A DNA stretch of 64,000 bases. It comes from Bispira polyomma (Eukaryota). Where the stretch lies: positions 24,304,001 to 24,368,000 of the forward strand of contig OZ287749.1 in assembly GCA_965649765.1 (NCBI GenBank). Direction: 5' to 3'. This document shows, piece after piece, positions 1 through 64,000 of this stretch (positions within the stretch are counted from its first letter, which is position 1; each line of letters starts with the position of its first letter). Both the position numbers and the translations under genes were made by a program. Below the pieces are notes generated by a model that was given only the letters and a program-made list of their open reading frames with translations, did no database searches and was not told the DNA's origin.

Positions 1-85
1 GCTGGTCTTTCCTACATTTGTCCACTATACTCTGTATAACATGTGGGGAGATCTTCACACACAGCAGTGGTCTGCCCTTAAACAC
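1..85 (-). CDS. IP3R-like exon 33 (truncated by window): VFKGRPLLCVKISPHVIQSIVDKCRKDQ
   Basis: ctactag acceptor; matches [21 protein letters not shown]. Confidence 0.85.
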   Translation of the reverse strand, partial: MFKGRPLLCVKISPHVIQSIVDKCRKDQ

Positions 86-3000
86 CTAGTAGAATATGGT
101 AAAAAAAGATAATGTAGAAATGAAGCCTAAAGAGACGAATATACCTGGCTAATTTTGCTTTAGAATCCGTCATCCGACATCCGTTTTTGTCATCCAAAAA
201 AAATTAAACTCAAAGAAAATAGAGAAGTGCAATACACCTGGTCAAAGGCAACTCCGAATCAGAAGCCAAATTTTCGAAATTGGAGAAAGACGAATATTTT
301 TTCGGATGACGTACGGAAATATGAAGTAAATTTAAATGATTTTTGTGAGGTGCAACACATACACATTTTTTTTTACATTCAAGCACCAGTACTAACAAAA
401 CTTAACAATAGAAATAACGACCAGTTTTCGGATGTAGTGTATCTGCAAATTCAGATTGACAGATTTGGATGCCAAATCGGTCAGGTATATTCACCCCTTT
501 CATGTGCCTACTTTATTGGCAATTAAGACTCCGCTAAAATAATGCATGTTTAAGTATAATCAATAGTAACCCTTGTAGTATTTTTCTCAAATTTCATAAA
601 CAATATCTTATTGAAGCAATCGGGCAGATTAAAAAGAGTAAAAAAAACTCTATGCCAAAGAATATTAAAACAACGGGTTTATGGATGATGTTATTCAATG
701 ATTAATTAGTGTAACATGTAACTGGAATTGTGAGCCATGACATTATTTTTACATTAACGCAATAGGCTCCAGTTCTAAAGAAAGTCAAATTCTACTGGTT
801 CTAGTTACAGAGAGTCATTACTGTACCAGGGGCCGTGGTGGCCTAGTGGTTATAAGCGTCTGCTTTAAAATCACCTCTGGGGAGCAAATCCCACAGATTC
901 CTCATATGAGAAAGTTTGTCAGGTACTTGCCGTAGGTCGGTGGTTTACAGTGCTTTAGCACTGGGTTCCCCCCACCACTAATCCTTGCCATTGCAATATG
1001 ACCAAAGCTATTGAAAGTGACATAATACCCAGATAAATTCAAATAAACTCTACACTGTACCTCCATTATAGCCAGAGCACACTGAGATCCTGAGGTCATC
1101 ACTCCATGCAGGAACTCTATGATGTTATCATACAGCCAGTCCTGGACAAACGCGTTACCTTGACACAGGTACCTTAACAGGGTGAGGGATATAGTGGTCA
1201 CCACTTCTACCATATTGTACCTCTCCTTGTGAAGAATAAAAAGGATTTACATGTTGACATAAGTAAGTAATACCAGGTATCACAATGAAAAAACAAAATA
1301 CTTAAAAATGATGAATGTTATTAAATCGTAATAATTATTGGTGCATGTGTGACATTACATCATTGCTTTAAATTGACAAACTGATTGCTTAAACATACAT
1401 CACAACAACATTTCCATGAACCTGGAGACATAGCGGTTACACATCTCACATATTGCGGACATTATAACCATGGTTAACATACTGCATACAATTAAAATCT
1501 CCAATAAATATGATTAAATGCAAAATTTATGAATTATGACGGCCGGGTTTTTAGGAATAATGGAATGACAACACACAGAGTTTTTGTGAATATTATGAAC
1601 ACATAAATATATTTTACTGCCACCAAAAGTTTGGAATCATACCTCCAGTTTGATATCAGCCACCTGGGTAGACAACTGTAGAATCACTTCTAAGATTCCT
1701 GGGGGAGAAAACAACATTAGTTAAAAAAAAAACAAGTAAGGTAACCTAATGGAGTGCATATCTCCACCAGGGTGTCACAGTACTAAAAAGTAAAACAATA
1801 TTCTTGGTTCTTCCATTCTACCTGGATACACTAGAAAATTGAATGATTTTTATCTTAGCCTATGCCCTGAATCCCTTTAGGATTTTTTATGTAATTTCGG
1901 TCAGTAGTATTTGTGGTATGCTACCATCCTACCACAACAGTCTATTTTAACGGTAAATATGATAACATATGACTTATACAACATAGGGTAATTTCACATG
2001 CACTCCTCATCTTTAACCTGCCACTGGAGATAGAACTTAGAGACAAAGGACTGCCATTTTAAGTGGTTATCTGAGTCTCTAGGCAAATGTGTGTTCACAT
2101 CTTGCCCAAGAATGTTTCCCACCAAATGAAACTAGCGGCCGGTATACTGGGAGTCAAACTCGGGACCTTCTGATCACCAGACCAACTCCCTAACCACTAG
2201 ACAATGGGGCGGATCATGGTTAATTGTCCTGGTTAACCAGGGTAGACAAACAGGTGACAACCCTGCTGACAATTATTATGGATCTACATCATGGCAGGGG
2301 GTATCGAGGATTGATTGGCGGGTAGAGGTAAGTTTTGTCAGTCAGAGTTTACCATGGCCAATCAGGGTACCACACTTAGGGTGTCACAAAGGAACAAAAA
2401 CGTTTGTACAGCGGTTTGACAATGTCAACTCACGGTTCAACAATCAGGGTTAACATTAGGATTAATGACGCTTATGACTATGGGGAGCAAGGGCCAACCA
2501 TGGTGAGTTAATCACGGAACAGTGCTAGATCCAGGGAAATTTTGAACATGTCCAAAACCTTCCCTTGGTCCAGCTCATCAGGGTACTTGCTTCAAGGGTC
2601 AGTCAGGACATGTCAGCATTTTAACAATGTGATAAAAGTGAGAAATTAAACCATGATGTGGGATTGGGGTGTAATACTGGTGACAAACAAATAAACCAAC
2701 CGATGAACACATTGAAAACACAACCTCCTTGATAGAGCCAATGATAGGTAATCAATGTGTCACATAAACGTGAAAAGACTAAGTTTTAGTTAAAATCTAC
2801 ATGCATATTCATTTAAAAATACATACCATTGTTGATGAGTATGTTTTGGGCAACAATGATTGATTCATCCAGTTTTCCTTTTACATGGCTAAGCCTAGAA
2901 TAATAAAAGCAAGAAACAAATAGAGTAACAATTATAACAATAATAAATATTAACAGCTTTCTAATGATACCAAAATGAAAATTTTAGGTCAAGTATTCAT

Positions 3001-6000
3001 AAATATACAGCCATTTATTCAATGTAAATTTCAGGAAAAAGTCATAAAATAAATAACGCGGAACTTGTAATTAAAATATATATTGAGCGAAACCCCTAAT
3101 TTTAACAGCGAAATAAGTACACAGTAAATCAGAAATACAACCTCTGCCACAGTTGATTTTGCCACACTTGATTCTGTCACACATTAAAGGGGTTTGACAT
3201 AATGCACCATTGTGGCAAAAATCATAGCCTTGTAAAAATTGTGGCGAAATCAATATGTGGCAAAATGAAGTGTGGCAAAATCATAGACAATCATCTCACT
3301 GTCACTGTTTATAAGAAATTGCACATATTCAATATTGTACCAATTGAAAAAAACTACATTGTAAACATATCTGAAACCTCTCTTATCTGAACATGGTGAG
3401 AGACGTAAGATTTTGTTCGGACAATAGAATGTTTATAAAATAGAAGATGCATTTTGATATAAAATAATAATTTTTTTTTTTTGAAAAATACAGTCAAACC
3501 TCTTTAAGTAGAACTATGATATGTGGAATTTACTGGGAAGTAAAAGTAATTTTAAGGTCCCATTTACCCTGTTAAGTAGAAGTTCTGTTAAGTAGAACAA
3601 ATTTTTATCGTCCCCTTCAGGGTTCCACTATATGTTCATAAAATCAAATATTCGGATAATTAAAGTGTACTGTATAAACGTCCACATTTTGGTGTTTCTT
3701 AATTCTATACTATAACAGTGACAACACATCCTTACTCTAAAAGCCTGTCCAATATTTGACACAATTCTGTAAATCCTTCATCATCTACTTTAGATTTCGC
3801 CAGTTTCCTCAGCTGAGGTATACAAGCCAAGGCCTCTCTTTGTATGGCCTCAGATTTGGCTGAAACAATGACCTGGAAAAGTAAAAAATACAGTTCCATT
3901 GAATAAATAAATAACAATAATGAAGTGTGAAAGGATTCTTGTATAAATACATTAATATACCACATATATCACAAGCAGACCATACCTTACAAGAGAAAAA
4001 AAATCTAAACTACAAGAGCACTTAGAACCTATGCCAAGGTGTAACAGTGGCAAAAATTAACAAAATGCCCATTATTATGTGACAGTGCAACCAAAACTAT
4101 CTATGTAGAGTCATTTTTTGGCTGGGCATCAGTACTGATGTCTCTTCATACTATGTTGTTTGCACTTCTTTGTTGCTTATTTTGCTACGGACCAGCAGGG
4201 TATCAATTTTTATATCCTCCCAAATACTCACCCAAAAAATTTCCTTTATATATCGGTAGTAGTTTTCTCACAGTCGCGAAAGAGTTAAAAGGTAAATTAA
4301 TGATTCCATCCACTCAGTACAGTTTGAGTAATTAGGCTTGTTACTGCATGCAATGAACATGTTGCGGCTGAGATAAAAATATGCGTCATTCTCTAGTGAT
4401 TTTCCTGTTATATAATGATTTATGTAATCAAATATAAAAATCTTGCATGTTTGATTTAAAATATACATTTTTTTGGCAATTGATAGAACTGGCAATTTCA
4501 ATCCAGATCTTGTGTTTTTATCTTAGTTTATAAATATTCCTGCATTTGGGCTGATATAAATATCTATATAAGTACCTGAGTTCTGGATGCCGTTCTTAAC
4601 AAGTCGTGTTTGGATGAGTAATATGTGTTCAACAAGGACAAGCACTTCCTTCTCAATGTGTTGTCCTCTACATTGGCTAGTGCCTAGAAATTGGTAAAAA
4701 AAAATTATAAATGACAAACTAAGCTGAACACATATTGGCCAGTGCCTAAAATTGGTCAACAATAATTACAAATAACGAAATTAAACTGAACATGCATAGT
4801 CATAAAAATAGAGGACTTTAATTTAAAAGTACTAGTCTTATCACAATGTTAGAAAAGAAGAAGCCATTTGTGTATCTTTGAAAAAAGTACTTTTAATCTA
4901 TAGTTTTGGAAATTTCTCTGAGCTTGTAAGTTACCACCAACCAGGTTTTAGTATTATCTTATGCACAGTCATGTACATGTAGAAGCGTTTATCAAATGAT
5001 GATCCTAATTTAGGCATATTTTGGACTTTGAACCTCTGTAACTCCCCCAGTTTTCAACATGTTTTAAATGTTAGTGGCTCAACTAATAGGTATGGAATGA
5101 CCTTGTTTAATAAATTACTCAGTTCAAGTTTACATTAGTACATCATATTCAGTAACTTTTAAATATATATTACATTTATTCATCAAAATTATGATATAAA
5201 ATTAGATTAACATAAAATTGCATCGTCTTACCTTTATTTATAATTATAATGGGTGTATGTGTATTTCGAAATTCAAAATGATTTTAAACAATACTTAAAA
5301 ATACATTTTGTTACAGTGACCTTAGTTTTCAGCAGTTTAAGTCAAAGAATTGCCTCGAATCAGGTGTTTCTTTAAATGAATAGTCCTTGCCTTCGGCTCG
5401 GACCGTTAATTTTAAAGAAACACCTTACTAGCCAATCTTAAGATTGGCCAGGAGAACTAGCAAAACTTGAGATTGGATTAAGATTGAAAACTAGCCCAAC
5501 TTAAGATTTAATACACAAGCCGTTCTGTCCCTTTTCGTGAGTCCGTCAACATATCAGCAAGGTATCTCGCCAAATGGGGACAGATTATTCGATTTATGCA
5601 TTGTGGTAAAGTCAATAGAGAAATTGAATTGTAATTGCTAATTGTAATTATGACTTTATACTGTCTATATAAATCAAACCCTACAATGCCATACCCTAAA
5701 AGTCAAGATGGCTACTTGTAAAGTTAAAAACTATGTTTCTATGTTATGTTCCTGCGTATCATGTTCCAATCTCAAGTTGGGCTAGTTTTCAATCTTAATC
5801 CAATCTCAAGTTTTGCTAGATTTCCTGGTCAATCTTAAGATTGGCTAGTAAGATGGGCTGGTGGTCCATCTTAAGATAGGCTGGCAAACTTATAATCCTA
5901 AGTTGGGCTATAGCTCATCTTAAGGTTGGCCAAATTGTAAATTGTGCTACAACATTTACAATGACAAAAATAAATCAGCCATTGAATACAGTATGCTATG

Positions 6001-9000
6001 TATAAATAAATAGTAGAATTATTTAGAACACATGTGTTTTTTTCCATTTTTGCCTTTCTTCCATCACCTTTCTGTACATAGAATATTACATATAATACTG
6101 AATTGGCAATATTGTCCCATATTTGGCATAACATATAAAATGCACGCAGTGAAAAGTTTACACTGTCACTTGGTCACAAATAGGATCATAGTTTGATCGC
6201 TGGCTTTAGTCCAATCACAGAAGGAAAAATAAACATATTAAATATTTCTATACATACAATGGCCATAACATTTGGTGGAATCATAAATAAATGCCATACC
6301 TATTAGTTGAGCCACAAACATTTAAAAAATGTTGAAAACTGGGGGAGTTATAGAGGGTCAAAGTCCAAAATATGCCTAAATTAGGATCATCATTTGATAA
6401 ACGCTTCTACAATATAATAGTAAAACTACCACAGGAGTGGTGGATATTAAAAAAATATATGACCAAAGAAAATAAACAGTCCAATAATGGTAGGGCGAGT
6501 ATTGTTTTGTCTTATACCAATTGGTATATTTTCTAAATAGATTTACTATTGCAAGCATTAAATTACAGTAAAACCTTGTTTTATACAGAAAATGCTTCGT
6601 TTATTTTATGAACCTTTTATTATCTTAACAAAATCATGCTCTCCCAGCATGTTCAGACAATAGAGGTTTCACTGTACTTATGATTAGTATAATATATACA
6701 TACAAATAATGTTTTAGCCACTTCATCTCCCACAAAGTCAGCTTTGTTGGACATTTCTCTGAGTAACATCCCAACCTTGACCTTCAGGGTGAAATGATCC
6801 CTGCCAAAAAAAGTACAGTAATGTCTTGACTTACGATTAACCCTTTTGAACCTAAGAGAAAAGTATTGACGAAAACTGAAGGAACTGTTTCACAAATAGG
6901 TTACAGATAGCTAGAGTCACTAAAAGACACACCACAGACTACTTCCAGCATTCAAATAAGGGCCTCACGCATAATTTCTTATATGGAAAAGTCTGCTGTA
7001 TTAACGATTTCCTATTGTGTGAAACTGAAGGAAAATATAATAATGTTTTTAGGGTGTTGACTGCTGACAGACATAGATATAGGTTCTGGGAGTAATAAAT
7101 GCCGTCAGCTGCTAGTTGACGACATAGTTGTCGAAAGAGTTAATAAACAAAATTCTCCAAGGATTTCTAACAGTTTTAGAGTAACAAGTCTTTGTCTCTG
7201 GATTACAATTTCGAAACATAGAAATGTGGGTCCTTTTATGTTTCCTCCAAAATGTTGTCAGTCGTGTTTATAATCTAACAACAGCTTCACTAATAGTTTG
7301 CAAAAGAATAGTCCCCTAATAGGGGAGGGGCCGTGGTTATGCATAGTGGTTAGAATATCTTGCTTCACAATCACTGGTCTCTCATCAATGTGGGTTTAAA
7401 TCCTGTTTGTTTACTTCCTGTGGGAAAGTTTGTCAGGTACTAGCCTTAGGTCGGTGGTTTACCACACTGTTTTCTTTCCCCCATTGAATCTGGCTGTTGT
7501 AATATGACCTAAGCTGTTGAAAGTGACATAAAACTCAACTAAATTCCATTCTAACCTACCATATTCCTGAACTATCGTAGTCATCACTAAGCAGTGGGGC
7601 CAAGGTGGGTCTTCTAAACTGACAAATTTTAGACTGTTGTATCTTTTCCTGTAAGTCTTTGAATGATCCCAACAAAAACTGCAAAAACAAAACATCATAT
7701 AATAATTATATTTAAATATTTCTATACACCTTATCAATGTGAACACTTTTTTTTATTAAGCTTTGAAAAGTACAAATAAGTTTGTAGATTAACATATTCA
7801 TCTGGATGTAAATTACAATTGTACACATAAAACAGTTACTATGGTAAGACTATTACCTCACTCACTCGTAAAGACCATGCAACATCATTTCCTTGATATA
7901 AAAATCAATATCTCTACATTTTAAACTTAAAAGCAACCACATAAAGTTAGTTTTATTTATTTATTTTACTTGTTTGTATTTTTATTAAAATAGCAGAAAC
8001 AGACAAACAACAGTCACCTTCATTCTTCTCCAGAACTGTTTAGCAAGCAGTATATCAACCAGCTCTAGTGACCTGAAGAATGGGAAAACAGGGCTAATAT
8101 TTACAAAGATTCTAAAGGGCTTTACAGACACCCGATGACATGACACAACACTACAAAAAATTAGAGGTAAGATAATATATACAGCTTTACAGACTGCTCC
8201 CTACACAACACTTCACCTCACTACACAACACAGCAATTGGGCGGGGGGCTTTATTACAGAAAATTTGGTAACCAAAATATTATGAAAATGTGCATGTGAT
8301 TTAACTTTTAAAAAGGCGGGAGGGGGGGGGGTGCTATTTATGTGCACCAGAGAATGGATGGTTGACCAGTGACCAGGTTGAAGAGATGTCTGTGTGTAGC
8401 TGGCCGAATACCGGCCCATGGTGGTTTCAAAATTACTACCTGGTAATTATTTATCTTGGCCGTTTCAAGACCACAAAAATTGGTCTTGCGATGGCCTGGC
8501 CATTTCTGTGCATCAGTAAATGCTATGTATAATGTATGATTCACCAGGTTAAAGAGATGTGTTTTGTAGTTGGCCGAATACCAGCCCATGACAGTTTCAA
8601 AACAGCTACCTATTTATCTTGGCCGTTTCAGCATCAAGATTGGTTCTAAAATGACTTGGCCGTTTCAGGAGCTATCAAAAAATAATTTACATGTCTAATT
8701 TATTGTTCAGTGAGTATATCCTTACCATATTCCAATGAATGTATATTGAATAAATTAACATATCTCCATGATTATTGAAGCTAGAAAAATAACAGTTAAA
8801 TGTCCAGGAAGCTAAATTAATGCAGTTTTTAGTTGTTTTTACCCAATTCAAATTCATTGAACATTGGCTGAGATATATATGAAGTAACAGGAAAAAATAT
8901 GTTGTTAAATATTCGACATTTAAACAACATTGAATATGTCCACTGTTTATTATTCTATTTGAATTGATACAGTGAATGTTTGATTTTTGCTTACTTTATA

Positions 9001-12000
9001 CCAGTACTACTAGGCCATTGTCATTTCGAAACTGCCAAGCCTTTTTACAACTTACCAAAGGTCCCGAAATTTCGAAATGGCAATCGGTCACAAATGGCAA
9101 GACTAGTCACATGTACATTCAATTAGACAAGATTGTATTGACTGTAGTAAGACCTGTACTTGTGTCTACTGTGAACCAGACAAGGCTATGTGTAGGGGGC
9201 AATTTCGACCCCCTCACAGTTGTTTGATAAATCAGTTGCAATTATGAAATAAATCAGTTGCAATTATGAAATAGTTAAGTTGTCAGTGTTGTACACTTGA
9301 AAATTCTACCGTATTGGTTAAAATCAAGCAAAAAATTTTATTAAAATAAATCTTAAACATTTACTCTTTGGGTGTCAAAACGGCCACGACAAGTAAGCAC
9401 TGGGGTTGGGTGTCAAAACGACACCCCTCTGGGGCGTAATGGCGCGTAACACTATGTATGGTTCACCATGTTGTAGAAATGTGTTTACATAAGATTGTAC
9501 TTACTGTAATAAGACCTGTACTTGTGTTCTCCCCACTTCTGTGTTCACATCTCCAGTCATACGAGTCCCATCCCTGATGTAATTCATCACAAATCCTCGG
9601 ATATGCTGTAGTTCCTTCTGAGAACAGACTATGTTCAGCTGAATCAGAGTTGTCATCAGATGCAGCACCTTATTAATAAAGTAAATACTAGAGTTACAAA
9701 GAAAAAACTACACAACTTTACCACATAATTATATATATAGAGCTATCATACAAAGTTACATGTTGTACCAATGAACTTCCATGTAACAGTATCATTGTAA
9801 CCTGACAAGCTTGTATCTGTCGAATCTTGTTGTTTCCTAAGTATGGTAAAATCTACACCCAACCCAAACATGTTGAGAGAGCAATATTTTGATCGGATAA
9901 TATAAGGTTCATAAAATAGTAGAGCTATTTTACTTATTTTTTATCAAAGGTAAATATATTTTGGGAGACCAGTGTGAAATAATCCTTGACAAAATCGTAT
10001 ATTCGGATAATAGAAGTTTTTATAATAGAGGCTCTAGTGTATATAGATCCCTCAAATACCAGTCAAAATGAAAGAATACTTATCTGGGACGACCTGGCAG
10101 AGGTAGATACATACTGGCTTGGATGACTACCTTAAAATGGTGGTCATCTTTATTGGATGCTATTCTCAGTGGCAGGTTAAAGAACCTTAAGGATATTGAT
10201 AAATGGTTATCCTTAAGTCATGGCCTCTCTTGTTAGTTAGGCGAATGACAGTTACAGCGGCTGGTTGGCTGAACTTGGGCCGTCAAGAAAAGGTTATTTA
10301 GTGCTTTGATTACCAGACAAAGGTAGATAACTGAGTATAAGTTTGTACACAAAAGACAATAATACATTGGGTGATGCCATATGGGTCTACTAGCACACCG
10401 AATGTGTAACAACCCACCTCCTTGATGAATATGTTTCTGTCTGCATTCATGCTGTGCATTCTGGGATTACTCTTACAAAAGCCTTTGACCCATTCTTTCA
10501 AACCATGGTATGTGTCATACGTAACCTCTTCCTTTAATAGATAGGAAAATACAACAGGTCATCTGCATGAAAATGAAGTAAACTAAAACTCTTAAAATGT
10601 CCCAAAAAGCAAAGATGGTTTAGCAGCAAGCTTCCAAAACTTGGATGTTTCAATTTGGGTTTAACGTCACTCGTGACCTCTTCCTTTAATAGATAATAAC
10701 ATACAACAAGTCATCTGCATGAGCATGAAGTACACGAAAACTCTTTAAATGTCCCAGAAGACAAAGACGGTTTAACAGCAAGCTTCCCAAACTTGGATTG
10801 TTTTAGTTTGGGTTTCACTTTCACATTTTACAATTTTTTCTGCTACATCACAACGGCAGTTCGCTGATGGAGAAAATTAGAACAGCGTAATTGGTCAAGG
10901 TTTTCTGCTCTAAAAACAACCAGCCTTCAGTCGGTCTACTGACAACATTCCTGTATACGCTCTCAGGCCAAAATTCGAACCCACAATGGCAGAGATGGGA
11001 TGCGAGTGTGACAGGCCTAAAACATTATTCTAATGCACAAGGGTACAGCTTAGCAATAGAGTATACCGATAAAATCAAAATTGTTGGCAGCATACTTCAC
11101 TGCAGAAGTTTATTATTTTAGTTTTAAATAAGGCAAAATTTTGTTAGCTTTCTTATTTTGTTTTACCAAATACACCAATATACTATGAAGGTGGATAGTA
11201 TATTAAGAATGGATCTATGAGCTATTTTTGATGTATAGGTATTCTATACTGATACACATACCATATGGAGAACTTCCGATCACCCGACACCAACTCCCCA
11301 GCCCTGAGCCGAATTGGGAATTGAGAACCTTCTGATCATTATTAAATAATATTAAGTAGCAATAATAATTACTTCACCTCTATTTCTTCTGGGTTCAATG
11401 CCTTTAAGCTGATGTGTTCAAACATGAAGTTGTTGCTTTGCATCCTGGATACATTAGATTGTGTTGCATCTACCTCAAAGAACAAACCTGTAATAACAGC
11501 AGTATATATTAAGGCTACCTGTGACAATTCGAATTAAATTTGGAAAAAACATTTGTCTTGAGCCAACTTCATCCAGGCCATCCAGTAAATATGGCTCTCA
11601 TATGCCTTCGTTGGGCAGTAGGAGCTACTTCAGAATAGATTTAGCCTTCCTTCAGGTTGGCTCTAAAACTGTCATCCATTTAGAAATATGCTTAAAACTG
11701 ATCTATTTTGGTTAGGTTTCCCCTTTGAGGTGGGTTCATGCCCTAGTGATGATTAAAGATGAAGTGGATGATATCTTTGACTATTCCTTTTAGATATGAC
11801 TCTGGATGTGTGTGTTGAAGACTGTTTACTGTGAATCAGGCCCATCCTGCAGTAATAACAGGTTGCAAATATTGTGGTACTGAAGGACAGAAAAATAACA
11901 ATGTTAGGTGTCGACTGCTTGCTGTTCTACTTCATGTGAATAACAACAAATATTATCAACCGCGCTAGGTAACAATATTTATCAACTCGAATATTTACAA

Positions 12001-15000
12001 ATATAGGTTATTGCCATATAATTATTATTCAAGCATTAAAATAGCGTTTTATTGATATATTACCTTCAGAAGCACTCATTCTCTGAAAGAAATAATAGTT
12101 CTACGACATATATAGCCTTGGTCGTCATCAGTGGGCAAAGGCAGGCTAACATCTGGCGCAAGGATGTTTTCTCCAAATGAACCTTGTCGTATTATTAAAA
12201 CATATTCACAACCTTCACTATAGGCTTGACTTGGGTACAAGTTAGAGGTTTCTCTGAAAGAGGGCTTGATATAATTTTTTTTTATTTTGCCCAATTGATC
12301 TCTGCAATAGGGTCTTGTATAAACTTTTTTGATTTTGTTAATAAAATATTGTTTTTGGAGAGGTTTACATACCTGTAATGAGCTGACATACCGGTTGTAA
12401 GGAGTTGACACCCATAATGAGCTGACATACCTGTAATGAGCTGACATACCTGTAATGAATTGACATATCTGTAATGAGCTGACATACCTGTAATGAGCTG
12501 ACATACCAGTGCTCTCACACTGTCTGGTACCTTGGACTTGGAGAGAATGTGGAATGCTGTCTCCCAAGTAAAGAGATCACTGGTCTGTGTCAGTAGTTCT
12601 AGAGCTCTTTGGTTCTGACCCTAAACGACCACAGGTAACAATTGTTCATATGTATGCAGATGTGAGACCAGTATGGCCTTATACCAGCACAGATTAGCAG
12701 TATATCAAAAAAAAAGTTACTTCTCTTGTTTTAGTTTTTAAACCAGAACTTTTTAATGGCTCATTGAATCGATGACTCAAATTACAGTAATATGACTTCT
12801 GCATTCGTCAGCTTTATATGTATTAAATTGTAGTTTTTGTTAGAAGATAAAATAAAAATAGAATTTTACATACGAAGCACAACTTCTTGTATAATTGCAG
12901 CTGTTTGGTGAAAAAGGTCACATTGGTGTGATTATCTTCTTCCACCTACAGAAAATAACACAAATAAACACATATTTAGTGCAATATTACAGTTAAAATT
13001 CCATGTCCAGGCATGAGGGAATAATCTCATATATTATTCAGATCATTCAGTCTAAACAGCAATTATAGTAAAATCTAAAAGAATGGTACCACTACAAGCA
13101 AATGGCAAGGTTTTCACAATATAACTACAGTAGAACCTTCATTAGCTGAACATCTCCTATTTTATACTGAAGTACCTTTGCTATTTTATGAACTTTCTAT
13201 TATCCAAACAAATTATGGCTGTCCAAAACAAGATAATAAATAATGTGTAAAATATTTGAAATTTTTTTTAGTAAATACAGCAGGAATTTGGTAATTATTT
13301 GAATTTGTCATGTTAGAATCGAAATAATACATTCCAAACTATGATATACAGTAATTTTGACCACTCTTGGAGCATCTTCGCCATCGTCTTACTACGCCTC
13401 CAATCATGGTAAACATTACTGTTAATTATGGTTATTCCTTGATTACCAGATAGCCGTTGTTTCTTACCACAAATTTGGCCAGACTTGTCCAGTGTTCTCC
13501 ATTGTCAGTAGATATATAGACATCATTTCCCCTCCCAATTTGCTTGCCATGTATAAGATGACATAAACTCTCCTGATAGGAAGTAAAAATAGGTTAATTT
13601 GTTACAACATGGCAATTAGAATTGATAATCTTCTATTCTCTAGTTATTTAAAATGGATCATATTTGTTCTTTAGTGGTCTTCCATGAACTCAAAAGTATA
13701 TAAAAAAAAGCCTGGTAAGAGGCCAGTGATTTTGAAGCAGGAGATTCTAATCTCTAGGCCCCACTAAATTCTAGTTACACCTAAATAGACTAATTCATTC
13801 CGCCAAGGAGGTTACATTTTCAGCCATGTTTGTTTGTTCATTTGTTTGTCACCAGGATTACACACAAAAGTACTAAACTTATTCATATGAAATTTGATCA
13901 ACGGGTTAGATCTAGGAAGGAATCCATTACATTTTCAATGGGTTAGATATGAGCCTAGAAAGAATCCATTACATTTTCAATGGGTTAGATATGAGCCTAG
14001 AAAGAATCCATTACATTTTAATGGGTTAGATATGAGCCTAGGAAGAATCAATTACATTTGCAATAGGTTAGATATGAGCCTAGGAACAATCCATTACATT
14101 TGCAATGGGTTAGATATGAGCCTAGGAAGAATCAATTACATTTGCAATAGGTTAGATATGAGCCTAGGAACAATCCATTACATTTGCAATGGGTTAGATA
14201 TGAGCCTAGGAAGAATCAATTACATTTTCAATGGGTTAGATATGAGCCTAGGAAGAATCCATTACATTTTCAATGGGTTAGATATGAGCCTAGAAAGAAT
14301 CCATTACATTTGCAATGGGTTAGATATGAGCCTAGGAAGAATCCATTACATTTTAATGGGTTAGATATGAGCCTAGGAAGAATCAATTACATTTGCAATA
14401 GGTTAGATATGAGCCTAGGAACAATCCATTACATTTTCAATGGGTTAGATATGAGCCTAGAAAGAATCCATTACATTTTCAATGGGTTAGATATGAGCCT
14501 AGGAAGAATCCATTACATTTTCAATGGGTTAGATATGAGCCTAGAAAGAATCCATTACATTTGCAATGGGTTAGATATGAGCCTAGGAAGAATCCATTAC
14601 ATTTTAATGGGTTAGATATGAGCCTAGGAAGAATCAATTACATTTGCAATAGGTTAGATATGAGCCTAGGAACAATCCATTACATTTGCAATGGGTTAGA
14701 TATGAGCCTAGGAAGAATCAATTACATTTTCAATGGGTTAGATATGAGCCTAGGAAGAATCCATTACATTTTCAATGGGTTAGATATGAGCCTAGGAAGA
14801 ATCAATTACATTTTCAATGGGTTAGATATGAGTCTAGGAAGAATCCGTTACATTTTCAAAGGGTTAGATATGAGCCTAGGAAGAATCCATTACATTTTTA
14901 ATGGGTTAGATATGAGCCTAGGAAGAATCCATTACATTTTTAACAGGTTAGATATGAGCCTAGGAAGAATCCATTACATTTTTGCTTGGATTCACATAGA

Positions 15001-18000
15001 AGGGCAGATCCAGGAATAATTTGTTTTCTCTATATTAGACTCTATGCGAGACCTTTGTAAAGTGTCAGATGAGTCTAATAGGTACTGTTATTTCTTTGGA
15101 CCACAATAAATTCTTCTAGTTAAGCAGAAATCTATTTTATATATGGGGCCATATTCACATTTGTAGAACACAAATCTTAGTCTCAACAAATCAAATTTTT
15201 TGAAGCAATATTTTAGGCCAATCGAATTGCTTGAGACAAGAATGTAAGAAAGAATAAAAATCTTTTTCCCAGCTCTACCTACAGAGAGTCTACTACATGT
15301 ATATGTATTGGCTTGTGACTCTATATGCAATCCATAACTTTGATTCATTTCACTTAGCTTACCTTACAACTTCTGACCAAAGTCTCCGCTATTTGTACTT
15401 GGTTTTCGGTAATAGCGATGCCATCGCTGGTACACAGAGACCCCAACAAATCAAAGAAGTAACTCTCCTGAAACAAAAGGGTATCAGGGTAGACATAAAG
15501 ATTTTATTAGTAAAATGAAAAATGATATCACAGTTATAAGTTTTTACTCATGCATTTAGGATAACATTCAATTGAATTATTGTTGCCATGGCAACAGCCT
15601 TAGCAGTTTATTGAGCAAATATAAAGGGCTAATGTCTACACTAGTACTTGCAGTTGTCATGGCAACAATTGTATGACAATACATGAAAAGATAAGTCCAC
15701 TTTTTATTTTAAGGACCTTTCACTAACCAATATCAATGTATTAAAACATAAAAGTGGGTTTGGATAGGAGGGAGACAAAAATTTCCTTCCTGTTTAGTGC
15801 CGATTCGGAACTGTGACGTTTCCTGTGCATGTGCACAAGTAATTCCATGAAATGTCCTTGCCCTTGCTCAGACTGAACATGTGTCTTACCTTGTACAGTG
15901 TCCATATTTTTGTAGAAAGTTGCAAAAAACCAGGGTCCATATTCTTGAAAGTATACCCAGTTTAAACTCAAACTCAACCCATATACAGGCTATGTGGAAA
16001 TCATTGTACATAGAAATAACCTATATTTGTGAACATTCATTTTAATAGAGCTTTCAACACTAAATTTATGTGAAGTCAGATTTTTGATATGTTTACTGTA
16101 TCCAGAGCTTTCAACACTAAATTTATATGAAGTCAGATTTTTGATATGTTTACTATATCCAGAGTTTTAGAGAATCCAGTTTTGAGTTGAGGTATGAGTT
16201 TCAGCTGAATATAAGTTCGGGAATACCAGTCAAGGGTTTTTTAATTGTCCATATATATTTGTGCAATGTTGTCAGAACACACTTAAAGAATATTTACCAA
16301 AATATGTATATATGTCACAAAAATGGCATGCTGTAAAACCTGGTTAACAGAATAAAAATGAGTTAATATTATACACCTGAGCAAAGTGTATTAGAAGAAG
16401 ATTACAGTGTCAGAAGTGTCATACAAGAGGGAGGTCACACAGGCATTAGGATTAAACAAAGATATGATAGCATTGTGATAACTCTATAGCCTAGTGTTCG
16501 GCCAATACAGATATCTCTTATATTGTGTAAACTTATAAAGATTCTTGCCTCCACTGGGATTAGAACCGGGGCTCTTTACATCTTGAGATTAATAGTTTAG
16601 TACACTAACAGTTGAGCTAAAGGGGAAACCCATTAAGCCTGAGTGTTTAATGCCCTGATATACACAGATATTACAATTGGCATTATTGTACCAATATATG
16701 TTATTATTATTATTATTGAAGTATTTGTATAGTGCCCTATTCACATATCATCCTCTAAGGCGCTCATTCTCTGAAGCCCTACCACATAGCCTAGGGTAAT
16801 TTGTCACTAAGCAATGGTATGTTCACATCTTGCCCAAGGATGTTATCCCACCACTGAACCTTGCAACTTCAGCAGGATTTGAACTGGGAACCTTCTGATC
16901 ACCAGACCAACTCTCTAACCACTAAGCCACTGTTAACAGTTACGAATAATCTGGCATCAATTTTTTCAAAAAACTGCAGCTTAAAATTATACTTTACTTA
17001 AATAAAGACAATGTGGAAGTCCTTCTATATGAAAATAGCCTAAACCATCATATGTCATATTGTTCTACTTTAGCCAGGGAAATGGGAATTCCACTTTAAG
17101 CTTGAGTCAGATTTAAGTTTGACATTTTGGGGAAAATACACCCACTGTTTACCTTCTGTTGAGAAAATAACTCAATGATGTCATCCACATGTTGAGGTAA
17201 AATTCTGTCTATGACTGTTCTATTGTTTCTCACAAGCTCCATCATAGTTTGACAGCATAGTCGGCCAACTCCATTCTGAAAAACAACAAATAAAACTACG
17301 AATTTTGTAGAATGCTGCCAGTGATGTTGTAGTAAAACACAGAAATTTTTTTAAAACGGTATAATAGGTACCTGCGATATGCTGGAGTATGACATGGTGT
17401 ATGGGTTAAGGATGTGTAACTGTCAAACTGGCAAGGCATTGTTGCTGGCGATGGCAATTTTTCAAGAAGTATAGAAAAACGTTTACTACCCTTACACTTT
17501 AGAAGGTGAAAAGTTACGAGCATAGAAAAGGCATTTTAGAATTAAACAATAGGTAAATATATATCTTGAAACAGAAAGTGAAACTCATATTTGAGATGAT
17601 AGCACTGCGCACAATAGAAACTGCACATACATTCTGTAAACTATGTGTACTTTTTTTGTGAAACATGGTTGCAAGTAATGAACACATTGTAAAAAAGAAA
17701 AATATACTATAAGACTATATTAATTATTATGCATCTAGTAAAGTTTTAGAGGTAATATAAATACTTAAAGAGTCTTTAGTCTAATTCTAGAAACAAATTT
17801 GAAAATGGGTAAAAGATATTTATTACAATATCACATGCATATTAATTTATATTTGATTTGGTTTGGGTATAATGTCACTTTCAACATGGTTTTTTTAGAG
17901 CTGGAGAAAACCAATGTACACTTTCATTTGGTCAAGGGAAAGCCATGTAACTGTCAACTTTCCCATCTAAAGCTCCAGCCAAGATTTAAACAGGGACCTT

Positions 18001-21000
18001 AGAGGTGGGAGGTGAGTGTGTTATTGTTGCGCCACACCGAAGCCCCTAATATCACTTTATAGGATTCAAGTATATTAAGATACATACATTCAGACAGAGC
18101 TGATGTCTAAATACAGGCAGAAATCTAGCACAGTAAAGCCTGTTGGACACACTGTTGCTGGATGCAATATTGTACAGGACACTGTAAATCTTCTTGAAGG
18201 TCTTTAACACATGGGGTCTGTCCTTGGATGAAATAGGTGAATGGAGGAATTCTAGAAAGGAATCAACCATCTGAAATACAGGGCAATATAGAGAGTGTGA
18301 TAGAATTCATACAAATTCAATTCGATAATACTGCAAAGTTTTATATATTTATATATAGTAAACCCGGATTCAAAATGGCCTTTTTTTAGCAATGTAGGTA
18401 TAAAAATGCTGAGTAGCTTATGAGCCATTATCCACCTTTTTAGCTAGGAATTTAGATTAATTTAGTTCAAATAAACAGTCTAAATAGTCAAAATTACAAT
18501 TGAAAATTGTGAATCAAAATTCCAGTTTGCATGAATTTTGAATTGAAGCAATGGTCACTAATGAAAAATCAAATATCTTAAAAATATTAAATACTGCTGG
18601 ATAATGTCACCAATGTTGTCATCTTATATAACTCACTCTCACATTTAGTGTTCCTTAAGCAAGTCTTAAAATAGTGACATTCTGCAAGATTATGCCACCT
18701 AAAGTGTCCACTTTGTAGTAGATCTAGTCTCACCTTAGTGTGTTTTATGATGTTGTATGTCTCTTTATCGTCCCTTTTATCATCCCTTTTGTCGATCCCT
18801 TTTATCACCCCTTTTATCATTTTTTTTATCATCCCTTTAAAGTAGTCTCACCTTAGTGTGTTTTAAGATGTTGTACTTCTCTTTATCATCCCTTTTATCA
18901 TCCCTTTTCATGGACAGTCTTCTTTGTAGTTCATCAAAAGTCTGAAGTCAAAGAAAAACATCAAACTTAAAATATAAACAGCGGAACACACTCATAAGTA
19001 AAAGCTCTTCTAAGCCAGTATTCATGAAAGATCTAAGACTAATGTTAAAACTTAGGCTTAGTTAGCCCAGTGTTAAATCAAACACTTAGATCTGTCTGCC
19101 TCCACTATGTTTTGGCCTTTAAATGGTATCACAAATGGTGTCTTAACTAAGACTAAAGTCTTAACTTGAAGCCTATTAGACCAGGCAATCACCTTTCGTG
19201 AATACCACCCCCAGGTCTACTCCAGTTATGCAAAGCTGAATTTGTGGTCAAACAAAATCTATTCTAAATACACTGTTAACTGGCCAACTTTCACAAACAT
19301 TCTTACTCTTAGATTTTTGTATCAACCAATCTGATTGGCTTATAAATTATTTCAAATAATCTGATTGGCTGCGATTAAGAAAATTCTAAGAACTGTATTA
19401 TAAGAATTATTTTGAATATATAGCACCTGGAACTGTTGTTTGGTTAAGGTGGAACCTGTTTTAATATTTTGTAATGTAGTGTAGTGTCAGATTATTATTA
19501 TCAGGCGCAGCTGAGGGGTGTCAGGTTTGCCTGAGTATATAGTGGCCATATCATCGCTAGTGAATTTCACACTGTGCACCAGTCCTATGAATTTTAAAAA
19601 AAAATACTCTTGTTTGACCAGACTAGAGCTTTCGGTTATGAAACATGTTCATACCATATAGTAAGGAGTAGCAATAGACAGGATGGCTACTGATCAAGGC
19701 ATTTGCCAACAACATAAAACCTAAATGTTCTGAGGTGAACGGTTACTTAACTCACCCTTGTAATTTTCAGACTTTCAATTGCAGTCAGCAAGTGACCGGC
19801 ATGTTTCTGGAACAAAATGTAAGATGAACTTATGAATTGTTTGAACACAAACAATTATCATATAAAGAAATTATAATTCATTTTAAAAAACTAATTAAAG
19901 ATATTTTATAAACATGTTGCTATTTTTACATTTTAGGAAAACTTAAAAGGTCATTGTTCACTACTCCACATGAGAACATGGAACATGCTTTACTTTTTGT
20001 GTCAGCTCATCTGATTTCTGTGGCTAAAATAGCATTATAATACAAACAAATATACCTGGCCAATTTGGCTTCCGAATCCGCCATCCGAAGTCCGGTCCGA
20101 AAAAATTAAAATATAATAAAATAGAAAAGTATGTTACACCTGTTCTACGGCACCTCAGATTTGGGAGCCGTATTTTAAAAAGCGATCAATGATAGATTTT
20201 TTTTCGGATGATGGACGGGAATATGAAGTAAATTTAATTGATTTTGTGAGGTTGGTGACGTTTTCATGTGGTAAACTAGACAAAATGACCGTTTTTCTGA
20301 TGTAGTGTATCTTCATGTTGGGCCATGGAAACTGATAACGGATTCGGACGCAAAATCAGCCAGGTATATTCACCCCTTAAGGCTGCTCCTTGTTCCAATA
20401 ATAATTTAGATAAAATAGTGTGGGATTAGCCCACTAAATGATTGATAGGAGAAACTCTCCACCAGTATTGGGATATTGTGTTTTAGTGTAGCCTTTTTTT
20501 TATGAGGCAGTAATGATACCACAATATGTAGCAAAATTTTAAAAATTAATAAACAATATACAAGACTACAGAGGGTAGACAAAGTTCCAATATACAACCT
20601 CTATTATTGAAACACCTGAGAGAATAAATAGTCACTCAGATAAAAATGGTGCAAAAATTAGAAGTGTCTTTTTAGTGTAAAACAATAGAAGGACATGCAA
20701 ATATATAATAAATGAAACATTTAAAAAGCGTCAAATTGATGAGAACATTCTCTAAGGCGATGATATCCAAAGAGGGAAGATCCAGGGGGCAAGCAAAAGG
20801 TCATTACCAGCATACACCAAGGGAAGAGTGACTAAGGAGCGGGGTAGGCAAAGTAAGTTTTCAGACAGCTTCTGAAATCTGTGATTTTATCCTGTGATTT
20901 GACAGTGTGTGAGTTTGTTCCATTTAACAGGAGCCGTCTACCAAAGCAGCGCCTACCGATTTTTCTGTTGGTCGTGTTGAGGAAACGGAGAGGCAGTTTC

Positions 21001-24000
21001 CCCGGGAAAGGCTACTAGATTTGATAAGGGAGGACAAATAAGGATGTTGGTTGAGTTTGATAGCTTTGATCACAAGAAGGTTTTTTTTAAAAAAAAATGC
21101 GCTGTTCGACATGTAGCTAGTGGAGTTTGTTTAGGTATGGTGAGACATGTCTAGAGCAGGGGGCCACGAGATGGGCCATGTGTTTGGACAATGTACCTTC
21201 TGACTTAGTGAAATGAGTTAGCAAAACTTGAGAACATATTTGCCAAACATTTATATAATAGAGTTGTAATATTATTATATATTACATTTCTTGTAATATT
21301 ATATATTACATTCCTTACCATGTCTCTGATTTCCCTCATAAATGGAACTAGACCAAACACATAGTTAAACAAATCCACCTCCGACGTGGTCACCTTCTGA
21401 AGTATGAAGGCATCAGGGTATTCCCTCGTTTGGCTTGTCTTCAGCTGAAATATGGATTGATTACAACTAATGCAAAATTATCTGTTACCAGCGCCACAGG
21501 CATGGGCTTTGATTGGAGTTAATGCTATAAACATGTAGAATAAGGAATCTCAAATTCGCCACTGTATCTGAAATTTGCCACCTTAAAAATGTTGTATTTT
21601 GGATAGAATTGTGGGTAATATTTACTAAAATTGAGATTTTTGTAACTATTTTGCCTTACTTAGCTCAAATTCCAGTTTTTTTTGTCAGTTTTTATTGATT
21701 TGGCTGAAATGGTTTGGGTGGCGACTTTCAGATAACAGTAGCCAATTTGAGATTCCTTTCTCTAACTTTGATGTTGGCTATGATGACACTATGATGTTAG
21801 CTATTACAGTAGCAGAAGTCAAAAATAGTGATTTATGGTTAACATTAAACAGGGTTAATAAAATCAAATATTGAAATTCAGATAGTAGATATTCTAGCTA
21901 TTGTGCTTATAACTTGTATTATTTATTGTGAACGTTTATCCAATGTAGGTGTACAATATTTTAGCCAAATTGACAAACTATTTAAAAAATATTATCAAAA
22001 AATACAATATTTTTACCACAAGCATGACATCACAAATTTCTATTTCATTCTTTTGGGGAGACAATTTCATCCCAAGAGAAACTATAATCAGATGTAGGTC
22101 ACTTTTAATTGTATTATACATTTAGTAAAAATTTAGTGATTTTGACCATAATTACCAGCCAAGCAGTTAGTATGCAATCCAGTTCCATCACTTTTAAAAT
22201 AGCAGCTCTTAATAATAAAAACAATGCATTTAACACATGTTTATCTGTAAATTTTAGTTAGTCGTTATAGAGTTAGTCTGATGATCAGAAGGTCCCGAGT
22301 TTGACTCCTGTTAACACTATAATTGGGGGTCATTGGGGGATACTATAACTCCTTTAATTGGGCCAGATGTGAACATATCATTACCAACTGATGAGGACTA
22401 ATTATTGGCTATGTATTAGAATCCTGATTAATAGTTTATTGATTCTGATGTTGTGCTTTAGCATATGCTTAGCATTGGTATGGTGCGTTAAAAATCCACA
22501 ATACAATACAATTTATGGGGTGTTTTTGTCATGTGTACCTGTAAAAGAGTAGCTTGATCATACTGAATTGTTTCCAGAGAGTCTCCTTCAGTATTCAGTT
22601 GTCTTTGGTAAGTAAAATCTGAAAAAGCAAAAGAAACTGCATGAAATACACACAAAACTGTGATTACCATTTTGTTCATTAGTGGCCGTTTTCTCCAAAA
22701 TGTTCATGCTCAACTCAGATAAAAACTCAACTTGTTTCTTCAAATTGGGAAAAGTACTTGCCATTGGTCGGTGGTTTACAGTGTTTTAGCTCTGGTTTCT
22801 TTCACCATTAAAATATCTAGCCGTCGTGATATGGCCTAAGCTCTTGAAAGTGATGTAAAACCCAGCTAAATTTTAAAACATTTATTTAAAATATACCGGT
22901 ATTATTTCGATATTAAAGGAATCAGAGGCCATATTCACAAGCATTCTTAGAATGTAATTCTTAGAATTTTCTTAGTCACAGCCAATCAGATTGCTAGTAA
23001 AAATATTTTCAACCAATGAAATTGTATGAGACAAACATTTTAGAGTAGAAATCTTTGTGAGGCTTCCTTACCTGATGTTCCATTGATCCAAGAGTCCCAA
23101 TGCTGGTGACATATCCTGACTGTACCTTCAAAATGTATGTGTGGAGTTCTTGGTCCATGTAGAAGTGGATAGAACCTGAACAGGGTGCGCTCACTGGCTT
23201 CTGGTACAAACTCTGAACTACCTGAGATAACAATTATTATACAAGCTGAGACGTCAGCAAATTTTATTCTATATAATTAATAGGTTTCTGTGGACTTAGA
23301 AACAAACTTAACTTATTTCAACGTCAATTTAAAAAAAAATAAAACTGTTATTTTAGGGATCTTTATTTTGTCATAGGCTGGATTAAATTATATTTTCCTA
23401 AAAAAATTACTGACTACACAAACATTATTCTGATTAGCTTGCCAATACATTTTTATCTTAGATGATAACTTGTAGTAAATGCACATTATTTGGTTTACGG
23501 TGAGTTTTTGTTATTGTACCATTACACAATATGACTATACTATAATACCTTCTTCATCAAAAGTGAGGTACATCCTTGTTGTAAGATGAAGCAAGTGAAA
23601 TTTGTCTCCCCACTTGAGGCTCTCCCCTAAAAAGCAAAGGTACGATAACATCTTATATCAAACAGCTGTACTATTAAGATCACTTTGTTCTTTTGAAACA
23701 AAACTCTCACTCATTTAAGGACATAGTTTTTGGTGCTCCAGAAAGTCTATCATTTCCATTATCATCAACTACAGAGGAAGCAGGAACTGCTTTTATACTA
23801 TACATATATGTCTTGATTAGTTTTGGAAGGTTTCCTGTCAGTAGCAGGTTGTGTTGGCTCATTCTGGCTTGTTTTGCATTGGTCTCACTTAGTGAACGTT
23901 AGTGAGGTATTTGAGTGGGTATTTGTTATTGTTCAGTATGTCTTCGTTTCTCATTACTGGATATTATTCAAGGTACGTGTCACTTTTGTGGCAGGTCCGT

Positions 24001-27000
24001 CACAGTTTCGAACACGTCTCAACTTCATGGCAGTGGGGATTTTTTGGGGGTTATGGGGATCTAGACATGGACGAAAAGCCACAAACCTGCAACGATAACT
24101 GATGATAGTCCGTCTGAATACGACTGAGCTTTTACATCTAAGTTTTTAATGTAAATTTGTAATTAGAGAGCTTGCCTGATATTGCTGAGTCCCCCCTTAC
24201 AACCTGCCAGTAGGTAGAACAGTTCTTGGGAGGAAGGAAACTTTTCATCTTCATCTCATTCCTCTTACGAACACGTAAATGTGCTGTAATTTTAATAATA
24301 GAAAATACAAATAAACTTACCAAATATGATAAAAAAACAGGCAACAAGTGTTTAAGTTGTTTAAACTTGTCAGCAAAGATCACCATGTTTGTCATTCAAC
24401 TTAAAATCATATTGAATATTCCTTATAATCATAAGCATTTTCTTCCCACACACTGGCCTCTTTCCAATGTGGGTTCATCTTTTTGTCCATTTGTCCTTCA
24501 TGTGAGAAATTTTGTTGGGTACTTAGCAAAGGTCGGTGGTTTACAGTGCTTTATCTTTTTTATTTTTATTGTTCTTTTTTTGTACATGATACAGAAGTCC
24601 CTAGCACAAGAACAATACTGGTACGTATAACATTATAACATCCAAACCAGAATTACTGTATGGCTAGCATTAACTCGCCAAAATGATTTACAAAAACATC
24701 ACCCTTACATTTTTGGAGAAAAACTAGTTCCTCCATCTTCAATTTATCCTTAACTATATGCGGAAAACCATAAAAGGAAACTTTCGACTCATTCTTTTTA
24801 CATTGTTTAATGTAATATTTTCCTATGAGCAGTATATAGTTAACAATGTAGTAATATTTTGGATTGAAGTGAATTAATCCAAATAAGACTTCTAAAACAG
24901 AAAAGTTTACAGATACTGACAAATTTACAAGCAACCATCTCTCAACCTGCTTCCAAAAATAATTTGTGTCATGACAATAGAAGAAAAAATGTTCTAGGTT
25001 ATCTTCGTTTACAATAGCTGCATGTTCGCCAATCTCTAATATTCCACAAAAATAACTTATAGTTACATGTAAAAATTCTATGTAATATTTTGAACTGAAA
25101 GGTTACTAAATATGTGTCCTGAACAATCTTAGTTGGCAGTAGATAAATATTTTTCGAATCTATGACTTCTAAAAAGGGGTAATATTCTACCCATTTGTTT
25201 TTATTTGATTGAATTTTATATACTGATTTAACCAAAAAATTATAGACAACTCTGTTTTTAACACTACTGATATCAGTAATGCATCTTTGAGGAACACTGT
25301 TACCAGAAGTTGAATCAAATGTATTGTTTTTGGAATTTTCTGAACCTTGAATATACTGAGCTTACAATTTTGTTATATTTTATATCACATATGAGTAAGT
25401 TATATCTTCTTTCTAAATCTGTTTTTTTTTACAAAAGTACCATCAACTACAGTGCTTTATCATTGGTTTCTTCTACCAATAAATCTGGCCATCGGGATAC
25501 GACCTAAGCTATTGCAAAGCGATGTCAAACCAACTAAATTCTAAAATCATATTCAAACTAGAAGGACACTAAATAAAGTGCATACCTCTTCCACAAGTCC
25601 CCACAGTCTAAATAGACAAAGAATTGAAACAATTACGAGATCTGAGCGTTAAGCTGGATCCACTCCAAAATTTATTGTATTCTTCTTTGGACCATGGCCC
25701 ATCTCTCCACCAAATTTCATGTAAAATGGTTCAGTATTTTTTTGTGTAATCCTCATGAAAGGAAATGAAATAGGAAATTTATTATAGTGACTTATACAAC
25801 ACAGGGTTGTTTCAAATGCGCTTCCTCATTGGCAACCACTATGGGGCTTGCTTGAGGATGACTATTTATCAATGTCCCCAAGGATCTTTAATCTGCCTCT
25901 GGAGATTAGTACTCAGTGACAAAGGAATGCCATTTTAAGTGGTCATCCGAGCCACTAGGCAAACTTGTGTTCACATTTTGCCCAAGGATGTTATCCCACC
26001 AAATAAAACTAGCGGCCGATACCCAGAATAGAACAGGGGACCTTCTGATCATAAGACCAACACCCTAACCACTGGACCACAGGGGACAAATGAACCAACA
26101 GCAGTCACCGATGTCGGCTGATGTAGCGCTTCTTTTGATCCAATATGTACTATATCTTTTAATATATATTTATTTTCTTTTTTTATAATCTTTGTTTAAA
26201 AATCGGACCTACCTCCCAATTTTTTCGCTCCCTGACCTATACATTTTAAAGGTGTAACAGACATCCGCTGACATCTGATCTGAGGGAAATATGTTGAATG
26301 AAAGCACTTGGTAGTATTATGTAACGACCGGTAACATCAGCCGATGTGAGCCAACGTCGGCCGAGAAAAACATGCTGAAAGGGAGCTCAGGCTAAATTGG
26401 TTAAAAACAAATATTCAGAGAATAGAGGTTTAAATGATGGAGGTTTAACTCATTCTTTACTGTAGTTGTATATTATAGCACATTAAAAAAATCTGTCTTA
26501 AAAAAAGTGAGTAACATGGTGGATAAGGAACACAGAGGACCTGTGTTCAGCCTGGGGTGACAAGGTACTGAGGTAGATGCATAGTAACTTGGATGACCAC
26601 TCGACAGTCCTCTGTCATTGGGTTATATTTCCAGGGGGGCAGACTAAAGAACCTTGGGGAAGCTGATAAATGGTCATCATCAACAAATATTCAGTTAGGT
26701 GAATGACAGTTACCGGTGCTGGTTGGTGCAGTCAAGACAAGGTTAACTAGCCCTTTGAATTCAAGATAAAGGTAGATAAATATGCTAAATATATATTTCA
26801 ACACATGATGCATTGGAAATACACATATGTTAATTTATTATTATAAACCCCTATTATTCAAACTTCTATTATCATATTATTTTTATAACTTGACAAATTT
26901 ATGTTTTCCTATTGTTTCAGGCTAAAAATGTGTCTTCTCTTTCATGAACCTTTAACTTTATCAGAACAAAAATTCTTATTCTCCCAACACGTTCAGATAA

Positions 27001-30000
27001 TGGAGGTTCCAGCTGTAGTTTTAAGAATGCCTTGCCTGTTTCATTGTAGACATTGGGGTAGACTCCTTCAGCAGCCATGTAAGCTTCCAAGTCCTTGTGG
27101 AATAACTGCACAACCGAGCCACCCTGGAGGTCAACAAGTGTAATACTGTCAATTATTGAAAGAACCTTGCTGCTGTTAGTTTAATGCGCTCATATATATA
27201 TATATATACACACATTAATATTACATGCCCATTTTCCACAAAGAACGAGAGACCACAGTGGCCTAGTGGTTATAAACTTCTGGTTTAAAATCACTGGCCT
27301 CTCACTTCTGGGGATAAAATCCCACAAATTCCTTCTTCATGTGAGAAAGTTGTCGGGTACTGGCCGTAGGTCGGTGGTTTTTCCCACCATTAATCATGAC
27401 TGTCGCATTATGACCAAAGCTGTTGAAAACGACGTAAAACCTAAATAAATTCAAATAAATAAATCTAAGGAAGAACTCTCCTCAGGTCTTGTATGACTAC
27501 ACTAGGATCGACTCAACTCTGTAACTCACTTGGCTGAGAGGGGGGGGGGGGGGGGGGGGGGGGGGATCATGATGCATCTCCACCATGTAAACAACAGAAA
27601 GACCTTGTTTTCTGCTGAGATTCGATCCCTGATTTTGTGGATCTTGATATTAACAGTAACACGCACAACAGTTGAGCTTAAAAAGCCTGAGTTTTTAATT
27701 CACTCAAATACACTGATATTCCAATACCATTATAACTTTTAATTATTCCACAACTTTGACTAAGTTTTCTAGGTTGAGACTAGTGAGTACAGATTATATT
27801 AGATTAGTTTGTGTTTTAGCCCCTTGGAGACCTTTAAATGCCTGGGGACAGGCAGTCGACAGTAAAGTCTATTCATCAGTGCCATGTCTGTCGACCAGCA
27901 GTCGACACTCCCATAATTATATTGTTTTTCATTCTTTCAGTACTGCTTGGTATATTAGAGTTCCCCCTAATTAAATCATCATATATGTGTGCATTATGAA
28001 ACCCAAGAAATCACCTGTAGTGAATGTTTTGAATAACTTCAGCTATCTGCAACCTTATACCTGGGAATTTCCTTTGATATATGTGAATACTGTTCCATTA
28101 ATGGCAAAGGACTTAATGTGTCACTTTAAACATGTTTTGTGTCATCATATTCCCGAGTCCCATGAGGATATACACACAGTAATTGCTGTTTTTTTAATTT
28201 TCCCCTAAAAAGTCCAAAGCAATATAAATATGCATATTCCATGATAAAGTATTAAGAGCCTTACAAAACCGCCAACTACACGACACTACAAGGGACGACA
28301 CATCGCTGCACAACTCTAATATACACACCAAACACGACACCACACTACATAATCCATATAAAGTACATGTTTAACTGAATCCCCCATTCCCATAATGTAC
28401 CTGTATATAGAATAACCATATGGGTATTGTATATATAGCAACAACATAACATATTTTTGTAGAAATTTCTCCAAGGCCAATTGCTGTGTCGTGCAGTGTA
28501 GTGTGGTGTAGTGTCGTGCTGGGAGCAATCTTGAGAATCTATATATTTCCTTATTTATATTTAATTGTAATGTTGTGTCAGCGGTCTGTAAGGCCCCTAA
28601 TGCTCGTAAAGGAGTAAAACACTGGTCTAATTTAACTAAGGAATTAAAAATTCACCACACACTTGTAAATCCCTATCTAGTAAATGTCAAGTAATTCTCT
28701 CAAGATATAGTTTGTTTTACAATTGCTTCATGCTTTACCATAATTATTATTATGCTGATTTAAAGAAATCTTCCAAATCTTTAATTTTGGCCAATCTAAT
28801 TAAGGATTTATCAAAAGACAAATATCAGATATGTGTGACATTTTAGATTGTTTACTGCAAAATTTGCATGTTTTGTAGTAAACCAAATAAAAGTAACTAC
28901 AGCTTAACACTTTTAAGTCAAACCTCAAGTGATCAGGAGAAACACCTTTACTTAAAGCTGGATTTCCACTTAACAGGCTTGATTTTAAAAGAAAAGGTCT
29001 TTGTGGGACTGCCGATTTTTTTCAACATAAAAGGGAAAATTTACTTCATTTTATTAAATTGAGTTCTACTTAAAGGGGTTCAGCTGTACAATTATATCAT
29101 TAAAACTTCACTAAACCATCATGTTCTGAGTCATCCATATCATATCGTCTATTAGAATTAATGTTATTTGTCATTGACAAGTAAGCCTATTATTCACCGT
29201 ACCCTTAAAACCTCTGCAGCCTCCTTTTTCTTTGGACTGTAATGTCTGAGGACAGTGAAGACAGCTTTTTCTATCCCACAATTCAATTCGGTGATGCTTT
29301 GATTGTTGTTTTGGATGGTGACATGTAAAAACGTGCCAATCGATTTGACACTTTCTAACACAATTTGATCTTCTAATTCCACCTGTAAAACAAAATAGAA
29401 AATGTTGTGTACAATTTCAAGGCTCTTATCCATTATATATTTTTATGGATACAGCAGAACCTCTATTATTTGAACTTCTGCTATCCGAATATTTGATTTT
29501 TTTTACGAACTCATTTTCACTCTCCCAAATCTAGTTTTGTCCTGTTGATTTATATCAAAATCATTTTACTAAGATGTTCCAATAATAGGGGGTTCTACTG
29601 TACATTAAATATAAATTGTGTGACCTTGTGAGGTGAAGGTTAGTATCTTTATACCATTTTCTATGCAATGTATGCCACTGTTTTAAGGAGAGAGGGTCAG
29701 AAATAAACATATCATGTATCATGTTTGAAGTTTTATTTTGCTTAAAATTAGTTCCCATGAAGTTAACAGATAGTTGGGTTAACATAACATATCTACCATA
29801 AAACATAAGTTTAGTTATTAACATCTAGTTTTAAAACATCTATGCATTATCTAACCCACCATGTTATCACTACCAATGGTTACTCTTTTCAGCAACCAGC
29901 TGTGTGAAGCATCAAATGTAAACCAGGATGCCTAACACATCCAATTTCTATATGTAACACAGGATTACTAAAGTGGGCTTCGCACCATAACGGTAAGGAG

Positions 30001-33000
30001 AGGCGGTAAGAGATGTAATGAAAATCGTCTTGTAGCCCGGTTAACCCTATCTATAACTTTCCTTAACTTCAGCCTTCTTCCCGAACCTTCTGCAGTAGGC
30101 TGGGTGAGGCAGAAGTTTTTCACATGGTCGAAACTTAGGCGAAAAAGGGTGGAAATATCCTCCACCCGTTTCTGAGTATTCTCGTATAATGTCAGTATCT
30201 CTTTCGTTCCAGTATATCGTGTGTTTCTGCCAATTTCGAGTATTTCTGTGTATTTCCATATCACTACTGTAAATCTTCCATGGCAGTAATCATCTGCTTC
30301 CATCCGTGAAACTTATCTGGACAAGTTTCACTTCATATGAGGGGTATATTTTTCTTAGATGGAAAAGCAGATATGCCAGGTGGAAGGATAAGTTACAGTA
30401 TCTTCTGGTACCACCTACCATACCTACTATACTTGCCAATGTATAAACGGGGCCTTACGCATCCAACAATTTGAAGTGTATAGACCATATCCAATTACTG
30501 ACACCCTGCATTAAAGGTGACAGTCACAGTATTAATTATCAGATTTATAGAACATGGCCTACTTTTCTATTCCTTTTTGATCCCTTTTTATACATTTTCT
30601 TCATGTGTTTTAATTTGGTAAATGACAACAGAGACAGGGGACTGGTCAATGACATTTCTTATCTTCCCTTTTAGGGGTGAAAATTTAGTCACCCTTCACC
30701 TTGTAAACATACACAAAATTTATGATACATATTAGAAAATCAAACCTAACTTTTTGTTTTCTTTTAATATTTCTTCATTTTATCAATAAAAATAAGTTAA
30801 TTTTTCCTCAATGGAAAAACCCCTACTTCAAACACCCGTCACTGATCCTCTGTCACCAGACATCTGTTGGGTGTCTCTTGAATAAAAAACGTAGGCTAAT
30901 AAATGAGAGTAAATACACATACCCGTTCACCTTCTGTTTTTACTTTATATCTCGGGACAATCCTAAACTGAGCATGTTTGGAATTGTAATCGTCAAGTTT
31001 CACCTGAAAAATAATTTGCCGTTAATAATTGTAATTGTAATTAGACTTTTATAGTGCTTAATCTCCCCTTAACGAAGGGGACTCTAAGGCGCAACAGCAC
31101 AAAAGACAGTAATCTAATTTCCAATATCAAGGGACAGAAAAGGGTCAGCACCACAGAGCGTGCCGGGGGATGATGGAGACTAAGGTGGGTATGCTTTGGT
31201 GTACAAGTGGGTTTCAAGCTGCTTTCTAAAACAGGCTAGTGAGGGGGACGCAGGAATAGCATTCCAAACAATGGGAGCATCAACAGCAAAGCTGTGACCA
31301 AACTGTTTAACTGACTTTTGAGTAGATGGGTGGAACTTTGCAACTAGGAAATTACTACCACTCTGACTGCGTCTGCTGTTGTTTTTGTATCTCAATCAGC
31401 TAAATTTATATAATAAATTTATCCAACTAAAGTTTACTTGAAATTAATCCGCAATAAGTCGATGTAAAGAAAAGTCTACTTCTGCTAACTGAGCACAAGG
31501 AAACAATTGTTATAACAAATATTAAAGCCCGTCAAAATACAATACAATACACCACATTTGGTGAAATGTATTATATACACTTGTATTTAAATTATTTATT
31601 TGGAATTTTATATAGCAAACGCAGAGAACACCAAATTTCCACATACAAAATGTGGAAATCCGGATCCGGAAAACAAAAATTATTTTTTAAATTCTAGAGG
31701 TATTTACTCCACTGAGTGCCCTTCTAGTGTGAGCTCTTTTTAAATAATTTAAGTGTGCCCCTAAGCTTTAGCACATCTTGCCAAATAACATTAGACAAAT
31801 TAAAAAAGACAACATTTTTGTTTTGATGAGGGATATAAAGACTCTTATCTAACCTAATGTGGTATCGATGAATGTTTTAGATCAATATTGGCATCTTAAA
31901 TACACTTTATTGCATTATATTGTCTAATTATTGAGGACACACTTACCAGCATCTTGTTCCTGTCCACTGCACTAGTTTCTGTTGTACTGACCAGTAGGAA
32001 TTTACTGGTAAACACGTGTCTCAGCTGGAAGGAGAAATAAAGCTTAAAAAAACCTTGAAAGGAACTTATGAATCCTTAAACTAAGCAACTAAAAGAAACA
32101 AAAAGCATTTTTTTTTTGTTAATTGTTTTTAAAAGATATACAGTATTACCTGAACTATTACATGACCTTCTATTATCCGAATATTAATCTATTTCATGAC
32201 TTCAGTCACACTCTCTCAAATTCATGTTCTCCTGTTGTTTTATACAGAAATACTGCTACTGTTTTATTAACTTTCTTTCATCCAAACCAAATCTTACTCT
32301 CGCAACATGTTCAGATAATAGAGGTTTAACTATATATCGGAACCTCCTCGGTGTGGGGCTAACACTCTCGCTTCTCACGGTCACAGGTTTAAATTTCTTG
32401 TTAACGGCCATGGTTTACAGTACAGAAATGTTAACCGACTGTACTGGTTTCATAGTCCAGTAAACTAGCTGCCAAAATGTAATACTTTAAGTGTTAAAAG
32501 CGCTTGTTTAAACCCCAAATAACATAAATAGGACTGTAATCGCTAGGACATGGGTCAGATTACACACAACACGCTTATGCATTTTGGGACCATATCTGTC
32601 GTGAGCATTTTAACAATATTTTGCTATTGCATGATGGGAGTTTTTATATGTAAACTGTTGTACACTACTTTCACTGGATTGTTTTGTGAAACACACTTTG
32701 CTAACATAATGTACAGCTATTACATCCTCATGTATTATATTTTTTTATTATTTATTCTTCATCCTCTACAGTGTATGTTCTCCAATGAGGGATGGTTCTA
32801 CAATTATATAGCATATTGGTCATCATCAATTAAGACAATATTATGTTCACAGATCTTGCTAAAAGATGTTCACCCCAGATAACCATTATGGTGCTACAGC
32901 GAATAAATCTGATCACCAGAGCAAGTCCCTGAGCGAGAGTCTTAAACCAAGGACTTTTCTGAACACTAGACCAACTCCTCAACTGGGTGTGGAACTGGGA

Positions 33001-36000
33001 CCTTCTGATCATCAGACAACTCCCTAATTATAAACCACTAGGAGACAACAGGAAACAGGGCACTTCACCAAAACTATGGCAAACAAAAGTTGTATTTTTA
33101 AAAAGACACAGACACACAGTATGAACAACATTAACCCGACACCCATGAGTTTGACCAGGTCAATTGCCTCCATCCAATCCATGAAGGCCTTACATATTAT
33201 TTCCAACATGGCGACAATATCAGGCAGTCCCTGATTAAGCCGACACCCCTCAGTTTCGCGGGTTGATTAAATCCAACCAATCCATGATGGCAGCACCCTT
33301 AACAGAATGAAATCAATATCAGGCTATGCCTGAAAAAACCCACCTGTACAATATCACCATACTTAATGGGTTGGCCCAGTAATCTCCTCTGTTCTGTCAA
33401 ATTATCTTTGACTTCAATTTCTGCTGCTTCCTACAAAATATATAACTTGCGAGATATAGGTATAACATAGATATATAGAGTCTTAAGTGTAATGGCTGAT
33501 TTACATTCACCTGAATCCTAATATTTAGATTTGAATGTATTTACGTCACTTTTAACATTTTTTAGTCATAAAATGTGATGGCTAGATTTATTTGGTAGAG
33601 GAAAGCAGTACTATATATTTGTACTGTAAACAACCAATCTATAATAATAATAATAATAATAATTGCAGTATTCAATGTGTCAATATCTATCTAAAGATAA
33701 TCACTGATACTACAAATTATTACCCTAGATCTATGCTAACTTTCCCCAGGTGAAATTAGCAGTGAGAGTCAAACCGACTGTTCTCAGAGGTGATAGGCTA
33801 GTGGTATCAAAGCAGACACTTGTAACCACTATATCATCGCAGCCCCTCCAAATAATCTGATCTTTTAGTATAAACAGATATTTGAAATTAATCTGCAAGC
33901 CATTTTGAATATGTGGGCCACATAAAATAAGCAAACAAAAAAAAATTTCAAATTTATACTCAATGGATTTATACCTTTGTCTGGTATTCTAATTAGCTAA
34001 TTAACCTTTTCTGGACTGTCCAAGTACATTGTACAGCCAAGGAGCACCAGTATTGTATTGTATTGTACATTTTTAACGCGTCTCATTGATGCCAGGCATT
34101 TTCTAAGGCGCAACATCAGAATCGATCAGCCAATAGAAAAATCGATAAACAATAGCCAAGTCGTAAGGATGAATGCGTCAGCGCCCAGGGAGAGGACTAC
34201 GGAGGATAGGCGAGCTTTTTCCTGAATCGATAAAGTGTTTCAAGCATTCTAAGTTTAACTGGAAGGCGGTTCCATAGCATAGGGGCGGCGACCGAGAAGT
34301 CTCTAGATCCGACCCTCTTGGTGGGTTTTTTAGAGGAAACAGAGAGTCTCTTTCCCCTTTTAAGGTTGCTGAAGGAGAGTTTACTGTTCTTCTCCTAAGA
34401 GAAGACAAGAGGCTTGAGGATGACCAACTATCAATGTCCCCAAGGTTCTTTAGCCTGTCACTGAGGATAAGACCCAATGACAGAGGACCAATATCTTAAG
34501 TAGTTATCTAAGCCACTATGTATCTGCCTGTACCTGGAGCCCCAGACTGGGTTTAAACCCAAGTCCTCTGTAATCCTAAGCAAGTGTTACCCACTTAGAA
34601 GCCAGAGTAGCAGATCTATGCTACTTTTTTCTATGGGATTCTAACATTAAACCTATCATGATTCCTATGTCTGTCAGCAAGCAGTCAACACCCCAAAACT
34701 GTTATTTTATTTTCGTTTAGATCCTCACAATAGAAAAGTGTTAGTACAGCAGGCTTCTCCGTTTAAAAAATTATAGTTGAGGCCATTGTTAAATGGCAGA
34801 AGTAGTCTGTGAGGTGTGTTTTAGTGACTTCAGCTATCTGTAAGCTATTACCGAAAAATTTACTTTGGTTCCCGGCAATAGTTTTTTTCCTGTCGCAAAA
34901 GGGATAAATATGAAACAGTCAAGAAGAAGTATGATAATCTGAACACTGGGTATTTGTTTAAAGAAGTAGGATTTTGGGGTAGAGATAGGACACATATTTG
35001 GCTACATATTTGACTATCATGGTGTATAAATGGAACAAAGTCTGAAATATTTCCATTTTGATCACAATATGCATGTTACAACATTTGAGCTATCATGTAT
35101 TTATTAATTTACCCTAATACTAAAGAAAGAAAACATAACAGTAAATTAATCATTATTAGACCTTGCTAAAGGTACATGATAACATTTGGTGTTGACGTGA
35201 CTTATTACATGTATATATATGAAGCCATTAATTCAGTTCATATATTTCCTTTTCAGTGTTAAAGTGCCAAAATAGCTTTGCATGCATGGTGGCGATTTGA
35301 AATATTATATCAATGTTTTTTTAATTATAGTAACTTGTTATGGCAGGACTTGTTTTTAAATTGTCAATATTTGTATTCTTATTACACTCTTGAGCAATTA
35401 TCATTATATAAGTCATACTGAAATATATTATACAAACAGAGTGTATATTTCTATGTTGCCACTTGTATAGTACGTAATTATATGTTTACAGAAATGAACA
35501 CAGCATCTCAAATAACATCTAGTTATTTCGGGAAATTCTACAAACACAACTTTGTTTAAAAATGATTACAGTTTTTAGGTCGGAGACCTTCTAATGTGAT
35601 CATTAACTGGGGGCCGCCATGTTGTATGACAGGTCTAAGATGAACCATGTACGGGGTGTAGATTCATTGATAACATTCATGAAAACGTATATCTGTTTTT
35701 TTATCGTGGTTAATGTTATATTTGTCTCATATTTATGGTGAATATATTTCTCTTATATATATGGAAAAATGAAAGAGTAATTTGATGTAAAAACACAATG
35801 TCTTATGTTTAAATAGTCAACACAGGTTGTTTACTTCTGGCATTCTTGTGTTATAGCTGACCAAATTTGAAAGTAGGCCAAATCGCTAAGCCTGGGCTTC
35901 CTTTCACCAGCAGCGATTTTATCGGTCATTACTTAATATTATTAAGTGCTTCCTTTCACCATATTTGCTGGAGATCAAATCAGACGTCGGCAGACGTCTG

Positions 36001-39000
36001 TTGCCCTAACATATTTTATCGGTTAGGAAGAGAATAAAAAAATGAAAAAAAAAATTCTCATACCATTTTATATAGTAGATATTGGAACAAAGGAAGCCCT
36101 ACATCGGTTGATGTTAGCTCAGTTTGGTTTTAATAAATCGGCCAACTTCGGTGCCTGCTAAAAGGAAGCCCTGGCTAAGCCAAATAGTTACTACTAAAGC
36201 CTGGAATGTCACTCGGAACAGGAATAGACCTGCAAAAGTGTTAGTGTATAATAGACTTACATAAAGCAGCCTTCACCTACCTTTGACCTGCCTTTTTTTA
36301 GGGCTATTCTTGTGCTGACTGTGCTATATACATGACAATAGTAACTCAGTATATGTATTTGTCTTGGTATCTTATTCAATTATTTTTAACAGAAGCCTTC
36401 TTTAGTTGCAGTAATTTAATCAATTCTTCAATAATAATACATGTAATAAGATTGCAATGCTTTACACACGCTTTAAACCCATTAAAATTTATTAGACACA
36501 TCAACATACATTGTATTTATTCAAAATTACCCATGAGCTATTTAATATAAATTGAATTTCTTTTTCTATTGCAATTACATTTCCTCACTTTTGTGCGAGT
36601 GCCCTTACTGAAGGCAAAGAATTGGTCACATATCTTCGATGCAATGTAACAAACCAAAAGACGGAAATTATATATATGTAATCAGTCTGGTTTCTTAGTC
36701 AATGCTTATACTGTTAATAGGTAGCCAAGATTATGTAAAACTGTAACACAAGTACAGAGTAAATTGTAAGATTGACTTAGCTAAGAAACTACCAAAGTTG
36801 GTATCCTCAAAAAAATTAATTATATATTGATTAGCTCATTTTAAAAATTTTTTTTAAATGACTAAAATTCTAAATACAGTAGTTATAATGTTTAAATTTT
36901 GGATGATGTTTTTTTGGGCCTGCAAAATATCATTCACTAATTTTTATGATCAGCTTTCTGTATTTATCTTTTGTTTTGTTATTTCCATGTACGTCAGTGT
37001 AAGTATTTTCTTTTTTATTCAATCCATACTTACTAAATTTTTTGTAATAACTTACCTTAGCATTTTCCAGTGAGCTGTCTGACACTGATGACTGTGACCT
37101 GGAGGCTTCATCGTGTAACTTGCGATACCGCTTGGTCAGTTTGTATCGATTCTGGGTCAAAACTTGAAAACTGACAACTGAAATACAATGTAAAAGAATA
37201 ATTATATGAGTGGTAAAGATATACTGTAACATGCTCTTCCCAAGTTTCCATGTTAAAAAAAGGACAGTTTTTATTAACAATTCATAATTAATAGATTTAT
37301 TATATGTATATGTATTGAAAACATCCATTTATTTATGTTAAGTAGAAGTTTTGTTATGTAGAACAATTGTTTATGGTCTCTTCAGATTCGAAATAACAGA
37401 GTTCCATTGCAGGTCAATCAAGCTTGCATAATTAAAAATACATCTCCAAATTTTGTGATGAGGTTTTAGAGCCAAAAGGCACTACATTACAAATGAACCG
37501 CATTGTAACTGGCATAAGATCATTCTTAAGACTCGATTGTGCATACATACTATAATCAGACTATCTGTGGAATTTGTACAGAATCTTTGGACAGTAAACA
37601 TATGTATCAAATATGGCTTAGTGTTCAGTAAGCCATTGAATTCAGTGTTGAGTCACCTCCCTCAAAAGGTCACAAGTACAGGTTATTGCACATATTTTTC
37701 TACATATATAGTTCTACATAGCCTTCATTTAAAATTTGAGTAGGAGGTTAAACTTAAGTTTATTTGGACAACATGTGGCCAGTGCCTGTATTGTACAACA
37801 TGTGGTCAGTGCCTGTATTGTACAACATGTGGTCAGTGCCTGTATTGTACAACATGTGGTCAGTGCCTGTATTGTACAACATGTGGCCAGTGCCTGTATT
37901 GTACAACATGTGGTCAGTGCCTGTATTGTACAACATGTGGCCAGTGCCCGTATTGTACAACATGTGGCCAGTGCCTGTATTGGACAACATGTGGTCAGTG
38001 CCTGTATTGGACAACATGTGGCCAGTGCCCGTATTGTACAACATGTGGCCAGTGCCCGTATTGTACAACATGTGGTCAGTGCCCGTATTGTACAACATGT
38101 GGCCAGTGCCCGTATTGTACAACATGTGGCCAGTGCCCGTATTGTACAACATGTGGTCAGTGCCTGTATTGGACAACATGTGGCCAGTGCCTGTATTGTA
38201 CAACATGTGGCCAGTGCCTGTATTGTACAACATGGGGCCAGTGCCTGTATTGGACAACATGTGGTCAGTGCCTGTATTGGACAACATGTGGCCAGTGCCT
38301 GTATTGGACAACATGTGGCCAGTGCCCGTATTGGACAACATGTGGCCAGTGCCTGTATTGTACAACATGTGGCCAGTGCCTGTATTGGACAACATGTGGT
38401 CAGTGCCTGTATTGGACAACATGTGGCCAGTGCCTGTATTGGACAACATGTGGCCAGTGCCCGTATTGGACAACATGTGGCCAGTGCCTGTATTGGACAA
38501 CATGTGGCCAGTGCCCGTATTGGACAACATGTGGCCAGTGCCTGTATTGGACAACATGTGGCCAGTGCCCGTATTGGACAACATGTGGCCAGTGCCTGTA
38601 TTGTACAACATGTGGCCAGTGCCTGTATTGTACAACATGTGGCCAGTGCCTGTATTGTACAACATGTGGCCAGTGCCTGTATTGGACAACATGTGGCCAG
38701 TGCCCGTATTGGACAACATGTGGCCAGTGCCCGTATTGGACAACATGTGGCCAGTGCCCGTATTGGACAACATGTGGCCAGTGCCTGTATTGGACAATAT
38801 ATGGTCTGGGCCCGTATTGGACAACATGTGGCTAGTGCCCGTATTGGACAACATGTGGTCTGGGCCCGTATTGCACAACATGTGGCCAGTGCCCGTACTA
38901 GACAACATGTGGTCTGGGCCCGTACTAGACAACATGTGGTCTGTGCCCGTATTGGACAACATGTGGCCAGTGCCCGTATTGGACAACATGTGGTCAGGGC

Positions 39001-42000
39001 CCGTATTGGACAACATGTGGTCTGGGCCCGTATTGGACAACATGTGGTCAGGGCCCGTATTGGACAACATGTGGTCTGGGCCCGTATTGGACAACATGTG
39101 GCCAGTGCCCATATTGGACAACATGTGGTCTGTGCCCGTATTGTACAACATGTGGCCAGTGCCTGTATTGGACAACATATGGTCTGTGCCCGTATTGGAC
39201 AACATATGGCCTGGGCCCGTATTGGACAACATGTGGTCTGGGCTTGTATTCACAAAAGGTCTTAAGTCAATATTTAGTCTTAAGTCTGAGACTTTTGTCT
39301 TAAATCTAAGACAAAAAATTGTCTCAAATTGAGTGGTAATCACAAAACAGTTCAGCCAATTTTTTGTCCCAGATTTGGTTTTAAAGTTAAGACTGGTTAG
39401 GAGGTGTCTCTGAAAGTCTTTAACAAAAGGTCTCATTTGTCTCAAATCTACTATATATTTGTTTTTTTTTGTGGACTTTTTGTTTTTTTTTGTTGTTTTT
39501 TTGCTGGCAATATTGTGGTTTAGTAAAATTTCAGTAAAAGTCCATCTAGTGACTCCTTTTAGGTTAAACTTTCTCAGCTATTTTACAATATATTTTTATT
39601 TTAACAGCATGTAAAGATTAAACATCTAATAGAACAAGTAGAACTTACTGGCAGTAGCACAGATCACACTATATGTAGTGTTTTTATCTGGACAATTTAT
39701 CTTCGCTAAATTATTTGTAAAAAACTATTCATTTGGTGTGTAGATAGTATAGTATAAAAAGAGTACCAGAAAAACAGTACCAGAAAACCATTTAATAGTC
39801 AGTGCCTAGTGACACTTTTTTGTATGTTTGCTCATTGTAAGGTGGGCCATTAACTTGGTGTGAATTATGTTCATTTATACTTAGAGATGTTCTTTCAAAA
39901 AAACCTCTCCTCTTTGTCAACCCCCCCCCCCCCCTCCCCCATATCTTTAAAAAAACACACCATATTTATCACAACTTTATATATATATATGTACATATAT
40001 ATTTTTTTGTCCTTGGCAGATGCTGATCCCATAAATCAGACTGCTGATTCACTCTTCCCGCAGAAAACATAATTAAGCATTATCTTACACAATTTTGAAT
40101 GAAACAAATTGTACTTACCAAATACTCTGATGTAATGATTTATTAGTGCACCACCCTCACAAAATGTGCTTAATGATAGAAATGCTTTGTGGTTGTGTGG
40201 GTTTGATAATTATGTGGAATTACTATATAAAGAAACTCCAATCTGACAAGATTTGAAGTCTCTGTCGACAGAAACTCCAATCCTAATTTATTCTTCACTA
40301 TGTGCATGATTAATAAGAATTTGAATTTCAAATCCTGTCAACAATTTTGACAGAAATTTCAATTGGAGTTTCTGTCGATGGAATTTCAAATAATATTAAT
40401 AAAATTTAAACTTTGTAAAAGACACCAAGGAATAAAAACATATTTTATTAAGATCAAATTAATTATAATGAAAATTTAAACTTTGTAAAAGACATCAAGG
40501 AATAAAAACATATTTTATTAAGTTCAAATTAATTATAATGAATACTTAACAAAAATTGTAATACATAATACATGGTAAAAGACATAAAACCCAGATTAAT
40601 AATATCAATAATGTAAAGTCTTCCCCTTTCTTTACTTTAATTATATATTTGTATGTCCATCCAAGAGGTTATAACATTCTGCTTTCTTATCCATATTCAA
40701 ACAACTTTAAATGATACATTTCAGCTTCCAAAGCATAAAGGGCCATTCTATTATGTAAATTGCAAAAACTCAATCAAGGCCATTTTAAGGTACTACTGTT
40801 ATACTCTGGAATGCATAAATCACCTTTGATCAACTTCAAAAAAGATTACTTCTATTCCTCTTTCTTTAATTTATTTATTTAAATTTGTTTACTCTTTATT
40901 ATTTCTTTTTTTCAAAAACAAGCAATGTCATACTATAAGTTGTCTAACTTCAGACATCACCTTTCAACATCAGGATCCATTGTAACATTGTGTATTGTAT
41001 AATATTATGCTAAATAAATATTATTATTAATTCATTTTAATGTTACTGAAGATTTGAATTTCTCTCAATTGAGATTTATGTCAAATATATCTGACAAGAT
41101 TTAAAATTCTGTTGACAGAAATTCCAATTTCAAATCTTGTCACATTGGAGTTTCTGTCACGACATATGCATATATAGTGTTTTTTCAGTCTATTTTACAA
41201 ATGTCAAATACCTGGGATACCAGATTCACATTCACAGGTATGGTATGATAGAAGAAAGATGAAAGATAACAAACTGTATGAGCAGACATCTAAGTAAGAC
41301 CCAATACCAGTAGTAGCGCTATATCTTCCTTTTTCTAATGAGTTATATATTCCGATGAACAGTTTTTTGGCGGAAGAAAGCAGTAGAGTGTACTTGGTCA
41401 AGGTTTTCTGGGATTAAGCATGTTTACTTTACCAATTTTCTCACAGTCATTGGGGACCCCTGGAGAGTGGCCAATATGAAAAGAAGTTATGAGGAAGACA
41501 ATGATGTAGCTCTTTGGGCATTTATTATTCTACACACATCTAACATCTACTTGTTAATACTGTTAGTATATTTCACATTACATTACATACATTAATACAT
41601 ACACTGGTCACCTTAACACAGTTAAGGGGACCTTACATAAAGTTTACCTTTCAGAGGAAGTGGACCTTAAGGCCACCTTAAATTAATATCATTAGTGACC
41701 TAAGGCCACCTTAACTTTAAAAGATTACCAAGGTCTTATGCAAACAAACAGTGACTTAAGGTCACCTTAAATTATTTAAAGGAATTGAGTTAAGGTGAGC
41801 CTAAATGAGAATGATTTGAAAGTTAAGATGGGTACCTGTTTAAGGTTACCTTAATTATTTACATTTAGTTACATTTTAGTTTAAGGCTAGCCAAACTTTC
41901 TTTCAAGGCTACCTTAATGCATAATCCTTTTAAGGTAGAGGTAAAGGTTTACTTTAAAGTTGTTACATGTTATATACTACGTTACAATGCCCAAATGCCA

Positions 42001-45000
42001 GACTGGAATAGTCAATGCGGTATGATGTTTTGTAGGGATTTTGCTACAGAAGAGGAAGCGTTGGGGGTGGACTGCAAGTAGGCCCACACTGCAGCAGATC
42101 GCCAGCCACCATGGGCCATTATGGATTGCAGGTCCACATTATTGTCAAAGGCCAGAGTCGCCCCTGAACGCCTAAAGGAGTGGAAGCTGAAAGACTGCGG
42201 ATTTAATTTTAGTGAAACCATAATTTCTCTCAAGACTTGTCTGACTCTATATGTAGTAAGGGGAACTAACTTGCCCTTCTGTAAATACATAAATACTATG
42301 GATTCTTTAGTGTTTCTATTTTTTGCAAACATGGTCCTGAGTGCAGCCACAGGACACAAGGGGGAATTACCTAAAGCAGGCAACTGTACCACATGATACT
42401 GATTATACTTCCGTAAATTCTTAGCCCACCTGAGTACCACATGGACTCCAGGAGGGCTCCAAACAAAGTCCTCACAAGTGAGATGTCTCTGGGGGTCAAA
42501 TTGAGTGATACGTGAAGGAACTAAATTAGAGAGTCTAAAAAAGCCAAAAAAGGCTGTGAGAAATAAAGCTTTATACATATAAGCATGTGAATAAGCGGAG
42601 GCCTGCTGAAGGATGGAAGAGAGAATGGGAATGGTTATAATACCTTTCAATCTAGGTGAATAAGGGGTAGAAAGCGACAATGACTTAAAAAACAATTTAA
42701 TTTGTGGATGGGAGAACACATGCACTGGATAATCCCATAACTGGAAATAAAATTTTATAGCCGACAAATAATTTTGAATTGAAGGGGGTTTGAGCCCCTG
42801 CTGAGCAAGATATTCACAAAATTGCAGCATAAACTGGAGAGATTCCAGTTCCATCACACCCAGGAATATAGCAAATGCTAGAAAAAGTCTGATTGAATTT
42901 TCATAGGCCTGTTTCGTTCTTGCCGTCATGGCATTGTGTAACCTAGCCCTGGCGGAGTCATTGAGGAAATTTTGAAGGGGGGTACCTGAAATTGCATTAA
43001 AAGGCAGTATTCAATACAAAATTTTCATTTGTGACCTCCCACCATTCCTTCCGCATGACCTGCTCATGGACTTTAGGATTTTTGGTATCTGGAATAAACA
43101 TACGGGACAAATTGTCAGCCTGTACATTCTTTATTCCTGCAATATGGACAACGTCCAATTGGATATTGTTTTTTGCACTTTCTAACCATATGGATCTGGC
43201 TATTATACCCAAGCCTGGGTCATGGAACCTGCTAGAATTCAAACCTGCCACTACGGCGCCATTATCACACCAAACTTTTAATGTGGAATTGCTGAAACAT
43301 TTTCCCCATACCCTCATTGCCACGAGTATATTCCACATCTCGAAGTGGACAATACCAAAAGAGTTTGGTTTATGTTCAGGGAGGGCAGCAGCATACACAC
43401 TGTCCCCCCACATGGCCCCAATGCCAATAAGAGAGGCATCAACGTACAGCTCACTCACTGGTTCATCTTTGAGATGCATCTCCACTACCCCGTTGAATTT
43501 ATCTAAGAAAACATGGAACCATTCAAGATCAGCTTTGAACTCTCTGGACAGGGCTATGTTTCTACTAGGGTAGGTATGTCTGAGCAACCTCAACATTCTA
43601 TTAAGGAAAGTCTAGCAGGAGCCACACACCTATGGACGTACAATAACTTGCCTAGAATCGACTGTAGTTCTCTCCTAGTGCACTTTTGCTTGGTTCGCCA
43701 TTGGCTACACATAGTTTTGATCTGTGTGAGTTTATCTTTAGGAATTTTTAAAGTTCCCGTACTTGCGTTAACTAGAATACCCATACACACCACCTCCTCT
43801 GCGGGGGGGGGGGGGACACCTTTTTATGATTTATGGGTAGCCCTAGATGCTCAATTAACTGGTACAATTTGTCAAATGACTTTTGAGCTTTATCATCCGT
43901 TTCTACGGCAACTAGATCATCGATATAGTTCCATATATGGTATCCCTGCGCTCTCATTAACCGACGGATACTGTCAGTGACACGTTCGCAGACCGCGGTA
44001 CTATGCTTGTATCCCATCATAATGGCTAAATCAATATAGATATTCCCTAACCACTTAAGGCCCGTGTACTTGTAATCGCCCGGGTCAATCCTTAAATTTC
44101 AAAACGCGCGGGAGAGATCCAGTTTGTATAGTTTTGCTGTAGGACCAATTTCGTTTATCCGATTAACCAACATGTCAATAGTGGGTAAAGTGAGGATGAA
44201 TTCCTGGCCGTCATATAACCCATCGGTCACCACGCTATTAACTGAAGTGGAATCATGTGGCCAAGAAAGGTCCACTATTATGCGCCGAGAGTTGTCATCT
44301 TTAGGTCGCGTCATAACGGGTGAGCAGTGTAAAGCCTTATAAGGGATTTCTGTGAAGGGACCTGCAATGGCCTTATGCAAATGTTCAGTGACAAAGTATG
44401 TATCAAGACTGTCAGGGAATTGGTCAGCGCTGTCATGATTCTTGACATCACGATTAAACACAAAACCCTCTTTGTTCATGTCAAGGGGGAAACCGAACTC
44501 CAAATACTCAGGAAGCAATGTGTCACAATCACCTTTCAACACCTGACGCCAAGCTTCTATGTTGAGCTCAGAGGGCACAGGGACTCGAGCCCCCAAATAA
44601 TTGGGACAATCCCAACCCCCCACTAACTCATGTGCCATGACCGCCCATTGTTCCAACGTGTCAAAATTAATTACATTTCTGTGAACAGGGACACCATTAA
44701 AAGCTTTGTACATGCATTGGAATCCAAAGTTATCACTTAACACCCACTTTACTTTTGATACCCTTCACAATTGGGATATCCTGCACCTGCACTACTTGAC
44801 GCCTTGTTGATACCATAGGGGGGCTGCCCCTTAATTGTGGTTCATTAATACATAATGGAATAACTTCCTTTGAAACGTCAGAAAGGGGTTTGCCCTGAAT
44901 AAAGACTGAATGATCGGGGGGGGGGGGGGGAACCCTCAATGTTTTTACTACGTGGTTTTTTTTCTGTCAACTTCTCACCCCTTTCGCTCAGAGGGGGGGG

Positions 45001-48000
45001 AATAACTCTCGTTAAAGAAGTGTCTACCCCGTCTCTAATTGGACTGCTGTCAACATTAATTAAACCAGTGACATCACTGCCAACTTGTTTACTGCTGCCA
45101 ACTTGTTTACCACGGCACCTGTGTAAACATGCATTGTTAATTGTTTCAGGACATAGAATACATTTATTAGTACTTTTAGGCGGGAACCTACCTATACAGA
45201 TTTCTCTGGTGTTCCCGCTCTTTTTACAGGGCGGGAAGCCCACCTCTGCTCTACCTGTACACTGGTTATCAACATCAGACTTTACATATATACACTTTTC
45301 TCCCTCACGGGGTTGTTTACTTGATACACATTCAGTGTTACCATTACAATTTTGTACATCAGAATCTACTGTCCCCTCCTTCTTATGCCCCTTGGGAACA
45401 TAGAGCCGGGTAGGAACAATATTGTTATATTCACAGTTCTTTATCTCATGTACAACATAGCTATCAAAGTGGACCTTATAACTCCTGTTACTGTTGGCAA
45501 CAGTGCTAAAGGCACTGTTCCATATTACCCTTGAACGCACTGGAGGTCAATTCTGGGAGTTTTGTTGAACTCCTTAGATTGGTTTTGGGTTTTACCACAA
45601 TTAATTTCCCTGTGGAGCAGAATCTTTTTGGTTTGGTTGTAACACTTAGAACAAGCGTGTTTAAGTATCATTGAGCCAAATACATGATCATCAGGCTGGC
45701 TACATGTGCCCTTGTTAAACGCCGTGCACATGAGAACAGAACTTTTAGGTTTTGACTTGGAGTTTGAACTAAAACCATTGACAGATTCGTTACCAGAAAC
45801 GTCCTTAAGGGTACGCTGTGTTAACCGAGCCCTCAACTCGTGTATCTGGCTAAGGTTTCCCCAATTTGCCTTCCCCTTCTCAATCTCAAGCAACACCTGA
45901 CAATGGGCGCTTTTAATGGTATACCAACTAGTTTCTAACCCATCCCTCATGAGCTGCATACCATATTGCAGCATGTTGTCGCCCACAGAGGCGTCTTTTT
46001 CTTCAAACACACACCCTAAGTAACCTTGGAAAAACATAAGGGGGGTAAGATCCTGATATGAAGGTTGTTTTTTGCCAGAGGCATTATAGCAAAGCTCATG
46101 GGGCCAATTAATAACGTGTTTAACTGAGTGTTCGTTGGTTCGCTGCAACCCAGACTTTAATTTCTTACCGCTTTCAGGCGATGTCAGATAGTGGGAGCGA
46201 TTCCTGGTCAGTCACTGGTCAACTTCAGCTTGTATTCTCTCGTTGGTTCTCAAGAAACGCTGACTCGGCAGAATGGTCTCCTCAGCCGGCAGTCGATCAT
46301 AAGTTTGAGCATAGTCAGGGTCATAGTAGGGGTTTGACTTCCCCCTAAGCCCGTTTCTTAGTCCATGCAGCTCATTAACATCTGCCTGTGTGTCAGCAAC
46401 ATAACCCCGGTGCACTGGAGAGCTGTGTGAAGAAGTATCCTGGGTTAAAGTGTCAGTTCTTTTTCTGGCCCCTTGCTCCCGCTTCACCTCACACATTTCA
46501 CTTTCCAAGTGCTGTAACTTATCCAGAATTATGTTAAGTTTATCACCTACAGGCACTTTCCCCGGCTGGGCGTCTACTCCACTGTCCACCACTGATCTCG
46601 CGTTAGGTGTAACTTCCCAGGCTCCCTGCTGTTGAGATTTCTTCCTCTCCCTGGTAGCGGGGGTACTCGTCACGGCTAGGTCCAGCTTGCACTGTCTCCC
46701 GACTGGCCTGGCATGTACAACACTACAACGCTTGCAATATCCTGATCTGGTTGCCATAGTTTAACACAACCTACAATAGTTCTATAGTGTCTTTTTAGAA
46801 ATGTTTTTCTCTGTAAAATAGAATACAGGATTCTGCAGTTTATGCTTACATGAAGGCACGTACATGAAATTTTGTTGAATGAAATTCACAAAATAATGAA
46901 GAGAACACAGATGTGTGAGCAATTAACAGTGTACGTCCCCCAAAAACACGGCTATGAAGCCATAACAAGCATAAGTTGCAGACTCCCAATGAAGCAGCTT
47001 CTTCTGACACAGAACTGAAAATTACACAGGGTTTTATAGTTCCATTTCGTACCGCAGAGCCTTAATGGAACAGTCCATCACTGGGGGAAATAAGAGGGGT
47101 GATAATAATAAGTTTCTCACAGAAGGAGGGGGGACCCCTCAGACTGACCCAAAGTGCTACGCATCTTTTACACCATTGTAATTGTAATCAGAGTTATACT
47201 CAGCACATATATCTACCTTCATCTGGTATTTAGGGCAACTAATTAACCCTTTCCTGACTGTAACAGTCAACTGTCTCAGTTACAGTCATTCCCCCTAACT
47301 GAAGAGAGAGACTTGAGGATGACCATTTATCAATGTCCCCAAGGATCTTTAGCCCTGCCACTGGGGATAGGACCCAGTGACAGAGGACCGCCATTTTAAG
47401 TGGCCATCCGAGCCACTAGGCAAACATGTGTACACATCTTGCCCAAGGATGTTATCTCACTAATGATACTAGCAGTCAGTACCGGGAATAGAACTCAGGA
47501 CCTTCTGATCATCAGACCAACTCCTTAACCACTAGGCCATGGGGGACCACATGTCAAATAAACTTTTCTACATACATGGCAGGGCTGAGGATTGAACCTA
47601 CAATGGCAGAGGTGAAACACAAGTGTATTACCACAAAGGTCCCATGCCCCCCCTAGTGATTAGAAGTATTTCTTTACCCATGACTTGCCTTTCACCTCTG
47701 TTGACAGCAGTTTGAATCCCACTGGATCCTTCATGCGGTAAATTATGATAGGATCAACTTGCCATTTTTAGTTTAAGACACCATGGCTTTATTTTTAGTT
47801 TAAGACACCATGGCTTTGTCTAGTTTGTATGCCTCTTAATTCCTACTATGTACAGCGTTGGTCATTTTACCTTGTAGGTTTTTCCTTCACCTAATATATC
47901 TGACAAATTTGAAATTACCTAAAATATTGAAAGTGACGCAGAACCTAGACCAAATAATCTGTCCCTATTTAGCGAGATTCCTTACTGATATTTGGACGGC

Positions 48001-51000
48001 TGAATCACGAAAAGGGACAGAACGGCCTCCATAAGCAAAACGTTGTAAATTTAACCTGACGTAACATGGCCGACAGTGTTAAACTGGTGTATGTGGTTTG
48101 GTTTTTATTTTATATTAATTTTTATGTACCATATAGGCACGATACAACACAAAATCGGCTACTATATCATATATAAGGAATGAAGGGATGTATTTATTTT
48201 TATCAGATTCTATCTCTGTATATGCCGATTTTGATTTACAACGTTTTGCTTATGGAGGCCTTTCTGTCCCTTTTCGTGAGTCCGTCGGCAAAATAACAGC
48301 AAGGAATCTTGCTAAATAGGGACAGATTATTCGGTCTACGCAGAACCAAATAAACTTCAACACAAAAACCCAAGCTTTTGCTGGGTTATTAGCCAAATGA
48401 TGCTATAACTTAGAGAAGTCTTGAGACCTCCCCAAAATTAGGAATCCTATTTTGTCATTATAAGAATAACAGAGCATTGATTTCATAAAATCATAAATTT
48501 GTGATGTTTCTGTGATACCTTAAATCTATGTTTACTAAAACTCACTTGTTTGATATAGGTGTATGCATTAAAAAGTACCTGCAGAATTAACAGCCAAACT
48601 AAAGAGCAAATCAGTGACTTGTTCTACTGAATGACTTAATAAATTAGAGAACCATGGCATATTATGTATACTCTGTCTGTACATGTCAAATGTCCCATAT
48701 CCACAGGATTTATTGATTATTTAAATACAAGTATTTATACAGCGCCTTATTGATATGTCATTCTCTAAGACACTCATTCCCCCGAAAAGGATAGTCCTAC
48801 AAAATAGCCTGGGTCATCATTAGTAGGCAATGGCGTGTTCACATCTTGCCCAAGAATATTATCCCACTACTGAACCAAGCGACATTAGGAAGAGTTGAAC
48901 CAGGGACCTTCTGATCACCAAACCAACTCCCCCAGTGGAAGTATAAGTGGGAAGCTTCCGATCACCAGACCAAATCTTTAACCACTAGACAACGATTGAA
49001 CAACATTCGGTTTTACTTTAGGGAATAATATACCTGTCAGATTTTGCTTCCGAATCGTCATTCGATGTCCGTTACCGTCATCTGAAAATCTATATATATT
49101 TAAAAAAATTGGCTCCCGAATCTGAGATGACGTCAGCCAAGTGTATTCTACTTCTTTATAGTTTGATTTTTTTCGGATGACGTAAATGTGCATCAGATAA
49201 CCGATTTGAAAGCAAAATCGGACAAGTGTATTCGCCCCTTTATGGGGGTAATTTTTACTAATACACAATTTAAATTAGAATGAATGTTTGCCCAGAAAAT
49301 CAGTTCAAGCTATAAATAGATTTGATTTCACATTCATTTGGTTACAGTGCAATATGCAAGGCACTAGATAGTAAGTCTACGTTTGCATGTCAGCAATTGC
49401 CAACGGCGATCAGCCGACATCCGACGGGCAATCGGCAATTTTTATGTTTCCAAACAATTATTTGAGAAAAATAGATACCTGTATTTAAACTTAAATATTT
49501 TAGCCATTTAGCAAACGATTTTGAAGCAACAAAAAGCACAATATACCCAATAAAATAAGCTTTCTCATCATATTTTCTCGAAATTTTACCTTACTACTAG
49601 TACCAAAAAGAATCGCCTGACATTGCCGGCCGCCTGTTAGTGTTGCTCATATGGAAACACTTTGTTATAAATCAATGAAACTGATAAAATTGCCATCGGC
49701 TTGGTGGCTCAGAAAATTGCTTGCATGGAAAGACTCACTGACCCTTGTATTTAATGAACACAGGTAAAAATCTACATCAGTGTTATTTATATATTGAAAT
49801 GTCCTCAGTTGATGATAACTGGACCACTTGACGACATTCTCATCCACTCTTATTTCTCTGCTTACATCTTAAACACTCATAAATCTAAACTGATTGCGCA
49901 GTTCACGTATTAAAATTGCCAAGGAAAATTGCCCATTCATGAAAACCTGTGAAGGTTGAAAAAGGTTTTTCAGTTTTTAACAACCTTTAACAACCTTCAG
50001 NNNNNNNNNNNNNNNNNNNNNNNNNNNNNNNNNNNNNNNNNNNNNNNNNNNNNNNNNNNNNNNNNNNNNNNNNNNNNNNNNNNNNNNNNNNNNNNNNNNN
50101 NNNNNNNNNNNNNNNNNNNNNNNNNNNNNNNNNNNNNNNNNNNNNNNNNNNNNNNNNNNNNNNNNNNNNNNNNNNNNNNNNNNNNNNNNNNNNNNNNNNN
50201 NNNNNNNNNNNNNNNNNNNNNNNNNNNNNNTTTAGGGTCTTGATGTGTCAAACACCATAAAGGATTTATGAAGATGTTGTTTTTATTTATAAATGGCCTG
50301 AGTTTCCTTGGACCACTTAAATGGACACAGTCACTTACAGACACAGAAAGTGTATTAAAACATCTCACACATCTAATGGGTCAGATATTTGAAGGTTAGT
50401 ATGTGATTATTAGGTTCATATCCTTTGTGTATAAATATATGGAAATGCACATTAGTAGATTAACTTGTCCATAAGATACTTAAAGGAAAGTTTAGCCAGA
50501 ATAAAATATTGGCGGCAATGCAGTTGTTTTGCCAATAATGTACATTTGCACCACATTATTCTCTTAAATATAGTTTCAGTCTTAACTTTTCATTGGGAAT
50601 TAATTTTCACTGTTGAAAGCTAATAGAAGAAAAAAATATATGCATTTAATTATTGGATAAAATTTCCACTTATTCAGTATTAAACTGAACCCTTCAAGTA
50701 GAACTCTCTTAAGTTGATTAGAACACTTATGTGGAAGAAAATCTCCCATAAAAGCCCTTATTTCAAAATCTTTAATATTTCATCTCAACAGCAAGCATTT
50801 TTACATTTCACAAATAAATTCATAATTGCAAACAATTTGTCTACTTTGTAAAATTATTGTTGCTTACAAATATTACCTAACAGTATGAACATTTTAAAAC
50901 TGAGGTAAGTTTTTTGCATTCACTACACAATCTTATCGTCTAAAACAATAGGAATGCAAAGAGCAACTTGTTCCATTTGTGCACCATTCCATACTTGCCA

Positions 51001-52555
51001 CAAAGCACATTTAAGGGTCTGGTTCAAAGCATCAAACATTTAGTTTGTACACCCTTTAAACATACTATGTACGTTAGAGTTCTGGTTCAAAGCATCAAAT
51101 TTAGTTTATACACCCTTTCTACTTGCCATGTACATTAGGAATCTGGTTGAAGGCAACATGGTTTGTCCAGTTTACAGCTTTAGTTTGTACACCTTAAGGA
51201 TCTGGTTCAAGGCATCATGGTTTTGTAAACCTTTAGTTAGTACACAATTTCATACTTACCATGTACATTCGAGATCTAGTTCGACGCATCATGGTTTTGT
51301 CCAGTGTATACCCATAGTTTGTAAGCCTTTATGATTTGGTTCAAGGCATCATGCTTTTGTCCAGTGTTCACCCACCGTTTGTACACCTTAAGGATCTGGT
51401 TCAAGGCATCATGGTTTTGTCCAGTCTACATCCATAGTTTGTACGCCTTAAGGATCTGGATCAAGGCATCATGGTTTTGTCCAGTGTACACCCATAGTTT
51501 GTACGCATTAAGGATCTGGTTCAAGACATCATAGTTTTGTCCAGTGTACACCCATAGTTTGTATGCCTTGAGGATGTAGTTCAAGACATCATGGTTTTAG
51601 TCCAGTGAACACCCATAGTTTGTATGCCTTAAGGATCTGGTTCAATGCATCATGGTTTTGTAAACCTTTCATTTGTACACCAGTTCATACTCACCATGTA
51701 CATCATTAGAGATCTGGTTCAAGGCGTCATGGTTTTGTCCAGTGTATAAACGTTTAGTCAGTACACCATTTCATACTTACCTTGTACACTTAAAATCTGG
51801 TTCAAGGCATCATGATTTTGGTTGAGTCTGTAAATCTGTTAGTACACCATTTCATACTCACCATGTACATTAGATATCTGGTTTAAGGCGTCATGGTTTT
51901 GTCCAGTATACACTTTCAAACCATTGTTCTTGACACTGAAAGGATATTGAAGTAAGAAAACTGAAATACTGAGTGCATAAATTTTTAAATATAAAATTCA
52001 TATTTCTTTTTGCAAAATAATGAATTATATACACAAGTATATACATTAATGTTTCTCTTCTTTATTTAATGCCTATCTACTGAGAAAAATATGAGTGAAT
52101 ATTATTTGATACATTTAGTTTAAATATATTAATACATAATATATATTTAGTTTTTAAAATACATTTTAAAATCAATAATTTTTAGGCGTGACACAAAAAA
52201 TCTTTAACATACACTGAAAATTTTTTTTTATTACTTTTTGTAAACACACAATGTAAAACAACCATTTTTTACTTAGTAACCACATCTATGTATCCTATAT
52301 GGTTATTACCTACACTTTAGTCACTTGAATTTTTGCATTTACTATAAAATAGAAAACAAAGTATTCAAAAATGGTGTTAAAAAATTTGGATGAAAGTGAA
52401 CACGTTACAAAAATGATGGCGACAATTAATGGTAACAAAAGTGTTATTCCCCCACATTACCTGGTATCCTCACTGTACACAAATCCCTTGGCCTCTTCAC
52501 TGTATAAACAGATATAATCCCCAATCCGGAGACAGTGCTCTAAACTGGGATCCAT
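1..52555 (-). CDS. Divergent inositol 1,4,5-trisphosphate receptor-like Ca2+ release channel, N-terminal ~1160 aa (33 exons; continues beyond window start)
   Basis: Manual join 52555-52461,51935-51862,37177-37056,33430-33344,32024-31947,31003-30923,29382-29203,27123-27036,24283-24176,23626-23549,23221-23072,22618-22539,21444-21319,19806-19756,18941-18852,18270-18088,17275-17153,15467-15363,13572-13468,12945-12874,12620-12488,11487-11378,10531-10418,9668-9505,8072-8018,7678-7560,6800-6704,4683-4576,3872-3736,2894-2827,1698-1643,1225-1061,85-1 = 3487 nt. GT/GC-AG boundaries, matching phases, no stop. Motifs are colinear with ITPR: LRIGDYICLYSE (LHIGDICSLYAE), QNRYK (MNRYS), RRLLGQPIKYGDIVQLRH (RKLLGTVIQYGNVIQLLH), GGSVVQLFHKD (GGDVVRLFHAE), ELVRNNR (ALLHNNR), QLQLYKKLC (QLNLFARMC), LRYLCQGNAFVQ (LQNFCAGNQQNQ). 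Confidence 0.93.
130..499. mobile_element. MITE family with aaggggtgaatatacctg TIRs (TTAA-type, Kolobok-like)
   Basis: Related copies at about 20050-20380 and 49018-49241. Confidence 0.7.
829..1047 (+). mobile_element. tRNA-derived SINE family A
   Basis: A-box TGGCCTAGTGG, core ggtcggtggttt, tail aagctattgaaagtgac...taaattcaaat; other copies at about 7327-7550, 22735-22875, 24450-24555 plus 25448-25545, 27250-27465, 47650-47945 and 63540-63675. Confidence 0.85.
1061..1225 (-). CDS. IP3R-like exon 32: ERYNMVEVVTTISLTLLRYLCQGNAFVQDWLYDNIIEFL...IME
   Basis: RIH2 motif FC.GN..NQ..L. Confidence 0.9.
1643..1698 (-). CDS. IP3R-like exon 31: (G)ILEVILQLSTQVADIKLE
   Basis: ctcccccag / GTATGA; phase 1 to 0. 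Confidence 0.82.
2827..2894 (-). CDS. IP3R-like exon 30: (E)LSHVKGKLDESIIVAQNILINN
   Basis: start of the second RIH domain (QQRLLRNMG-like). Confidence 0.83.
3736..3872 (-). CDS. IP3R-like exon 29: VIVSAKSEAIQRE...ELCQILDRLL
   Basis: ttttccag / GTAAGG; phase 0 to 2. Confidence 0.85.
4576..4683 (-). CDS. IP3R-like exon 28: ALANVEDNTLRRKCLSLLNTYYSSKHDLLRTASRTQ
   Basis: matches [23 protein letters not shown]. Confidence 0.87.
4978..6411. mobile_element. Non-autonomous DNA transposon with about 120-bp TIRs and nested inverted repeats
   Basis: 4978-5099 inverted at 6291-6411; inner IR 5424-5507 / 5768-5852; no clear TSD. Confidence 0.85.
6565..6676. mobile_element. Tc1/pogo-type MITE (TA-CAGT...ACTG-TA)
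   Basis: Relatives at about 3360-3672, 9890-10040, 13125-13220, 26850-27017, 29450-29601 and 32140-32330. Confidence 0.65.
6704..6800 (-). CDS. IP3R-like exon 27: (W)DHFTLKVKVGMLLREMSNKADFVGDEVAKTLF
   Basis: tttttggcag / GTATGT; phase 2 to 0. Confidence 0.78.
6837..7143. mobile_element. TTAA-flanked piggyBac-like MITE
   Basis: ttaaccctttt...aaagagttaa; inverted homologues at about 27880-28115 and 34665-34907. Confidence 0.6.
7327..7550 (+). mobile_element. SINE family A copy abutting the exon 26 donor
   Basis: Colinear with 829-1047; B-box-like gggtttaaatcc. Confidence 0.82.
7560..7678 (-). CDS. IP3R-like exon 26: FLLGSFKDLQEK...DDYDSSGI
   Basis: tttttgcag / GTAGGT; phase 0 to 2. Confidence 0.78.
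8018..8072 (-). CDS. IP3R-like exon 25: (Q)SLELVDILLAKQFWRRMK
   Basis: ttcttcag / GTGACT; resembles IIEILQFILNVRLDYRI. Confidence 0.8.
9505..9668 (-). CDS. IP3R-like exon 24: VLHLMTTLIQLNIVC...TQVQVLL
   Basis: taag / GTAAGT; phase 0 to 2. Confidence 0.82.
10418..10531 (-). CDS. IP3R-like exon 23: EEVTYDTYHGLKEWVKGFCKSNPRMHSMNADRNIFIKE
   Basis: AAG acceptor (exact 5' edge uncertain), GAG|GTGGGT; matches KNKLTFEV. Confidence 0.8.
10521..10818. repeat. 152-bp tandem duplication covering the exon 23 acceptor
   Basis: 10521-10672 versus 10673-10818, diverged copies. Confidence 0.88.
11378..11487 (-). CDS. IP3R-like exon 22: (G)LFFEVDATQSNVSRMQSNNFMFEHISLKALNPEEIE
   Basis: ttattacag / GTGAAG; phase 1 to 0. 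Confidence 0.82.
12367..12507. repeat. 19-bp tandem repeat (acatacctgtaatgagctg, about 7 copies) spanning the exon 21 donor
   Basis: Direct inspection. Confidence 0.93.
12488..12620 (-). CDS. IP3R-like exon 21: GQNQRALELL...VPDSVRALVCQLIT(G)
   Basis: matches LPYDLRASFCRLML; the donor lies in a 19-bp tandem repeat. Confidence 0.85.
12874..12945 (-). CDS. IP3R-like exon 20: VEEDNHTNVTFFTKQLQLYKKLCF
   Basis: matches YYRYQLNLFARMCL. Confidence 0.9.
13468..13572 (-). CDS. IP3R-like exon 19: ESLCHLIHGKQIGRGNDVYISTDNGEHWTSLAKFV
   Basis: ctatcag / GTAAGA; a second in-frame donor lies at 13447. Confidence 0.82.
13792..15075 (+). mobile_element. Non-autonomous Helentron-like (HINE/DINE-type) element hosting the 42-bp array
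   Basis: ccgccaaggaggtta...gtttgtttg microsatellite...atgaaatttg layout; related minus-strand pieces at about 25570-25760 and 2680-2735. Confidence 0.6.
13902..14982. repeat. 42-bp minisatellite (some 41-bp units), about 26 copies (atgggttagatatgagcctaggaagaatccattacattttca)
   Basis: Direct inspection. Confidence 0.97.
15363..15467 (-). CDS. IP3R-like exon 18: ESYFFDLLGSLCTSDGIAITENQVQIAETLVRSCK
   Basis: RIH motif FLDYLSDLC...Q. Confidence 0.92.
17153..17275 (-). CDS. IP3R-like exon 17: NGVGRLCCQTMMELVRNNRTVIDRILPQHVDDIIELFSQQK
   Basis: RIH motif xLxxNNR. Confidence 0.92.
18088..18270 (-). CDS. IP3R-like exon 16 (RIH): MVDSFLEFLH...SNSVSNRLYCARFLPVFRHQLCLN
   Basis: tttcag / GTATGT; aligns to [22 protein letters not shown]. 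Confidence 0.88.
18725..18908. repeat. Duplication of the exon 15 3' end plus donor, with 12-bp (ttttatcatccc) sub-repeats
   Basis: tagtctcaccttagtgtgtttta at 18725 and 18843. Confidence 0.9.
18852..18941 (-). CDS. IP3R-like exon 15: TFDELQRRLSMKRDDKRDDKEKYNILKHTK
   Basis: cttcag / AAG|GTGAGA; position equivalent to PNRERQKLMRE. Confidence 0.8.
19756..19806 (-). CDS. IP3R-like exon 14: KHAGHLLTAIESLKITR
   Basis: ttgttccag / GTGAGT, 51 nt, phase 0; homology weak. Confidence 0.7.
20740..21200 (-). mobile_element. Degenerate L2-like LINE 3' fragment, related to the 34050 copy
   Basis: LSVSSTRPTEKSVG...KWNKL...FRSCLKTY with frameshifts. Confidence 0.6.
21319..21444 (-). CDS. IP3R-like exon 13: LKTSQTREYPDAFILQKVTTSEVDLFNYVFGLVPFMREIRDM
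   Basis: matches KEAFAIVPVSPAEVRDLDF. Confidence 0.9.
21542..21758. mobile_element. Palindromic MITE
   Basis: aaggaatctcaaatt...gccacc / ggtggcg...aatttgagattcctt. Confidence 0.65.
22539..22618 (-). CDS. IP3R-like exon 12: (D)FTYQRQLNTEGDSLETIQYDQATLLQ
   Basis: tttttcag / GTACAC; phase 1 to 0. Confidence 0.82.
23072..23221 (-). CDS. IP3R-like exon 11: (G)SSEFVPEASERTLFRFYP...VRICHQHWDSWINGTS
   Basis: phase 1/1; MIR motif similar to VRLRHLCTNTWVH. Confidence 0.87.
23549..23626 (-). CDS. IP3R-like exon 10: (G)ESLKWGDKFHLLHLTTRMYLTFDEE
   Basis: matches MIR motif WNSLFRFKHLATGHYL. Confidence 0.9.
24176..24283 (-). CDS. IP3R-like exon 9: (A)HLRVRKRNEMKMKSFLPPKNCSTYWQVVRGDSAIS; GC donor
   Basis: ttacag acceptor; CAG|GCAAGC donor; matches FLRTTGR...ALWEV. 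Confidence 0.85.
24556..25447 (-). mobile_element. 5'-truncated L1/Tx1-clade LINE (zf-RVT C-terminus) with 14-bp TSD
   Basis: FQFKILHRI...CSYC...LEHFFFYC...FWKQV...NYILLIGKYYI; A-rich tail; TSD tacagtgctttatc at 24542-24555 and 25448-25461. Confidence 0.9.
27036..27123 (-). CDS. IP3R-like exon 8 (MIR): GGSVVQLFHKDLEAYMAAEGVYPNVYNET; GC donor
   Basis: ctccag acceptor; CAG|GCAAGG donor gives the phase 1 needed by exon 9. Confidence 0.85.
27250..27465 (+). mobile_element. SINE family A copy
   Basis: Colinear with 829-1047. Confidence 0.82.
28256..28597. mobile_element. PIF/Harbinger-like MITE (GGGGCCTTACAGAC TIR, TAA flank)
   Basis: Inverted ends and (acactac) subterminal repeats; partial copy at about 8116-8232. 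Confidence 0.65.
29203..29382 (-). CDS. IP3R-like exon 7: VELEDQIVLESVKSIGTFLHV...AEVLR
   Basis: ttttacag / GTACGG; 180 nt. Confidence 0.88.
30923..31003 (-). CDS. IP3R-like exon 6: VKLDDYNSKHAQFRIVPRYKVKTEGER
   Basis: tttttcag / GTATGT; matches FYIQPFYKLRSIGD. Confidence 0.9.
31025..31395 (-). mobile_element. L2/CR1-group LINE 3' fragment
   Basis: SFAVDAPIVWNAIP...FRKQLETHLY; (attaca)n tail. Confidence 0.8.
31947..32024 (-). CDS. IP3R-like exon 5: LRHVFTSKFLLVSTTETSAVDRNKML
   Basis: ttccag / GTAAGT; matches LLHLKSNKYLTV. Confidence 0.9.
33344..33430 (-). CDS. IP3R-like exon 4: EAAEIEVKDNLTEQRRLLGQPIKYGDIVQ
   Basis: 87 nt, phase 0/0, strong ITPR suppressor-domain motif. Confidence 0.93.
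34050..34370 (-). mobile_element. L2/CR1-group LINE 3' fragment
   Basis: VGSRDFSVAAPMLWNRLP...FRKKLAYPP*; (caata)n tail. Confidence 0.78.
37056..37177 (-). CDS. IP3R-like exon 3: VSFQVLTQNRYKLTKRYRKLHDE...ENAK
   Basis: tttcag / AAG|GTAAGT; NRY motif. Confidence 0.9.
37764..39250. repeat. 27-bp minisatellite, about 55 copies (ggacaacatgtggccagtgcctgtatt)
   Basis: Direct inspection; produces the 9-aa periodic pseudo-ORFs. Confidence 0.97.
40230..41160. mobile_element. Element with repetitive TIRs (gacagaaactccaat/gacaagatttgaa) and an internal ~59-bp tandem duplication
   Basis: 40230-40390 inverted at 41045-41160. Confidence 0.6.
41521..41526 (-). terminator. Candidate polyadenylation signal (AATAAA) of the retrotransposon
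   Basis: About 490 nt after the YR stop, directly adjacent to the terminal motif. Confidence 0.4.
41606..41956. repeat. Array of about 10 dispersed palindromic 15-mers TTAAGG-NNA-CCTTAA in the element 3' UTR
   Basis: Copies at 41622, 41667, 41700, 41756, 41790, 41840, 41881, 41903, 41942 and a half copy at 41606. Confidence 0.85.
42012..42929 (-). CDS. Tyrosine recombinase (phage-integrase family) of the retrotransposon, intact
   Basis: 305 aa; catalytic R (FFRLSNL), K (WAKN), HxxR (HSFRR), H/W (HGGW) and Y (AVWAYL) all present; frame open upstream to a tttcag acceptor at 42986. Confidence 0.95.
   Translation of the reverse strand: MTARTKQAYENSIRLFLAFAIFLGVMELESLQFMLQFCEYLAQQGLKPPSIQNYLSAIKFYFQLWDYPVHVFSHPQIKLFFKSLSLSTPYSPRLKGIITIPILSSILQQASAYSHAYMYKALFLTAFFGFFRLSNLVPSRITQFDPQRHLTCEDFVWSPPGVHVVLRWAKNLRKYNQYHVVQLPALGNSPLCPVAALRTMFAKNRNTKESIVFMYLQKGKLVPLTTYRVRQVLREIMVSLKLNPQSFSFHSFRRSGATLAFDNNVDLQSIMAHGGWRSAAVWAYLQSTPNASSSVAKSLQNIIPH
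42997..45540 (-). pseudogene. pol (N-terminal extension, reverse transcriptase, RNase H) broken by several frameshifts
   Basis: RIIVDLS, KLDLSRAF, NYIDD, GLPINHKK, LQSILGKL; RNase H YVDAS...HFEM...VWCDN...HIAGIKNVQADNLSR; frameshifts near 44930 (poly-G), 44740, 44100, 43810 (poly-G) and 43600. Confidence 0.92.
45525..46757 (-). pseudogene. gag-like ORF1 with one in-frame stop (TGA 46212-46214)
   Basis: ORFs 46757-46212 and 46148-45525 share a frame; N-terminal CxxCxxxHxxPxGxxC, GKKLKSG...WPHE, C-terminal CxxFNxGxC...H...HxCxxC...H. Confidence 0.82.
47032..47038 (-). promoter_or_regulatory. Candidate TATA box (TATAAAA) of the retrotransposon
   Basis: About 130 nt inside the putative 5' end and about 275 nt upstream of the gag ATG. 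Confidence 0.4.
47310..47548 (-). mobile_element. tRNA-derived SINE family B (CORE-like ccttgggcaagatgtg)
   Basis: A-box TGGCCTAGTGG, B-box GAGTTCTATTCC; copies at about 2005-2207, 16790-16930, 25855-26086 and 48800-48990; body shared with 10090-10215, 26580-26680 and 34410-34520. Confidence 0.82.
47946..48338. mobile_element. MITE with about 100-bp TIRs (TAGACC...GGTCTA) and 9-bp TSD, Academ- or MuDR-like
   Basis: TSD cgcagaacc at 47937-47945 and 48339-48347. Confidence 0.9.
50001..50230. other. Assembly gap (230 N)
   Basis: Run of N. Confidence 1.
50985..51910. repeat. Degenerate 60-85 bp tandem array derived from the 3' part of exon 2 and its donor site
   Basis: Units share gatctggttcaaggcatcatggttttgtccagtgta with exon 2 (51876-51910). 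Confidence 0.9.
51862..51935 (-). CDS. IP3R-like exon 2: (S)VKNNGLKVYTGQNHDALNQISNVH(V)
   Basis: tcctttcag acceptor, G|GTGAGT donor; 74 nt, bridges phase 2 to phase 1 as required. Confidence 0.82.
52461..52555 (-). CDS. IP3R-like exon 1: MDPSLEHCLRIGDYICLYSEEAKGFVYSEDT(S)
   Basis: ATG at 52555; donor AG|GTAATG; matches the ITPR N-terminus. A cag 3 nt before the ATG suggests an upstream non-coding exon. Confidence 0.88.
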
Positions 52556-52847
52556 CTCCTGTAGTAATCCTAGAGCTATTTATTGAACCATTTTAGTATG
52601 TATCAAGTTCCCATGGCAAAGGCTAGATTCCAAAGTTTCAATGACTTTAGTATTCATATATTTTATATACGATATAAATTGTATTTCTCATTTATTAAGC
52701 GCTGTCTTATCAGTTGTCAAAAGTAACCCCTTCTTTTTACTTTTGTAGTATTTTTAATATCTAAATTCTAGTACACTTTCTGAAATAAAAACTCAAACTG
52801 ATTTTACAGAAATAAAAAAACCTTTTAAAGAGAAACACAAAAACAAC

Positions 52848-52849
<2 letters not shown>

Positions 52850-52879
<30 letters not shown>
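52850..52879. repeat. (CA)n microsatellite upstream of the IP3R-like ATG
   Basis: About 15 units. Confidence 0.95.
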
Positions 52880-52881
<2 letters not shown>

Positions 52882-53014
52882 GATCATTGAACTCCTTTTA
52901 AAAAGTTTTTCAACCCCATCTACTTAAATATGGAGCCCCTGTTGAGACATCAATATTTTTACCCCTATATTATGAAGTCAGTAACATTAAATCATCCTGT
53001 TAATACAACTTATT

Positions 53015-53260
53015 ATCAGGTGCAGCCTGATAATGTTTTTAAAAAGGGCATGGCTATGTTAGAAACCGCCGCCATGTTAGAAATAATATGTACAGCTTTC
53101 GTGGTGATTGGTTGGCAGAAATTGACCTGGCCAAACTGAAGGGGTGACAGCTTAATTTTACTAGGCGCTGCCTGATATAGCCACCATGTTAGAAATAATA
53201 TGTGAGGACGTCATTGATTGGTTGGAAGCAATCGACCTGGCTGAACTAAGGTGTGTCTTA
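53015..53260. repeat. Interspersed repeat family (atcaggcgcagcctgata...gccatgttagaaataatatg...aggggtgtc)
   Basis: Also at about 19497-19590, 33130-33330 (inverted), 54350-54495 and 59788-59915. Confidence 0.7.
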
Positions 53261-53619
53261 AAAGAGAACCCTTATTTTCTCATGATCAACAAATCATTTT
53301 CTGCGCTCTACTTCTTTTTGAGATCAAGAACTGATTTTGGTGGTCATCAGTCAAATCAACTATCTGGTGAGCATGATTTGGTGATCACCAGATGTATTGG
53401 TGAGCATGACTGAATAAGTTATCAGCATGGAGTCATCTCATAATCATGACATCATCCTGTGTCCACTTAGTGAAATGGTTCAAGCCAAATCATTAAGTAA
53501 GTCTCATGACTTATTAGGTTGTATCAAACCATTACATCTAGAGATGTTGCAGTGAGCATGGCTTAATAAGATGGGTTAAATATATGTGTCGTAGGTCATA
53601 ATTGTCAGGCTGGTTTCAT

Positions 53620-53799
53620 NNNNNNNNNNNNNNNNNNNNNNNNNNNNNNNNNNNNNNNNNNNNNNNNNNNNNNNNNNNNNNNNNNNNNNNNNNNNNNNNN
53701 NNNNNNNNNNNNNNNNNNNNNNNNNNNNNNNNNNNNNNNNNNNNNNNNNNNNNNNNNNNNNNNNNNNNNNNNNNNNNNNNNNNNNNNNNNNNNNNNNNN
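53620..53799. other. Assembly gap (180 N)
   Basis: Run of N. Confidence 1.
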
Positions 53800-56700
53800 A
53801 CCAGGTGACAATAAATGAAACAATTAAATAAAAAATGTATGTCCTAGTAGGGGCTACGTACTTTATGGGGTTGCACAAACTGTGAATAAGGCACACCATC
53901 TAGAAATAATATGGCCTTGGGTTAAAACTTTTAAATGGAGATGAATTCTAGTAGCCCTACTTGGGGTGGGGAAAGGGAGGGGGGATTAGGGGTTTCAGCG
54001 TGGGCTCGAAACGTACATTAATAGAGAGATAAGCATTTAAGTATATGTTTTTTGTGGTATACAAAACAACCGAATTTGAATGTTTGGAGGAATGTTGATA
54101 GCTACTAAACAGGTATATCGATCTACCATACGAAGCAAACTTATTTAAAAAACTATTTTATAACAAAATATGTCTATATAAGGCAGAAAAACCCACATTA
54201 AGACTACATATTAGTCCTCTTGTTACTGACATTAAATACATGTGAATTAACATTATATTATATGTCTTCATAATATGAGTTGTTGTTTTTTATCTTATTC
54301 AAGCCATTATACCCCTTGTTGCTAATTAGTCTGTTGAAATATTATAAGTAATTATCAGGCGTAGCATCATATTGTTTTCATCGTGAAAAAGGTACCGCCA
54401 TCTTAAAAAATATGTAAGGCCTTCATGGATTGGTTGGAAGCAATCGACCCGGCCAATATGAGGGGTGTCAGATTTATTGTTATTATGCGCTGCCTGGGGA
54501 CTTATATAGATTATTTTAAATAAATATACGTTACCTATTGTAATATTATGCCAATACTTTTACCTAAACATACTTCCACTTTGAATTGATGTAACAGAGG
54601 TATCACAGTCTGTACAAGCATAATTGAAAACTATTTTAAATTACACAAAAAAGGCACCCTTAGCAAGAGTGATGATTTACGACAATTGGTGTCGTAAATT
54701 ATTTTTAATAACAAAAGTGGGCCTAAATTTTGTCAAATAAACTCATATTCTTGCTGACTATAATATATTTCCTTATTAATAGACATATAAGCTAGACGTG
54801 TCACCATTTCTTTTAATAGAGATTTCATCGAGTTTGTACATGCAGATTTGCTTAAAATTTTAAGACCTTGGCAAGTTGAAGACGCTTGATAAAACTGTGA
54901 TCCCCAGGTTTTGTATGAAAAGTTATATTGTGTGAAAATGTATACACTGAATGAGAGAGAAGTGAATGGCAGACAATTTTTTTTTAAAGTGTAGCTAATA
55001 TTTTATATTGAATGCTTTACGACCTTTCCTGCATCCTTGGTTATGTTTTGATATTGTGCTTTTGAAGACTTTATTTATCCATAATGATACAATACTGTAA
55101 GTCTTTCAAAAGACAACTGCAGTATAGTCAAGTCTAATACTAGTTAATTTTTTTGGTGTGCTCTGGACGTGAAATACTTGCGTGTGGTCCAACACCTCCT
55201 TAATTTAATTGTTGAGTACTAACTCTCAAAAATGTAATAATTGTAATCCAAAAGGCAGTGAATTTTATAATGTTTTAGATGTAAAATGTAGTTTTTTTTT
55301 ACTACAGTGATGCCTGTAGTATAACACTACTATAAATTCTTGGATGGAGCCTTAACTGTGGTCCCAAACCTCTTAAATTAATTGAGGAGGAACTATAGAA
55401 ATGTATTAAGTAAGTGGAAGCCACAAGGCAGTGTGTTTTGAAATCTATGTAATGTGTTTTGATGTCAAATAAATGCAAACATACATACATACATTATTAC
55501 AAACTTTGAAAGTAAGACAAAATGCATAAATAGGATAAACTTTTAACGCCTCTTTGATAACCTTGGTAAAAAAAATGGTTTGTAAATTTAAAAATACAAA
55601 TTACTGATAATAGGAGCTCATATTTCTTTCATGTCATTAAATAATCTAATTGATGTGTAAATATGTAACACAAAATTTGTTGTATATTAAGCAACACGCC
55701 GTTCTTTGTATATGAATGTTTGTATATTTTCACTCTCTCATAACTCATACTTGGCTAGCTGTGTATTTATCAGATGATAGTACATTAGTATAATGAAAAG
55801 TCTATCTATCTCCCCATCTATCAATCTACATACACCAGAAACTGAGGGTTTTTTTTTTTACTACAGTGACACCTATGTCGAGTTATAAAGGTGTTTACAT
55901 ATTAACCCATCAAGATTTATATGGTTTCAACAAGAACTTAGGCCTAAATTTGTAAAGTTAATTCAAATTATAAAGACCGGAAGTGCGCATCGACCACAAA
56001 AGCCGTAAGTGCGCAATTCGTAACCGTACCTTATCTGGGAGAATAGATCACGGATAAATAGTTCCGTCAGTAGCTACAAAAATGGTTCACAGTGAATTGG
56101 AAAATGTCTTATTATTAGCTTTAAAATATATTATTGTCAGTCTTTATAATAGAAATAAAGTACACGGGCTAGTACTTTATTGTACTTTATTGGCGAATCA
56201 AGGACAGCCTTCCGCCGTAAGTCAGTCCTTGATTCGTCAATAAAGTACTCGCCCTTGAACTTTATTTCTACATCATTGCTAACTATAATATATGTCCTTA
56301 TATGTTAATATGCATAACCTAGACATGTCGGTATTCCTTTCAACAGAGTTCTCATCGAGTTCCCTTATGCAGCCAGATTTTCAGATATCTTTTTGCAGAA
56401 AAGTATACATCATAGCATTTAAATTTGAGACCTTGGCAAGTGTAAGACCTTTGATGAAGCTATGGCACCAGGTATATTTTATGAAGTGTTATACACTGCA
56501 TGTGAGTGAAATCAAGGGCTGAATAGGTGTGTGTGTGTGTTGTTTTGGAGTTTACCTCATATTTTTACTGGTTTTTATAGAGGTTTTCGTGCTACGTATG
56601 TATCCGTTTCTACGTCACCATATTAAGTGCATCACACCATTTTTAACGTCAATAACTCTATACTGATACGGATTCATCACGTATGACATGGCCTCATACA

Positions 56701-59055
56701 TAAGTGGTCACACTTATCTATTTTATAAATCTTTAAGTAATATATTTAAGTAATATATAATTGTAACAAAGATTATGTAATGAAATGGTAAAATTTATAT
56801 ATATCATCGTCTAGCTGAGTTTTTAGTTTCAAATTCTATGTAATAGAGATACGGCAGGCTTGTTCATAACGCCAGCCAAGGTCAATCATCTTTTTTTTGT
56901 GTGTCTATTTATAGGTTCCAATTTTAGCTGTGGGAACTAACCTATACCACGAAAGCCTCTCCTTCTTTCATGTCTGACTTTTTTTCTGTGACGTATCTGT
57001 TACCGTTACGTTTTATGTATATTGTGTGTTGCAAACGTAGAATGAAACCTCTTTTAATCCATGAATACTTTTACGACATTCCCAACGAGTTAGCTCTTAT
57101 GTTTGGACACTCCTTTGATGCTGCTCTTTTAAAGACATTATATATATCCATAATCATACAATACGAGTTATCCCATAGAAAATATAAATACATTAGTCAG
57201 GTCTACTTCGTACAAGAGTATTGACAAACACGGTATGGGGAAAATTTTAGAATTACCACAAAGACCATTTTCATAAACTGACAAAACCTACATGTCAGGC
57301 TAAGTATACAGATACATTTTGATGGCTGTCTCACACTCGATCAAGGCTAATGACACAGGCTTCAGGATGACCATTTATATCAATATATCCAAGGAACTTT
57401 GCTGGTCACATTTGATAATACCATACGACACAGGACCATGATTTTAACTGGTCATCTGCGTGTGAGGTGTCGTAGACAACTCGCCCAGTCCGGCAATGAT
57501 CTAGTAGACTTGAGCCCGAGAAAGGCTACCATTAAACACCAAAAACAAGTAAATAAAATTATCTTATTGTTTGGCTGGGCCTAACAAGACTATTTTCGGC
57601 TAATGAGCAGATGAGCAGAGTGACACCAGCTTGTGTAGATAATTCTTCACTTTATAATTTACTATTGAATAGAAAGCATCCATGTGTAAAACTTTTTTTT
57701 TAAATTCGACATCAATTTAATGCTAGGCCGTTTTGGAGTAGTTGGAACCCCAATTCAATTCTCTTGGACTGAAGAAGTATTAGCTGCAAAGGTTTCAAAT
57801 CAATCCACAATCAATTGTGCAGATTTGTGTGCCATGTGGGATCTTGCGTCAGTATGACTCCTACTAGCTATCAAGTACTGCATCATTTTCAAGACTAAAG
57901 TTACTAAATATACAAAGCTCTAAACCTTTGTCAGCCCCCATATCTTGTCTCATTGTTCTCTTTAAGCAAGCTTACCAACAGAAACAGAATTTCAGTCTCT
58001 GATATCAGAACCAGATTGGATCCTATTTAGACCTTGTGCAAGGTCCTTCCACAAGGGCATTATGATTTTTAGTCTATATCCCTTCATGAATTTAAATTTG
58101 GGATAAAATGAAGAAGCTGGCAGGTGCTGACACCTTTTGAATAGAATGGGAACTGTGTAAAATACAGTCATACAGTGTTTCACCAACAGTAAAGACTTGT
58201 AAGCAAGTCTAAATCCTATGCCTTCTCTGTTGCAGCACCTACCCTAAGTAATAATTTATTTATGAGATTCTAGGAAATCCTCTCTGGCTTTAGAAGTAAC
58301 CTTAATACCAATCTTTTCACCCTTGCTTACCCCATAAGTCATCTTTCCCGTCCACGTCAATCCCCCCTCACACCAATTTGCATTGAGAGAAGGACTACGA
58401 TTTTAACAACGTTGACAAGGATGTTGCATATTAAAAATCGATCATATCAGAACAACAATAAAACTGCTTCTGTTAGAAAGTTTTTATTTTGAACACATTA
58501 GAATAAAAAAAAAAAATAATAATACTATCAATGAAAACAGAACAAAGATGTCCTACGAAACAAACTGTACAGAAACACACGAAGAACTACAACTCCAGTC
58601 AAGTCACACTGGAATAAAACTAGTTATGTACAATTTTAGATGACACTATGTTATTATATCACCACATCTATAAAATATCCTATACAAATCCTTAAATCAG
58701 TCCTATTCTTATTAATGGATGTTTCTACCAGTTATTATATATGTATTACTTCGTTATTGCTAGACACACACAGCCACACACACACACAACTTTGAGCAGG
58801 GGGAAGCTGACACAGACTTACATGTCATAGTATCAGTTGAGGACACTGTTTTGTTGTTTTTTATTTTAAATATACCTCTATTTGTAAAGCTACTGTGAAT
58901 ATAAATTGGAATTCAATCATGTATAACACTGGAATAATCGTTTCTGGAGTACTAACTTTTCACGAATACGAGAAGTGACCTTAAACACATTTGAGTGTTA
59001 ATATTGTAAACTTGTTCCACCAAAAACCTATACGAGCGCATTATGTTCCTACAAA

Positions 59056-59166
59056 TCACTTGGCTTTCTTTGGTATCAGCTCGTCTATATTTTCTCCTTT
59101 CTCAAGACGTTTTTCCATCTCAATAATCTTGTTGACTCCATCAATCACCAATTGGACAAATTCTCT
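59056..59166 (-). CDS. Phosphagen kinase last coding exon: [36 protein letters not shown]
   Basis: ttttgcag acceptor, TGA stop. Confidence 0.94.
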   Translation of the reverse strand, partial: REFVQLVIDGVNKIIEMEKRLEKGENIDELIPKKAK

Positions 59167-62100
59167 CTGCAAAAGATATATATATATATATATTTAGTAT
59201 TGTTTTAATGATTATATATAATTGTGTATATTGTTTAAACTTCACTCTTCTACAAAATAAATCTCAAAATGTTAATTGAACTTTAAACCACTCGAAATCT
59301 ACAAATTTTATCACAATTTACTTAGCAATTTTAAAAAAATACCCAGAATCAGTACTAGTAAAGTAAAAGTGCTTTGCTGTGTTGTAATATGCCAGTTATT
59401 GTATTGTATTCAAATTTATACTCTGCACCTTTTTTTATCTCCCTTTACACACTTTACTTTTGGTTGTTGCCTTAGTATAACCAGCCTGCACCAGTAACTG
59501 TCATTCCCATAGCACAATTTATACACAGGCTATAGGAAAGTACTTGTATCTTAAAATGACCTGATCTTGTGACCATTCATTTTAGAACTCTCAGGGGACA
59601 AGAGTTGGTAGCTCTTCTGTAGTAAATCATTGTAACTGACATATTTGTTTTGTTACAAATACCCCAAATTATTGCTTTGATATACAGGTTATTAGCCGTT
59701 CATCTTGAAACAACACCGATCAGGAGCATAAACATTGATAGAACTATTGGGTAGTAAATTATTTTTCACCAGAAAATGTTTTCAATCTTAGAAATAATTT
59801 GTAAGGCCTTCATGGATTGATTGGAAACAATCTAGCCATCCAAACTGAGGGGTGTCTGGGTGCCTGAGTATATTGTGGCCGACCAACGTTGGTGTATTTC
59901 ACACTGTGCGCCTGTGTCTTTTTTAAAAATAAGCTCGTTAGCTAGGTATGCCATTACACATTTACACTAATTTTTGCATAGTAAACAGCTGCACAGCAGT
60001 AAATAATATGGCTGTTACAGCACCAGATAACTCGGTCAATGCTGAATACATATCTGTAGTTTGATTTGATCATAAATCAGAATTAAATGCTTGAGGTTGT
60101 TGGAGACTACACTGCTACTGTAGTGAGATATATATCAGCAATCATCTCACCTCTGTATTCTTCAGCCTTGCTGCATTAGACAAGTCATACACATCATCCA
60201 CTGCAGCTGTGTGTTCCCCGGCGGTCCCGCGTTTCTGCATATCTAGGGCTTCCACAATGGCGTCAAACTTAGGATGCTAACAAACAAAGGGAGAATATCA
60301 ACAAACCCAAGTAAGAAAGTATTCCATTCATATGTATTAGTCTATAAACACTACCTTATTATCTCTTCCAGTAATTTGGTTTTCTTTGTTGGTCTCCAGG
60401 ATTACAACACAAAGTAGAAAATACAAATGCAGTAGTCAAGTCTGCTGCTTCCAAGAGTATTGCCAAACATGGATGAAGACTTTTTATAATAACTTCTGGT
60501 TATTAAAGTAACTGTTACTCATCTGTCTGAATACAGAGGCTTGATAATGGCAAATTGTCAATCAGATGCAGTGACACAATACTGGCCTTTTTAATTGCTC
60601 ATCTGAGCCACCATATTTCTGCAATATAGTATGGAATCCTGGTCCTCTGTATTCCTTAGCAGGTGTCCCACCTACTAGGCCACAGTGGTACATAAGAAGA
60701 GATAGCAAGATATGAAGAGGTGTGTTATGTTAAGACTATGCTTGCTAATTGATGCAGCTGTACATGTGCATAGATGTTTTGTTTGGCTGTACCTTGGAAT
60801 CCGGAGAATAAGTACCTAATGCCCCTTTCACATATCGGCGGTATGGTAGGCAGAACCACTGCAAGAGATACTGTAAGTTGTCTTTCTGCCTATTAAATTG
60901 GCAGTTCTTCTGGGCGAAATTTACCCCTTGAAGCTAGTTCAGATAAGTTTTACTGATGGATACAGAAAAAAACTACATTACCTTGCTGAGGTTATGCAGC
61001 TGTACATGTACACTACACCTCAGTCCAGTACCGATGTTGGTAGGACAGGTACAGATGTACCCTAGTCTGTCACTGTGCATGAATTCCTTACCCTGGGTCT
61101 TCATCAGCCTCTCAACCTACACAAGACAAGCTCAACATTTAAATAGCTGTAAATAAAGGTAAACAGTGAAAGGCCAGGTAGTAGGTCACTGAATAATACA
61201 ACAGGTATATTTGTCTATATAGGCTACCTCCCTCGTCAGGGTTATTTGTCACATATAAAATACACAAAACTACTGAACCTTAAGAAATGTTGGATGGAAG
61301 GGCACGAGATGAATGGATGCAGTTAACAAAGATATAGACTTAGCTCTGATATATGACACATGATAAAAACAAAGACTTAGCATACTCGATCTTAAATTTT
61401 GATTATGTTGAACTGGAATTTTAGCAGGAACCTTGAAACCATATCATGAACCAATCAAATTAGCTGTGACTATAAGCTGTAAGGATGAGAGCTTCCAGTA
61501 TGTTACCTCGCTAAGTCCGGTACAGAAGCGTTCAAATGTGGCTCCCATGTCGCCTCCTTGCTGCATAGAGATCACCCTACAGTGATCCTCTTCATTGATC
61601 CACACAAGGAAGTTCTTAGCATCATTGTGCCTGTTGTCATAGAAACAAACCCACTGAATTAGGCTCTGTTAGGCTTTAAATTGATCCCCTCAAATTGTGA
61701 ATTGAGAGTATCAATTGAAAGAAATTCCCATTTGAGTCAATATCATGTATGTGTTGTAATGAATAATGTTTTTAGTAAATTAAATATAATCAATATAACC
61801 TAAAAAGGTACTAGAGTGGATATTAAATATCCAAATTAAAAAAAAATTTAAAAATTCCAAGGCGCACCATCAACAGAACTAAAAGTTAAAATAGTTAAGG
61901 TACATAATGCGATTCGTAAGGAAGGTGTGGGGTGTGGCTTGATTGGAGCCATAAGGGGGATTAGTCTGTCTGAAAAGGTATGACTTTCTGAATGAACTTA
62001 GGCGGCTTGTCCGATAACGGATATCAGAAGTTTATTCTATTCACTTGTATGTGTGTAAGTAAAACAATGACTTCCAACCATCTTTTTGGGGGATGATACT

Positions 62101-64000
62101 TTAACGTTTAGAGCATATGGTAGTACATCAAACATCAAACAATAAGGTTGTATGTATACTACTATTTATATCTATAATGGGTGTATGTGTATTTAAAAAT
62201 TTGACTGAGTGACTTGTGTCACTGATGAGATCAGTAAAACTGATATACTAAGGTATAAAAATGTTTAATGGTTATGTGTTACTTCTATAGCACCACACTG
62301 GATGACCAGGCATCCTCTGTGGCACACATCCCAATCAATATACAAAAGAATAGTCTGATAGGAGGAAAGGTTTTGGATCATAGTTCAGTCATAACCAAGC
62401 AGATGAATTTTGAGGTTGAAAAGTGAGTTGATACAGCCGTGTTTTGGAGGTTTCTTTAAGCCTGTAATCCTTGTGTTGTTGAAGTGGAAAAGTGAGTTGA
62501 TACAGCCGTGTTTTGGAGGGTTTTCTTAAAGCCTGTAATGTTTGTGTATAAGTATAAAGACCGGGAAATTGTTTCATTCAGCAGGTGCTGCAACATTACA
62601 TGATTTTTAACCTGCTAGTTTTTTAGGTGAGAAGTAAGAGGCAGAGAGACGATTTCCTCTTATAGGTTTGCTGAGAGATAACAAAAAATGATAAGTAAAC
62701 TGGCTGGCTGTATATGATATGGACAGTCTTAACAATGAGGACATTTACTTCGCATTTTGTAAGGAAATCTATCGGTATACACATGTTAACAGGTGAATCA
62801 AACTCTTTCTCTGAATCAAACTCTTGCTTTCTGCACACAGTAGTAACTTCTCATTTACTCACCAGATGCCTCTGCCATCAGGCCAGTCTCTCACAGCCCC
62901 TGAGTTCACCATCAAATGTCCTGTTGGCTTTTGAAACAAGAAATGGTCCTACAACAACACAGATAAATGGATGAAAACACTTACTCACTTATTAGAAACT
63001 TGGTCAGACATTTTTGGGGTTCTGTAGAAAGTTAACGATACTGTAGTAGAATACACATGTTATACTGGCATTTATCGATTTTTTAACAGTTGGTATCCAT
63101 GGTGTTTTATTTGTGTAGTACTAGTAACACTATACTATGTACATTTGTAGTAGTGTAAGTAATAGATCTTGTTTATATTTTGGAGGAATTTAAAACAAGC
63201 ATTTTGTTTGAGTTAGATGTGCTTCAGTGTAAAACCACTATAACCCCTACTCCTCACCCTAACCCTACTCCACTGGATCTATGAGGGGTCTTATGTCAGC
63301 TTATCCCTAAACAATACTTACAAGTAAGAGCTAGTGGAAGCTGTGCTCTTGTGATTGCAGGACCAATACTGTGAAATAAACTTGTTTAAATTAGTAACTC
63401 TAAATCTTTTCTTAGAACTTAAGAGGCAACCAAAGACGTGTTTTTTAGACATGGACATCAACAATGTTTTAATGTAAAACATTAAAATACTTTCAAGGAG
63501 ACTGTGATTAGACTGTGATTAGAAATGATTAGAAGCTAGAAGCCTCTGCTTCATAATCACTGGCCTCTCACCAATGTGGGTTCAAATCATGTGTTAGGAA
63601 CTTGCTGTATGCTGATGCTTTCCCTCCACCATGAAATCTGTCCATTGTGATATGACTTAAGCTAAATTCAAATTGAAAGAATTTGTAATGGACGTAAGAA
63701 ATACTTCATAGTTCAGTATATTTTAAATTTGATTTATCTAAAACAAAGACTCCAAACCTGTCTTCAAAACAAAGACCCTAAACCCCTCCTCCTTACATCA
63801 ATCAACCTCTGTTCTTCCTCTTTGGTCATCTTCCCTAGTGGGTAGTACTTGCCCTTCAGTGGTCCCCCCAGACCATTCAGGGCATCAGCAAGTACACGTT
63901 CTACCTCTCTCCTCTCAGCCCGGCAGATAGAGGGCGGTAGACACAAACCACGGACACTCCTCCCTGTACGGACACGGCAGGAACGGACATACTTCTCATC
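59056..64000 (-). CDS. Phosphagen (ATP:guanido) kinase, CK-superfamily, lombricine/taurocyamine-kinase-like; C-terminal six exons (5' part outside window)
   Basis: join 64000-63797,62948-62863,61630-61507,61116-60982,60276-60151,59166-59056; motifs [58 protein letters not shown]; TGA at 59056-59058. Confidence 0.96.
60151..60276 (-). CDS. Phosphagen kinase exon: [42 protein letters not shown]
   Basis: 126 nt. Confidence 0.95.
60982..61116 (-). CDS. Phosphagen kinase exon: VERLMK...[28 protein letters not shown]
   Basis: 135 nt, active-site CPxNxGT. Confidence 0.95.
61507..61630 (-). CDS. Phosphagen kinase exon: [26 protein letters not shown]...GLSE
   Basis: 124 nt, NEEDH motif. Confidence 0.95.
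62863..62948 (-). CDS. Phosphagen kinase exon: [28 protein letters not shown](W)
   Basis: 86 nt, AG/GT. Confidence 0.95.
63797..64000 (-). CDS. Phosphagen kinase exon (partial): [23 protein letters not shown]...QRLID
   Basis: donor GAT|GTAAGG. Confidence 0.95.

Follow-up and report, generated by a model that had tools for sequence, protein, structure and literature searches.

The 64,000-nucleotide stretch of Bispira polyomma DNA analyzed here (the window) carries, on the minus strand at 1..52555, the 5' part of an intact gene that, by its sequence, is a member of the already named IP3R-B subfamily. The gene belongs to a fast-evolving branch of four paralogs and probably encodes an IP3-insensitive release channel, with Ca2+ and contacts to proteins or subunits as its predicted activators in place of IP3. 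The four genes of this branch lack K508, R568, and K569 (ITPR1 numbering, verified on solved chains), which makes an IP3-insensitive intracellular release channel likely. The alignments point to a loss of the IP3 pocket in two layers, one family-wide and one at the level of the branch, and this layering is an addition to the sequence-only reading of the same DNA.

Spliced profile alignment yielded a model of 64 exons and about 2,550 stop-free codons, with the ATG modeled at 52555 and the gene running about 38 kb past window position 1 on the minus strand. The sequence-only reading gave no strand and described an intact reading frame of about 1160 codons in 33 exons. The portion in the window indeed comprises 33 exons and 1,162 codons, with the same result from two different profiles, but the model lacks two short segments, 24 and 29 profile positions long (exon 24 and exon 37), which are either deletions or missed exons, and "intact" means near-complete profile coverage only, because the aligner cannot place a stop codon or a frameshift. 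The 2,551-residue product is collinear with the 2,621-position IP3R-B profile, and all 63 introns are GT-AG or GC-AG. Coding exons 1 and 2 (51862..52555, minus strand) encode the start of the suppressor domain (MDPSLEHCLRIGDYICLYSEE). Intron 2 contains a DIRS-like retroelement with reverse transcriptase and tyrosine recombinase ORFs (42015..46760, minus strand), which is no part of the channel; two upstream "exons" of the first gene model lay inside the retroelement and were discarded. Contigs of three sequencing runs match 17994-19513 and 24020-24400 with no differing letters, leaving an assembly error at the key codons unsupported, with the runs representing at most two samples of one study and possibly the assembly's own sample.

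Phylogenetic analyses nested the gene inside IP3R-B, on a long branch, both in a FastTree tree of 104 sequences and in an IQ-TREE tree of 38 sequences. SH-aLRT support, computed on a fixed topology (the best IQ-TREE tree obtained) in trees containing no RyR, reached 100 in three cases: IP3R-B versus the canonical receptors, the four-gene branch, and the grouping of this branch with Dimorphilus gyrociliatus DgyrCDS6999, its sister in both full-length trees, a position in which long-branch attraction may play a part. In BLASTP searches with the model, the best database IP3R-B protein scored 1,464 bits at 35% identity versus 155 bits at 22% identity for the genome's own canonical ITPR, which lies on C4 with all pocket motifs intact. 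The "third, poorly characterised lineage" suggested from the sequence alone thus already has a name, IP3R-B (PMC7992859). According to that leech study, ip3rb1 and ip3rb2 are members of this subfamily, one IP3R-B is highly enriched in touch neurons, and the physiology of IP3R-B is mostly yet to be determined. Three proteins that fall in the B clade here, Lottia 163525, Lottia 236387, and Capitella 201920, are linked by shared record numbers to the IP3R set of the same study, and their B label is deduced by exclusion. The gene is not the canonical ITPR ortholog, as had been proposed, since it falls in IP3R-B and a canonical ITPR is encoded elsewhere in the genome.

Nor is it a ryanodine receptor, a further proposal that held. 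All six RyR-repeat (PF02026) matches lie at C2:43.42-43.49 Mb, within the separate RyR of this genome (C2:43.4-43.5 Mb), and none lie in the gene. The RyR layout combines these repeats and SPRY domains in about 5,000 residues; the product is half that length, and SPRY domains were excluded through its collinearity with the B profile, which leaves no space for them. The product instead has the ITPR-like layout of about 2,600 residues. It shares with canonical IP3R-A (ITPR1-3) the suppressor domain, beta-trefoil, ARM/RIH domains, RIH-associated domain, six-helix pore, zinc finger, and Ca2+-site glutamate, and its position in the tree and collinear domain layout are those of IP3R-B proteins such as Lottia 163525, Capitella 201920, Pomacea XP_025114960, and Capsaspora CAOG_04510. 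Among 11 exons scanned, three matched PF01365, PF08454, and PF00520, one of them above the cut-off; the end of the RIH1 domain (15363..15467, minus strand) matched PF01365 with an E value of 5e-4, below the curated cut-off. PDB sequence searches with the 26-residue loop exon and with the RIH-associated exon gave no match, a homolog search with one N-terminal exon retained none of 25 candidates, and the ARM1 exon gave no usable match against a protein atlas.

The eroded IP3 pocket proposed earlier is borne out by profile alignment. When 91 B-type N termini were aligned to 28 canonical ones with HHalign (probability, 100), the alignment paired R504 with K, K508 with N, and R511 with K at posteriors of 0.93 to 1.00, Y567 with S at 0.78, R568 with V at 0.98, and K569 with S at 0.99, so that all six alpha-lobe changes read by eye hold. 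Five of these positions (K508, R511, Y567, R568, and K569) make major contacts with IP3 (bioRxiv 10.64898/2026.05.22.727127). These changes lie in two IBC-alpha exons on the minus strand, one (18852..18941) ending in KEKYNILKHTK, with KEKYNILKH at 18884-18858, and one (18088..18270) with SNSVSNRLY, of which NSVSNRLY occupies 18156-18133. A six-residue shift aligning KEKYNILKH with LREQNILKQ was rejected on the basis of exon-end anchoring to the neighbor and of the HHalign posteriors. In the IBC-beta exon (24176..24283, minus strand; HLRVRKR...TYWQ, GC donor), the equivalent of R265 is kept and the 266-269 loop is remodeled and longer than in ITPR1. The sequence-only reading held both arginines to be kept in LRVRKR (24278-24261, minus strand): an Arg stands at R265 in either register (HHalign chooses the first Arg, posterior 0.50, and MAFFT the second), but R269 cannot be placed (posterior, 0.26). 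Most of the 81 B proteins from the database have I, M, V, or T in the column of the last Arg in LRVRKR, and the HHalign strand register, extended without gaps, would place an Arg at 267. T267R is one of a set of variants in which IP3R1 activity is abolished, most often because binding is impaired (bioRxiv 10.64898/2026.05.22.727127). The exon at 27036..27123 (minus strand) shows a further change, R241Q, absent from the earlier reading, at a position that is R in 28/28 canonical and 74/81 B proteins. Within the canonical contact set (R265/T267/G268/R269, R504/K508/R511, and Y567/R568/K569), R265 is the one residue out of ten clearly identical to the canonical IP3R. Basic residues still near the pocket (R272, R274, K275, R276, K486, K488, K493, and R540) could rebuild an anion site.

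The comparison with other IP3R-B proteins tells the two layers apart. The whole family carries R504K, Y567S, and the remodeled 265-269 loop, and the gene shares with it the HLRxR strand as well as the K at 504, the S at 567, and the D at the E1938 site. K508 is kept by 79/81 database IP3R-B proteins, R511 by 79/81, R568 by 76/81, and K569 by 79/81, in a set that was gathered by exact words from a conserved Pomacea N terminus and therefore favors motif-keeping proteins. This basic alpha-lobe patch, a family feature as observed in this analysis, reads N/K/V/S in the gene. Unlike almost all sampled B proteins, the gene lacks K508, R568, K569, and R241; R241Q, K508N, R568V, and K569S are particular to its branch, and Q507Y and R511K to the gene itself. 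The Dimorphilus protein shares YCAR after position 570 with the gene, but its RQKLLRN and KSKKN leave K508, R511, and K569 intact. All eight long-branch controls keep K508 and R511, with K (seven) or R (one) at 569 and R (six), K (one), or Q (one) at 568, at an overall conservation of 0.73 to 0.92 versus 0.77 to 0.79 for the four-gene branch. The gene keeps 19/39 B-invariant columns in ARM1 versus 259/315 (82%) elsewhere (Fisher P = 1e-5), and its worst 30-column window spans residues 486-578. However, some lysine-keeping controls, such as Tubulanus P0097 (26/39; P = 0.001), likewise have a poorly conserved ARM1, and in the Capsaspora and Diaphanoeca controls the worst window falls in ARM1 too, so region-level erosion is not unique to the gene.

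The pore lies about 30 kb beyond the window. The GGGIGD motif that was to be sought there reads RYGTIGD, in place of canonical GGG(I/V)GD (NEGLRNGGGIGD); this filter is five residues shorter than the canonical one, and Ca2+ permeation is thus not assured. A short RYG-x-IGD filter and the TTIGLNIIFGIIVDTFSE gate are common to the gene and IP3R-B, in which YGLIGD is found rather than YGTIGD. The gate helix FGIIVDTF and a C2H2 zinc finger (CFIC...H...H) are retained, with 61/66 B-invariant columns kept in the membrane and zinc-finger region. The ARM3 Ca2+ site of the IP3R/RyR superfamily is likewise present by sequence, with D1770 at the E1938 site (D in 74/79 B proteins), E1824 at the E2002 site (E in 77/79), and T2394 for the third site residue, T2614 (human IP3R1 numbering). 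The other three paralogs of the branch have likewise preserved the acids of this site, the gate, and the zinc finger. In IP3R1, E1938D keeps Ca2+ regulation at a lower open probability (PMC9522344). The Capsaspora IP3R, despite its conserved site, is reportedly not Ca2+ regulated like the mammalian channel.

We infer that the gene product, as a channel or a subunit, is likely blind to IP3 and gated by Ca2+ or by partners; that it resides in the ER, forms tetramers, and conducts Ca2+ is an assumption drawn from homology. IP3 non-binding has already been attributed to the subfamily in PMC9113742, citing Alzayady 2015. An ancestral IP3R-B may have acquired the remodeled beta-lobe loop and the shorter filter while retaining the basic alpha-lobe patch, and the four-gene branch would then have dropped the patch and become uncoupled from any inositol-phosphate-like ligand, leaving Ca2+ at the ARM3 site as the main activator. 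Such a channel would resemble RyR, an established case of a release channel that works independently of IP3 and has a conserved Ca2+ site (PMC9522344). More tentatively, IP3R-B may ancestrally (Capsaspora, sponges, and molluscs) have had a near-invariant basic pocket for an anionic messenger, which 5 of the 10 paralogs in this annelid-like genome discarded to become ligand-free, Ca2+- or mechanically coupled release channels with a shortened YGTIGD filter, reaching a RyR-like mode independently.

The pocket might instead bind another metabolite or a protein, or IP3 in a rearranged mode, a rather unlikely alternative. It is favored by the strand Arg at 272 and the basic residue at the R511 position, kept in 4/4 branch members, by the conserved suppressor domain (26/28) and IBC-beta (20/22), and by trypanosome IP3Rs, which are reportedly IP3 gated despite lacking the critical residues (PMC9694693) and so also speak against IP3 insensitivity. 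The replacement residues vary among the four paralogs, however (508, N/H/N/N; 568, V/N/V/L; 569, S/S/E/Q), which looks like relaxed constraint rather than a new conserved site. It is unlikely that the product is a modulatory subunit, co-assembling with a conserved IP3R-B, such as the pocket-intact paralog at C1:45.8 Mb, or with canonical ITPR to damp or retune ligand-gated release. Binding-deficient IP3R1 subunits do act as dominant negatives in heterotetramers (PMC7939385), the membrane region is well kept, and 4 of the 10 B paralogs in the genome keep K508, R568, and K569 together; but the gate, zinc finger, and Ca2+ site are retained, as a stand-alone channel needs, and four diverged copies (41 to 43% identical to the gene) fit subspecialized channels better than one inhibitor.

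That pocket erosion reflects general relaxation in a decaying, recently redundant duplicate is quite improbable. The long branch, the ten B copies in one genome, the two absent stretches, and many exon-edge repeats would agree with decay, but the reading frame and all introns are preserved despite 43% identity to the nearest paralog, conservation outside ARM1 is high, and fragments resembling two branch members occur in other sequence records. An IP3-insensitive IP3R-B channel remains the preferred reading. A canonical ITPR, pocket-intact B genes, and pocket-eroded B genes in one genome form a natural series for studying how B channels open, and the series also bears on how an IP3R-type channel sheds ligand control, which is the step believed to lie behind the emergence of RyR. 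In addition, the K508/R511/R568/K569 patch in ordinary B proteins questions the simple view that the family binds no inositol phosphate.

A weak match (E value, 0.6) was also present at C9:20.85 Mb. In the exon at 18852..18941, a 12-bp tandem repeat directly precedes the K504 equivalent, and the adjoining intron holds a 94% identical copy (18725..18790, minus strand) of the exon's 3' half together with its donor, which reads KETYNIIKHTK and is out of frame with the exon.

The channel gene that the sequence-only reading marked at 18088..24283 lies on the minus strand, and it was modelled with a spliced profile-to-DNA aligner, taking in a further 140 kb outside the window. With a profile from 121 related proteins, the model begins at an ATG at 52555, comprises 64 exons encoding 2,551 residues, and reaches its stop codon approximately 38 kb beyond position 1 of the window. 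Repeating the alignment with a second profile that gave the closest paralogues more weight led to the identical 33 exons and 1,162 codons within the window and to differences only at a few variable exons, all outside it, which bears out the open frame of about 1,160 codons and 33 exons proposed earlier. Because the aligner forbids stops, intactness is judged by coverage, with two profile stretches, of 24 and 29 positions, missing from the model. The key exons are matched letter for letter by contigs of three sequencing runs, which come from no more than two samples, all in a single study, and are perhaps the assembly's own source. The introns are 59 GT-AG and 4 GC-AG, the latter at 27035 and 24175 within the window and at two positions outside it; two are consecutive and flank the IP3-loop exon, and three have a GCAAG donor preceded by CAG or AAG, with ATG preceding the other. 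Partial near-copies of 12 of the 64 exons occur elsewhere in the gene (51113-51820, 18725-18790, and 12367-12453, plus those of exons beyond the window), mostly as tandem copies, placed in the following intron, of the exon's 3' edge together with its donor, with up to 9 matches for exon 2.

Genome searches recovered a canonical ITPR on contig C4 that keeps LRTTGR, RERQKLLRE, YRKNQ, and GGGIGD, a RyR at C2:43.4-43.5 Mb on the gene's own contig, and ten further loci, the present gene included, with exon structure in common. The pore exon gave 274 matches at E values up to 0.001, and among the 150 listed, the long ones belonged to records of nemerteans, gastropods, a hemichordate, lancelet, flatworms, and octopus. 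One long match used as a query yielded 141 full-length relatives, which among the 120 listed extend to Trichoplax, sponges, Capsaspora, and a choanoflagellate; a canonical exon yielded 419 canonical fragments, with rat ITPR1 1-604 among the 120 listed. The full-length tree held 79 B-type proteins together with 20 fragments of canonical receptors and 5 gene models of this genome, short and redundant rows being left out, and the trees contained no RyR. The gene falls deep within the B clade. Its tandem neighbor (C2:24.2 Mb) and genes at C2:14.5 and C2:14.7 Mb join it in a four-gene branch, and the sister of this branch is a Dimorphilus protein. Three other genes of the genome each group with an annelid protein, weakly in one case, which suggests that the animal is annelid-like. 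Because two database pore fragments resemble branch members (P0003 is identical to the C2:14.5 Mb gene at 53 of 67 positions and P0019 to the tandem neighbor at 48 of 63), the branch, as judged from the pore, occurs beyond the B. polyomma assembly. The visible middle part of the divergent B-like Capitella protein 215467/215466 (PMC7992859, supplement 5) is similar to the branch by eye.

The feature is real and well observed, and it belongs to a known subfamily. The leech paper (PMC7992859), with which the present B clade shares three records, distinguishes three bilaterian types, IP3RA, IP3RB, and RyR, describes IP3RB as a largely uncharacterized type that vertebrates, fly, and worm have lost, and reports enrichment of ip3rb2 in touch neurons. 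The third, poorly characterised lineage proposed earlier is this named subfamily. To it the present analysis adds a second, branch-specific loss, of which no description was found in the literature searched.

This loss concerns the IP3 pocket, whose listed contacts are reported as major contributors to IP3 binding in bioRxiv 10.64898/2026.05.22.727127 and PMC7939385. The N-terminal regions of 28 canonical sequences, 81 database B proteins, and 10 B sequences of this genome were aligned. In this alignment, R241, R265, T267, R269, R504, K508, R511, Y567, and R568 (ITPR1 numbering) are each present in 28/28 canonical sequences and K569 in 27/28. Among the 81 database B proteins, the canonical FLRTTGR is replaced by a longer HLRxRxxD loop, R241 occurs in 74, and the alpha-lobe has K at 504 (79), K508 (79), R511 (79), S at 567 (77), R568 (76), and K569 (79). 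The present gene has Q241, K504, Y507, N508, K511, S567, V568, and S569. The six alpha-lobe substitutions read by eye (R504K, K508N, R511K, Y567S, R568V, and K569S) are upheld, since HHalign places this register at posteriors of 0.78-1.00, but the retention of R269 claimed with them is dropped because the 265-269 loop reaches only 0.24-0.50 and HHalign and the N-terminal alignment pick different Arg residues for R265.

K508, R568, and K569 are missing in all four branch members and in a fifth paralogue (C1:40.0 Mb); of the remaining B paralogues of the genome, one has K569N and four keep all three. Controls of equal divergence retain these lysines. Two points count against a branch-specific loss: ARM1 taken as a region is weak in several controls as well, and because the B set was collected with words of a conserved N terminus, eroded paralogues elsewhere would be missed. 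A literature search whose reach excluded most subscription papers found no description of pocket-eroded B paralogues or of the conserved B alpha-lobe, the latter of which the Alzayady text or supplements may cover. Pocket loss goes further still in the fifth paralogue, which lacks the HLR Arg and carries K508A, R511I, R568E, and K569A but has a YGLIGD pore; its tie to the branch is weakly supported.

Where the sequence-only reading had suggested looking downstream for a GGGIGD pore, the filter reads RYGTIGD, with five residues fewer than NEGLRNGGGIGD. Short filters are frequent among family members, with YGLIGD as the top pattern (32 of 156 proteins, with 72 unmatched), and YGTIG marks the four-gene branch. 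B paralogues of the second subclade (C10:22.7 and 24.1 Mb) have pore loops without IGD (HRGLVLTLHE, HRGLIVSLYE, and QRGLISGVYD), and pore exons are apparently duplicated at C10:22.7 and C1:12.6 Mb. The gate helix is the family's own, the zinc finger (CFIC...H...H) is complete, and the Ca2+-site positions are D1770, E1824, and T2394. For IP3R1, PMC9522344 reports that E1938D retains Ca2+ regulation and that neutralizing E2002 nearly abolishes release.

Because nearly all of the major IP3-binding contacts are lost, gating by IP3 is quite unlikely, although the trypanosome IP3R case, as presented in PMC9694693, warns against such conclusions. Since the gene retains the Ca2+ site, the gate, and the zinc finger, the mode that sequence comparison favors, on balance, is an IP3-blind channel that would be activated by Ca2+ and partner contacts. 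Among the rival readings, a changed ligand is doubtful, a role as a modulatory subunit is marginally more so, and decay seems improbable.

The 14.7-kb intron 2 contains a DIRS-like retroelement (42015-46760, minus strand, the gene's own) with RVT_1 and tyrosine-recombinase Pfam matches, and a second similar element lies between the gene and its tandem neighbor. The same intron carries a tandem array of approximately 55 copies of a 27-bp unit (37764-39236), which yields open frames of 500 to 600 codons that are probably not coding. A phosphagen kinase gene (PF00217; E value, 9e-14) has exons at 61447-64000 on the minus strand, upstream of the channel gene.

Follow-up and report, generated by a model that had tools for sequence, protein, structure and literature searches.

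The cis-acting signals of tyrosine recombinase (YR) retrotransposons have barely been mapped. Passages of PMC7192593 describe the specificity of the YR as untested and the priming of reverse transcription as unknown; for DIRS-1, they report that a single-stranded cDNA is made, that a 3' hairpin has been proposed as the primer, and that the element tends to insert into existing copies. The defining sections of PMC9210276 and PMC3783388 give Ngaro elements gag, reverse transcriptase/RNase H (RT/RH), and YR genes in one orientation and no methyltransferase, and that of PMC4157794 defines PAT-like elements by a methyltransferase together with split direct repeats. Excerpts from the same literature report the loss of terminal repeats, a common event, in some Ngaro copies (PMC9210276) and the existence of solo AB repeats (PMC8547959). 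Outside the YR retrotransposons, the gypsy insulator is a cluster of Su(Hw) sites, described in part of PMC2374998 as about 340 to 350 bp of AT-rich sequence with 10 to 12 sites. Two nuclear receptor sequences also bear on what follows: TNAAGGTCA, given in a passage of PMC5476932 as the ERR element with C preferred at the N position, and TCAAGGTCACCTT, contained in an SF-1 EMSA probe in a passage of PMC3799431.

Here we describe an array of about 10 short palindromes, a real and tight cluster, in an untranslated region of a YR retrotransposon, where such an array is apparently undescribed. The retrotransposon lies in a stretch of 64 kb, referred to here as the window. The window contains SINE-like repeats, and a scan of 12 candidate exons gave two that were informative, with a RIH-domain match (E 5e-4) and a phosphagen-kinase match (E 3e-3), both below the curated cutoff. 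From these repeats and exon matches, the DNA is probably that of an animal.

Results

Genes of the host element

The array is carried by a minus-strand retrotransposon with gag, RT-RH, and YR genes. The coding features are as follows.

45525 to 46760, minus strand: ORF1/gag-like gene, its frame interrupted by an in-frame stop at 46212-46214
43772 to 45546, minus strand: broken pol region with reverse transcriptase similarity, in frames 44878-45546, 44099-44764, and 43772-44098
42997 to 43611, minus strand: RNase H-like ORF, resembling by eye the C-termini of RT relatives
42012 to 43010, minus strand: tyrosine recombinase, 332 amino acids from stop to stop, with a Cre-like two-domain fold in the model

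At its N-terminus, ORF1 carries a CxxC-H-C motif, which together with a coiled-coil-like stretch recurs in two weak relatives (E 4e-4 and 1e-3); a Cys/His motif lies at the C-terminus. It matched no Pfam family, and a search for full-length homologs returned none. The pol region contains a stop at 44099-44101, and its frame shifts lie close to G-runs. The RNase H-like ORF itself had no Pfam match. The end of this ORF overlaps the YR gene and thus leaves no room for a methyltransferase, and no methyltransferase family was matched in the nine RT relatives scanned, of 64 found.

The YR had been called intact from the sequence, and it is: the frame is open and the catalytic residues are conserved (R159/K197/H277/R280/H300/W303/Y311). 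The gag and pol genes of the same copy are interrupted, unlike the open YR frame. Relatives of the YR numbered 328 at E<=0.001, the best 120 of which were 33 to 45% identical, and the nearest Atlas clusters were eukaryotic; a sequence search of the PDB with the YR alignment gave no match. The structural model (pLDDT 90.9) has its closest fold in Cre, with which it aligns from end to end (Foldseek E 2e-9, TM 0.69, 336 columns). No extra N-terminal arm-binding domain is present in the model, and the protein may be translated as a fusion to the upstream pol. The first conserved motif was located in 49 of 120 relatives, in which a median of 20 residues precedes it.

Probable ends, promoter, and poly(A) signal

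The probable limits of the element and its candidate transcription signals are listed here.

41437 to 41461, minus strand: 3' junction motif AGGGGTCCCC-5 nt-CTGTGAGAAA, the probable right end
47113 to 47139, minus strand: 5' junction motif AGGGGTCCCC-7 nt-CTGTGAGAAA, the probable left end
47032 to 47038, minus strand: TATAAAA, a candidate promoter in the 5' end, 83 nt inside the 5' junction motif
41521 to 41526, minus strand: AATAAA, the probable poly(A) signal

The pattern GGGG.CCCC is present at just two places in the 64 kb, 41452-41460 and 47130-47138. Both have the same orientation, and in both the GC block precedes CTGTGAGAAA, with 5 or 7 nt between the two. Two such 10-nt blocks common to both flanks were found in none of 2,000 shuffles. 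We take the bipartite motifs to be the probable recombination junctions, left and right, of a 5.7-kb element organized as A-genes-B. The A2-B2 part may have been lost from this copy by recombination, and the element may sit in a junction-like target; the preference of DIRS-1 for existing copies could account for such a target.

No long repeat between the element ends was found by self-BLAST or local alignment, and hairpins at the junctions were within the shuffle range (z 1.0 to -2.0). A terminal inverted repeat between the ends was set aside with a best inverted alignment within the shuffle range, as was an ICR/ITR based on a 13-bp inverted match, since 67 of 300 shuffles gave one as long. 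Insertion into a SINE was likewise not supported: of 300 shuffles, 43 and 28 gave a likeness as good as that of 21 to 22 nt at the rebuilt empty site; a window scan with the SINE profile had no match in the flank. The right flank does match 10856-10907 over 51 nt (0 of 300 shuffles).

Between 41200 and 42011, the element-sense strand has no A(A/T)TAAA other than the AATAAA at 41521, which overlaps the end of the 10-bp inverted repeat arm at 41513-41522. The array lies between this AATAAA and the YR stop codon and is therefore in the 3' untranslated region.

A tight cluster of palindromic 15-mers

The array consists of nine core sites of the form TTAAGG-YYA-CCTTAA, spanning 41622-41956, and several partial ones.

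41602 to 41956, no strand assigned: palindromic 15-mer array, with core sites at 41622, 41667, 41700, 41756, 41790, 41840, 41881, 41903, and 41942
41602, 41638, 41656, and 41930: partial sites of the array

Every copy named in the sequence-only reading is where it was said to be. Those at 41667, 41756, and 41840 are perfect, those at 41622, 41700, and 41903 have one mismatch, that at 41790 has two, and those at 41881 and 41942 have three mismatches to TTAAGG-NNN-CCTTAA, as does the partial site at 41930. Sites start 22 to 56 bp apart, with their half-sites in alternating orientation, and helical phasing was looked for and not found. The arms had been described as conserved and the 3-nt center as variable. 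The first statement holds, arm columns being kept in 6 to 9 of the nine core sites against mostly 3 to 6 of nine in the flanks. The second holds for part of the center; its third base is A in eight of nine core sites, which makes a TTAAGGT half-site the better description of the unit. Three leftward extensions into an overlapping palindrome are present (41660, 41695, and 41751), although none is an exact GTGACCTTAAGGTCAC.

The clustering is not readily produced by shuffling. Matches to TTAAGG-NNN-CCTTAA with <=2 mismatches number 12 across the window against a shuffle mean of 4.68, 12 being reached in 1 of 100 shuffles, and seven of the 12 fall in 41622-41917. The TTAAGGT half-site has 11 copies in the array, where 0.09 would be expected from the rest of the window, and TAAGG half-sites number 16, eight per strand. 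Tests that were blind to the motif were run on 41452-42011. There, the commonest gapped 4+4 word occurred six times, a count reached in 2 of 500 shuffles, and palindromes with a 3-nt gap numbered 15 against a mean of 4.4, with none of 300 shuffles having as many. Palindromes with a 1-nt gap were also enriched (0 of 300 shuffles), those with a 5-nt gap were borderline (p 0.08), and those with gaps of 0, 2, 4, 6, 7, or 8 nt were not enriched. The 6- to 8-nt gaps are those usual for YR crossover spacers, as the sequence-only reading had noted. The sole other such cluster in the window lies inside a 42-bp tandem repeat.

Spacers between the palindromes

The spacers had been called unrelated. This is true of any one pair (best single pair, p=0.73) and of the left flank (p=0.84), but not of the spacers taken together, whose summed pairwise similarity is higher than in controls (pooled p=0.011), nor of the right flank (p=0.026). 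Autocorrelation peaks occur in the array at lags of 50 and 90 nt. A decayed tandem repeat with homologous spacers was considered in this context: Tandem Repeats Finder (TRF) made no call on the array region, and the homology is of the weak, pooled kind just given. The residual homology and the autocorrelation peaks fit duplication followed by decay with the motif retained, a pattern that recurrent fold-back copying could mimic.

A host factor as the candidate reader of the array

A multimeric protein-binding array, as first proposed, is still the best general reading, while support for the binders and structures then named is weak. We tentatively prefer a clustered cis-regulatory module, bound as double-stranded DNA by a host factor; with one copy of the element examined, we hold this to be quite possible, at a little short of even chances. 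The cluster would have grown by local duplication; the spacers would then have decayed, while selection for binding of a sequence-specific host protein preserved the motif. The protein may be a dimer seated on the 6+3+6 dyad or, alternatively, an ERR/NR5A-type nuclear receptor that recognizes AAGGYYA as an extended half-site. With several sites occupied, the module would enhance or insulate the element's own promoter, which would adjoin the 3' end in a circular intermediate.

The strong enrichment of the motif and the conservation of arm columns above the flanks speak for such a module. Spacing varies among the half-sites and both orientations are represented, as they might be in a cluster of factor sites, and the alternatives of YR binding and triloop hairpins fail specific tests. 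Eight half-sites agree with TNAAGGTCA at <=1 mismatch against 0.33 expected (one exact, at 41756), and six agree with YNAAGGYYA, all six on the plus strand, but these nuclear receptor patterns were chosen after the array had been seen, so their enrichment is partly circular. The half-sites of the array overlap and are thus not the canonical IR3 of AGGTCA. For a nuclear receptor that binds as a monomer, the conserved CCTTAA arm would be superfluous and goes unexplained, so that a dimer from some other protein family is just as possible. A putative resemblance to the Prospero/PROX1 motif found no support in the literature searched. The lack of helical phasing counts against a host factor module, as do two observations that favor a role in RNA, namely, changes compatible with G.U pairing on the sense strand only and flanks that pair.

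Predicted folding of the 3' untranslated region

Those two observations belong to an alternative in which the self-complementary half-sites pair as RNA or single-stranded DNA within a domain closed by an interrupted stem of about 30 bp. The predicted arms of this stem, in the element-sense RNA, are as follows.

41961 to 42000, minus strand: 5' arm of the predicted closing stem, containing 41986-41995
41507 to 41545, minus strand: 3' arm of the predicted closing stem, containing 41513-41522 and overlapping the AATAAA

The stem would join sequence just after the YR stop to the sole poly(A) signal. It might serve to mask this first signal, with transcription reading into downstream repeats, or the domain might act in RNA dimerization, packaging, or template pairing during reverse transcription. 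We consider such an element unlikely, though well worth weighing. The sense RNA folds with a z of -4.0 and the plus-strand single-stranded DNA with a z of -2.2, and the closing helices are predicted at p 0.84-0.97. The duplex between the flanks (-31.5 kcal/mol) was equaled in 5 of 1,000 shuffles and in none of 1,000 genomic controls, figures to be read in light of its segments having been picked after the fold was seen. The nine core sites carry four wobble-type changes, each of them G.U compatible on the element-sense strand and not one on the antisense; two-sided changes are seen in the two outer sites. The single-stranded cDNA and the proposed hairpin primer of DIRS-1 offer a precedent.

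Several results weaken this reading. When only the spacers are shuffled and the motif blocks are held in place, the native folding energy does not stand out (sense z 0.26, 89 of 150 shuffles as low; antisense z 0.77), so the folding signal comes from the palindromes. Local triloop hairpins, one of the original suggestions, are disfavored: their predicted probability in sense RNA at 37 C is <=0.15 for eight of nine sites and 0.35 for one, and half-sites in the predicted fold pair with neighbors instead. The 10-bp inverted repeat said to bracket the array (41513-41522/41986-41995) is present; on its own it is at chance level, being as long in 113 of 500 shuffles, and it is part of the longer flank-to-flank stem. 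The A-to-G bias behind the wobble changes could be mutational, and sites 41790 and 41881 may share descent. Rfam covariance models had no match at E<=1 in 40500-48000. Moreover, pairing alone would not preserve eleven identical half-sites.

A possible neutral origin

The array could also be a functionless relic: slippage or fold-back template switching would have duplicated and inverted a palindrome-containing unit in place, and the copies would now be in decay. The weak homology between spacers, the peaks at lags 50 and 90, and the alternating half-site orientation would all follow from this. The element around the array is partly decayed too, and a profile built from 13 array sites found no trace of the motif elsewhere in it. 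Neutral decay does not readily account for motif columns that are sharply more conserved than their flanks, and the missing TRF call and the lack of any single spacer pair that aligns above chance also argue against it. On balance, a neutral relic seems improbable, if by no means far-fetched.

Proteins of the element as possible readers of the array

The element's own ORF1/Gag might instead bind the array, as DNA or RNA, in the form of a dimer with its zinc motif and coiled coil, for packaging, for tethering of a circular intermediate, or for target selection. We rate this as decidedly unlikely. The N-terminal CxxC-H-C motif and coiled-coil-like stretch kept in the two weak relatives are consistent with it, although the absence of a Pfam family or full-length homolog among the search results is not in its favor, and the zinc motifs of Gag proteins usually act on single-stranded nucleic acid. 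In Cafeteria Ngaro elements, according to a passage of PMC8547959, loss of ORF1 coincides with a changed insertion preference. An extension of this idea, which we regard as very unlikely, is a YR retrotransposon lineage that lacks split or inverted terminal repeats and would recombine at a bipartite att-like junction, with the array and stem read by an ORF1 dimer that would control 3'-end formation and RNA packaging or circle tethering. To judge by the literature searched, an array read by ORF1 would have no defined predecessor among protein-binding cis-elements of this retrotransposon order.

Binding by the YR is the least likely of the explanations considered. It would make the 15-mers accessory or decoy sites, one protomer on each, or make a lox/dif-like pair a secondary crossover site.

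41606 to 41632, no strand assigned: lox/dif-like pair with 10-bp arms, one mismatch, and a 7-bp spacer

Despite the position of the array directly downstream of the YR gene, a 15-mer size close to that of one Cre half-site, and the presence of this 10-7-10 inverted pair, the reading is very improbable: the accessory or arm-type (lambda-type) sites proposed earlier do not suit a Cre-like YR that lacks an arm-binding domain and has relatives with short N-termini, palindromes with 6- to 8-nt gaps are not enriched, the lox-like pair is the only one in the array and has 33 equals across the window, and the array profile of 13 sites singled out neither junction (best P 0.08-0.98).

Searches for related loci

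A YR scan of bacterial and archaeal genome contigs gave 49 pattern matches and no confirmed relative. A DNA pattern of two sites was found at two loci, in an archaeal metagenome-assembled genome (MAG) and in Plastoroseomonas arctica; both lie between genes, with only two copies in the 1.2 kb around each. A uniform-base estimate gives 0.13 expected. BLAST searches returned one phage record and two plasmid records with matches of 26 to 28 nt (E 0.2-0.5). No related locus was thus found in bacterial or archaeal contigs or in phage or plasmid sequences. Traces of a translated array were sought in 188 YR-like proteins, two of which had a long tail, neither with the expected repeat.

The array had been thought undescribed, and no title or opening of an abstract among the papers found on YR retrotransposons and on the motif describes one. 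The word fragment "palindrom" does not occur in the five YR papers searched for it, PMC6681497, PMC13465315, PMC3266345, and PMC3783388 among them. The four supplementary files of PMC4157794 gave no match, and those of PMC6681497, represented by 12 of 13 files and six passages, gave scattered single matches only.

Discussion

The 15-bp motif array, the candidate poly(A)-linked stem, and the candidate bipartite junction are all short and well defined enough to be put to binding, reporter, and recombination assays. Should the array prove to be a cluster of host factor sites, as we tentatively prefer, it would show which signal wakes or insulates such elements in an invertebrate. This would be a familiar kind of result, docking sites for host factors being a trick known from other jumping genes. 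Reading by ORF1, or control of 3'-end formation, would instead give access to the mechanism of replication.

The element is like Ngaro in having gag, RT/RH, and YR all in one orientation and no methyltransferase. It differs in that this copy is without the split direct repeats A1...B1-A2-B2 and has two 10-bp blocks in both flanks instead, and for the lack of split direct repeats we have not filed it as a Ngaro member. No palindrome array is mentioned for Ngaro elements in the passages covered. DIRS1-like elements are YR retrotransposons as well, but the element here has no methyltransferase after the RNase H and neither inverted terminal repeats nor an internal complementary region. It differs from PAT-like elements in lacking both the methyltransferase and the split direct repeats.

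The palindromes themselves also resemble known sites in part. Compared with Cre/loxP and Xer/dif, the 15-mers have arms of 6 to 7 bp and a center of 1 to 3 nt and are far shorter than the arm-spacer-arm sites of those systems. Array sites share the AAGGYYA core with ERR and NR5A sites, and site 41756 is one base off the SF-1 (NR5A) EMSA probe sequence TCAAGGTCACCTT over 13 nt. The C preferred by ERR before AAGG is found only at 41903, most copies having T, and the array sites differ from those of both ERR and SF-1 in adding the conserved dyad arm CCTTAA. Unlike the gypsy insulator, the array is built of dyads that alternate in orientation, it follows the last gene on the 3' side, and its motifs have no sequence in common with the Su(Hw) consensus. 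The two are alike in having at least 10 short motifs, variable AT-rich spacers, and a location in the untranslated region of a retrotransposon, and the gypsy insulator of Drosophila is the closest known anatomy to the array.

Element ends and the palindrome array

Both flanks of the minus-strand gag/RT-RH/YR retrotransposon, at 41437 to 41461 and 47113 to 47139, carry a common bipartite motif, two 10-nt blocks whose spacers differ (5 nt at the 3' end versus 7 nt at the 5' end). Judged from their sequence, the two copies are probable recombination junctions of the element. If the circle junction were rebuilt, AGGGGT (41461) would face ACCCCT (47100 to 47095) as well. The left flank (47149 to 47161) and the 3' region (41506 to 41518) share a 13-bp inverted match that has a single mismatch; its left-flank arm lies near the 5' junction, and region-wide a match of this kind is at chance level (67 of 300 shuffles). 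The region of the palindrome array, 41560 to 41985, is exactly strand balanced in its base counts (A = T and C = G), and CpG is almost missing from it (observed/expected, 0.09).

Coding region

In pol, frame changes coincide with long G runs at 43802 to 43816 and 44916 to 44931, and the breaks there may be assembly errors, not true breaks. Between gag and the reverse transcriptase, the sense strand of 45201 to 45500 gives a fold z score of −5.0, and the predicted fold is possibly a recoding or regulatory hairpin.

Other features of the window

Repeats, assembly gaps and candidate exons
37764 to 39236, minisatellite, 27-bp unit, 54.6 copies, several frames open
13912 to 14982 and 51018 to 51907, tandem repeats (42-bp unit with internal palindrome; compound 60/61/81-bp arrays)
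47946 to 48338, inverted arms, 105 nt each, 90% complementary, separated by 183 nt
47175 to 47547, SINE-like family 1, further copies near 2009, 10112, 25851, 26578 and 34394
near 820, 7321, 22687, 27243 and 63511, copies of SINE-like family 2
50001 to 50230 and 53620 to 53799, runs of N marking assembly gaps, on the upstream side of the element at distances of 3 and 6.5 kb
3736 to 18941, minus strand, several candidate exons

The inverted-arm pair is MITE-like. At least two SINE-like families are present, and their heads are apparently tRNA derived; the core of the second has TGTGAGAAA, which resembles the junction motif. On the minus strand, candidate exon 15369 to 15467 matches the RIH domain (IP3/ryanodine receptors) below the curated cut-off, and exon 60193 to 60276 matches ATP:guanido phosphotransferase (arginine/creatine kinase family), also below cut-off.

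Similar dyads in prokaryotes

Two prokaryotic intergenic regions retrieved with a two-site DNA pattern from the array, L001 (5001 to 5067) and L002 (5001 to 5070), from an archaeal MAG and Plastoroseomonas arctica, contain one pair of similar dyads apiece. Within the 1.2 kb read around each, these pairs appear unrelated to the element; they resemble operator pairs.

Follow-up and report, generated by a model that had tools for sequence, protein, structure and literature searches.

The tyrosine recombinase (YR) of the retrotransposon family found in the window (the whole stretch of DNA analysed, 64,000 nt) is probably expressed, in intact family members, through a spliced fusion that joins the N-terminal part of Gag to YR, while RNA left unspliced would be both the genome and the mRNA from which Gag and Pol are translated. 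As judged from sequence comparison, this fusion is well supported, because acceptors and donors are conserved in phase 1, a YR start is missing, and a joined ORF and RefSeq models of the same arrangement are on record in the sister clade. The first-pass annotation had proposed a subgenomic splicing strategy as for retroviral env. The splice that reaches the 3' ORF is retained here, but the short env-like leader is not: between 100 and 265 Gag codons are kept, and the product would therefore be a true fusion protein.

The element belongs to the Ngaro-type YR retrotransposons and lacks a methyltransferase. ORFs for Gag, RT/RNase H and YR follow in this order on a single strand of the window copy. 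Pfam matches to RVT_1 and Phage_integrase were found in the window frames and one to RT_RNaseH in L001, the nearest intact relative, while no methyltransferase domain was matched in the window frames or in L001 pol. The YR frame (42012-43010, 332 aa from stop to stop) retains all the catalytic R-K-H-R-H-Y residues (R159, K197, H277, R280, H300 and Y311). Split direct repeats of the A1-B1-A2-B2 type were detected in clade relatives L010 and L016. For the window copy, whose ends may be lost, no 5'/3' repeat was observed except a weak repeat inside the 3' end, and no inverted 5'/3' match above shuffles. DIRS1-like elements, by comparison, have inverted terminal repeats with an internal complementary region, and a methyltransferase. 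Downstream of its YR there was no ORF of at least 80 aa and no SGNH hydrolase ORF; the latter was found in L004, L018, L033 and L037, and is limited to some Ngaros according to the accessible part of one account (PMC7192593). In a quick YR tree, rooted at the midpoint only, the window clade is sister of a clade that includes a zebrafish protein and the hydrolase-bearing loci. No relatives were detected in the viral contigs and prokaryote genomes scanned.

The family is multi-copy, with a summed contig depth of 52-453 over the element (run X1) versus about 15 for contigs without differences; repeats of much higher copy number flank it, and its ends are approximate. The window copy is decayed: gag and pol are broken, whereas the YR frame is open. 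In pol, a stop codon lies near 44100 and the frame changes twice, near 43800 and near 43608. No Pfam match was obtained for the low-complexity frame between gag and RT. A zinc-knuckle motif similar to that of the window Gag was present in 41/82 gag homologs of at least 300 aa, and the coiled coil of the same region is predicted from sequence. The gag core was modelled confidently (pLDDT 84) and without a clear PDB match, so that its fold can be called neither new nor known; in the ESM Atlas, the Gag N-terminus had no match and YR matched just generic integrase clusters.

Features of the element and of its predicted splice in the window copy
Feature	Position	Strand	Remarks
YR retrotransposon copy, Ngaro-type, multi-copy family	41570..47170	-	extent approximate, from contig depth
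Acceptor-like site	46810..46830	-	53 nt ahead of gag ATG; might close a 5' leader intron
Predicted exon 1, gag N-terminus	46169..46757	-	196 codons + 1 nt; CCHC knuckle, predicted coiled coil, linker helix
Zinc-knuckle-like motif, N-terminal in gag	46686..46733	-	Cx2Cx3Hx7C, from sequence
Premature gag stop	46212..46214	-	TGA, before donor
Phase-1 splice donor	46163..46171	-	GCG|GTAAGA
Predicted GT-AG intron	42986..46168	-	3183 nt; gag core, spacer, RT, RNase H
Conserved gag core	45525..46168	-	KSG..WP motif, helical bundle, C-terminal Cys/His domain; outside fusion
Low-complexity frame between gag and RT	44878..45546	-	frameshifted in window copy
pol	42997..44764	-	reverse transcriptase + RNase H, no methyltransferase
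Phase-1 splice acceptor	42985..43002	-	...tgcaatttcag|G
Predicted exon 2, whole tyrosine recombinase	42012..42985	-	SAM-like domain + catalytic residues

The splice sites proposed from the window sequence were all recovered at the positions claimed. The phase-1 gag donor (GT 46168-46167) lies 589 nt, or 196 codons plus 1 nt, after the ATG at 46757. The acceptor (...ttttaatgcaatttcag|GTACCC) ends at intron base 42986, 11 nt past the RNase H stop (42999-42997) at which pol terminates. With an intron of 3183 nt the combined exon length is divisible by 3, and the acceptor lies in phase 1 of the YR frame, as the claimed in-frame join has it. The TGA reported at 46214 upstream of the donor is likewise present, and because of it the window copy is unable to make the fusion; most other copies lack this stop (contig depth 79/95, 93/93 and 311/311 in three runs). 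The first-pass annotation had assigned the fusion to active family members. Taken alone, the window sites are of only moderate strength. The donor ranks first among the 73 GTs in gag, and an equally good phase-1 donor arises in 73% of synonymous-codon shuffles of gag; by a rough acceptor matrix, a phase-0 AG at 43089 scores slightly above the acceptor. It is by conservation in relatives, and not by the window sites alone, that the splice pattern exceeds chance.

Within the zone scored for acceptors, 15-150 nt before YR helix 1 (into which 52 of 81 sequences extended), the best-scoring AG was in phase 1 for 18/22 families versus 33/99 control windows, and the mean score was 4.9 as against 1.5-2.4 in controls. 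The translated acceptor pattern was observed in 44/47 YR homologs of sufficient length, 74 of 121 rows being too short to count, versus 106/610 background windows; the protein patterns were drawn up after the alignments had been viewed. Where the acceptor overlaps the end of RNase H, the Gln codon is CAG in 16/16 elements, compared with 106/220 elsewhere in the same pol frames. The YR frame starts just 7-85 nt upstream of the acceptor in 26/27 elements. YR has no conserved start codon, the first in-frame ATG lying anywhere from 77 codons before the anchor to more than 40 after it, with none by +40 in 6/29 elements.

For the donor, the phase and the location in the gag linker are conserved, and the hexamer is not. 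The earlier expectation that both GGTAAG in gag and a phase-1 acceptor before YR would be shared by relatives held for the acceptor (18/22 families) and failed for GGTAAG and for Gly-Lys: L001 has GGC at Gly-Lys and carries its donor, AAG|GTAATT, eight codons further up, and in a lineage other than that of L001 the donor lies 5-6 codons past the WP motif. In one lineage, AG|GT was found at the Gly in 13/13 loci (9 distinct gags, 24-73% identical), this Gly having been located by protein motif alone. The glycine at the gag-linker site is encoded by GGT in 19/19 elements versus 99/291 other glycines, and in the context A|GGT|purine in 17/19 versus 12/291, where 10 of the 19 sites were chosen partly by score or analogy. 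On a weak test, the top donor of the whole gag ORF was in phase 1 in 18/20 gags with 14.4 expected. Among related elements, introns could be delimited in 11, at lengths of 2173-3441 nt and with GT-AG ends in all but one, and 33/120 gag homologs have no donor-type Gly in the linker. The donor shifts between clades, with no one homologous place across lineages, and conservation extends to the presence, within the gag linker but at no set codon, of a G|GT-purine donor in phase 1. Use of a common donor for Pol was also considered and rejected, as the best acceptor before RT was in phase 1 in only 1/10 elements with an anchor (the remaining 13 of 23 had none).

Joined products were found in the sister clade. 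The ORF P0277 runs from Gag into YR with its junction precisely at the donor and acceptor predicted: it aligns to L040 in two pieces, of which the first ends at the donor (1157) and the second starts at 3331, the first whole codon past the acceptor. Its contig, at 1729 nt, is shorter than the matching L040 intron of 2173 nt; this single record may derive from RNA, or from a DNA copy that was processed or has suffered a deletion. The same junction is present in the zebrafish RefSeq model XP_009304434.1 (4 cluster members), and six bivalve RefSeq models join the Gag N-terminus to whole YR, these fusion models being predictions; in the P0274, P0288 and P0293 models the same donor is joined to other acceptors. 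Each of the 8 fusions on record includes the N-terminal part of Gag, and in the YR tree all of them belong to the sister clade. Fusions of the window clade were absent from the near-length matches listed (120 of 322), from the 3 longer matches and from the listed members of 10 clusters. A profile search for long proteins, in which 7998 candidates were scored, missed the long clade members P0001 and P0002 and is therefore blind in the window clade. Among the 15 joints listed (633 others) in contigs of three runs there was no gag-YR joint. A gag-YR join in L008 was rejected as the predicted splice, being out of frame, not GT-AG, and on a 3-nt microhomology.

These products bear on the possibility that the acceptor is real but is partnered with some other 5' exon, for instance a short leader with coding capacity. 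The window copy does offer a 16-nt mini-frame with ATG at 46865, ending at a phase-1 GT (46849), and upstream of the gag start codon, acceptor-like sites scoring 5.5-6.0 are present in the window as well as in L001, L005 and L037. However, these pre-gag acceptors have no common phase, gag-internal donors are retained at synonymous positions, and the recorded fusions all include the Gag N-terminus, so that such a leader is unlikely. It is more improbable still that YR is made as part of a Pol-YR polyprotein by ribosomes that shift frame or read through at the end of RNase H. In the window, the YR and RNase H frames share 14 nt at that end, a fixed frame overlap is kept in one clade, and two relatives, P0001 and P0002, carry Pol and YR in a single ORF; yet in L001 a spacer of about 330 nt with stops separates the RNase H stop from the acceptor, and the pyrimidine tracts, the invariant CAG and P0277 would be left unexplained. 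Very little probability likewise attaches to production of YR alone by re-initiation or an internal promoter, the splice-like sites being incidental: an in-frame ATG (42929) lies 68 nt downstream of the RNase H stop and two alignment columns hold an internal Met in 30/105 and 35/114 homologs, but this ATG is not conserved, some elements have none by +40, and starting there removes the first SAM-like helix, the Pfam match beginning 12 residues earlier.

By the preferred reading, the fusion of Gag to YR, some of the RNA of intact members would be spliced from the phase-1 gag-linker donor to the phase-1 acceptor just ahead of YR, which would take out the gag core, RT and RNase H. The spliced RNA would encode one protein, the Gag N-terminus with its zinc knuckle and coiled coil followed by the whole recombinase; the unspliced RNA would remain as genome and Gag/Pol message, with Pol presumably made by readthrough or frameshifting and not by way of the gag-linker donor. 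The window family probably uses exactly 46168/42986, and the retained Gag part may load the recombinase into Gag particles or tether it to nucleic acid. We suggest tentatively, at somewhat less than even probability, that splicing of the Gag N-terminus to the recombinase is a general and old route to the integrating enzyme in Ngaro-type elements, with the kept Gag piece as a packaging or chromatin-tethering module. In the window clade the kept piece would bring a zinc knuckle, and in the sister clade a domain of HeH/LEM- or SAP-like type, together with a predicted coiled coil in each.

A conserved splice would explain how a downstream recombinase ORF without start codon is expressed. If so, the real enzyme is the Gag-YR fusion and not the annotated ORF3, and the testing of recombinases in YR retrotransposons would change. 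Their annotation would change too, because RefSeq lists the fusions as proteins of the host, under the names 'uncharacterized' or 'proline and serine-rich'. The splice also offers a one-junction activity assay in animals such as zebrafish.

Among known systems, Ngaro elements (order DIRS) have gag, RT/RNase H and YR in order without methyltransferase, and the accounts, in their accessible parts, treat YR as a separate ORF3 and are silent on its expression (PMC4157794, PMC7192593). The window element shares this ORF order and the lack of methyltransferase, and L010 and L016 share the split direct repeats, whereas the window copy shows neither these repeats nor the hydrolase ORF, and its YR clade is apart from the zebrafish protein. 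No description of Gag-YR splicing in such elements was found in the literature searched. Pat1-like elements, as far as the accessible text describes them, combine a zinc finger in Gag and split direct repeats with a methyltransferase domain (PMC4157794); the window Gag has a CCHC motif that may correspond to this zinc finger, and relatives have split direct repeats, but the methyltransferase is absent from the window element. Conserved alternative splicing sets the protein ratio of plant Ty1/Copia elements through shGAG, described in the accessible part of the source as Gag alone, with the protease region removed and an early end (PMC5580714). On that description no Gag-enzyme fusion arises there, unlike what is proposed for the window element.

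In retroviruses and Drosophila gypsy, env is expressed from a spliced mRNA, and the 3' ORF is similarly reached by removing gag/pol from the genomic RNA; here, in contrast, a long stretch of Gag would be kept, and the enzyme for integration takes the place of an envelope protein as the 3' product. Murine leukaemia virus uses an alternative gag-internal donor to yield Gag-integrase fusion proteins, which carry an integrase fragment only and are accessory products, and foamy virus expresses Pol, with its own start, from a spliced pol mRNA. In both, a donor within gag, or splicing in general, serves expression of the enzyme region as proposed here, but in the window element it is the whole recombinase that seems to depend on the splice.

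In the window copy of the tyrosine-recombinase (YR) retrotransposon, the donor GCG/GTAAGA (slash, splice point) sits in phase 1, 589 nt into gag. Its counterpart, an acceptor with its last base at 42986, lies 11 nt past the RNase H stop and is also in phase 1 in the YR frame. Removal of the 3183-nt intron would put the gag and YR exons in frame. Donor, acceptor, phases and join are all present in the window sequence as the first-pass annotation had described them. Since an equally good phase-1 donor was obtained in 73% of synonymous shuffles of the window gag, and since a phase-0 AG at 43089 slightly outscored the acceptor under a rough matrix, the window splice sites are unremarkable when taken alone.

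Reading frames of the element in the window
Feature	Position	Strand	State
gag	ATG 46757, stop 45525	-	
Low-complexity frame	between gag and RT/RNase H	-	
RT/RNase H region	end 42997	-	broken
YR frame	runs to 42012	-	open

The catalytic residues of YR are retained in this copy. Its pol carries one stop and two frame changes, and gag is interrupted at 46214 by the stop already noted there. Contigs from three runs (two samples, one study) indicated a multi-copy family across about 41570-47170, and most of the other copies lack this gag stop. The gag core (45528-46211, minus strand) gave a confident predicted fold, in which a helical bundle is combined with a Cys/His domain; no clear match to it was found in the PDB. 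An AT-rich stretch 3' of YR (41660-41900) contains repeated short palindrome-like motifs and may be the remnant of terminal repeats; near it, 184-223 nt are skipped by other family copies. Very high-copy repeats, including inverted arms of 105 nt at 47946-48050 and 48234-48338, adjoin the 5' end of the element (47175-48500). The window also holds a long tandem array of a 27-nt unit with several frames open on both strands (37729-39250) and a degenerate tandem repeat of a 60-nt unit (51011-51913).

A YR tree of 53 rows, made by a quick method with midpoint root and free of named reference elements, splits into two well-supported groups. Clade A (25 rows) includes the window, the closest protein matches, L005/L010-type metagenome loci and L001, the closest intact relative (YR identity, 42%). 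Clade B (28 rows) includes the proteins from zebrafish and bivalves, together with loci that carry a hydrolase ORF. For the acceptor test, 80 metagenome loci and the window were used, and the 52 sequences long enough 5' of YR formed 22 single-linkage families. The top AG located 15-150 nt 5' of YR helix 1 was in phase 1 in 18 of these families, against 33 of 99 control windows, indicating that the phase-1 acceptor before YR is conserved in relatives, as had been anticipated. The exceptions were four: the window, L009, the L016 group, which is degenerate, and the L040 group, in which the phase-1 site scored best in two of four loci. The translated acceptor pattern, drawn up after viewing the alignment, was detected in 44 of the 47 YR homologs long enough to be scored, the other 74 of the 121 rows not reaching that far, compared with 106 of 610 background windows. 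The clade B acceptor overlaps the RNase H end and could be a by-product of that end motif; against this reading stands the Gln codon at the overlap, which is CAG in 16/16 elements versus 106/220 elsewhere.

Phase-1 G/GT donors also recur in related gags, as proposed, but not at the Gly-Lys that the first-pass annotation suspected of being constrained: in L001 this Gly codon is GGC, and the donor, AAG/GTAATT in phase 1, lies eight codons upstream. A donor-type glycine was found 19-36 residues before the WP motif in 87 of 120 gag homologs. Within this zone 99 of 173 glycines fit the donor pattern, compared with 441 of 2047 elsewhere; the zone is rich in lysine, and an acidic-linker subgroup fits more poorly (27/46). 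In the L005/L010 lineage, a glycine 5-6 codons past the WP motif, picked by protein motif alone, reads AG/GT in 13 of 13 loci, representing nine distinct gags of 24-73% identity. In clade B lineages, phase-1 donors either follow a linker helix or coincide with the ILAG motif. The donor glycine is GGT in 19/19 elements (99/291 for other glycines), and GGT between A and a purine was observed in 17/19 against 12/291, ten of the 19 sites having been selected partly by score or analogy. An unbiased whole-ORF test was weak: 18 of 20 gags had a phase-1 site as their best donor (14.4 expected), as did 10 of 20 pols and 9 of 19 YRs. What the relatives keep is the type of donor rather than its exact sequence.

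A profile search restricted to proteins of at least 400 aa gave 30 matches. Eight of them, all of clade B, consist of the Gag N-terminus and the whole YR without RT, two with weak HeH/SAP matches. No clade A fusion was found in this search, which also missed the known long clade A proteins. Alignment of the related protein P0277 with locus L040 fell into two pieces. The first, residues 12-65, stops at position 1157, the predicted donor; the second begins with residue 66 at the first whole codon past the predicted acceptor (3331). The P0277 contig, which may represent RNA or else a processed or deleted copy in DNA, is 1729 nt long and therefore lacks an intron such as that of L040 (2173 nt). 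The predicted junction was also found in zebrafish XP_009304434.1 and three cluster mates (RefSeq gene models), and six bivalve RefSeq models, compared as proteins, share the zebrafish layout. Further models join the same donor to different acceptors, and thus gene models alone prove little. The zebrafish RefSeq 'proline and serine-rich protein 1-like' entries of the P0276 cluster are retrotransposon Gag-YR fusions. A join of Gag codon 147 to the YR start in L008 (1252-1277) was rejected, being an out-of-frame deletion with 3-nt microhomology and not GT-AG; this deleted copy adjoins a full copy.

Under the splicing model, unspliced RNA would serve as genome and as message for Gag and Pol, and spliced RNA would encode the Gag N-terminus joined to YR. 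The fusion retains the zinc knuckle and a predicted coiled coil and drops the conserved gag core; our guess is that the kept Gag part packages or tethers the recombinase. What is directly observed of this mechanism is the sites, their phase and conservation, the missing YR start and the joined ORF of the sister clade. Because the best acceptor 5' of RT was in phase 1 in only one of 10 anchored elements, Pol seems to be made without the gag-linker donor. Gag and pol share a frame and are divided by just one stop codon in L001 (1122-1124), L008 (3720-3722), L010 (1194-1196) and L013 (1991-1993), and overlap in other loci, which suggests that Pol may be produced by readthrough or frameshifting.

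Pairing of the YR acceptor with another 5' exon is unlikely. An acceptor-like site is present 53 nt 5' of the gag ATG (46810-46865, minus strand), with a 16-nt mini-frame and a phase-1 GT at 46849, and L001, L005 and L037 have similar acceptors before gag. Translation of YR from an internal ATG is rated very improbable: the first ATG is scattered from 77 codons before the anchor to more than 40 codons after it, and in the window its use would remove 12 residues from the SAM-like domain match. In 26 of 27 elements the YR frame opens 7-85 nt 5' of the acceptor. A Pol-YR polyprotein is equally improbable; in L001, RNase H and the acceptor lie about 330 nt apart, with stops in between. With phase-1 acceptors and donors, the missing start and the clade B joined ORF in its favor, and the donor claim loosened, the spliced Gag-YR mechanism of the first-pass annotation is probably right for the family of the window.

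Spliceosomal introns were reportedly mentioned for some YR elements in the 2004 abstract by Goodwin and Poulter, and partial prior notice of such splicing, including in Repbase notes, is possible. A spliced Gag-YR message was not described in the literature searched, including the parts consulted of PMC9341512, PMC6681497, PMC3266345, PMC4495291, PMC10294476, PMC2632668, PMC8547959, PMC8226300, PMC5580714 and bioRxiv 10.64898/2026.05.21.726589. Within that literature the expression strategy appears undescribed, and the splicing is directly checkable in public RNA data. No split direct repeats were found in the window copy; they are clear in the clade relatives L010 and L016, those of L016 lie at 4551-4677 and 8678-9186, and its 3' end carries one more copy of repeat A, in inverted orientation. 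In L006 (226-688) a terminal repeat is fused straight to the RNase H end, gag and RT being missing and the acceptor and YR intact. The element itself fits a known kind, the Ngaro type, because it combines RT/RNase H with YR in the order gag-pol-YR and has no methyltransferase, matching the definition in the portions consulted of PMC4157794 and PMC7192593.
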